Assembly: GCF_003334385.1 (NCBI RefSeq)
Contig: NZ_QOWN01000048.1
Direction: 5' to 3' (one strand)
Length of the DNA stretch: 33,964 nucleotides
Origin: Escherichia coli
Lineage (GTDB): Bacteria > Pseudomonadota > Gammaproteobacteria > Enterobacterales > Enterobacteriaceae
Shown here: positions 1 to 33,964 of the stretch, piece by piece
How the letters are laid out: each line of letters starts with the position of its first letter
How positions within the stretch are numbered: position 1 is the stretch's first letter
The notes under the pieces: model-generated
Told to the model about the DNA's origin: nothing
Databases searched by the model: none
Seen by the model: only the letters and a program-made list of their open reading frames with translations
Made by a program: the position numbers and the translations under genes

Positions 1-1
1 C

Positions 2-118
2 AGAACGGCTATTCCATTCGAAGGTGAGCGCCATAATGCACTTGATGACGCCCGTTACCAGGCAAAATACGTTTCAGTTATCTGGCAAAAACTGATCCCG
101 AGTCAGGCTGATTCTTAA
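2..118 (+). CDS. 3' end of a prophage gene, possibly a DEDDh-type 3'-5' exonuclease (partial, starts upstream of the window)
   Basis: Frame 2 is open from the window edge to TAA at 116-118. It translates to ...FEGERHNALDDARYQAKYVSVIWQKL..., where H-x-A-x-x-D resembles the Exo III motif of DnaQ-like exonucleases. It lies just upstream of xis-int, where lambdoid phages carry recombination/nuclease genes. Confidence 0.3.
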   Translation, partial: RTAIPFEGERHNALDDARYQAKYVSVIWQKLIPSQADS

Positions 119-129
119 TGTTCAACTGT

Positions 130-161
130 CGCCGGTTGTGACTGGTATTCTGCAACCGGCG
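130..161. repeat. Inverted repeat (9-bp arms CGCCGGTTG / CAACCGGCG, 14-nt spacer) upstream of the xis-like ORF
   Basis: Perfect 9-bp complementary arms read directly at 130-138 and 153-161. No T-run follows, so an operator or RNA structure is more likely than a terminator. Confidence 0.25.
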
Positions 162-190
162 CTCGTCTGATGTAAGAGATAAAGAAATCG

Positions 191-442
191 ATGAGCGAAG
201 TAATCATGATTGTCTCTCCCGGCAAATGGGTATCCGAAGAGCAGTTAATTGCGCTGAAAGGAATAAAAAAAGGTACGTTAAAAAAGGCCCGGGAAAAATC
301 GTTTATGGAAGGAAGGGAATATAAGCATGTCGCTCATGACGGTATGCCATGGGATAACAGTCCATGCTTTTACAACCTGGAAGAAATTGATCGCTGGATT
401 GAGCGCCAGGCATCAGCGAGACCAAGACGTCATCTTACTTGA
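191..442 (+). CDS. Small excisionase-like / DNA-binding protein of the prophage integration module
   Basis: 83-aa basic ORF immediately upstream of and co-directional with the integrase gene (20-bp gap), the typical xis-int arrangement. Assignment is by position and size, not by a recognised motif. Confidence 0.4.
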   Translation: MSEVIMIVSPGKWVSEEQLIALKGIKKGTLKKAREKSFMEGREYKHVAHDGMPWDNSPCFYNLEEIDRWIERQASARPRRHLT

Positions 443-461
443 CTAAAAGCCACACTAACTA

Positions 462-1757
462 ATGAGAGAAGTTGAAATGAAATATCCGACAGGCGTGGAA
501 AACCATGGAGGGAAATTACGTATCTGGTTTGTTTATAAAGGCGTAAGAGTCAGGGAAAATCTGGGGGTTCCTGACACAGCAAAAAACAGGCGCGTTGCAG
601 GTGAACTACGCTCCTCTGTTTGTTACGCAATAAAAACTGGTGTTTTCGACTATGCAAAACAGTTTCCCTCCTCACGCAATCTGGAAAAATTTGGTGAGGC
701 CCGACAAGATTTAACCATAAAAGAACTGGCTGAAAAATTTCTGGCACTGAAAGAAACTGAAGTCGCCAAAACATCACTCAACACATACCGTGCCGTCATC
801 AAAAATATCCTGAGCATAATCGGTGAAAAAAATCTTGCCTCATCGATTAATAAAGAAAAATTACTGGAGGTTCGTAAAGAGCTACTGACTGGATACCAGA
901 TCCCCAAAAGTAACTATATTGTTACACAACCAGGGAGATCGGCTGTAACTGTAAATAATTACATGACAAATCTTAACGCCGTGTTCCAGTTTGGTGTTGA
1001 TAACGGTTACCTGGCAGATAATCCGTTTAAGGGGATCTCGCCATTAAAGGAATCAAGAACCATTCCGGATCCTCTTTCGCGGGAGGAATTTATCCGTCTT
1101 ATCGATGCGTGCAGAAATCAGCAAGCAAAAAATTTATGGTGTGTTTCTGTTTATACTGGCGTTCGCCCTGGTGAGCTGTGTGCACTTGGATGGGAGGACA
1201 TAGATCTGAAAAATGGAACAATGATGATCAGGAGAAATTTAGCAAAAGACCGTTTCACGGTACCAAAAACACAGGCGGGAACCAATCGGGTCATTCATCT
1301 TATTAAGCCAGCAATCGACGCTCTCCGGAGTCAGATGACATTAACGAGACTGAGCAAAGAGCATATCATTGATGTTCACCTCAGAGAGTATGGCAGAACA
1401 GAAAAACAAAAATGCACCTTTGTTTTTCAACCTGAAGTGTCAGCGAGAGTAAAAAATTATGGTGACCATTTTACCGTTGACTCAATAAGGCAGATGTGGG
1501 ACGCAGCGATAAAACGTGCCGGACTCCGCCATCGAAAATCATATCAGTCGAGACATACTTATGCCTGCTGGTCGCTGACAGCTGGTGCTAACCCGGCATT
1601 TATAGCAAACCAGATGGGCCATGCAGATGCGCAAATGGTATTTCAGGTATACGGAAAATGGATGTCTGAAAACAATAATGCACAGGTAGCTTTGTTAAAT
1701 ACACAGTTAAGCGAGTTTGCCCCAACCATGCCCCATAACGAATCAATGAAAAATTAA
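462..1757 (+). CDS. int: Phage tyrosine integrase (site-specific recombinase), apparently intact
   Basis: 431-aa ORF with C-terminal SRHTYA...H...VYGKW, resembling the R-H-R-Y catalytic region of lambda-family integrases. It ends 188 bp before rspB, the position where E. coli K-12 has the Qin prophage integrase. The second ATG at 477 may be the true start. Confidence 0.8.
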   Translation: MREVEMKYPTGVENHGGKLRIWFVYKGVRVRENLGVPDTAKNRRVAGELRSSVCYAIKTGVFDYAKQFPSSRNLEKFGEARQDLTIKELAEKFLALKETEVAKTSLNTYRAVIKNILSIIGEKNLASSINKEKLLEVRKELLTGYQIPKSNYIVTQPGRSAVTVNNYMTNLNAVFQFGVDNGYLADNPFKGISPLKESRTIPDPLSREEFIRLIDACRNQQAKNLWCVSVYTGVRPGELCALGWEDIDLKNGTMMIRRNLAKDRFTVPKTQAGTNRVIHLIKPAIDALRSQMTLTRLSKEHIIDVHLREYGRTEKQKCTFVFQPEVSARVKNYGDHFTVDSIRQMWDAAIKRAGLRHRKSYQSRHTYACWSLTAGANPAFIANQMGHADAQMVFQVYGKWMSENNNAQVALLNTQLSEFAPTMPHNESMKN

Positions 1758-1944
1758 TTTAATATTTATCAAATAGTTAACACGCATGACTCTTGAAATC
1801 CATAAATTCAAGCGCAGTGCCCAGCCATCCCGATACTGCTGCTTTCACCAAATCCTTAGTGCTTCTTTCGTGTTTTTCTATTGTCATAATGGTTATCTCT
1901 AAAAAAGAGGTAAGATGCGTACTACTTACTCGCCGTTATTGGTA
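1758..1944. other. Integrase-proximal spacer expected to contain the prophage att junction
   Basis: AT-rich non-coding spacer between the integrase stop and the convergent rspB stop. The exact core cannot be placed without the other prophage end. Confidence 0.25.
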
Positions 1945-2964
1945 TTATTCAGAAAAAGTGAGTAAGACTTTGCAGCAATGTTTTTGATCCTGTTCAAATA
2001 AACTAATGGCATCAGCAACATGCTGGAAATCAAACGTATGGGTAATTAATTTTTCTGGTTTAATTAACCCTTTACTTAACCAGTCGATAACGATCGGGAA
2101 TTTATTTGCATTTAAGCGTGAAGAGAAAATAGAGAGTTCTTTTCCGGTAATTCCTTGCTGAATCACTTCAGACGGTTCACTGGAGAACCCCATCAATACA
2201 ATACGTGCCGCTGGAGAAGCCAGCGTTACGGCCTCTTTCAGGATAGAAGGATGACAAGCCGCATCGATAATTAATGTCGGCTTGATGCCTTTTTCAGTGA
2301 AAATCTCGCCAAGCGGTGTCTGGCTGTTATTAATCGCCCAGTCAGCCCCGCTCTCTTTCGCTTTTTCCAGTCGTTCATCAATGCGATCGGCAACAATCAC
2401 ATTTTTAACGTTATAGACGCCTTTTAATACCTGAACGATCGTCAGGCCGATTGGACCGGCACCATAAACCAGAACGGTATCATTTTCAGTCGGTTGACCA
2501 TGTCCGGTTACGTTAGCCGCAATGGTAAAAGGTTCGATCATTACCGCATATTGATCGGCCACTGCTTCAGGAATTTTCCACGCATTTTTTGCCGGAACCA
2601 CGGCATATTCACTGAAACCACCGTCAGCGTGCACACCTAATACAGCCAGTGTCGTACAAACGTTCGGTTTACCTATAGAGCACGGATAGCAATGCCCACA
2701 ACTGACCACCGGATCGACAGCAACACGTTCACCGACTCTGGCGCTTTCCACGCCTTCACCCACTGCATCAATGACGCCAAAGAATTCATGACCAATGACG
2801 CGCGGATATTTCGCAAAAGGATTATGCCCACGATAAATATGGCTATCTGAACCACAAATTCCGGCAAGTTTCACTTTTACTCGTACTTCACCCGCTGACG
2901 GGGTGGGTATTTCACGTTCGACAATCGCCAGTTGATTCGGTTTTTCAATTAATATGCTTTTCAT
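1945..2964 (-). CDS. rspB: Zn-dependent alcohol dehydrogenase family protein RspB (starvation-sensing protein B)
   Basis: Translation MKSILIEKPNQLAIVEREIP...GHEFFGVID...VSCGHCYPC... matches the RspB/MDR family. Start trimmed to the ATG at 2964, which has an AAGGAG Shine-Dalgarno; the ORF track's 347-aa start is upstream of this. Confidence 0.85.
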   Translation of the reverse strand: MKSILIEKPNQLAIVEREIPTPSAGEVRVKVKLAGICGSDSHIYRGHNPFAKYPRVIGHEFFGVIDAVGEGVESARVGERVAVDPVVSCGHCYPCSIGKPNVCTTLAVLGVHADGGFSEYAVVPAKNAWKIPEAVADQYAVMIEPFTIAANVTGHGQPTENDTVLVYGAGPIGLTIVQVLKGVYNVKNVIVADRIDERLEKAKESGADWAINNSQTPLGEIFTEKGIKPTLIIDAACHPSILKEAVTLASPAARIVLMGFSSEPSEVIQQGITGKELSIFSSRLNANKFPIVIDWLSKGLIKPEKLITHTFDFQHVADAISLFEQDQKHCCKVLLTFSE

Positions 2965-2975
2965 TATCTTACTCC

Positions 2976-4190
2976 TTACCAGTTCCACAGCGTGCCATCT
3001 TCCAGACGTGCGACTGGTAGATAAGCAGGTTCATAGGGATATTTCGCCGCCAGCTTTTCATCGAATTCGATACCAAGACCCGGTTTGTCTCCCGGATGCA
3101 TATAGCCGTTATCGAAAGTCCAGTTGTGCGGGAAGACTTCGAGCATTTGTTCGGAATAACCCATGTATTCCTGGACACCGAAATTGGGGACCCACAGATC
3201 AAAGTGCAGCGCCGCAGCCATGCAGACTGGTGACAAATCGGAAGGACCGTGTGAGCCAGTACGTACCTGATACAGCGAAGCAAAATCGGCAATCCGGCGC
3301 ATACCGGTAATTCCGCCTGCATGGGTCAGCGTGGTGCGGATATAATCGATGAGTTGCTCTTCAATCAGTTGTTTGCAGTCCCAGATGCTGTTGAAGACTT
3401 CACCCACTGCGATGGGTGTGACGGTATGTTGGCGAATGAGACGGAAGCATTCCTGGTTTTCCGCAGGCGTCGGGTCTTCCATCCAGAACATGCGATAATC
3501 TTCAATGCTTTTACCAAAGCGCGCCGCTTCAATAGGCGTTAAGCGATGGTGCATGTCATGCAGCAAATGTTCATTAAAACCAAACTTGTTACGTACCGCG
3601 TCAAACAATTTCGGCATGAAATCGAGGTATTTCTCCGTCGACCACAGCTGCTCTTCCGGCCACTGTCCTTTGGTTGCGGGTTCATAAGCCAGACCTTTAC
3701 CTTTCGACATGCCGTAGGTGGTTTTCATACCAGGGATTCCGCACTGCACGCGGATGGCTTTGAATCCAAGCTCTTGATGACGGGCATAATCATCCAGAGC
3801 TTCATCAATACTGTGACCGGTGGTATGGCAATAAACCATCACCCCTTCACGAGACGCGCCGCCGAGTAACTGGTAAAGCGGCATGTTGGCAGCTTTGGCT
3901 TTAATATCCCACAGCGCCATATCAACCGCTGAAATGGCCGACATCGTAACCGGACCGCGACGCCAGTAAGCACCTTTATAGAAAAACTGCCAGATATCTT
4001 CGATACGGTGCGCATCGCGACCAATAAGCTGCGGACAAAGGTGATCCTGCAAATAAGAGGCCACGGAAAGCTCACGTCCATTGAGGGTGGCATCCCCAAG
4101 GCCCGTAATACCGTCCTCAGTGGTGATTTTTAATGTGACGAAATTACGCCCCGGACAGGTAACAAAAACTTCAGCCTTTACGATCTTCAT
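2976..4190 (-). CDS. rspA: Enolase-superfamily dehydratase RspA (mannonate dehydratase-like, starvation-sensing protein A)
   Basis: Translation [40 protein letters not shown]... It sits upstream of rspB with an 11-bp gap, consistent with an rspAB operon. Start trimmed to the ATG at 4190 preceded by AAGGA. Confidence 0.85.
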
Positions 4191-4395
4191 GTTCGATTCC
4201 TTGCATCGCTTGTCGTGATGCATGAAATCTACGCAACTGAGCTACTACCATACAAGTATAAAGATCGAAAAAAGCCGGAGTGATCACAAAAAAAGGCGTA
4301 TATTTGCGCTGTGAATGGTTGACAAAAGATGAAATAGAATACCTTTTGTCAGCTGACACTTCCTCTTATCTTATTGATAAAATGGATTTATGTTC

Positions 4396-4722
4396 CTACG
4401 TGCGCCCCCAGCCCGCAACAATGATCAACATGCCGCAAAGCGCAATCAACGCACCCGTCCAGTCATAAAGAGTCAGTTTCACGCCATCCACAACGCGCAG
4501 CCACATCAACGCCGTGCAGACATAAACGCCACCATAAGCCGCGTAAACACGCCCACTCGCCGCTGGATGCAACGTTAACAACCAGACAAACAGCGCCAGT
4601 GAAATCCCCGCCGGAAGCAACAGCCAGATACTGGCGTTTCGTTTTAACCACAACCAGGGCAGAAAGCATCCAATAATTTCACACAGCGCAGTAGCAAAAA
4701 ATAGTAACGTTGTTTTAATCAT
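4396..4722 (-). CDS. ynfA: UPF0060 family inner-membrane protein YnfA
   Basis: 108-aa strongly hydrophobic ORF ([26 protein letters not shown]...) in the conserved position between rspA and ynfB. Confidence 0.8.
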
Positions 4723-4856
4723 CTTTGTCTCTTATTGACATCATGTATAGTTATAGGGCGACATAATATCATCAATATAAACACCCTCCTGGTACGTTTT
4801 GCGTCCGCAGTGGATGGTGTAGAATCACCTTTAATCATTCATACAGGGAATGAATT

Positions 4857-5198
4857 ATGAAAATCACTCTCAGCAAACGAATCGGCCTGCTCGCTATTCT
4901 GCTGCCTTGCGCACTGGCATTGAGCACAACTGTTCATGCCGAAACTAACAAACTGGTGATTGAGTCTGGCGACAGTGCACAAAGCCGCCAGCACGCCGCT
5001 ATGGAAAAAGAGCAATGGAATGACACGCGCAATCTGCGCCAGAAAGTGAATAAACGCACTGAAAAAGAGTGGGATAAAGCCGACGCCGCTTTTGATAACC
5101 GCGATAAATGTGAGCAAAGCGCCAACATCAATGCCTACTGGGAGCCCAATACTTTGCGCTGCCTGGACCGTCGAACTGGCCGCGTTATTACCCCCTAA
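4857..5198 (+). CDS. ynfB: Secreted protein YnfB (UPF0482 family)
   Basis: 113-aa ORF with an N-terminal signal peptide ([28 protein letters not shown]) in conserved synteny upstream of speG. Confidence 0.75.
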
Positions 5199-5232
5199 CC
5201 TGTTATTGATTTAAGGAATGTAAGGACACGTT

Positions 5233-5793
5233 ATGCCAAGCGCCCACAGTGTTAAGCTACGCCCGCTGGAGCGTGAAGATTTACGCTATGTACATCAACT
5301 CGACAATAACGCCAGTGTGATGCGTTACTGGTTTGAGGAACCCTACGAAGCCTTTGTTGAACTCTCTGATCTGTATGATAAGCATATTCACGATCAGAGC
5401 GAACGGCGCTTTGTGGTGGAATGTGACGGCGAAAAAGCCGGTCTGGTGGAGCTGGTGGAAATTAACCATGTTCATCGCCGCGCAGAATTTCAGATAATTA
5501 TCTCCCCGGAGTATCAGGGGAAAGGTCTGGCAACCCGTGCCGCCAAATTAGCAATGGACTATGGCTTTACCGTTCTCAATCTCTATAAGCTGTATCTGAT
5601 CGTTGATAAAGAGAATGAAAAAGCGATTCACATTTACCGCAAGCTTGGCTTTTCGGTTGAAGGTGAATTGATGCACGAGTTCTTTATTAATGGTCAATAT
5701 CGTAATGCCATTCGCATGTGTATATTCCAGCATCAGTATCTGGCAGAGCACAAAACACCGGGGCAGACTCTCCTGAAGCCGACCGCACAATAG
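5233..5793 (+). CDS. speG: Spermidine N1-acetyltransferase SpeG (GNAT family)
   Basis: 186-aa translation [41 protein letters not shown]...[18 protein letters not shown]... recognised as SpeG. Confidence 0.9.
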
Positions 5794-5795
5794 CA

Positions 5796-6506
5796 TTAAT
5801 AATAATCGATCGTATTTTTGATGGTGTAAACCCGTTCGACGGCGGGTTTTACTCCTTCATCAACAATGATTAGCTGACAGTCCACCGGATTAGCGTGACT
5901 GTCATATTCACAGCTCTGTTTTACATTACCAACCCGTTGATTATTCAGTAAAGTAACCGCTGTGTAATCTAATTTTTTGATCGGATCCGTTGATGGCGTG
6001 GCGCTGACAGATAATGTTTTGTCGTTACTTTTCGTGGTTTTACCCAGCGGATAACCCTGATCATCATAGCGATATTCCATCTGCATTTGTTTGCTGCTGG
6101 CTTTAATCACGAAGCCATTATCATCGGTTTCCCAACTCACCCCGGCAGAAGGTAATTCTGCTAGCTGGCATTTTCCCTGTAAACGTACTCTCTTCTCCAG
6201 CGTCTCGGCATCACGGTAATAATTGGCGTCCAGTACCAGAGCGACCACGGTATTATTTTCCAGATCCAGTAATTCGAGTGAATCAAAACAGCCTTCTTCC
6301 GACAAAGTCCCAGAAACACGTTTCGTCACTTCACCTTGCTCATCCATTAATGTCTGAGTGAAATCTTTTACCGGACCACGCAGCGGATCAAAATCGAATT
6401 CATTAGAGAAACTGGCCATCTCAGGGGTAAATGAAAGTGTTACCTCTGTGCGGTCACATCCTGTGAGGAATATCGCGAGTAAGCATGGTAGTAATTTGTA
6501 TTTCAC
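5796..6506 (-). CDS. ynfC: Lipoprotein YnfC (UPF0257 family)
   Basis: Contains a lipobox (LLPCLLAIFLTGC) and lies convergent with speG. Start placed at the in-frame GTG at 6506, giving a 236-aa product beginning (M)KYKLLPCLL; the 248-aa ORF-track start is less likely. Confidence 0.75.
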   Translation of the reverse strand: MKYKLLPCLLAIFLTGCDRTEVTLSFTPEMASFSNEFDFDPLRGPVKDFTQTLMDEQGEVTKRVSGTLSEEGCFDSLELLDLENNTVVALVLDANYYRDAETLEKRVRLQGKCQLAELPSAGVSWETDDNGFVIKASSKQMQMEYRYDDQGYPLGKTTKSNDKTLSVSATPSTDPIKKLDYTAVTLLNNQRVGNVKQSCEYDSHANPVDCQLIIVDEGVKPAVERVYTIKNTIDYY

Positions 6507-6613
6507 AACAGTCACCAGAGAGTAGAGATGATTCTCAATCATAGTAGCAAATACAGTACTTTACACGTTAAATGCTATGCTTAAAGAAGTTATCTTCGCG
6601 TAAGGAGCTTATG

Positions 6614-6919
6614 ATGAAACTCTCAACCTGCTGTGCCGCGCTTCTGCTCGCCCTCGCCTCACCCGCGGTACTCGCCGCGCCGGGATCCTGTGAGCGCATA
6701 CAGAGCGATATATCACAGCGCATTATCAATAATGGCGTACCCGAAAGCAGCTTCACGTTAAGTATTGTACCCAATGACCAGGTTGATCAGCCTGATTCCC
6801 AGGTCGTCGGCCATTGCGCTAATGATACGCATAAAATTCTCTATACCCGCACCACCAGCGGTAACGTCTCTGCTCCCGCGCAGTCTAGCCAGGATGGCGC
6901 GCCTGCCGAACCGCAGTAA
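6614..6919 (+). CDS. ynfD: Secreted DUF1161-family protein YnfD
   Basis: Signal peptide MKLSTCCAALLLALASPAVLAAP. Start moved to the second of two adjacent ATGs, which has better AAGGAG spacing; product is 101 aa. Confidence 0.75.
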   Translation: MKLSTCCAALLLALASPAVLAAPGSCERIQSDISQRIINNGVPESSFTLSIVPNDQVDQPDSQVVGHCANDTHKILYTRTTSGNVSAPAQSSQDGAPAEPQ

Positions 6920-7004
6920 CACATTATCGACTGAACGCCGGATATGACAAATCCGGCGATTTGAACATACAACATAATCCCACCTTATTACTCATACCCT
7001 TCTA

Positions 7005-7018
7005 TTGATATGGATTAA
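7005..7018. promoter_or_regulatory. Candidate FNR-type binding site (TTGAT-ATGG-ATTAA) upstream of ynfE
   Basis: One mismatch to the TTGAT-N4-ATCAA consensus, about 100 bp upstream of the ynfE start. The ynfEFGH operon encodes anaerobic respiratory enzymes. Sequence match only. Confidence 0.25.
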
Positions 7019-7117
7019 TAATTCTTAACCCAAAATGGGTAGACTCCCTCTATTGTTAGCGCGCTAAATATTCAATATATAAACTTTTATATAACGATAA
7101 AGAACAGGGAGTGAGTT

Positions 7118-9544
7118 ATGTCCAAAAATGAACGAATGGTGGGCATCAGCCGCAGAACACTCGTTAAATCTACCGCGATAGGTTCTCTGGCGCTGGCTGC
7201 AGGCGGTTTTTCTTTGCCGTTTACCCTGCGCAATGCAGCAGCAGCGGTACAACAGGCCCGCGAAAAAGTGGTCTGGGGTGCCTGTTCCGTCAACTGTGGT
7301 AGCCGCTGTGCACTTCGTCTACATGTTAAAGATAATGAAGTGACCTGGGTGGAAACTGACAATACCGGCAGCGATGAGTACGGCAACCATCAGGTACGCG
7401 CCTGTTTGCGCGGTCGCTCCATCCGCCGGCGTATTAATCATCCCGATCGCTTGAATTACCCAATGAAACGCGTGGGCAAACGCGGCGAAGGCAAATTCGA
7501 ACGGATTAGCTGGGATGAAGCCCTGGATACTATCGCCAGTAGCCTGAAGAAAACCGTCGAACAATATGGCAATGAGGCTGTATATATTCAGTACTCTTCG
7601 GGGATCGTTGGCGGCAATATGACCCGCTCTTCGCCATCAGCCTCGGCGGTCAAACGCCTGATGAACTGCTACGGCGGTTCACTCAACCAGTATGGCTCCT
7701 ACAGCACTGCGCAAATTTCCTGTGCCATGCCCTACACCTACGGCAGTAATGATGGCAACAGCACCACGGATATTGAAAACAGCAAGCTGGTCGTGATGTT
7801 TGGTAACAACCCGGCAGAAACCCGCATGAGCGGTGGTGGCATCACTTATCTTCTTGAAAAAGCGCGCGAGAAATCGAACGCCAAAATGATTGTTATCGAT
7901 CCGCGATATACCGATACGGCTGCCGGTCGTGAAGACGAATGGCTCCCTATTCGCCCGGGCACCGATGCCGCGCTGGTTGCGGGTATTGCCTGGGTATTGA
8001 TTAACGAAAATCTCGTTGATCAACCTTTTCTCGATAAATACTGCGTCGGCTATGACGAAAAAACCTTACCCGCAGATGCACCCAAAAATGGTCACTATAA
8101 AGCCTATATTCTTGGTGAAGGTGACGATAAAACAGCGAAAACGCCGCAGTGGGCTTCGCAAATTACCGGTATCCCGGAGGACCGTATCATCAAACTGGCG
8201 CGTGAAATTGGCACAGCAAAACCCGCTTATATCTGCCAGGGCTGGGGGCCACAACGCCAGGCAAACGGCGAACTGACTGCACGCGCTATTGCTATGTTAC
8301 CTATTTTGACGGGCAATGTCGGCATCAGCGGCGGAAATAGTGGCGCGCGTGAATCGACCTATACCATTACCATAGAACGCCTGCCGGTGCTGGATAATCC
8401 GGTCAAAACGTCAATCTCCTGCTTCAGCTGGACAGATGCTATCGATCATGGTCCGCAAATGACGGCAATCCGCGACGGCGTCCGCGGCAAAGATAAACTG
8501 GATGTGCCCATTAAGTTCATCTGGAACTACGCGGGAAATACCCTCGTTAATCAGCATTCTGACATCAACAAAACGCATGAAATTCTGCAGGACGAATCGA
8601 AATGCGAAATGATTGTGGTCATCGAAAACTTTATGACCTCATCGGCAAAATATGCCGACATTCTGCTGCCAGACCTGATGACCGTTGAGCAGGAAGATAT
8701 TATTCCTAACGACTACGCCGGTAACATGGGATATCTCATTTTCCTCCAGCCTGTCACCAGCGAAAAATTCGAACGCAAACCGATTTACTGGATCCTGAGT
8801 GAAGTCGCGAAACGTCTTGGACCTGACGTCTATCAAAAGTTCACAGAAGGTCGCACGCAGGAACAATGGTTACAACATCTGTACGCCAAAATGCTTGCCA
8901 AAGATCCGGCGTTACCGTCTTACGACGAACTGAAAAAAATGGGTATCTATAAGCGTAAAGATCCCAATGGCCATTTTGTCGCCTACAAAGCATTTCGTGA
9001 CGACCCCGAGGCAAATCCACTTAAAACGCCTTCCGGTAAGATTGAAATTTATTCCAGCAGGCTGGCGGAAATTGCCCGTACCTGGGAACTGGAAAAAGAT
9101 GAAGTGATAAGCCCATTGCCAGTTTATGCCTCAACCTTTGAAGGCTGGAACTCCCCTGAACGTAGAACCTTCCCACTGCAACTGTTTGGTTTCCATTACA
9201 AATCCCGTACTCACTCGACCTACGGCAATATTGATCTCCTGAAGGCTGCCTGCCGTCAGGAGGTGTGGATCAACCCTATAGATGCGCAGAAACGTGGGAT
9301 TGCCAACGGCGATATGGTGCGGGTGTTTAACCATCGTGGCGAAGTTCGGCTACCAGCCAAAGTAACACCACGTATTCTCCCTGGAGTTAGCGCTATGGGC
9401 CAGGGAGCCTGGCACGAGGCCAATATGTCTGGCGATAAAATCGACCATGGCGGCTGTGTGAATACGCTAACCACTCTGCGCCCTTCACCACTGGCGAAGG
9501 GAAACCCGCAGCACACTAATCTGGTCGAGATCGAAAAAATATAA
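7118..9544 (+). CDS. ynfE: Tat-exported molybdopterin oxidoreductase catalytic subunit YnfE (DMSO/selenate reductase family)
   Basis: 808 aa with a twin-arginine signal (SRRTLVKSTAIGSLALAAGG), an N-terminal Cys cluster (CSVNCGSRCALR) and DmsA-like length. Confidence 0.85.
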   Translation: MSKNERMVGISRRTLVKSTAIGSLALAAGGFSLPFTLRNAAAAVQQAREKVVWGACSVNCGSRCALRLHVKDNEVTWVETDNTGSDEYGNHQVRACLRGRSIRRRINHPDRLNYPMKRVGKRGEGKFERISWDEALDTIASSLKKTVEQYGNEAVYIQYSSGIVGGNMTRSSPSASAVKRLMNCYGGSLNQYGSYSTAQISCAMPYTYGSNDGNSTTDIENSKLVVMFGNNPAETRMSGGGITYLLEKAREKSNAKMIVIDPRYTDTAAGREDEWLPIRPGTDAALVAGIAWVLINENLVDQPFLDKYCVGYDEKTLPADAPKNGHYKAYILGEGDDKTAKTPQWASQITGIPEDRIIKLAREIGTAKPAYICQGWGPQRQANGELTARAIAMLPILTGNVGISGGNSGARESTYTITIERLPVLDNPVKTSISCFSWTDAIDHGPQMTAIRDGVRGKDKLDVPIKFIWNYAGNTLVNQHSDINKTHEILQDESKCEMIVVIENFMTSSAKYADILLPDLMTVEQEDIIPNDYAGNMGYLIFLQPVTSEKFERKPIYWILSEVAKRLGPDVYQKFTEGRTQEQWLQHLYAKMLAKDPALPSYDELKKMGIYKRKDPNGHFVAYKAFRDDPEANPLKTPSGKIEIYSSRLAEIARTWELEKDEVISPLPVYASTFEGWNSPERRTFPLQLFGFHYKSRTHSTYGNIDLLKAACRQEVWINPIDAQKRGIANGDMVRVFNHRGEVRLPAKVTPRILPGVSAMGQGAWHEANMSGDKIDHGGCVNTLTTLRPSPLAKGNPQHTNLVEIEKI

Positions 9545-9601
9545 CCCACGACAACCATAAATTCTGGCATGACATTTTGTTTGAAAAGCAATAAGTGAGT
9601 A

Positions 9602-16549: not shown

Positions 16550-19500
16550 TTAATCCACTCCCACTTTTTTGTTGTACTCGCGGTTAAAGCGATCCACGGC
16601 AACCTTCATATCCCGCTCTACCGATTTCACCATCGCCGCCTGCTGCGCCAGACTGAGAGAACTGTCGGCATAAATGGCATCGCGCTGTTTGCGCAAATCC
16701 TTCAGTCTCTTCCGGGTATCCTGCATAAGCCCGTTCATCAACAATTTTCCGTTGTTCTCGTCAATGAACGCCGTTCTTTCTGCACCGGTCAGACTCTTCA
16801 GCTCTGCGTGATACTGCGCAACCTCTGTCATCCGGTCGTACATCTTCTGCTGGTCTGCATACGGCATCACCTCACCCGAAATTTTCCCCAGGAAGGGCAC
16901 CTGCTGCTCCGGTATATCAATACCGTTCAGCGATTTCACCGCCGCATCTGTGGTTTTGGAAATGAAGCGCCCTGTCCCTCCGGAGATATAGTCAATCCAG
17001 AATTTCAGCGATTCCGGTGTGATATCCACCGCGCCGGGACGATACTGGCTGCCACCTGAGAACGCATTCAGCCAGGATGCAAACGCCTTGTACGCCTCAG
17101 GCGTTGAACGTCTGCCCAGCTGGCTGTCCGGTTTCGGTGTGCCAAATGGCATGTTCTCCTGGTAAATCTGCGCCCCCATGAAGTTTTCATTCATGGCAAG
17201 GTTCGCAAACGGACGCAGAATGGTCGGCGCTGCATTTTTCAGCAATGCCCCGGACAGTGTTTCCGACGTTTCACTGCCCACAGGACTGAATGCCCCCAGG
17301 ATACCACCGACAACATTACCGGCAGCACGTGAAGCAGTCAGGTCGCCCGCTGCCACACCTTCAGCAGTATGCCCGAGCAGGAAGAAAACGTTGTACCCGT
17401 AAGGCAGAGGAATACTCCAGTACTCTCCGGCCTTGCCCCCGAACACCGATTTCATAATGACGAGGTTACGCTCTTTCACATGAGACGGCACCTTGTCATA
17501 CCAGTTAACCCCGTCATCATCCTCCCCCGCAACACTGCGGTTAAGCGAGCCAAGCAGATAACCCGCTCCCACAGCTGCAAGCGCGATTTTCTGCGGTACA
17601 TTGAGATTCTTCCAGCGAAGGCGCTCCGGTAACGGCCCGTCGCCATTAAGATGTCCGAGCGTTCTCACCAGGTTTGCGGTCCCCTGAATGCTGGCGTTGG
17701 CAAACATATACAGCGAGTTCATCAGCGCTCCCTGCTCACCACGACGGTTAAAGTTCACCGTCATGTTTTTGGCAAGAGATGCCGCCTGCTGGCGTGACAA
17801 ACCGGCATCACGGGCGTGTTTATAGGCAGAAAGACGCAGAGCGTTTTCAACCGCGCCGTTGGCATCCTCGACCAGGTTCAGGAACGAATGCCATGCACCG
17901 ATACTCTGGCCTTTCCATCCTCCCTTCGCCAGCGATACAAGGCGATCCATTTCCTTCTGCTGGCCTTCAAGGTCACCCATGTTAAACCAGCCGGTTTTAC
18001 CTCCATCCTCAACAAACTCTTTCCACACCTTCTGCCACTGCGCACCGTTGCCCGTGAGGGTTTTACCACGCAGACTGGCGTATACGGCAGACATGGCAGA
18101 CCGGCTGTCTTTCACCACAGCCAGGGCGGATAAGTTATCCTGCCCTTTCAGTTTACCGTCGCTCCTTCCCTGCTCAGCCTTCAGGTTCATCACCGCCGTC
18201 TGCACGTCACGGATGAAGTTACTGACCAGAAATTCCGGGTTATACGACGTGTTCACCGTTGCCAGGAAACGGTTAACTTTCCCCAGCGTACGGATTACGG
18301 CGTTACTGGTTTCCGGCCCCATGTTCTTCATCGCACGCATCAGGCGCGGGTCATGGAGTTTGATGTAGTAAGTTTTGCCGTCCTTTTTGGTGGTGAAGTA
18401 GCGATCCGCCATCATTGCCATAGGCACCGGACGTTCAACAACTTCGCGACGGGTTTCGCCGGTTTCCGGATCAACACGCTCTGCAATCGCCCGCATGGTG
18501 TCCGGTTTGTCATCAGTGAATACCTGCCAGTAATCCTTATCGGGATTATCCTGCACCAGTTTCAGGAAGGCGTTACCCACTTCGTTTTTGCGATTGCGGA
18601 TCAGCGATTCGCTCAAATCCTGTATCGCCTGAGTGGAAGGAGACTGTGCGCGGGATGCACGCCCCATGGCCTGCCTGCTTTCACGTCCGCCGATGGTGAA
18701 GCCCTTACCTGTACGGGGCAGTGACACCACACCGTCAACATCCTGACCTTTCAGGGGAACGTAGTAACGGTAGGCGTTCTGCCAGGCATCCACCACACCG
18801 CTCTCTTCCAGTCCGGCCTCACGGATAAGCTCACGGCGACGGGCCAGCATATCGTCAACAATCCCTGCCAGACGGTCATACTGTGCCTGTTTGCCACTGT
18901 TACGCACACGCTGCATGATTTCCGCCGCTTCCGCGTTGGTCATCCCCGAACCGCCGTCCGGCATTTTCGGGTTGATTTTCGCGATATGCGCGTTACGTTC
19001 CGGCGCGTGACGGGCGTAGAGGTACTCATCCAGATCGGCCTGCGCAATTTTGTAGTCCGCCAGTAATTTAGCCAGTGGCTGAACGTAGCGCTCCTTCATC
19101 ACGTTCAGGTCGTTTTCCGCCTTCCCGTGGAAGAGTTCTTCCGCCATATAAGCGTTGTTACTGTCGTCTATTTTTCCGCCAGTTTTACGGATATTCTCCT
19201 GAACAGCTTTCAGCACCTGGAATTTATCCTGCATCTGGCGCACAAAACGCGATGCAATTGTCTCTTCCGGTGTCAGACTGCTGGTACGGGAGTAATACGG
19301 CCCCTTGCGAATATCTTCAGGATAGAGTATTTTATCTACAGAGCCGCGATAAGAACGCTCCTCTTTGGGCAATTGGAGCCCACTGTACTGAGGGTTATCG
19401 CGGCTTAATTTCTCCTTCCGGTAAAGCGTTAATCCAGCCATTTCCATACTTTTCAGCTTTTTCCCGTTTTCCGTACCGTAAACAGATGCCACCTTGTTAA

Positions 19501-22500
19501 TTTCCAGACGTTTATCTGTCGCCTTCATATGCACTGCCGAGACGACCGGATCACCATTTTTATCCACAGCATCAAGCAGCATCACAACCGCATTTCTTTC
19601 TGTCGCGGAACGGTAAATTGCATCCGGATTGTGCATCAGTTCCGGAAGTCTCTCGATAACATCCATTGGCACCACATGTTTCACGCCATTGGTAGCCTTC
19701 CGCACAGTGTCGCGGGAGATAACCAGCGGCAAATCTGGTGCGCCAAGGTGGCGCAATACCGGCGGCGTACGCCCGATGTTTGCAGTCATTGCACCAGAAC
19801 GTAACGACTTCATCATTCTGGCAAGGTCATCACGATAACGCTCGCCCTCACCTTCCGGCACTTTGAACGGATCAGGCTTACCGCTACGGGAGTACTGAGA
19901 CGATGCGCCAGCGCCATCCTCACGCGGCGTGTAACCTTCCCGCACACGCTGGCCTAACGTGCGAATAGTTTCGCGAACAAGTCTGATATCGTTCAGCTCT
20001 GTCGGCTTCAGTAACCCCGTGCGACGCAGTACCCCTTTGACCAGGGCAACAACACGCTCCCACGCCGCCACAAATTTATTCGGCTGTTTCTCCGCCATAT
20101 GTGCCAGAAATTCACCTGCCTGCACTTCCGGTGATTCCTTACCATAAGACGCATCAACCTTACGCCAGGCGTCACGGATGGTGGCGTTATCACTGTCACG
20201 GGTTTTCAGTACGGTCTTAATAATCGTCTGATATTCCGCTGGCGTGACTACATGCTCCATTGCATGGTGAATAATCTCGTGACGTAACTTCTCGCGAACG
20301 GTCCGCCCGTCAGGGATGTTATCCGCCACCAGGACAATTTCACGTTTATCCGGACGATAGAACGCATGCACCCTGCCGTAACCGTCGAACGATTCACCCG
20401 CCAGCGCTTCAGCCTCTTTCTGTGACTTCACCACGCGGACCTTCAGGTCACTGTCCTTAATGCCACTCATCACGCCACGGGCAACCGCTTCAACCTGCGG
20501 GACCGGGCTGCCTTTGGCTTCCGCACTGCGGTTAACATCCGAAATGAGATTGCCTTCAGGTGTGCGGGTCACGCCCTTACGGGAATAAAACGCAACGCCC
20601 TTGTCCGTCTTACGGGTTTTCAGCGTACTGAACAGGTGATCGAATGCATCACGAATACCGCCATCCAGTTCCGCATTCGTCGGATAAGCCCAGGTGTTAT
20701 CTGTGTTGTGCTCAGGTGCCTTACGGATATTGACCAGATAATCATTCTCCACGCCAGCCGTACGCGCTTTATCCTGAACATAACGCTCAAAGGCACGCGC
20801 CGCCATTTCAACATCCGTTGACCAGTACGGTTTTGAGCGCACCTCATCGAGAAGCGCTGAACGACGCGGCATGTCACTGCTGTTGATCGCTTTCATCACG
20901 CCTTTAAACGCGTCGTAAACCTCCTGACGTACCGGATATTCCGCATCAACATATCTGCCGTCTTTAAATACGCGCCCGGCACGTTGTGCTTCCGTCATAT
21001 AGTCGCCACCTGACGTGATCTTCCCGTCAGTGGAAACATCATAACGACCAAAATAATTATCCAGTGAATGGAACCATTCGTGGGCCAGCGCCCCCGGTCC
21101 GTTACCTTTTGTCAGGTTGATTGCCACCTCACCCGGCTCATAGTGTGCCGCCGCCTTACCCTTACCACGGGCACCAAAAGCAAGCCCAAGACGACCATTC
21201 AGGGAAAGCGCTTTTGTCGGAACGTTCAGCACGTCAGCCAGGTCATGCAGCGAGTCATAAGCCCGGTTCAAATCAGCCTGACGACGCGGACCTTCCACAT
21301 AATTACCAAACTGCACACCACGGAAACCAAACGCATCACTGAACTGCTCCGGCGAAACATCCCCTTTGCGGCGTTCTGGTCCGGTGCGGTCGCGGTTAGT
21401 GGCGTTACGCTGCTCCTCACGCGAAATCTCCCGCATCTCCTTCACATGACGAACAAGCTCATCACGATGTGAATCAATGTACTTACGCGCATCACTGGCT
21501 GACTTAAAACCACCTCTCACCCGCATTTTGTTTTTGCCGTAAGCGATAAAAATATCGCCACTACGGGTATTCCGGTAAACGTCAAAGCTGATTTTGTCAT
21601 CTGGTGACGGTGCTGTTTTTTCATCACCTTTCGCCCGTGACTTTTCCTCCTGCTCTGCAAACCAGGCTTTCGCCTTTGTCAGTAATTCATCCCTGCTTTC
21701 CGAGAAAAAGAGGTTACTCCCCTTATTGTCCTTATTGCGCAGTGAATAAAGTTTCTGTGGCGGATCGTAACGCTTCCCTCCGGCCGCCTGATACACACCG
21801 GATACCACCCGATAAGCAGAAGCCTTGTCCATCTGTGAGGGTGGCAGAGTGCGTAACAGTTGCCAGGTATCCGCGTAACGGGAGGGCATTCTGCCTTCCA
21901 TCCATTCTGCGAGGCGTTTCGCGCTGACCGTTCCGTTCAGCATTTCCGATACACTGTGTCGTACTTTTTTTACGCTCTCCCCCCAGCCAGCCGTATTGTG
22001 TTTCGTCTTCGCCGGAATATCGCTACGATACAGCGCTATCATTGCCAGGGTGTCAGCATCAGCCCCTTCGCTCGCCAGTTTTGCGTAGTCCGGTTTCGGG
22101 AACAGTTTGCTCAGCGGCTGCGTGGCATAATCCCTGTCTTCCAGCGTTTTACCCAGTGTTTCAGCAAGCTGTGCATAACGGTGTTTGGCTGCCCCTTTAA
22201 TTTCCTCGCCAAAGTCTTCAATTTTTTTGCCCCTGACTTCACCTCCGCGCACAGTAGCTTCCCTGTCAGTAGAGACAGTTGTTTCAGATTCAGGTGCGAT
22301 TGTCTCAGGCTGCGGGATGTCACGATTTCCTCCGGCCTGTCGACGTACTTCTGCCTGCTGTGCGAGCTCAGGCAATGAGTTACGAACAGTTCGGGGAAGC
22401 TGATCAGGCTGAGGCATACGGACATTGTGTGTAATGTCCGGAGCCGGTAGACCTTCACGTACCAGCGCTGTGGCGTTCTGCTCATCCGGTGACGGCAGAC

Positions 22501-24928
22501 CACGACGAACTGTTTCGCCCTCCAGTATTTCCCCCTGGCGACCAGCGGCATTTTCCGGTGCCTGCGCACGTCCTTTCTGGAAACTCTGGCCCTTCACCTC
22601 ACCGGTTGTGGTAAAACGACCACCACGTCCGGCCTGATTTTCATCCGGCGTACGCGCTACTTCTCCCGGTAACGGATATCCCTGTCCGGGATGAATATCG
22701 CCGGGAGCGGGAAGGCGTGGACGCTCAGTTAACTCCTGTGCTGTCGGACCGGCATCACCTTCAGCCATCTGGGAACGCACCAGTTCTTCCGCCGTCGGCG
22801 CGTTGCCACGGGCAAGACGGGCCTGCACTTCTGTATCATCCCCCGTAAAACCACGGAATCGCGGGTCACGCATGAACGCGGGCTGTTCCATCGGATCAGC
22901 ATCAGTAATACGCTCTCCGTCAGCCAGAGTGTTAATGGTCTCCGTTGCCACATCTTCAGAGAACGCAGGATTATCCATTTCAACGGCATACTGATTCTCG
23001 CCTTTCTTCACTACGGACGGTTTCAGGCCGGTGGCGCTGGCATTGCGGAAAACGTCGCTCCCCAGAGCACTTTTTTCATCCGTGAAATAACGGTTGTCCG
23101 GACGCACCTTTTCAATGCGTTCTGCTGGTCTGGACGCACCACTCCCGTTAATTTCAATACGAACTTCATCCGGATCGCGGAACCGCACCGTCGGGTAAAT
23201 ACTCCCGTCGCCATCATCCGCATTTTCCGGCTGTGGCTGTGCCTCCGGTCTGGCCTCCTGCTGAGGGCGAAGCACATCACGGATAGCCTGTAACTGCTGC
23301 TCTTCAGTATCAGTACGCCCTTCCTTCAGGCTGAGTTTTCGGTATTCCTCAAGCAGTTCAGGGCGCGGCTTCGCCTTCAGCTCATCCATCACCGCCTGTC
23401 GCTTCGCCTGTTCATCCAGTTCATTTAACAGCTGGCTGGCGGCTTCCCGGCGATGAACGGCAGACGTGTCTCCCTCAGGTGCCATATCCGCATCAGCATA
23501 CTGTTCCAGAAGTTGCTCGCGATTCATGCCCTGCATGGATTCGCGATGCTGTGCCACCGGATCAGCCGGTTCGGGTTGCGGGGCTGCTTCACCCTGCTGT
23601 ACGACTTCAGCCTCACGCATGGCGGTTTCTTCTGCGGCCTGACGTTTTCCACGATATCCGGCAACCGCACCGAACGGTGCGCCCATCGCAGCACCAAGGG
23701 CTGCACCTTCGATCGTTGCGTCAGCCACGCCCTCCCCCGGTGACACATCCATTCCGGCGGTCTCACGCAATGCCGTGTTTTCCTGATAGCGTGAATAGCC
23801 ACCCTGCGCCGCATTAATCGTCCCCTGTTCCGTGGCATTTCTGACAATGCCGCTTTTAACGGTCTTCGCCGTGCCCCGCATCGCCAGATTAAACAACTGA
23901 GCATCGCCCAGTTTTGCCGCCATGGCATTCACAGCCAGCAATTCAGGATCGGTTGCCAGCTGCGCGCGCACCTCATCGGCAACACGCTCTTTTGCCAGGT
24001 CCATTTTCTGGCGATCAGTAAGCTGTGCGTGCTGTGGATCTGCATCAATTGACAAAAACGTCTGCTGAAATTTCGGTGACTGCGCCAGCTCAGCGTAATC
24101 CGCATTAAGAACAGCATCTGCTGCCGACATTGCACTCTGCCCCTGTGCACTGGCTGTGGAATGGGTGATCAGGCCCGCATGGAAGAAATCCGTCATTTTT
24201 TTATCGACAGCTTCTGCTGCCAGTGCCGTGGCTCTTTCCGGCTGCACTCCTGCCGCGATGTATTTTTTCTCCAGCCCGGCGGTCAGCGTTCTTTTCAGTG
24301 CGACCTGTCCCACCTTTCTAACCACACCGCCAGCAACCAGATCAGGTACAAGCGCACCAATCAGGTTTACACCCTTCGTCAGCAAGACCGCAGAATCATC
24401 ATAGCCTTCACTCATTGGCGTGTTCAGCGCACGAACAGCACCCGGCGACATCTGATCTGTCAGCCATTCATCCGAGGCTTTGGCACCATCACTGACTGCC
24501 TTGCCTGTGGCCTTCAGACCTTTACCGACAGTATCAGTCACCGCGTTTTTCCCTGTTCCATCGGGAATGTTTTTAATCGCATCTCCAACAGAAGGTGGTG
24601 CGCCCAGTTCCTTTTGCGTGGAGGAAGGCGGCATGTAAACATCCGTCATGAAAGACGACAACCCGGCAAGCGTTTTTACAGGATTATTTACAAGTGCATC
24701 ACCGAGTCCACGGGCCATTTCCCCTGTTCCCCGGACGGACTGGGCGAAACCTTTACCCATTGTTGGCAATACATCGCCCAGGCTGAACGACGTGCTGTGA
24801 TCAACAGCGTTCTCCGGGTTGTTGAAAAAATCCTGCCAGTAATTTTCTCCCGGCTGCTTAATGTTCAGACTGCTGCGGTTCTGGTTACCCAATTGCGCTT
24901 CAGGGCGCTGCTCATCTGAAAAAGCCAT
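16550..24928 (-). CDS. Giant multidomain phage protein (2792 aa) with two zincin-like HExxH motifs; putative virion-associated 'polyvalent' injected protein
   Basis: Uninterrupted 8379-nt ORF. HEWFH at residues 1283-1287 (nt 21068-21082) and HEIIHH at 1550-1555 (nt 20267-20281). The N-terminal ~1000 residues are A/G/Q/E/P-rich low complexity. SD GGAG 6 nt upstream of the ATG. It is the last gene of a co-directional operon of small structural-type proteins. Confidence 0.75.
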   Translation of the reverse strand: MAFSDEQRPEAQLGNQNRSSLNIKQPGENYWQDFFNNPENAVDHSTSFSLGDVLPTMGKGFAQSVRGTGEMARGLGDALVNNPVKTLAGLSSFMTDVYMPPSSTQKELGAPPSVGDAIKNIPDGTGKNAVTDTVGKGLKATGKAVSDGAKASDEWLTDQMSPGAVRALNTPMSEGYDDSAVLLTKGVNLIGALVPDLVAGGVVRKVGQVALKRTLTAGLEKKYIAAGVQPERATALAAEAVDKKMTDFFHAGLITHSTASAQGQSAMSAADAVLNADYAELAQSPKFQQTFLSIDADPQHAQLTDRQKMDLAKERVADEVRAQLATDPELLAVNAMAAKLGDAQLFNLAMRGTAKTVKSGIVRNATEQGTINAAQGGYSRYQENTALRETAGMDVSPGEGVADATIEGAALGAAMGAPFGAVAGYRGKRQAAEETAMREAEVVQQGEAAPQPEPADPVAQHRESMQGMNREQLLEQYADADMAPEGDTSAVHRREAASQLLNELDEQAKRQAVMDELKAKPRPELLEEYRKLSLKEGRTDTEEQQLQAIRDVLRPQQEARPEAQPQPENADDGDGSIYPTVRFRDPDEVRIEINGSGASRPAERIEKVRPDNRYFTDEKSALGSDVFRNASATGLKPSVVKKGENQYAVEMDNPAFSEDVATETINTLADGERITDADPMEQPAFMRDPRFRGFTGDDTEVQARLARGNAPTAEELVRSQMAEGDAGPTAQELTERPRLPAPGDIHPGQGYPLPGEVARTPDENQAGRGGRFTTTGEVKGQSFQKGRAQAPENAAGRQGEILEGETVRRGLPSPDEQNATALVREGLPAPDITHNVRMPQPDQLPRTVRNSLPELAQQAEVRRQAGGNRDIPQPETIAPESETTVSTDREATVRGGEVRGKKIEDFGEEIKGAAKHRYAQLAETLGKTLEDRDYATQPLSKLFPKPDYAKLASEGADADTLAMIALYRSDIPAKTKHNTAGWGESVKKVRHSVSEMLNGTVSAKRLAEWMEGRMPSRYADTWQLLRTLPPSQMDKASAYRVVSGVYQAAGGKRYDPPQKLYSLRNKDNKGSNLFFSESRDELLTKAKAWFAEQEEKSRAKGDEKTAPSPDDKISFDVYRNTRSGDIFIAYGKNKMRVRGGFKSASDARKYIDSHRDELVRHVKEMREISREEQRNATNRDRTGPERRKGDVSPEQFSDAFGFRGVQFGNYVEGPRRQADLNRAYDSLHDLADVLNVPTKALSLNGRLGLAFGARGKGKAAAHYEPGEVAINLTKGNGPGALAHEWFHSLDNYFGRYDVSTDGKITSGGDYMTEAQRAGRVFKDGRYVDAEYPVRQEVYDAFKGVMKAINSSDMPRRSALLDEVRSKPYWSTDVEMAARAFERYVQDKARTAGVENDYLVNIRKAPEHNTDNTWAYPTNAELDGGIRDAFDHLFSTLKTRKTDKGVAFYSRKGVTRTPEGNLISDVNRSAEAKGSPVPQVEAVARGVMSGIKDSDLKVRVVKSQKEAEALAGESFDGYGRVHAFYRPDKREIVLVADNIPDGRTVREKLRHEIIHHAMEHVVTPAEYQTIIKTVLKTRDSDNATIRDAWRKVDASYGKESPEVQAGEFLAHMAEKQPNKFVAAWERVVALVKGVLRRTGLLKPTELNDIRLVRETIRTLGQRVREGYTPREDGAGASSQYSRSGKPDPFKVPEGEGERYRDDLARMMKSLRSGAMTANIGRTPPVLRHLGAPDLPLVISRDTVRKATNGVKHVVPMDVIERLPELMHNPDAIYRSATERNAVVMLLDAVDKNGDPVVSAVHMKATDKRLEINKVASVYGTENGKKLKSMEMAGLTLYRKEKLSRDNPQYSGLQLPKEERSYRGSVDKILYPEDIRKGPYYSRTSSLTPEETIASRFVRQMQDKFQVLKAVQENIRKTGGKIDDSNNAYMAEELFHGKAENDLNVMKERYVQPLAKLLADYKIAQADLDEYLYARHAPERNAHIAKINPKMPDGGSGMTNAEAAEIMQRVRNSGKQAQYDRLAGIVDDMLARRRELIREAGLEESGVVDAWQNAYRYYVPLKGQDVDGVVSLPRTGKGFTIGGRESRQAMGRASRAQSPSTQAIQDLSESLIRNRKNEVGNAFLKLVQDNPDKDYWQVFTDDKPDTMRAIAERVDPETGETRREVVERPVPMAMMADRYFTTKKDGKTYYIKLHDPRLMRAMKNMGPETSNAVIRTLGKVNRFLATVNTSYNPEFLVSNFIRDVQTAVMNLKAEQGRSDGKLKGQDNLSALAVVKDSRSAMSAVYASLRGKTLTGNGAQWQKVWKEFVEDGGKTGWFNMGDLEGQQKEMDRLVSLAKGGWKGQSIGAWHSFLNLVEDANGAVENALRLSAYKHARDAGLSRQQAASLAKNMTVNFNRRGEQGALMNSLYMFANASIQGTANLVRTLGHLNGDGPLPERLRWKNLNVPQKIALAAVGAGYLLGSLNRSVAGEDDDGVNWYDKVPSHVKERNLVIMKSVFGGKAGEYWSIPLPYGYNVFFLLGHTAEGVAAGDLTASRAAGNVVGGILGAFSPVGSETSETLSGALLKNAAPTILRPFANLAMNENFMGAQIYQENMPFGTPKPDSQLGRRSTPEAYKAFASWLNAFSGGSQYRPGAVDITPESLKFWIDYISGGTGRFISKTTDAAVKSLNGIDIPEQQVPFLGKISGEVMPYADQQKMYDRMTEVAQYHAELKSLTGAERTAFIDENNGKLLMNGLMQDTRKRLKDLRKQRDAIYADSSLSLAQQAAMVKSVERDMKVAVDRFNREYNKKVGVD

Positions 24929-24940
24929 ACAGACTCCAGT

Positions 24941-24967
24941 AAAAAAAGCCCGACACGATGGTCGGGC
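24941..24967 (-). terminator. Rho-independent terminator/attenuator directly upstream of the giant ORF
   Basis: On the minus strand, GCCCGAC-CATCGT-GTCGGGC hairpin followed by UUUUUUU, lying between the stop of the 420-aa gene (25013) and the start of the giant gene (24928). Confidence 0.5.
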
Positions 24968-25012
24968 GTAAGTGAACGAGATTAACGGTGAGTGCGTTAC
25001 TGCCGCGTATTT

Positions 25013-26275
25013 TTACTTCATCCAGCCTTTGATCTTCTCGGCAGATGCGGAAGCGCTATAATCCAGCGCCTTTTCATGCTCTGCCTTTTTATCCCTGAGG
25101 TGATTCTGGTAATAAATTTCCACCTCCTTTTCACGACCAGGTTCCAGCAAAGCAGGCATATTGGCGGCAGTCGCTTTTACAAACTCCTGTTTAACCGGAT
25201 CGCCCGCCGCCCACGTCTGCCACTTCTGTAAAAGCTGTTGGGTTTTCTGTTGCTGAATTTTCTGTTGATGCGGTTGTGAACCAGTCGCAGCATAATATTC
25301 ATCCACCGCAGCCTGTGCATTACCGCCATTCTTGATCGCGTCCGCCGCTACGTTGCTGGCCCCCTTCTGAAGCTCTTTCAGAGAAAGTCCCTGCTGCTTC
25401 GGCATAAAATAACCATAATTTTTCGATATCTCTGCAAATTTGCTGCGATCCCTGACCTGAGCGATAGCCTTATCAACGGGTATCGCCAGCACGGTTTGAT
25501 CATCAGGGTGCGCACTGCCGTATTCTGTTACAGGTTTATGCGCGGTGGAGCCATCGCTGTATGTGAGATCAAGGCCAATAAGTACGTACCCTTCCTGCTG
25601 CGCCGGTACGATACTGCCAATCCTGGCCTCTTTTATCGTTTTTTCCCCGGTTGAATCAGGCATGCCAATACGCTGTTGTAGTTCCGGGGCAAACACGCCG
25701 GAAAGCACATCGAGATTTTCCGGGGTATTCAGCGAAGCAATCGCCCTGTCCGGCTTATCATCAAAGATTTTCTGCAGGTTGTTCACGGCCTGACCCGCTT
25801 TCGCAGCATAGCCTACCGTTGACATCATCTTAAGCGGATTGGCGTCCGATAATTTACCGAACAGATGAGAAGCCGCATCATGGTCACCCGCATCAATCGC
25901 TTTTCCCAGCGCCGCCATCACAGGCTGATCGCGCGCCAGCATATCGTTATACTCAAGCCGTCGCTGGTTGTATTTCTGCAACTGGAGTCGTTGCTGTTCC
26001 ATCCCCAGCGACGCATTCCGGTAATTCTGGTTGGCGTTAAACTCCCTTTCCTGCAGTGTGTAATTGCGGTCATCAACTTTGGCTCTGTAATCAAAGTTCC
26101 GCTGATCAACGTCTTTATTATGTTCAAACTGAGACTGCGCAAATTCAAAATCGCGCTCGTTATTTTTCTGTTGCTGAGCAAGCTGTGCTTCTCGCAAACC
26201 AAGCTCCTTACGACGGGTCATTGCCTGGTCAACAGTGCTGAATCCGGCAAGTAACCCCTGTGCAAATCCGCTCAT
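25013..26275 (-). CDS. Hypothetical phage protein (420 aa), Q/N/K-rich; putative virion/ejection protein
   Basis: Long ORF tightly packed in the co-directional block upstream of the giant gene. No recognised catalytic motif. Confidence 0.5.
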   Translation of the reverse strand: MSGFAQGLLAGFSTVDQAMTRRKELGLREAQLAQQQKNNERDFEFAQSQFEHNKDVDQRNFDYRAKVDDRNYTLQEREFNANQNYRNASLGMEQQRLQLQKYNQRRLEYNDMLARDQPVMAALGKAIDAGDHDAASHLFGKLSDANPLKMMSTVGYAAKAGQAVNNLQKIFDDKPDRAIASLNTPENLDVLSGVFAPELQQRIGMPDSTGEKTIKEARIGSIVPAQQEGYVLIGLDLTYSDGSTAHKPVTEYGSAHPDDQTVLAIPVDKAIAQVRDRSKFAEISKNYGYFMPKQQGLSLKELQKGASNVAADAIKNGGNAQAAVDEYYAATGSQPHQQKIQQQKTQQLLQKWQTWAAGDPVKQEFVKATAANMPALLEPGREKEVEIYYQNHLRDKKAEHEKALDYSASASAEKIKGWMK

Positions 26276-26285
26276 TCACCACTCC

Positions 26286-26537
26286 TTAAAACAAAGAACC
26301 AGCAATGCCGCCAATTACTGCACCAGCAACAGCGCCAACAGGACCACCAACGGATGCGCCAATAGCCGCCCCCGTACCAATGCCCGTACCGATATTCTGC
26401 TTGTTCTGCGCTTTCTGCTGCGCCGCCATCTGTTTGTTCGCAGCCTCAATTTCTTCACGTCGTCGGTCTGCGTCACTTATTCCCTGTAATGCCTCACGCC
26501 GTGACTGATTCGCAATATCCAGTAAACCGTATCCCAT
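26286..26537 (-). CDS. Small protein with C-terminal glycine-zipper membrane segment
   Basis: 83 aa; the C-terminus GTGIGTGAAIGASVGGPVGAVAGAVIGGIAGSLF is a classic glycine-zipper transmembrane helix. It lies 10 bp upstream of the 420-aa gene. Confidence 0.45.
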   Translation of the reverse strand: MGYGLLDIANQSRREALQGISDADRRREEIEAANKQMAAQQKAQNKQNIGTGIGTGAAIGASVGGPVGAVAGAVIGGIAGSLF

Positions 26538-26546
26538 ATTTCCTCC

Positions 26547-26999
26547 TTACGCTGACACCAGTTGTCCGCCAACACTCAGTTGCTGTCTTGCAGGTGCAGA
26601 AGCCCCCGTCAGTATGTTCATCTGACGATCCTGCTCTGCTTCACGGATACCATTTTTCGCGCCAGCAATTGCCAGGGCATTACGTAACCCCAGCGTATTA
26701 CTGTTGGGATTATCAGGTCGGTTAACGCCATATCGTGCCATCTGGTTATCCTGCGCCATCTGCGCTGTACGGAGACTGGAAGTGGCAAGGCCGCCCACCC
26801 GGGCAAGCTGTGCATTCATCAGGCTGTTGTTCTCGCCAAGGTCAGCCAGCCTTGCTACACGGGGTAAATATCTGGTGCGCCAGTCGTCGTATTGCTGGCG
26901 GGTCAGCGCTGCGGATGTCTGCCAGTCCCCCTGAGGGCGGGCTGCTCCGGTATAACCGTATCTCGCAAGTGTTTCGTATTTACCGTACTCCATAATCAC
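26547..26999 (-). CDS. Hypothetical phage protein (150 aa)
   Basis: Its start overlaps the stop of the upstream 218-aa gene by 4 nt, indicating translational coupling. Confidence 0.45.
   Translation of the reverse strand: MIMEYGKYETLARYGYTGAARPQGDWQTSAALTRQQYDDWRTRYLPRVARLADLGENNSLMNAQLARVGGLATSSLRTAQMAQDNQMARYGVNRPDNPNSNTLGLRNALAIAGAKNGIREAEQDRQMNILTGASAPARQQLSVGGQLVSA

Positions 27000-33964: not shown

Follow-up and report, generated by a model that had tools for sequence, protein, structure and literature searches.

The DNA examined here is a stretch of 33,964 nucleotides from Escherichia coli (contig NZ_QOWN01000048.1, assembly GCF_003334385.1), hereafter the window, which opens with what is very probably the undamaged integration/excision module of a widespread lambdoid prophage, Qin-type and mEp460-like, residing in ydfJ. 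We observe that the open reading frames of this module are intact, that an isolated phage has a nearly identical module, and that the attachment sites are reciprocal. The module itself is already known, both the ydfJ site and its att sequence having been published (PMC8112680, PMC6379469). The features of the window, together with the catalytic residues of the integrase and the attachment-site sequences, are collected in Table 1.

Table 1. Features of the window, catalytic residues of Int (431-aa numbering) and attachment-site sequences
Feature	Position or source	Strand	Basis or context
exo (prophage exonuclease), 3' end; full gene 2472 nt, upstream of xis	1..118	+	SCU-104 annotation
xis (putative excisionase / recombination directionality factor), 83 aa, DUF1233 family	191..442	+	intact ORF
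int (tyrosine integrase), 426 aa by RefSeq start	477..1757	+	uninterrupted ORF
Candidate arm-type Int sites, two TGCCCCA copies 11 bp apart (1718, 1729), in the 3' end of int	1718..1735	+	putative
ydfJ 5' fragment: first 31 codons, 5 phage-derived codons and stop	1777..1887	-	comparison with intact ydfJ translation of SEC470
Crossover core GAAATCCATAA, 11 bp, int-proximal junction	1795..1805		shared by attP, attB and both junctions
rspB, first chromosomal gene past the junction	1945..2964	-	SCU-104 RefSeq annotation
rspA	2976..4190	-	RefSeq annotation
Second prophage, 933W-like short-tailed type, in ynfG	12124..33964		K-12 homology ends at 12123 inside ynfG
Arg I of Int	R235		motif TGVRPGEL; Int alignment
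beta-hairpin Lys of Int	K269		motif PKTQAG; Int alignment
Arg II of Int	R364		motif SRHTY; Int alignment
His III of Int	H387		motif MGHAD; Int alignment
Tyr nucleophile of Int	Y397		motif QVYGKW; Int alignment
attP	phages HannyBb, mEp460_ev081		...catgactctt GAAATCCATAA ttcacaggtg...
attB, empty ydfJ	strain SEC470		...aatataactg GAAATCCATAA attcaagcgc...
int-proximal junction	window, core 1795-1805		...catgactctt GAAATCCATAA attcaagcgc...
Distal junction	strain SCU-104		...aatataactg GAAATCCATAA ttcacaggtg...

The junction between phage and chromosome is a clean one. Comparison of the four att sequences reveals that the int-proximal junction in the window and the distal junction in strain SCU-104 are exact reciprocal products of attP and attB across the identical 11-bp core. 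The similarity around the core extends to CTkGAAATCCATAA(A)TTCA (window 1792-1810), with one mismatch and a one-base indel, its length being 18 bp on the attP side of the comparison and 19 bp for attB; identity between HannyBb and the window stops at 1810, and identity to the empty site begins at 1792/1795. The preliminary description had placed an integrase module at the Qin locus beside rspB, and the location is borne out by this junction, an exact recombinant of phage attP and ydfJ attB. The span that it gave to the module, 191-1944, stands for xis and int, which reach to 1757, and fails for the remainder: positions 1758-1944 contain the att arm on the int side, the core and the 5' portion of ydfJ, not integrase. 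By the lambda convention the junction adjoining int is attL, even though it is the rightmost one in the orientation of the window.

In genomes with an empty site ydfJ directly adjoins rspB. Only the head of the gene is found at this end of the prophage, and in SCU-104 a C-terminal ydfJ pseudogene sits at the other end. Integration of Qin at the 5' end of ydfJ has been published (PMC6379469), and the 31 native codons of the fragment agree with that position. For ydfJ prophages, Nakamura et al. 2021 (PMC8112680) define an att sequence of 18/19 bp which, judged by length and locus, would be the extended similarity described above. In that paper O26:H11 strain 11368, whose ydfJ prophage has an intact integrase, yielded a PCR amplicon of the attP region.

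The closest relatives of the module are found in isolated phages. Across window 1-1810, which begins in the last part of exo and closes a few bases beyond the core, the DNA is 99.89% identical to phage HannyBb (PP925841) and 99.17% identical to mEp460_ev081 (LR597641). At the protein level Int is 100% identical to that of HannyBb, 99.5% to that of PhiR42_1 and 99.1% to those of mEp460_ev081 and Tritos. Shiga-toxin phages, VT1-Sakai and BP-4795 among them, have integrases of 61-62% identity, more distant members of the same group. The genome of HannyBb is complete and lambdoid: it encodes a terminase, head and tail proteins, products of the repressor/cro/cII type, an O-like replication protein, a Q-like antiterminator and a holin. 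Phage mEp460_ev081 has been described as a functional temperate phage, a relative of Qin carrying homologues of dicB, dicF, dicAC and rem (bioRxiv 10.1101/2023.04.14.536235). The order exo-xis-int, which HannyBb and mEp460_ev081 have in common, continues into att in all four of these mEp460-type phages as it does in the window, and the attP core of HannyBb and mEp460_ev081 is the one found here. The difference is that the module in the window is integrated, its phage arm joined to ydfJ, and that only the integrase end of the element is included.

How would such an element have entered ydfJ, and by what route might it leave? We propose that a lambda-like (mEp460/Qin-type) prophage, of which window 1-1805 is the integrase end, arrived through Int-mediated site-specific recombination, in which the phage attP would have been joined to attB within ydfJ codons 28-31. 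The working parts of the module would be a heterobivalent integrase, a DUF1233 excisionase upstream of it, and the int-proximal att arm with the core GAAATCCATAA. By analogy with lambda, Int alone would catalyse integration of attP into attB; after induction, Xis and Int would be transcribed from the early leftward operon exo-xis-int, Xis would bend the arm DNA, and Int would recombine both junctions, releasing a circle and restoring ydfJ. The distal junction predicted for an excisable element reads ...AATATAACTGGAAATCCATAATTCACAGGTGTTTTTT..., joined to the rest of ydfJ, and the predicted products of excision are an attP circle with ...CATGACTCTTGAAATCCATAATTCACAGG... and a restored attB with ...AACTGGAAATCCATAAATTCAAGCG.... 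We infer that the source prophage excises and that Xis controls the direction of the reaction; as far as the sequence can tell, excision appears likely, and the production of infectious particles is uncertain. The wording of the preliminary description, a potentially excision-competent prophage, is a fair and suitably hedged reading, given that Int is identical and the exo-xis-int-att block 99.9% identical to those of an isolated phage.

The window starts inside exo and takes in neither the distal junction nor the repressor/antirepressor region nor the early promoter, all of which lie further upstream. A view of the rest of the element is offered by SCU-104, the closest complete genome, which is 100% identical over window 1-2000 and covers 98% of window 1-25000 at 99.6% identity, with an additional ISEc8 insertion in ynfE. 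Its ydfJ prophage measures about 49.5 kb, has an intact core at the distal junction, and keeps the repressor, a Cro-like gene, a Q-like gene, lysis and head genes and most tail genes; its damage consists of a frameshift in J, a tail gene interrupted by a stop codon, and the remnant of an IS. A relative of the source prophage may therefore excise without forming particles.

The main competing explanation, which we regard as unlikely, is that the prophage is grounded despite its intact int, xis and att, through a damaged distal junction, a failure of lytic derepression or a rearrangement, and that the module is simply an undecayed remnant. Everything upstream of exo falls outside the window, and the SCU-104 prophage carries pseudogenes and an IS remnant. 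Two to four prophages are often clustered in ydfJ, which is also involved in inversions (PMC8112680), and the prophages at the Qin locus range from 11 to 97 kb in size (PMC6379469). The same SCU-104 prophage, however, has at its distal junction both the exact core and the expected phage arm, and it retains the repressor, Cro-like, Q-like and lysis genes. The 99.9% identity of the module to that of an isolated phage, furthermore, leaves very little time for decay. An excisable prophage remains the reading that we prefer.

A more adventurous interpretation would make the prophage a reversible switch on the rspAB-ydfJ-ydfI sugar-acid gene cluster. The model for it is the 'active lysogeny' at comK in Listeria. 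Were it to apply, regulated non-lytic excision, for which int, xis and the junction are all preserved, would rejoin the 31-codon head of ydfJ and its upstream signals to the body of the transporter gene and turn YdfJ on, and reintegration would turn it off again. Drawn from analogy, this idea has a very slim chance of being correct.

A full 431-aa integrase with catalytic-region motifs and an upstream xis-like gene had been claimed in the preliminary description, and each of these elements withstands closer analysis. The longest int ORF (462..1757) runs without interruption from an upstream ATG at 462, where the authors of the HannyBb record place the start; RefSeq annotators prefer the ATG at 477, which yields the 426-aa form. 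The choice between the two starts has no effect on the other results. Both int and xis have their complete length, with no frameshift. Pfam identifies an Arm-DNA-bind_2 domain at residues 9-72 (PF12167, matched over its whole length, E 3.7e-23) and, at residues 206-397, the catalytic domain Phage_integrase (PF00589, E 8.7e-18), with weak SAM-like core-binding matches between the two, and PHROGs assigns the protein to phrog_1, integrase (E 2.4e-76). In NCBIfam, Int has only sub-threshold matches to Xer and integron integrases, and Xis has no match. From these features Int appears to be a heterobivalent tyrosine integrase, predicted to be active, with arm-binding and catalytic domains.

The excisionase is equally well defined as a family member. 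PF06806 (DUF1233, 'putative excisionase') matches residues 5-73 of Xis along model positions 1-69 of 70 with E 1.9e-31, and PHROGs places the protein in phrog_539, excisionase, with E 1.4e-35. The gap from the end of xis to the start of int is 19-34 bp. The 83-aa product is thus, by its profile matches, a putative DUF1233 / PHROG 539 excisionase encoded directly upstream of int.

The catalytic residues of Int were placed through alignments with Tn1549 Int (6EMY), lambda Int, Rac IntR and K-12 IntQ and through the positions of motifs. Among solved structures the best relative of Int is Tn1549 Int (6EMY, E 4e-9); lambda Int was not reached from Int by sequence search of those structures. Residues R235, K269, R364, H387 and Y397 correspond to catalytic residues in both Tn1549 Int and lambda Int, which makes five of the six canonical positions; the sixth, His II, located three residues before Arg II (H308 in lambda), is occupied by Tyr361, a family-wide variant. 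A MAFFT register with H365 under lambda H308 (box II) was rejected, as it leaves no Arg II. The assignment of R364 as Arg II is made because SRHTY matches RHTF of Tn1549 Int and because 23 residues separate it from His III. An equivalent of Tyr361 is present in Rac IntR (YHTRH) and in the identical Int of isolated phages. Since Rac IntR shares the tyrosine, Rac excises, and isolated phages carry the identical Int, we read Tyr361 as a trait of the integrase subfamily and not as a defect.

It could still be argued that Int is of full length yet catalytically dead, with a tyrosine in place of His II (YQSRH, where lambda has H308-E-L-R311) and with the nucleophile one residue further from His III (10 residues from H387 to Y397, as opposed to 9 in lambda). 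We consider this idea effectively refuted, with scarcely any probability left to it: isolated phages encode the identical protein, and their attP together with the empty ydfJ attB explains the junctions exactly; Rac, whose IntR has the same tyrosine, excises in K-12; and integrases 62% identical to Int are encoded by the Shiga-toxin phages VT1-Sakai and BP-4795. That int and xis might be chance or mis-called frames with no recombination module behind them has practically no probability, for nothing favours it beyond the general caution that ORF lists are mechanical, and the strong profile matches of Int and Xis, the occurrence of the exact proteins on hundreds to thousands of contigs and their consistent annotation in RefSeq and phage records all oppose it.

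The most direct comparison is with Qin of K-12, where the preliminary description had the integrase as a disrupted pseudogene. This is accurate: homology of MG1655 to window 1-2000 covers only 598-2000, at 99.7% identity (also 99.7% over the DNA of window 598-1900), and intQ (b1579) is annotated as a pseudogene, an integrase without its N-terminus, with a partial IS2 transposase directly upstream and a truncated exonuclease gene upstream of that. K-12 Qin occupies the same insertion point in ydfJ beside rspB and has the same junction sequence, and residues 46-431 of Int match the IntQ remnant at 99% identity, so that on sequence grounds the two can be taken as orthologues. In contrast to the window, where all these parts are intact as far as it reaches, Qin lacks xis, the first 45 codons of int, which encode most of the arm-binding domain, and two-thirds of exo at its 3' end, and an IS2 fragment stands in their place. 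K-12 intQ is the same gene after an IS2-associated deletion of xis and the first 45 int codons. Excision of Qin is undetectable in K-12, for which Wang et al. 2010 blame the inactive intQ (PMC3105296).

The second K-12 prophage to be considered, Rac, does excise in that strain (PMC3105296). Its IntR is 43% identical to Int from end to end and belongs to the same subfamily, with the same type of arm-binding domain and the motifs YxxRH and GH..AQMV..YG.W in common, and a small excisionase gene lies immediately upstream of the integrase gene in both cases. Rac differs in its attachment site, ttcA, and in its excisionase: XisR, annotated as 'excisionase' in K-12, is only 26% identical to Xis.

Lambda shares the layout of the module more than its sequence. 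The Int of lambda is a heterobivalent enzyme that binds both arm and core sites, int adjoins attP with xis upstream of it, and excision is under the control of Xis. A heterobivalent Int, int beside the att site, xis upstream and, by analogy, the logic of excision control would be common to both systems. The proteins themselves have diverged: lambda Int is only about 22-25% identical to Int, whose arm-binding domain comes from another family (PF12167). The Xis found here belongs to DUF1233, its gene has no overlap with int, and His II is replaced by tyrosine.

A further parallel to lambda is suggested by short repeats around the attachment site. The heptamer TGYCCCA occurs five times in the 8.3 kb surrounding the attP of HannyBb, and four of these copies form two same-strand pairs with a spacing of 11 bp, situated at -77/-66 and +130/+141 relative to the core. 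In the window the heptamer has a background frequency of 0.15 per kb, and the pairs flanking the attP core are enriched over this level. We regard them as candidate arm-type Int sites; their layout resembles that of the arm-type sites in lambda attP, and it suits an enzyme that has an arm-binding domain. Control signals are less apparent. Beyond the attP core of HannyBb, a sib-like hairpin (CACAGG...CCTGTG) folds no better than shuffled sequences (z -1.4; 21 of 200 shuffles as good), and a hairpin for lambda-style retroregulation is not claimed, as the folding stays at the level of the shuffles. Consensus scans of window 1-2000 for promoters and terminators returned fewer sites than, or no more than, shuffled sequences, and no recognisable int promoter was found by the consensus scan of this region.

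The module is common in the species. Of 5426 complete E. coli genomes, 2294 (about 42%) contain at least 80% of window 1-2000, and most of the others match only the 10% formed by ydfJ and rspB, which among the matches sampled is the pattern of an empty site. An exact copy of the 426-aa Int is encoded on 647 contigs and one of Xis on at least 1000, and the cluster of Int sequences at 90% identity has 5989 members. The O111:H- strain 11128 matches window 1-2000 at 99.7%. In the survey of Ramisetty and Sudhakari 2019 the Qin locus was occupied in 48% of 638 strains, many copies of intQ were mutated, and loss of the integrase was proposed to strand the prophages (PMC6379469). The prophages known as PPydfJ from STEC and other E. 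coli are likewise lambda-like and located in ydfJ, and they frequently encode type III effectors or occur in clusters (PMC8112680, PMC6379469).

For the source strain, the consequence is that its ydfJ prophage kept a module which K-12 has lost, and that the element may still move or be lost, in which case ydfJ could be restored upon excision. For annotation, the window provides the exact junction (core 1795-1805) and a reference for K-12 intQ before its IS2-associated deletion. Specialists in phage or E. coli genomics will find the module unsurprising, and it carries little weight beyond correct annotation.

Past the junction, chromosomal DNA extends from 1806 to 12123, about 10.3 kb, and comprises the head of ydfJ, rspBA, ynfABCD, speG, ynfE, ynfF and the start of ynfG. 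Between 4947 and 12123 it differs from K-12 MG1655 at a single base in 7177 (99.986% identity). A core segment of about 10 kb bracketed by two different prophages, as initially described, is indeed what the window holds. The second prophage is covered to 95% by PhiR5_2 at 95% identity, and to about 80% by the Shigella phages POCJ13 and 75/02 Stx and several Stx1/Stx2 phages at 91-92% identity; judged by these matches, the element in ynfG is of the 933W-like short-tailed type and unrelated to the mEp460-type element in ydfJ.

What might the integrase recognize at the first prophage, the lambda-like Qin-type element in ydfJ? Paired TGYCCCA heptamers, their members 11 bp apart, are candidate arm-type sites of its tyrosine integrase Int; they flank the attP core of Escherichia phage HannyBb (L005), and the int-proximal pair falls within the int gene. 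In the protein itself, the residue three positions ahead of Arg II, a His in most tyrosine recombinases, is Tyr361 (window 1542-1544; numbering of the 431-aa form). Alignment finds Tyr at this position in Int, the K-12 IntQ remnant and Rac IntR alike, making it a trait of the integrase subfamily.

The cut-off head of ydfJ lies downstream of rspB and keeps the intact ydfJ start, its 36-aa open frame comprising 31 native and five phage-derived codons. The longest frame of rspB, with a GTG start at 2988 (347 aa), would run over the end of rspA (window 2965-2988); the RefSeq start is at 2964 (339 aa). Over 4947-12123 the chromosomal backbone and K-12 MG1655 disagree at only one base in 7177, which puts the host very near the K-12 lineage in this region. 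SCU-104, the closest complete E. coli genome, carries ISEc8 inserted in ynfE, whereas the window is without that insertion.

The second prophage resembles phages of the 933W-like short-tailed type. PhiR5_2 covers 95% of it (window 12124-33964) at 95% identity; for the Shigella phages POCJ13 and 75/02 Stx, and for numerous Stx phages, coverage is about 80% and identity 91-92%. The in-window part allows no judgement on an stx gene. Over 12124-13931 the window and SCU-104, otherwise its closest genome, are local mosaic variants, because the window is longer by about 530 bp and its antirepressor-like ORF (12943-13734) encodes 263 aa, as against 211 aa for the AntA/AntB protein of SCU-104.

Features of the integrase end and the second prophage (window coordinates unless L005 is named; cargo gene names, window 13931-24928, taken over from the RefSeq annotation of near-identical SCU-104)
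Feature	Coordinates	Strand	Remark
Heptamer pair, int-proximal	1718-1735		inside int coding sequence
Heptamer pairs, HannyBb	L005 4757-4774 and 4964-4981		on either side of attP core
ydfJ head	1777-1887	minus	
Second prophage	12124-33964		inserted within ynfG
IbrA-like gene of IbrA/IbrB-like pair	13931-15157		cargo; PAPS-reductase-like
IbrB-like gene of the same pair	15142-15786		cargo; ParB-like
Panacea-domain gene	15875-16399	minus	cargo
Giant LPD38-domain protein	16550-24928	minus	cargo; 2792 aa

Follow-up and report, generated by a model that had tools for sequence, protein, structure and literature searches.

The protein of 2,792 residues encoded on the minus strand at positions 16550..24928 of the window (the whole 33,964-nt stretch of Escherichia coli DNA analyzed here) is probably encapsidated and ejected by a short-tailed prophage of the Sepvirinae type (933W/phi24B-like), and it has the make-up of a polyvalent protein. 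The giant is already known from virions of short-tailed E. coli phages of the Shiga-toxin type. Its reading as a polyvalent protein is already present in RefSeq, where it is entered as WP_021571280.1, 'LPD38 domain-containing protein', and in the literature; in terms of discovery, the present analysis adds nothing beyond that annotation and three papers. The orthologues are made late, occur in purified virions but are missing from the ordered capsid and tail model, and are essential for infectious particles that bear tail fibres. For the copy studied here, known from its sequence alone, the same properties would be expected by analogy. Given the presence of the orthologues in the virion, ejection into the cell together with the DNA is the most likely fate of the protein.

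The reading frame and its orthologues

The gene forms a single unbroken frame with an ATG start, 2,792 codons and a stop, and no further upstream extension is possible. The uninterrupted 8.4-kb frame reported in a preliminary description of this DNA is thus intact. The same description considered such a frame very unusual for a temperate enterobacterial phage, which was wrong: the gene is carried by 426 of 5,426 complete E. coli genomes, with a query coverage of at least 80% in 422 genomes, and is found in 186 phage records, mainly of Stx phages. PHROG 616 aligns to the protein over its entire length. The orthologues are vb_24B_48 of phi24B (gp47 in the cryo-EM preprint), L0134 of 933W and ORF80/ECs1242 of Sp5 (VT2-Sakai); they share the same four small genes ahead, the position at the end of the late operon and the same Pfam domains. 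The phi24B protein is 93% identical to the giant at the amino-acid level over the full length, and the most variable stretch between the two is aa 61–240, at 68% identity. The giant gene is the final gene of the late/tail cluster in a prophage that has an N4-gp56-type capsid and a portal, and phi24B, GP4 and Vibrio D56 share the synteny around it. The window showed no stx gene.

A decaying, non-functional frame in a defective prophage, with its motifs left as fossils, is a scarcely credible explanation. It would be in keeping with the fragments of antirepressor genes found where the prophage ends and with the 420-aa neighbor gene, which PGAP flagged as 'frameshifted' in a 100%-identical genome. 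However, the frame is intact here and in hundreds of other genomes, the catalytic residues are unchanged down to about 30% identity, and the orthologues are expressed and essential.

Experimental information comes from three relatives. Deletion of Sp5 ORF80 (2,793 aa) gave DNA-filled heads to which the tail-fibre antibody did not bind, and no plaques were formed; the authors concluded that ORF80 'participates in tail assembly' (PMC5155283). In phi24B, gp47 is abundant in purified virions by mass spectrometry and invisible in the cryo-EM map, and a role in ejection was put forward for it (bioRxiv 10.64898/2026.04.10.717836). The giant of Burkholderia phage JC1, which contains LPD38, is virion-associated by mass spectrometry (PMC9144972). 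Since the Sp5 orthologue is essential for infectious, tailed particles, the giant is not merely an accessory effector.

The Sp5 phenotype is unlike that of classic P22 ejection-protein mutants, which counts against the ejection reading. It would suit a tail-assembly factor or an external tail component (a chaperone, a scaffold, or a tape-measure-like or fibre protein) in place of an internal, ejected protein, and the tail genes do precede the giant gene. We nevertheless regard this explanation as quite improbable. The phi24B tail is fully explained by the portal, two adaptor rings, nozzle, lateral fibres and needle, and the abundant orthologue has no density in it (bioRxiv 10.64898/2026.04.10.717836). 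The giant has no match to tail-fibre or tape-measure families in Pfam, PHROGs or NCBIfam, and fibre, collagen-repeat and tape-measure domains were not found in it, so that it does not belong with these proteins. Additionally, total cysteine avoidance and an enzymatic cargo suit injected proteins. The preliminary description had allowed for a broken frame or a conventional tail-fibre or tape-measure protein; neither was encountered.

Domain architecture

The protein begins with an Ala/Gly-rich domain (aa 1–450; 23579..24928, minus strand, as for all features below) that contains a conserved hydrophobic segment at about aa 181–205 and a GxxxG glycine zipper at aa 408–424. Nearly all of 59 giants of 1,800–4,665 aa carry this domain at their N terminus or close to it, with a single exception among the full-length giants listed, and it is a putative membrane-inserting or anchoring module. 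It is not detectably common to the GP4 giant and the giant here by BLASTP. Glycine zippers are also present in the 83-aa and 218-aa upstream proteins. The following Pro/Glu/Arg/Gln-rich, low-complexity linker (aa 451–900; 22229..23578) is probably disordered, and its stretch aa 650–806 is conserved in Serratia and Yersinia homologues. By a crude charge/hydropathy measure of disorder, only about aa 420–900 appear low-complexity or disorder-prone. The N-terminal third had been described as disordered as a whole; this seems to hold for about residues 420–900 and fails for residues 1–450, a conserved domain shared by about 60 other giants.

Behind the linker comes a helical domain (aa 917–1036; 21821..22180) that has no Pfam match, is modeled with a pLDDT of about 90 and co-travels with the unit behind it. 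That unit consists of LPD5 (aa 1050–1199; 21332..21781; Pfam PF18799, E = 2e-45), with an alpha/beta fold in the model, and a first zincin metallopeptidase (aa 1193–1449; 20582..21352), whose HEWFH motif is encoded by codons 21068–21082. The Pfam LPD1 match (aa 1360–1439, E = 3e-23) is the C-terminal helical portion of the zincin 1 module, and LPD5, zincin 1 and LPD1 form one protease unit. Across 34 sequences, with identities down to about 30%, residues H1262, H1283, E1284, H1287, D1290, E1374 and E1381 do not vary, and W1285 of the motif likewise counts among the invariant residues. The module thus displays a helix-borne HExxH, a third-ligand Glu on the next helix, and a strand His with an Asp. 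The NCBIfam model CLCA_X (NF041907) scores 152 bits over aa 1181–1436, below its curated cut-off of 260 bits, which makes the module a relative of that family and not a member.

A second zincin metallopeptidase follows (aa 1476–1615; 20084..20503), with HEIIHH at codons 20264–20281. The sequence H1550-E1551-I-I-H1554-H1555 can be read as HExxxH through H1550 and H1555, and a conserved glutamate, E1606, lies in the next helix. Among the zincin 2 matches in related giants, 44 have HExxxH only, three allow both readings and none has HExxH only; 19 further domain matches, many of them partial, have neither. The second motif therefore belongs to the HExxxH clade, as judged from these sequences, with the downstream Glu of that clade in place.

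Both modules show the zincin fold, in which helices flank a beta sheet. The two motifs had been noticed as HExxH motifs at about residues 1283 and 1550; they start exactly there, are both kept in homologues of 29–50% identity, and compare with a chance expectation from composition of about 0.04 HExxH motifs. The suggestion of one or two metallopeptidase modules is likewise supported, since both zincins retain complete sets of invariant residues. We predict that they are active-looking zinc endopeptidases. They also fit two clades described for polyvalent proteins by Iyer, Burroughs, Anand, de Souza and Aravind in 2017 (PMC5512222), one with a strand-2 His and an Asp three residues past HExxH and the other with HExxxH.

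The phi24B preprint proposed that the metallopeptidase of the ejection protein cuts the peptide stems of peptidoglycan, letting a trans-periplasmic conduit reach the inner membrane (bioRxiv 10.64898/2026.04.10.717836). Podovirus ejectosomes usually require an activity that degrades the wall. In T7, gp16 carries a transglycosylase domain, and the JC1 giant has an LT-like domain at residues 80–192 (PMC9144972). The giant here contains no LT-like domain, so something else must perform the wall degradation, in line with this proposal. No peptidoglycan hydrolase domain of any kind was found in the giant, and this counts against the ejection reading. Even so, a peptidoglycan-cutting role is unlikely. 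The preprint credits the peptidase activity to 'MuF-C', yet MuF-C is a BECR RNase-type domain. Both zincins look like endopeptidases that act on proteins or peptides (MtfA, lethal factor, Pro-Pro endopeptidase) and not like M15/M23 wall peptidases, and Iyer et al. link these zincin clades to polyprotein processing or to protein targets (PMC5512222). The domain map presented here corrects the labeling of MuF-C as a peptidase.

The MuF-C/PBECR domain itself (aa 1694–1840; 19409..19849) is a BECR-fold RNase-like domain, with a Pfam MuF_C match at E = 3e-18 and conserved residues K1744, H1751, H1800, S1815 and Y1817. These include the conserved His and the C-terminal Ser/Thr that, together with a family-profile match, mark BECR-fold RNases.

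The last 900 or so residues (aa 1880–2792; 16553..19291) form a mostly helical C-terminal module that includes LPD38 (aa 2475–2680; 16889–17506; Pfam E = 5e-48). The module is kept as a unit behind differing cargo domains in giants of Vibrio, Ralstonia and Burkholderia phages. The giants of Vibrio phage D56 and of Ralstonia phage GP4 are examples in which it stands behind different cargo and the gene is equally placed after tail-fibre genes. Neither by fold nor by sequence does it have a relative in the PDB: a sequence search with the whole giant, and with profiles of its core and C-terminal module, returned low-complexity noise only. Two apparently stand-alone C-terminal modules were considered as proof that the module is a 'chassis' and set aside. 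Only 41 nt separate the start of P0197 from the end of its contig, P0147 belongs to a prophage remnant, and both are probably truncated; the 'chassis' idea consequently rests on domain shuffling.

The 'DarB-like' giants (Bcep22-like phages, JC1, GP4) share this C-terminal module of about 900 aa, including LPD38, at 27% identity. Gene position agrees as well, the capsid/portal module is related, and mass spectrometry shows association with the virion; the GP4 giant, like the giant here, has no cysteine. Their cargo differs: methyltransferase, helicase, LPD3 and lytic transglycosylase domains take the place of LPD5/zincin 1 and MuF-C (PMC9144972). From this kinship comes the possibility that the giant is a DarB-type antirestriction protein, which would modify or shield incoming DNA against type I restriction. 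PHROG 10089, 'DarB-like antirestriction', does match aa 2353–2680, and annotations label the giants with the homologous C-terminal module in GP4 and Bcep22-like phages 'DarB-like'. This explanation is very unlikely. The match is limited to the C-terminal LPD38 region, pairwise similarity to the GP4 giant is limited to the C-terminal module, and Pfam shows neither of the defining DarB domains, the methyltransferase and the helicase. Membership in the P1 DarB family was accordingly rejected, the N6-adenine methyltransferase and the helicase being absent throughout the giant and LPD38 being the only domain in common.

The giant agrees well with the polyvalent proteins (PMC5512222). It is large and multidomain, is phage-encoded amid virion genes and combines several unrelated domains of their inventory, namely LPD5, LPD1, LPD38 and MuF-C/PBECR. 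The idea of a virion-packaged, multidomain polyvalent protein, raised in the preliminary description, is thus borne out by the Pfam matches to LPD5, LPD1, MuF_C and LPD38 and by the presence of the phi24B orthologue in virions. Iyer et al. gave no experimental function, and 933W does not appear in their main text (PMC5512222). One difference is that polyvalent proteins are mainly viewed as effectors (PMC5512222), whereas the Sp5 orthologue of the giant is essential for particle formation.

Among 59 related giants, zincin 2 was found in 47, the C-terminal module in 30 (by profile search), zincin 1 in 20 and the RNase-like domain in 16; no other cargo module tested is as widely shared as zincin 2. 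The full-length relatives came from a representative search. Matches from the large protein database are fragments, because none is longer than about 1,600 aa.

Neighboring genes and cysteine avoidance

Four same-strand genes precede the giant gene in a tightly packed block, with one 4-nt overlap, gaps of 9 and 10 nt, and 84 nt before the giant. The block opens with a Gly/Gln/Ala-rich 218-aa protein (26996..27652; PHROG 611 and a weak 'virion structural protein' PHROG match), and a terminator-like site at 27694–27675 precedes it. Next come a 150-aa protein (26547..26999; PHROG 596), a candidate ejection or internal virion protein, and an 83-aa protein with a glycine zipper (26286..26537), named 'bacteriocin' by PGAP and a candidate membrane-active ejection protein. 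The fourth is a Gln/Ala-rich 420-aa protein (25013..26275; PHROG 601), also a candidate ejection protein. By gene order, its gene appears to take the place of ORF79 in Sp5, which is essential. The proteome of phi24B virions included a 'homolog of a bacteriocin' that was dismissed as a contaminant; this protein may well be the orthologue of the 83-aa gene product. The four proteins contain 6–18% Gly, 8–10% Gln and 12–18% Ala.

Between this block and the giant gene lies an intrinsic-terminator-like hairpin (24948..24967, minus strand), GCCCGAC-CATCGT-GTCGGGC followed by T7, with a stem of 7 bp, six of them G-C; the hairpin lies 19 nt upstream of the ATG. The coupled operon of small Gly/Gln-rich proteins and the terminator-like hairpin of the giant gene at 24967–24948, both pointed out earlier, are confirmed, as is the Panacea-like gene downstream (15875..16399; Pfam SocA_Panacea, E = 3e-19).

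The Panacea gene is an incidental neighbor, adjoining the giant gene in only 18 of 425 gene-carrying genomes. Here it lies 3' of the giant gene with an IbrA/IbrB-like pair, whereas the phi24B-type orthologues instead stand at the prophage end. A role as immunity partner of the RNase-like domain was considered and rejected, in view of this rare adjacency and of the lack of an adjacent toxin ORF. PADLOC gave no defence-system model for the giant or its neighbors, save noise on the 83-aa protein, and anti-defence families gave no match, a point against the main reading.

The giant and its four upstream neighbors contain no cysteine in 3,663 residues, against 1–4% in most other genes of the window. 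A 422-aa tail-tip protein in the window is likewise free of cysteine. The avoidance extends to the related giants, 55 of 59 of which lack cysteine (5 Cys per 172,797 residues), and it is found in proteins known to be ejected: T7 gp15 (0/747), T7 gp16 (0/1,318) and the N4 virion RNA polymerase (0/3,500).

These phages offer the closest functional parallels. T7 gp14, gp15 and gp16 come from an operon of internal virion proteins with the largest encoded last, and they are essential for infectivity; gp16 differs in its transglycosylase domain and its smaller size (1,318 against 2,792 aa), and none of the three is a homologue. N4 gp50 is a giant of 3,500 aa that is encapsidated and ejected, and its gene lies beside smaller ejection-protein genes. 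Of its three parts, the N-terminal domain binds lipid, the middle is enzymatic and the large C-terminal domain is required for encapsidation; it also has a zincin domain. It differs in carrying an RNA polymerase domain, absent from the giant, whose cargo comprises proteases and an RNase-like domain. No sequence or fold relationship to T7 gp14–16 or N4 gp50 was detectable in PDB sequence and profile searches, and N4 gp50 showed no similarity to the giant by BLASTP or with the C-module profile; the lack of such a relationship speaks against the ejection reading.

Proposed ejection model and significance

We propose that the giant would reside inside the head as a loosely folded, beads-on-a-string chain. 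At infection it would exit through the tail channel, accompanied or preceded by the four small products of the upstream genes that lack cysteine; these would build an envelope-spanning conduit. The N-terminal glycine-zipper domain would insert into the membrane or anchor at it. The C-terminal module would supply packaging and ejectosome function, which would explain why the gene is essential. The middle of the protein would be exchangeable enzymatic cargo, made up of the two putative zinc endopeptidases and the BECR-type RNase-like domain. Of these, the widely shared HExxxH protease would most likely cleave the polyprotein, or a host protein, after delivery, and the RNase-like domain would target host or early RNA. 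That the cargo counters host defence is a plausible guess.

More tentatively, and with somewhat less than even confidence, we suggest that the giant is a modular carrier in which two functions that are mostly viewed apart come together: an essential cysteine-free ejectosome subunit that has repeatedly captured interchangeable enzymes, with the HExxxH zincin as an internal protease releasing the cargo once delivered. The N-terminal glycine-zipper membrane domain of this subunit, like its C-terminal module, lacks a relative of solved fold. In Stx-type phages, the freed second protease and the BECR RNase would then hit host proteins and RNAs within the first minutes of infection, and their targets could include defence components.

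Phages that spread Shiga toxin devote about 14% of their genome to the giant gene, which is essential there. The residue-level map of its two zincins, BECR RNase-like domain, membrane-type N-terminal domain and C-terminal module can guide the choice of mutants and deletions. That cysteine is missing throughout the family, as it is from T7 gp15/gp16 and the N4 virion RNA polymerase, provides a simple, testable marker of ejected proteins. If the giant is indeed a modular carrier, total cysteine avoidance could flag ejected phage proteins, including the four small proteins encoded upstream.

The giant gene and its prophage setting

The giant gene is a single unbroken frame of 2,792 codons on the minus strand (16550..24928), as the preliminary description had claimed, and its start codon is the first ATG past an upstream stop. 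The same description considered such a frame very unusual for a temperate enterobacterial phage. This does not hold: 426 of 5,426 complete E. coli genomes carry the giant, as do 186 phage records (93–96% nucleotide identity), nearly all of the latter short-tailed Stx-converting phages, including 933W, phi24B, P13374, Min27, Stx2-86 and Shigella 75/02. The phi24B protein vb_24B_48 shares 93% amino acid identity with it over the full length, and the 933W counterpart is L0134. In the Sepvirinae Stx-type phages this giant is already known as a virion protein, and its existing RefSeq name is "LPD38 (or LPD5) domain-containing protein". A decaying pseudogene is excluded by conservation.

Four genes lie upstream on the same strand, encoding proteins of 218, 150, 83 and 420 aa. 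They are separated by a 4-nt overlap and then by 9- and 10-nt gaps, and their products are enriched in Gly, Gln and Ala, in agreement with the tightly coupled operon of small Gly/Gln-rich proteins described earlier. The terminator assigned to the giant is also present, as a G+C-rich 7-bp hairpin followed by T7 (24967-24948, minus strand), 19 nt ahead of the ATG. In a lambdoid late operon, Q antitermination would read through this hairpin. The 420-aa gene (25013-26275, minus strand; L001 29014-30275) is labelled "frameshifted" by PGAP in a 100%-identical genome. In the window its frame is intact and matches PHROG 601 over nearly its full length, and the label is probably an annotation artefact. 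Its place in the gene order would make it the counterpart of ORF79, an essential gene of Sp5. Two typical lambdoid morons on the minus strand, a Hok/Gef-family toxin gene (28204-28344) and an Ail/Lom outer-membrane protein gene (28577-29314), are flanked within the late region by the tail-tip genes on one side and, on the other, by the cysteine-free block discussed below.

The window is E. coli chromosome, with ynfE, ynfF and a truncated 4Fe-4S gene adjoining the prophage end, and the 10 kb surrounding the giant gene are 100% identical to strain SW070917. The truncated 4Fe-4S gene is what remains of ynfG. After it, within about 12040-13734 (plus strand), come two antA/antB antirepressor genes, of which one is partial, an arrangement which suggests that the prophage inserted in or beside ynfG and that its end here was somewhat rearranged. 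An IbrA/IbrB-type pair (13931-15786, plus strand) occupies part of the interval from the giant gene to the prophage end; its PAPS-reductase-like member overlaps its ParB-like "IbrB-like" member. A PAPS-reductase-like gene is also found in Ralstonia GP4 and Burkholderia JC1, there within the virion module beside the giant gene of the respective phage. The next gene downstream of the giant (15875..16399, minus strand) matches Pfam SocA_Panacea (E = 3e-19), so the Panacea-like label was correct. It is an orphan gene for a SocA-like antitoxin. Because it lies downstream of the giant in only 18 of 425 giant-carrying genomes and no toxin ORF was found adjoining it, this neighbour is incidental: it belongs to the variable cargo of the prophage end and is not a partner of the giant.

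Domain organization of the giant

The giant matches PHROG 616 end to end, and Pfam recognizes LPD5 (aa 1050-1199), LPD1 (aa 1360-1439), MuF_C (aa 1749-1840) and LPD38 (aa 2475-2680); NCBIfam adds a sub-threshold match to CLCA_X (aa 1181-1436). These domains bear out the earlier reading as a polyvalent multidomain protein, an idea already attached to the gene. The LPD domains and the polyvalent-protein concept were defined by Iyer et al. 2017 (PMC5512222). Unit boundaries were drawn from homologue searches.

The N-terminal third had been described as disordered. This is incorrect for aa 1-450, which form a conserved domain; it contains a conserved hydrophobic segment (about aa 181-205) and, at aa 408-424, a glycine zipper of the GxxxG type. 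The description may hold for about aa 420-900, which look low-complexity by a crude measure and include a linker (aa 450-900) rich in Pro, Glu, Arg and Gln. Within the N-terminal domain, aa 61-240 (region 24928-24209) share 68% identity with phi24B, compared with 92-98% elsewhere in the giant. This diversification might reflect host-envelope interaction or superinfection exclusion.

The two H-E motifs begin where they had been placed (HEWFH, residue 1283; HEIIHH, residue 1550), against a chance expectation, from composition, of about 0.04 HExxH motifs. The first belongs to a mobile unit (aa 900-1450) comprising a helical domain, LPD5 and a predicted metallopeptidase module, zincin 1. H1262, H1283/E1284/H1287, D1290, E1374 and E1381 do not vary among 34 sequences whose identity falls as low as about 30%. 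Both the strand-2 His and the Asp three residues after HExxH are shared with a clade described by Iyer et al. (PMC5512222). LPD1 is no more than the C-terminal helical part of zincin 1, and its glutamates could provide the third zinc ligand. The second motif lies in zincin 2 (aa 1476-1615), where E1606, in the helix following HEIIHH, is conserved. Among zincin 2 matches in related giants, 44 read HExxxH, three allow both readings and none has HExxH alone; a further 19, many of them partial, have neither. HEIIHH is therefore best read as HExxxH (H1550...H1555). This clade, too, was already described by Iyer et al. 2017 (PMC5512222). The suggestion of one or two metallopeptidase-like modules is well founded, with two predicted zincins that conserve both the motif residues and a downstream Glu.

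The MuF-C domain (aa 1694-1840) has conserved K1744, H1751, H1800, S1815 and Y1817. Iyer et al. (PMC5512222) place it among the BECR-fold RNases (PBECR) rather than the peptidases. For phi24B gp47, the giant of that phage, a 2026 preprint lists LPD5, LPD1, LPD38 and "a Muf-C metallopeptidase domain", and proposes a peptidoglycan-cutting role (bioRxiv 10.64898/2026.04.10.717836). This proposal is weakened because it assigns the cutting to MuF-C, an RNase-like domain, whereas the two actual zincins resemble protein endopeptidases.

The C-module (aa 1880-2792, about 900 aa) is highly conserved, mostly helical and contains LPD38. Its predicted model has a pLDDT of 74.8, and neither Foldseek nor sequence profiles found relatives in the PDB. 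For aa 900-1880 the AF2 model reached a mean pLDDT of 76.6; 363 of its residues score 90 or higher, and Foldseek gave no significant match in the PDB.

Related giants and the avoidance of cysteine

A search with aa 1-460 against 1.84 billion representative proteins gave 95 matches, of which 59 are giants of 1,800-4,665 aa; in nearly all of these the N-terminal domain is matched at the N terminus or close to it. Zincin 2 is present in 47 of the 59, the C-module in 30 (profile search), the LPD5/zincin-1 unit in 20 and the RNase-like domain in 16. The C-module ends the giant of Vibrio phage D56 (3,066 aa; 42% identity) and the "DarB-like" giants of Ralstonia GP4 and Burkholderia Bcep22/JC1 phages (3,224-4,515 aa; 27% identity), in each case behind different cargo and with the gene in the same position as here. 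Mass spectrometry has found JC1 gp69 associated with virions (PMC9144972). The family architecture is one of constant ends flanking a variable enzymatic middle. DarB-type antirestriction fails as a reading, since the giant has no methyltransferase or helicase domain.

The giant contains no cysteine in its 2,792 residues, and neither do its four upstream neighbors (3,663 residues in total; 16550-27652, minus strand). Most other genes in the window encode 1-4% cysteine; a 422-aa tail-tip protein also has none. The 59 related giants hold five cysteines in 172,797 residues, 55 of them having none, and in GP4 and D56 the upstream virion-protein genes are cysteine-free as well as the giants. The same is true of the ejected proteins T7 gp15 (0/747), T7 gp16 (0/1,318) and N4 vRNAP (0/3,500). 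The shared trait supports a reading of all five genes as encoding ejection proteins. The avoidance may be caused by unfolded passage through the tail and the oxidizing periplasm.

The 83-aa protein of this block (26286-26537, minus strand), named "bacteriocin" by PGAP, is a glycine-zipper peptide. The phi24B proteome included "a homolog of a bacteriocin" in virions, set aside as a contaminant. We infer that this homolog is the orthologue of the 83-aa gene. For the 83-aa product, a true membrane-active role as an internal or ejection protein is more likely.

Ejection as the proposed role

Late expression, virion presence, absence from the ordered structure and essentiality are established for orthologues. 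The virion mass spectrometry proposed earlier has already been published for the 93%-identical phi24B protein: gp47 is abundant in purified virions, is missing from the cryo-EM reconstruction and was proposed as an ejection protein (bioRxiv 10.64898/2026.04.10.717836). In Sp5, the Stx2 phage of O157 Sakai, ORF80 (ECs1242, 2,793 aa) is among nine newly identified essential late genes; its deletion leaves DNA packaged and heads normal-looking, but no plaques form and the particles do not bind tail-fibre antibody (PMC5155283). The authors assigned no role. An external tail component or assembly factor, raised from that work, conflicts with the phi24B tail model, which is complete.

We propose instead that the giant is an ejection protein, stored inside the phage head and leaving through the tail at infection, where the glycine-zipper N-terminal domain would anchor it at a membrane. 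N4 vRNAP offers a parallel, with an N-terminal domain that binds lipid and a beads-on-a-string model. The C-module would be needed for packaging or ejectosome function, and the cargo would consist of two proteases and the RNase-like domain, with the widely shared HExxxH protease, zincin 2, as the best candidate processing enzyme. By analogy alone, the giant may plausibly also act against host defences; PADLOC found no defence-system match for it.

The original observation is real and its polyvalent-protein interpretation right, and the gene was already annotated as such. The present work contributes a domain map at residue level, reads the second motif as HExxxH, corrects MuF-C from peptidase to RNase-like, and describes both the N-domain/cargo/C-module architecture over about 60 giants and the cysteine-free signature. 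A complete lack of cysteine may mark tail-ejected proteins in general.

Follow-up and report, generated by a model that had tools for sequence, protein, structure and literature searches.

The window, that is, the whole 33,964-nt stretch of Escherichia coli DNA analysed in this study, contains a prophage inserted at ynfG, with the host genes ynfE and ynfF located at 7118-12028. All large ORFs between 16550 and 33964 are on the minus strand, and this region is, as judged by sequence, the distal part of the late operon of a short-tailed Stx-type (Sepvirinae) lambdoid prophage. The whole query was approximately 90% identical to Oslovirus ArgO145 and PhiR12_3, and identity to 933W-type Traversvirus phages was approximately 94% over 83% of the query. 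The prophage of E. coli SCU-104 was 100% identical over 1.2 kb and 99.5% identical over 13311-33964. Features of the junction under study are listed in Table 1.

The last and largest gene of the late operon, 8.4 kb in length, is referred to below as the giant gene. Its LPD5/LPD1/MuF_C/LPD38 layout is that of the "polyvalent protein" architecture (PMC5512222). In a 2026 preprint on phage phi24B, the giant orthologue was detected in purified virions and was missing from the cryo-EM map "despite its abundance"; based on cryo-EM and proteomics, the authors proposed that it is an encapsidated ejection protein (10.64898/2026.04.10.717836). The first-pass annotation of this DNA had described the giant protein as injected, which agrees with these published proposals (polyvalent-protein domains and the phi24B preprint). 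It had also placed small-protein genes directly upstream; the neighbour is instead the gene for a 420-aa protein with an orthologue essential for tail assembly. Deletion analysis of Sp5 has shown that ORF79 and ORF80 are both essential and needed for tail formation (PMC5155283). The 420-aa gene has a GC content of 0.50-0.51, similar to that of its flanks, and no NCBIfam match was obtained for its product or for the Q-like protein of the SCU-104 prophage.

Table 1 Features of the junction ahead of the giant gene and further terminators upstream (window positions)
Feature	Coordinates	Strand	Remarks
Giant 2792-aa gene (phrog_616)	16550..24928	minus	domains LPD5, LPD1, MuF_C and LPD38; orthologous to Sp5 ORF80/ECs1242 and to the giant virion protein of phi24B
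Shine-Dalgarno GGAG of the giant gene	24934..24937	minus	5 nt 5′ of the ATG at 24928
U-tract (T7)	24941..24947	minus	no spacer after the stem
Terminator hairpin	24948..24967	minus	GCCCGAC 24967-24961, loop CATCGT 24960-24955, GTCGGGC 24954-24948
420-aa gene (phrog_601)	25013..26275	minus	orthologue of Sp5 ORF79/ECs1241
Strong co-oriented terminator	27677..27692	minus	CCCTGCTCCGGCAGGG + T6, d 42.9; between the 133-aa and 218-aa genes
Co-oriented terminator directly after lom	28536..28552	minus	d 21.6

The 24941-24967 element is situated in the 84-nt intergenic gap between the 420-aa gene and the giant gene and is co-oriented with both. The 420-aa gene ends with TAA (25015-25013), and the hairpin starts 45 nt past this stop; the U-run ends 12 nt ahead of the ATG (24928) of the 2792-aa ORF. 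A consensus terminator scan gave a stem of 7 bp, with 6 of the 7 pairs being G-C, and a loop of 6 nt. In a d'Aubenton-Carafa-type scan, in which the d score combines hairpin energy per length with a weighted T-tract and the usual cut-off is d>0, the element had a dG of -12.4 kcal/mol, a T-weight of 4.87 and d = 31.4, the second highest value in the whole window with both strands counted. The clean hairpin plus U-run reported at these positions by the first-pass annotation, immediately before the giant ORF, was thus confirmed to the nucleotide and assigned to the minus strand. Thirty dinucleotide-preserving shuffles of the window, scanned on both strands, gave on average 0.03 sites with d>=31 (2 observed) and 0.13 sites with d>=20 (4 observed). 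Plus-strand reading places A7 ahead of the hairpin and GTAAGTG behind it; since no T-run lies beyond it on that strand, the terminator would act on minus-strand transcription only. The 12 nt between the U-run and the ATG are too short for a promoter, and all transcription of the giant gene must therefore cross the terminator.

No second copy of the hairpin sequence was found within the window, and the end of a repeat or mobile element was ruled out because the hairpin is unique there. No Rfam family was detected at the site, either in a scan of the whole window at the gathering threshold or in a permissive scan of 24700-25300. Folding of the 91-nt junction revealed nothing beyond the hairpin (z -1.28, not significant); by this result, an additional mRNA structure sequestering the ribosome-binding site (RBS) was rejected.

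The close set of relatives comprised 46 IMG/VR loci, and 45 of them include the start of the giant gene; the remaining locus, L048, aligns with the giant protein from residue 186 onward only, and the sequence flanking it upstream is therefore not the junction. None of the 45 relatives had lost the hairpin, the T-run or GGAG, and all three were likewise present in the phage and E. coli records inspected. At pair 6 of the stem, the window type has A-U where the 933W type has G-C; across the close relatives, pair 1 is G-C, G.U or A-U and pair 7 is C-G or U.G, the loop is variable, and T-runs of 7, 8 and 9 nt occur. In an alignment of 10 sequences (A1), 97% of the cells pair, with changes on both sides in 3 of the 7 pairs. 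The A1 pairing score was reached by none of 500 shuffles, and slid registers dropped to 24-46% pairing. Between lineages, DNA homology is lost at the 3′ end of the 420-aa gene and in its 3′ UTR and is regained at the hairpin. With a GC-rich stem and a loop inside the usual ranges (approximately 5-14 bp and 3-8 nt), a U-run, a non-coding position past a stop codon and a structure kept in evolution, the 24941-24967 element is a Rho-independent terminator by every sequence-level criterion.

A general homologue search with the 420-aa protein returned close E. coli relatives only; distant relatives were obtained by an exhaustive representative search with the same protein followed by contig look-ups. 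An ORF79-like gene was present in all relatives found, with the protein from the distant ones being just 24-43% identical. In L052-L055, L057, L058, L059, L064, and L067, at most about 35 nt separate a co-oriented terminator from the downstream ATG of the giant gene. The hairpin is GCCCGG..CCGGGC with differing loops in L052/L053, L054, and L055, and GCCTCGC..GCGGGGC followed by T8 or T5 in L057 and L058. The stems are GCCCTGATCGG..CCGGTCGGGGC (dG -20) in L059, GCCGAGTTGCGCC..GCGCACCTCGGC (d 36) in L064, and GCCTCACCC..GGGTGGGGC (d 47) in L067; unrelated stems, beginning with GCCTCGC, GCCGAGTTGCGCC, GCCCTGATCGG and GCCTCACCC, thus occupy the same position. L056 has two terminators, located 150-220 nt 5′ of the giant gene. 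GGAG is also found in L052-L055, L057, and L058, and other purine-rich sequences precede the ATG in L059, L064, and L067.

By hand count, a co-oriented terminator was found in 11 of 11 gaps preceding the giant gene; the same loci have 14 further co-oriented gaps measuring 40 nt or more, and 5 of these contain one (one-sided Fisher p ~0.001, with lineages that are not fully independent). In L057, three opposite-strand genes, and in L058, a T5orf172 gene, are inserted 3′ of the ORF79 homologue, and the terminator still adjoins the giant gene in both. The most distant loci, L059, L064, and L067, have no moron genes upstream and keep the terminator. This position ahead of the giant gene, conserved far beyond sequence homology, is the sole unusual aspect of the element.

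Both upstream terminators in Table 1 lie at most 3.6 kb 5′ of the pre-giant terminator, and that at 27677..27692 is conserved in Stx2-86 and L052. The late unit of the SCU-104 prophage contains 13 co-oriented terminators with d>14, some of which come after the portal and major-capsid genes. With so many terminators in the same late unit, the earlier idea that the pre-giant terminator is a special divider was not upheld, and without processive antitermination no transcript could span the whole late operon. The Q gene and pR′ are outside the window and were deduced from the 99.5%-identical SCU-104 prophage. Upstream in that prophage, likewise outside the window, is a gene matching phrog_753, "anti-termination protein Q-like" (E 3e-68), and approximately 160 bp past it is a terminator with d 29, a candidate for tR′. 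The SCU-104 prophage thus has the order that marks such a late operon, a Q-family gene and then a proximal tR′-like terminator. Late genes of Stx phages are transcribed from pR′ through antitermination by Q (PMC7547250). Between the 27677 terminator and the pre-giant terminator, no convincing sigma-70 promoter was found, and promoter-like sites were not enriched in a consensus scan (10 found, 14.3 expected).

We consider it somewhat better than an even chance that this is a functional terminator within the late operon, serving as a Q-dependent gate or insulator that keeps the giant gene silent until late antitermination, and transcription of the giant gene probably requires an active phage anti-termination factor. 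With RNA polymerase unmodified by Q, the GC hairpin would form, release would occur at U7, and the RBS, 3 nt further on, would never be reached. In a lysogen, such polymerase might come from moron promoters (lom, hok) or from stray promoters. During lytic growth, polymerase loaded with Q at pR′ would pass the hairpin and transcribe the 8.4-kb gene, as it would likewise have to pass a dozen other terminators in the 37-kb late unit. The gate would keep the gene for a very large and possibly harmful virion or ejection protein off unless the late switch is on. The proposal of the first-pass annotation that giant-gene expression depends on antitermination stands to the extent that it follows naturally from a gap with no promoter and from the Q-like gene of the 99.5%-identical prophage. 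Read-through by Q-modified polymerase at this very site is inferred from the operon layout (13 co-oriented terminators) and the published pR′/Q behaviour of Stx phages; efficient termination of unmodified polymerase and insulation in lysogens as the selective reason are likewise presumed.

Published data bear on this gate in part. In uninduced EHEC Sakai, Hfq-CRAC reads over ECs1242 numbered 0-3342 in sense and 7138-73833 in antisense per sample (PMC4104026 Table S1A). Such a predominance of antisense reads agrees only weakly with low sense expression in lysogens, since what Hfq-CRAC reports is binding by Hfq and not transcript abundance. Term-seq and dRNA-seq data of EHEC Sakai have been deposited in GEO (GSE143631 and its companion, cited in PMC7547250); the literature found on ECs1241/ECs1242/L0121 and on O157 Term-seq yielded no transcript data for the junction. 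The need to block unmodified transcription at this point is less than obvious, since no convincing sigma-70 promoter was found between the 27677 terminator and the hairpin, and retention of the terminator in L059, L064, and L067, which have no upstream morons, fits a role in giant-gene dosage at least as well as insulation.

Such a role in dosage, in line with the reduced expression put forward by the first-pass annotation, would mean that even Q-modified polymerase stops in part at the hairpin, leaving less giant mRNA than mRNA of the upstream structural genes and avoiding an excess of the 2792-aa protein. An 8.4-kb gene is expensive to express, the terminator is tied to it in every lineage including those without upstream morons, and the giant gene comes last in a unit with 13 serial terminators, at which small leaks would sum to a gradient. 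Q-type antiterminators make RNA polymerase strongly resistant to hairpin-dependent terminators over tens of kilobases. Given such strong antitermination, the loss expected per site is small, and the "abundance" of the giant protein in phi24B virions, as worded in the preprint, does not suggest a low dose. We regard partial termination as unlikely, although it is the alternative to be taken most seriously. The description of the product as a low-copy effector found no support: besides this "abundance" in the phi24B virion, the Sp5 orthologue is essential for tail formation. Alternatively, the hairpin might serve RNA stability by shielding the 3′ end of the ORF79 message from exonucleases or the 5′ side of the giant message from RNase E. 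In favour of this, the hairpin is stable and has been kept through compensatory changes, and its position 15 nt 5′ of the Shine-Dalgarno sequence would bring it near the 5′ end of any processed giant mRNA. On the other hand, the U-tract, which is specific to termination and not needed by a stability hairpin, is kept in every lineage together with unrelated stems, and the junction fold (z -1.28) shows the hairpin alone. Furthermore, the hairpin cannot be a 3′ protector of ORF79 in L057 and L058 because the inserted genes place it far from ORF79, and a stability element is thus improbable.

Less probable still is a 3′ UTR-derived small RNA of the 420-aa gene, with a poly-U tail binding Hfq and termination as a secondary matter. 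EHEC prophages are rich in Hfq-bound sRNAs with Rho-independent terminators (PMC4104026), and a 45-nt 3′ UTR, the hairpin and U7 are present at the site; however, conservation within the junction is lowest in the 3′ UTR before the hairpin, which is replaced between lineages, Rfam gives no match at the site, and the ECs1241-ECs1242 junction has no sRNA listed in the supplement of Tree et al. The least credible explanation, to which we attach next to no weight, is that the element has no regulatory role, being a chance palindrome or part of the coding sequence of the giant ORF. The shuffles, together with conservation and covariation, exclude a chance palindrome. As to coding, the hairpin of 933W-type phages has at its 5′ edge an ATG that shares the reading frame of the giant ORF, and HM208303 annotates this start. 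The window lacks this ATG, and the reading frame is not maintained, with T-runs of 7, 8 or 9 nt among near-identical relatives; moreover, the hairpin ATG is not preceded by an RBS, whereas GGAG stands before the downstream ATG in the close and several of the distant relatives. An N-terminal coding extension through the hairpin was rejected on frame and T-run indels. In the phi24B record (L062, HM208303.1 49148), the giant ORF begins at the 5′ edge of the hairpin, 13 codons 5′ of the conserved Shine-Dalgarno-ATG, and this start is probably a mis-annotation.

Returning to the Q-dependent gate, its parts resemble known systems. The terminators of lambdoid Q operons (tR′ and downstream sites in lambda; pR′-tR′ in Stx phages, PMC7547250) also consist of a GC hairpin and a U-tract in one long late unit. 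They share as well, as seen in the near-identical prophage, a Q-like gene followed by a tR′-like terminator, and Q-dependent read-through is expected. Unlike tR′, the pre-giant terminator is not promoter-proximal, lying approximately 29 kb downstream (49,545 vs 20,568 in merged coordinates). In phage T7, the terminator T-phi is internal, located after the major capsid gene, where it separates highly expressed structural genes from the tail and internal-core (ejection) genes, and it is a precedent for stoichiometry set by partial termination. The pre-giant terminator is similarly an internal one, between structural genes and a downstream gene for a putative ejection protein. T-phi acts on T7 RNA polymerase with no antiterminator, whereas host polymerase and a Q-type switch would operate here, with partial termination as a possibility.

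Morons are described as promoter-gene-terminator cassettes, for example lom and bor (Juhala et al. 2000, as cited in PMC4104026). The terminators at 28552..28536 (after lom) and 27692..27677 fit this pattern, and relatives insert genes at the ORF79/giant junction. The pre-giant terminator differs in that the gene before it is a conserved, essential tail-assembly gene with ordinary GC content and no promoter was found. A moron cassette terminator was rejected on these grounds: the conserved, essential upstream gene, its flank-like GC (0.50-0.51) and the lack of a promoter signal. The pre-giant terminator follows ordinary lambdoid-phage logic, and its mechanism is not new. Our literature search found no prior description of this terminator site or of its conserved position.

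A stronger reading, possible but on balance doubtful, is that the arrangement of terminator, RBS and giant gene is an ancient and specifically selected checkpoint, kept alongside neighbouring proteins of just 24-43% identity, reassembled from unrelated stems and surviving insertions. The cause would be strict coupling of the ejection protein to late antitermination, the protein being toxic or costly in lysogens or its dose being set by leak-through, and a hairpin inside the 133-aa gene (described below) would be part of the same graded control. A giant essential virion protein of Stx-converting phages is thus expressed only by transcription past a strong terminator, and if the Q-dependent gate operates as proposed, its synthesis is tied to the same Q switch as the release of Shiga toxin. 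The pre-giant terminator offers a concrete element for probing or engineering late-gene dosage in medically important phages.

Several other observations were made in the region. Within the 133-aa gene (27746..28147; phrog_610, a conserved late gene), approximately 100 nt in, a terminator-like hairpin occurs at 28022-28043 on the minus strand. It consists of CGCCTGCC-TTAAAAAG-(G)CAGGCG followed by TTTTGCTTTG and codes for D-A-C-L-K-K-Q-A-F-C-F. Distant relatives have the motif D-A-I-R-N-R/G-V-A-F-L-F or E-A-L-L-S-G-R-A-S-L-F at this place, with stems CGCCATCC..GGGTGGCG or GAAGCCCTGC..GTAGGGCTTC and d up to 38. The amino acids therefore vary in pairs that preserve the RNA stem, and this hairpin is a possible intragenic attenuator. 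Between lom and the 133-aa gene is a gene of the Hok/Gef toxin family (28204-28344, minus strand). Directly 3′ of it, a strong palindrome, TGACGGGGAC..GTCCCCGTC (dG -19), was observed at 28167-28198 on the plus strand, and no sok/hok RNA was detected at the Hok/Gef gene in Rfam at the gathering threshold.

In the SCU-104 prophage (L050, 7766-9217, outside the window), 1.45 kb separate the Q-like gene from the nanS-p esterase gene, which is the place of stx in toxin phages. This interval has no annotated gene and contains four strong co-oriented terminators; two of the four share the stem GCCCCTCTCCGGAGGGGC, which lies in a repeated block of approximately 480 bp. In distant relatives, the stretch that joins the ORF79 homologue to the giant gene is an insertion hot spot, with a 53-aa ORF in L056 (6389-6891), the three opposite-strand genes in L057 (6323-9166) and the T5orf172/MUG113 gene in L058 (1478-2432). 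In L058, a T-less remnant hairpin, GCCCGGCGCACTGCCGGGC, is present directly after the ORF79 homologue. ECs1242 ranks 17th of all CDS in the Hfq-CRAC data of uninduced Sakai, with nearly all reads antisense, for example 26,613 antisense and 1,456 sense (PMC4104026 Table S1A), and these reads imply an abundant Hfq-bound antisense RNA within the 8.4-kb ECs1242.

Past the giant gene, the 12039-16399 region carries accessory cargo, including a Panacea-domain gene (15875..16399, minus strand), a pair of PAPS-reductase and IbrB-like genes (13931-15786, plus strand) as well as an AntA/AntB antirepressor gene. The phage end (attR) of ArgO145 comes immediately after the giant gene. Two Rfam matches to sRNA-Xcc1 were found at the prophage-host junction, at 12439-12527 and 12979-13064 on the plus strand, with 73 and 69 bits, above the gathering score. 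They are approximately 540 bp apart, inside a diverged tandem duplication of about 537 bp (12556-12836 vs 13093-13364) that takes in the 5′ portion of the antA-like antirepressor gene; a break in the BLAST match suggests that SCU-104 has one copy of the 537-bp unit.
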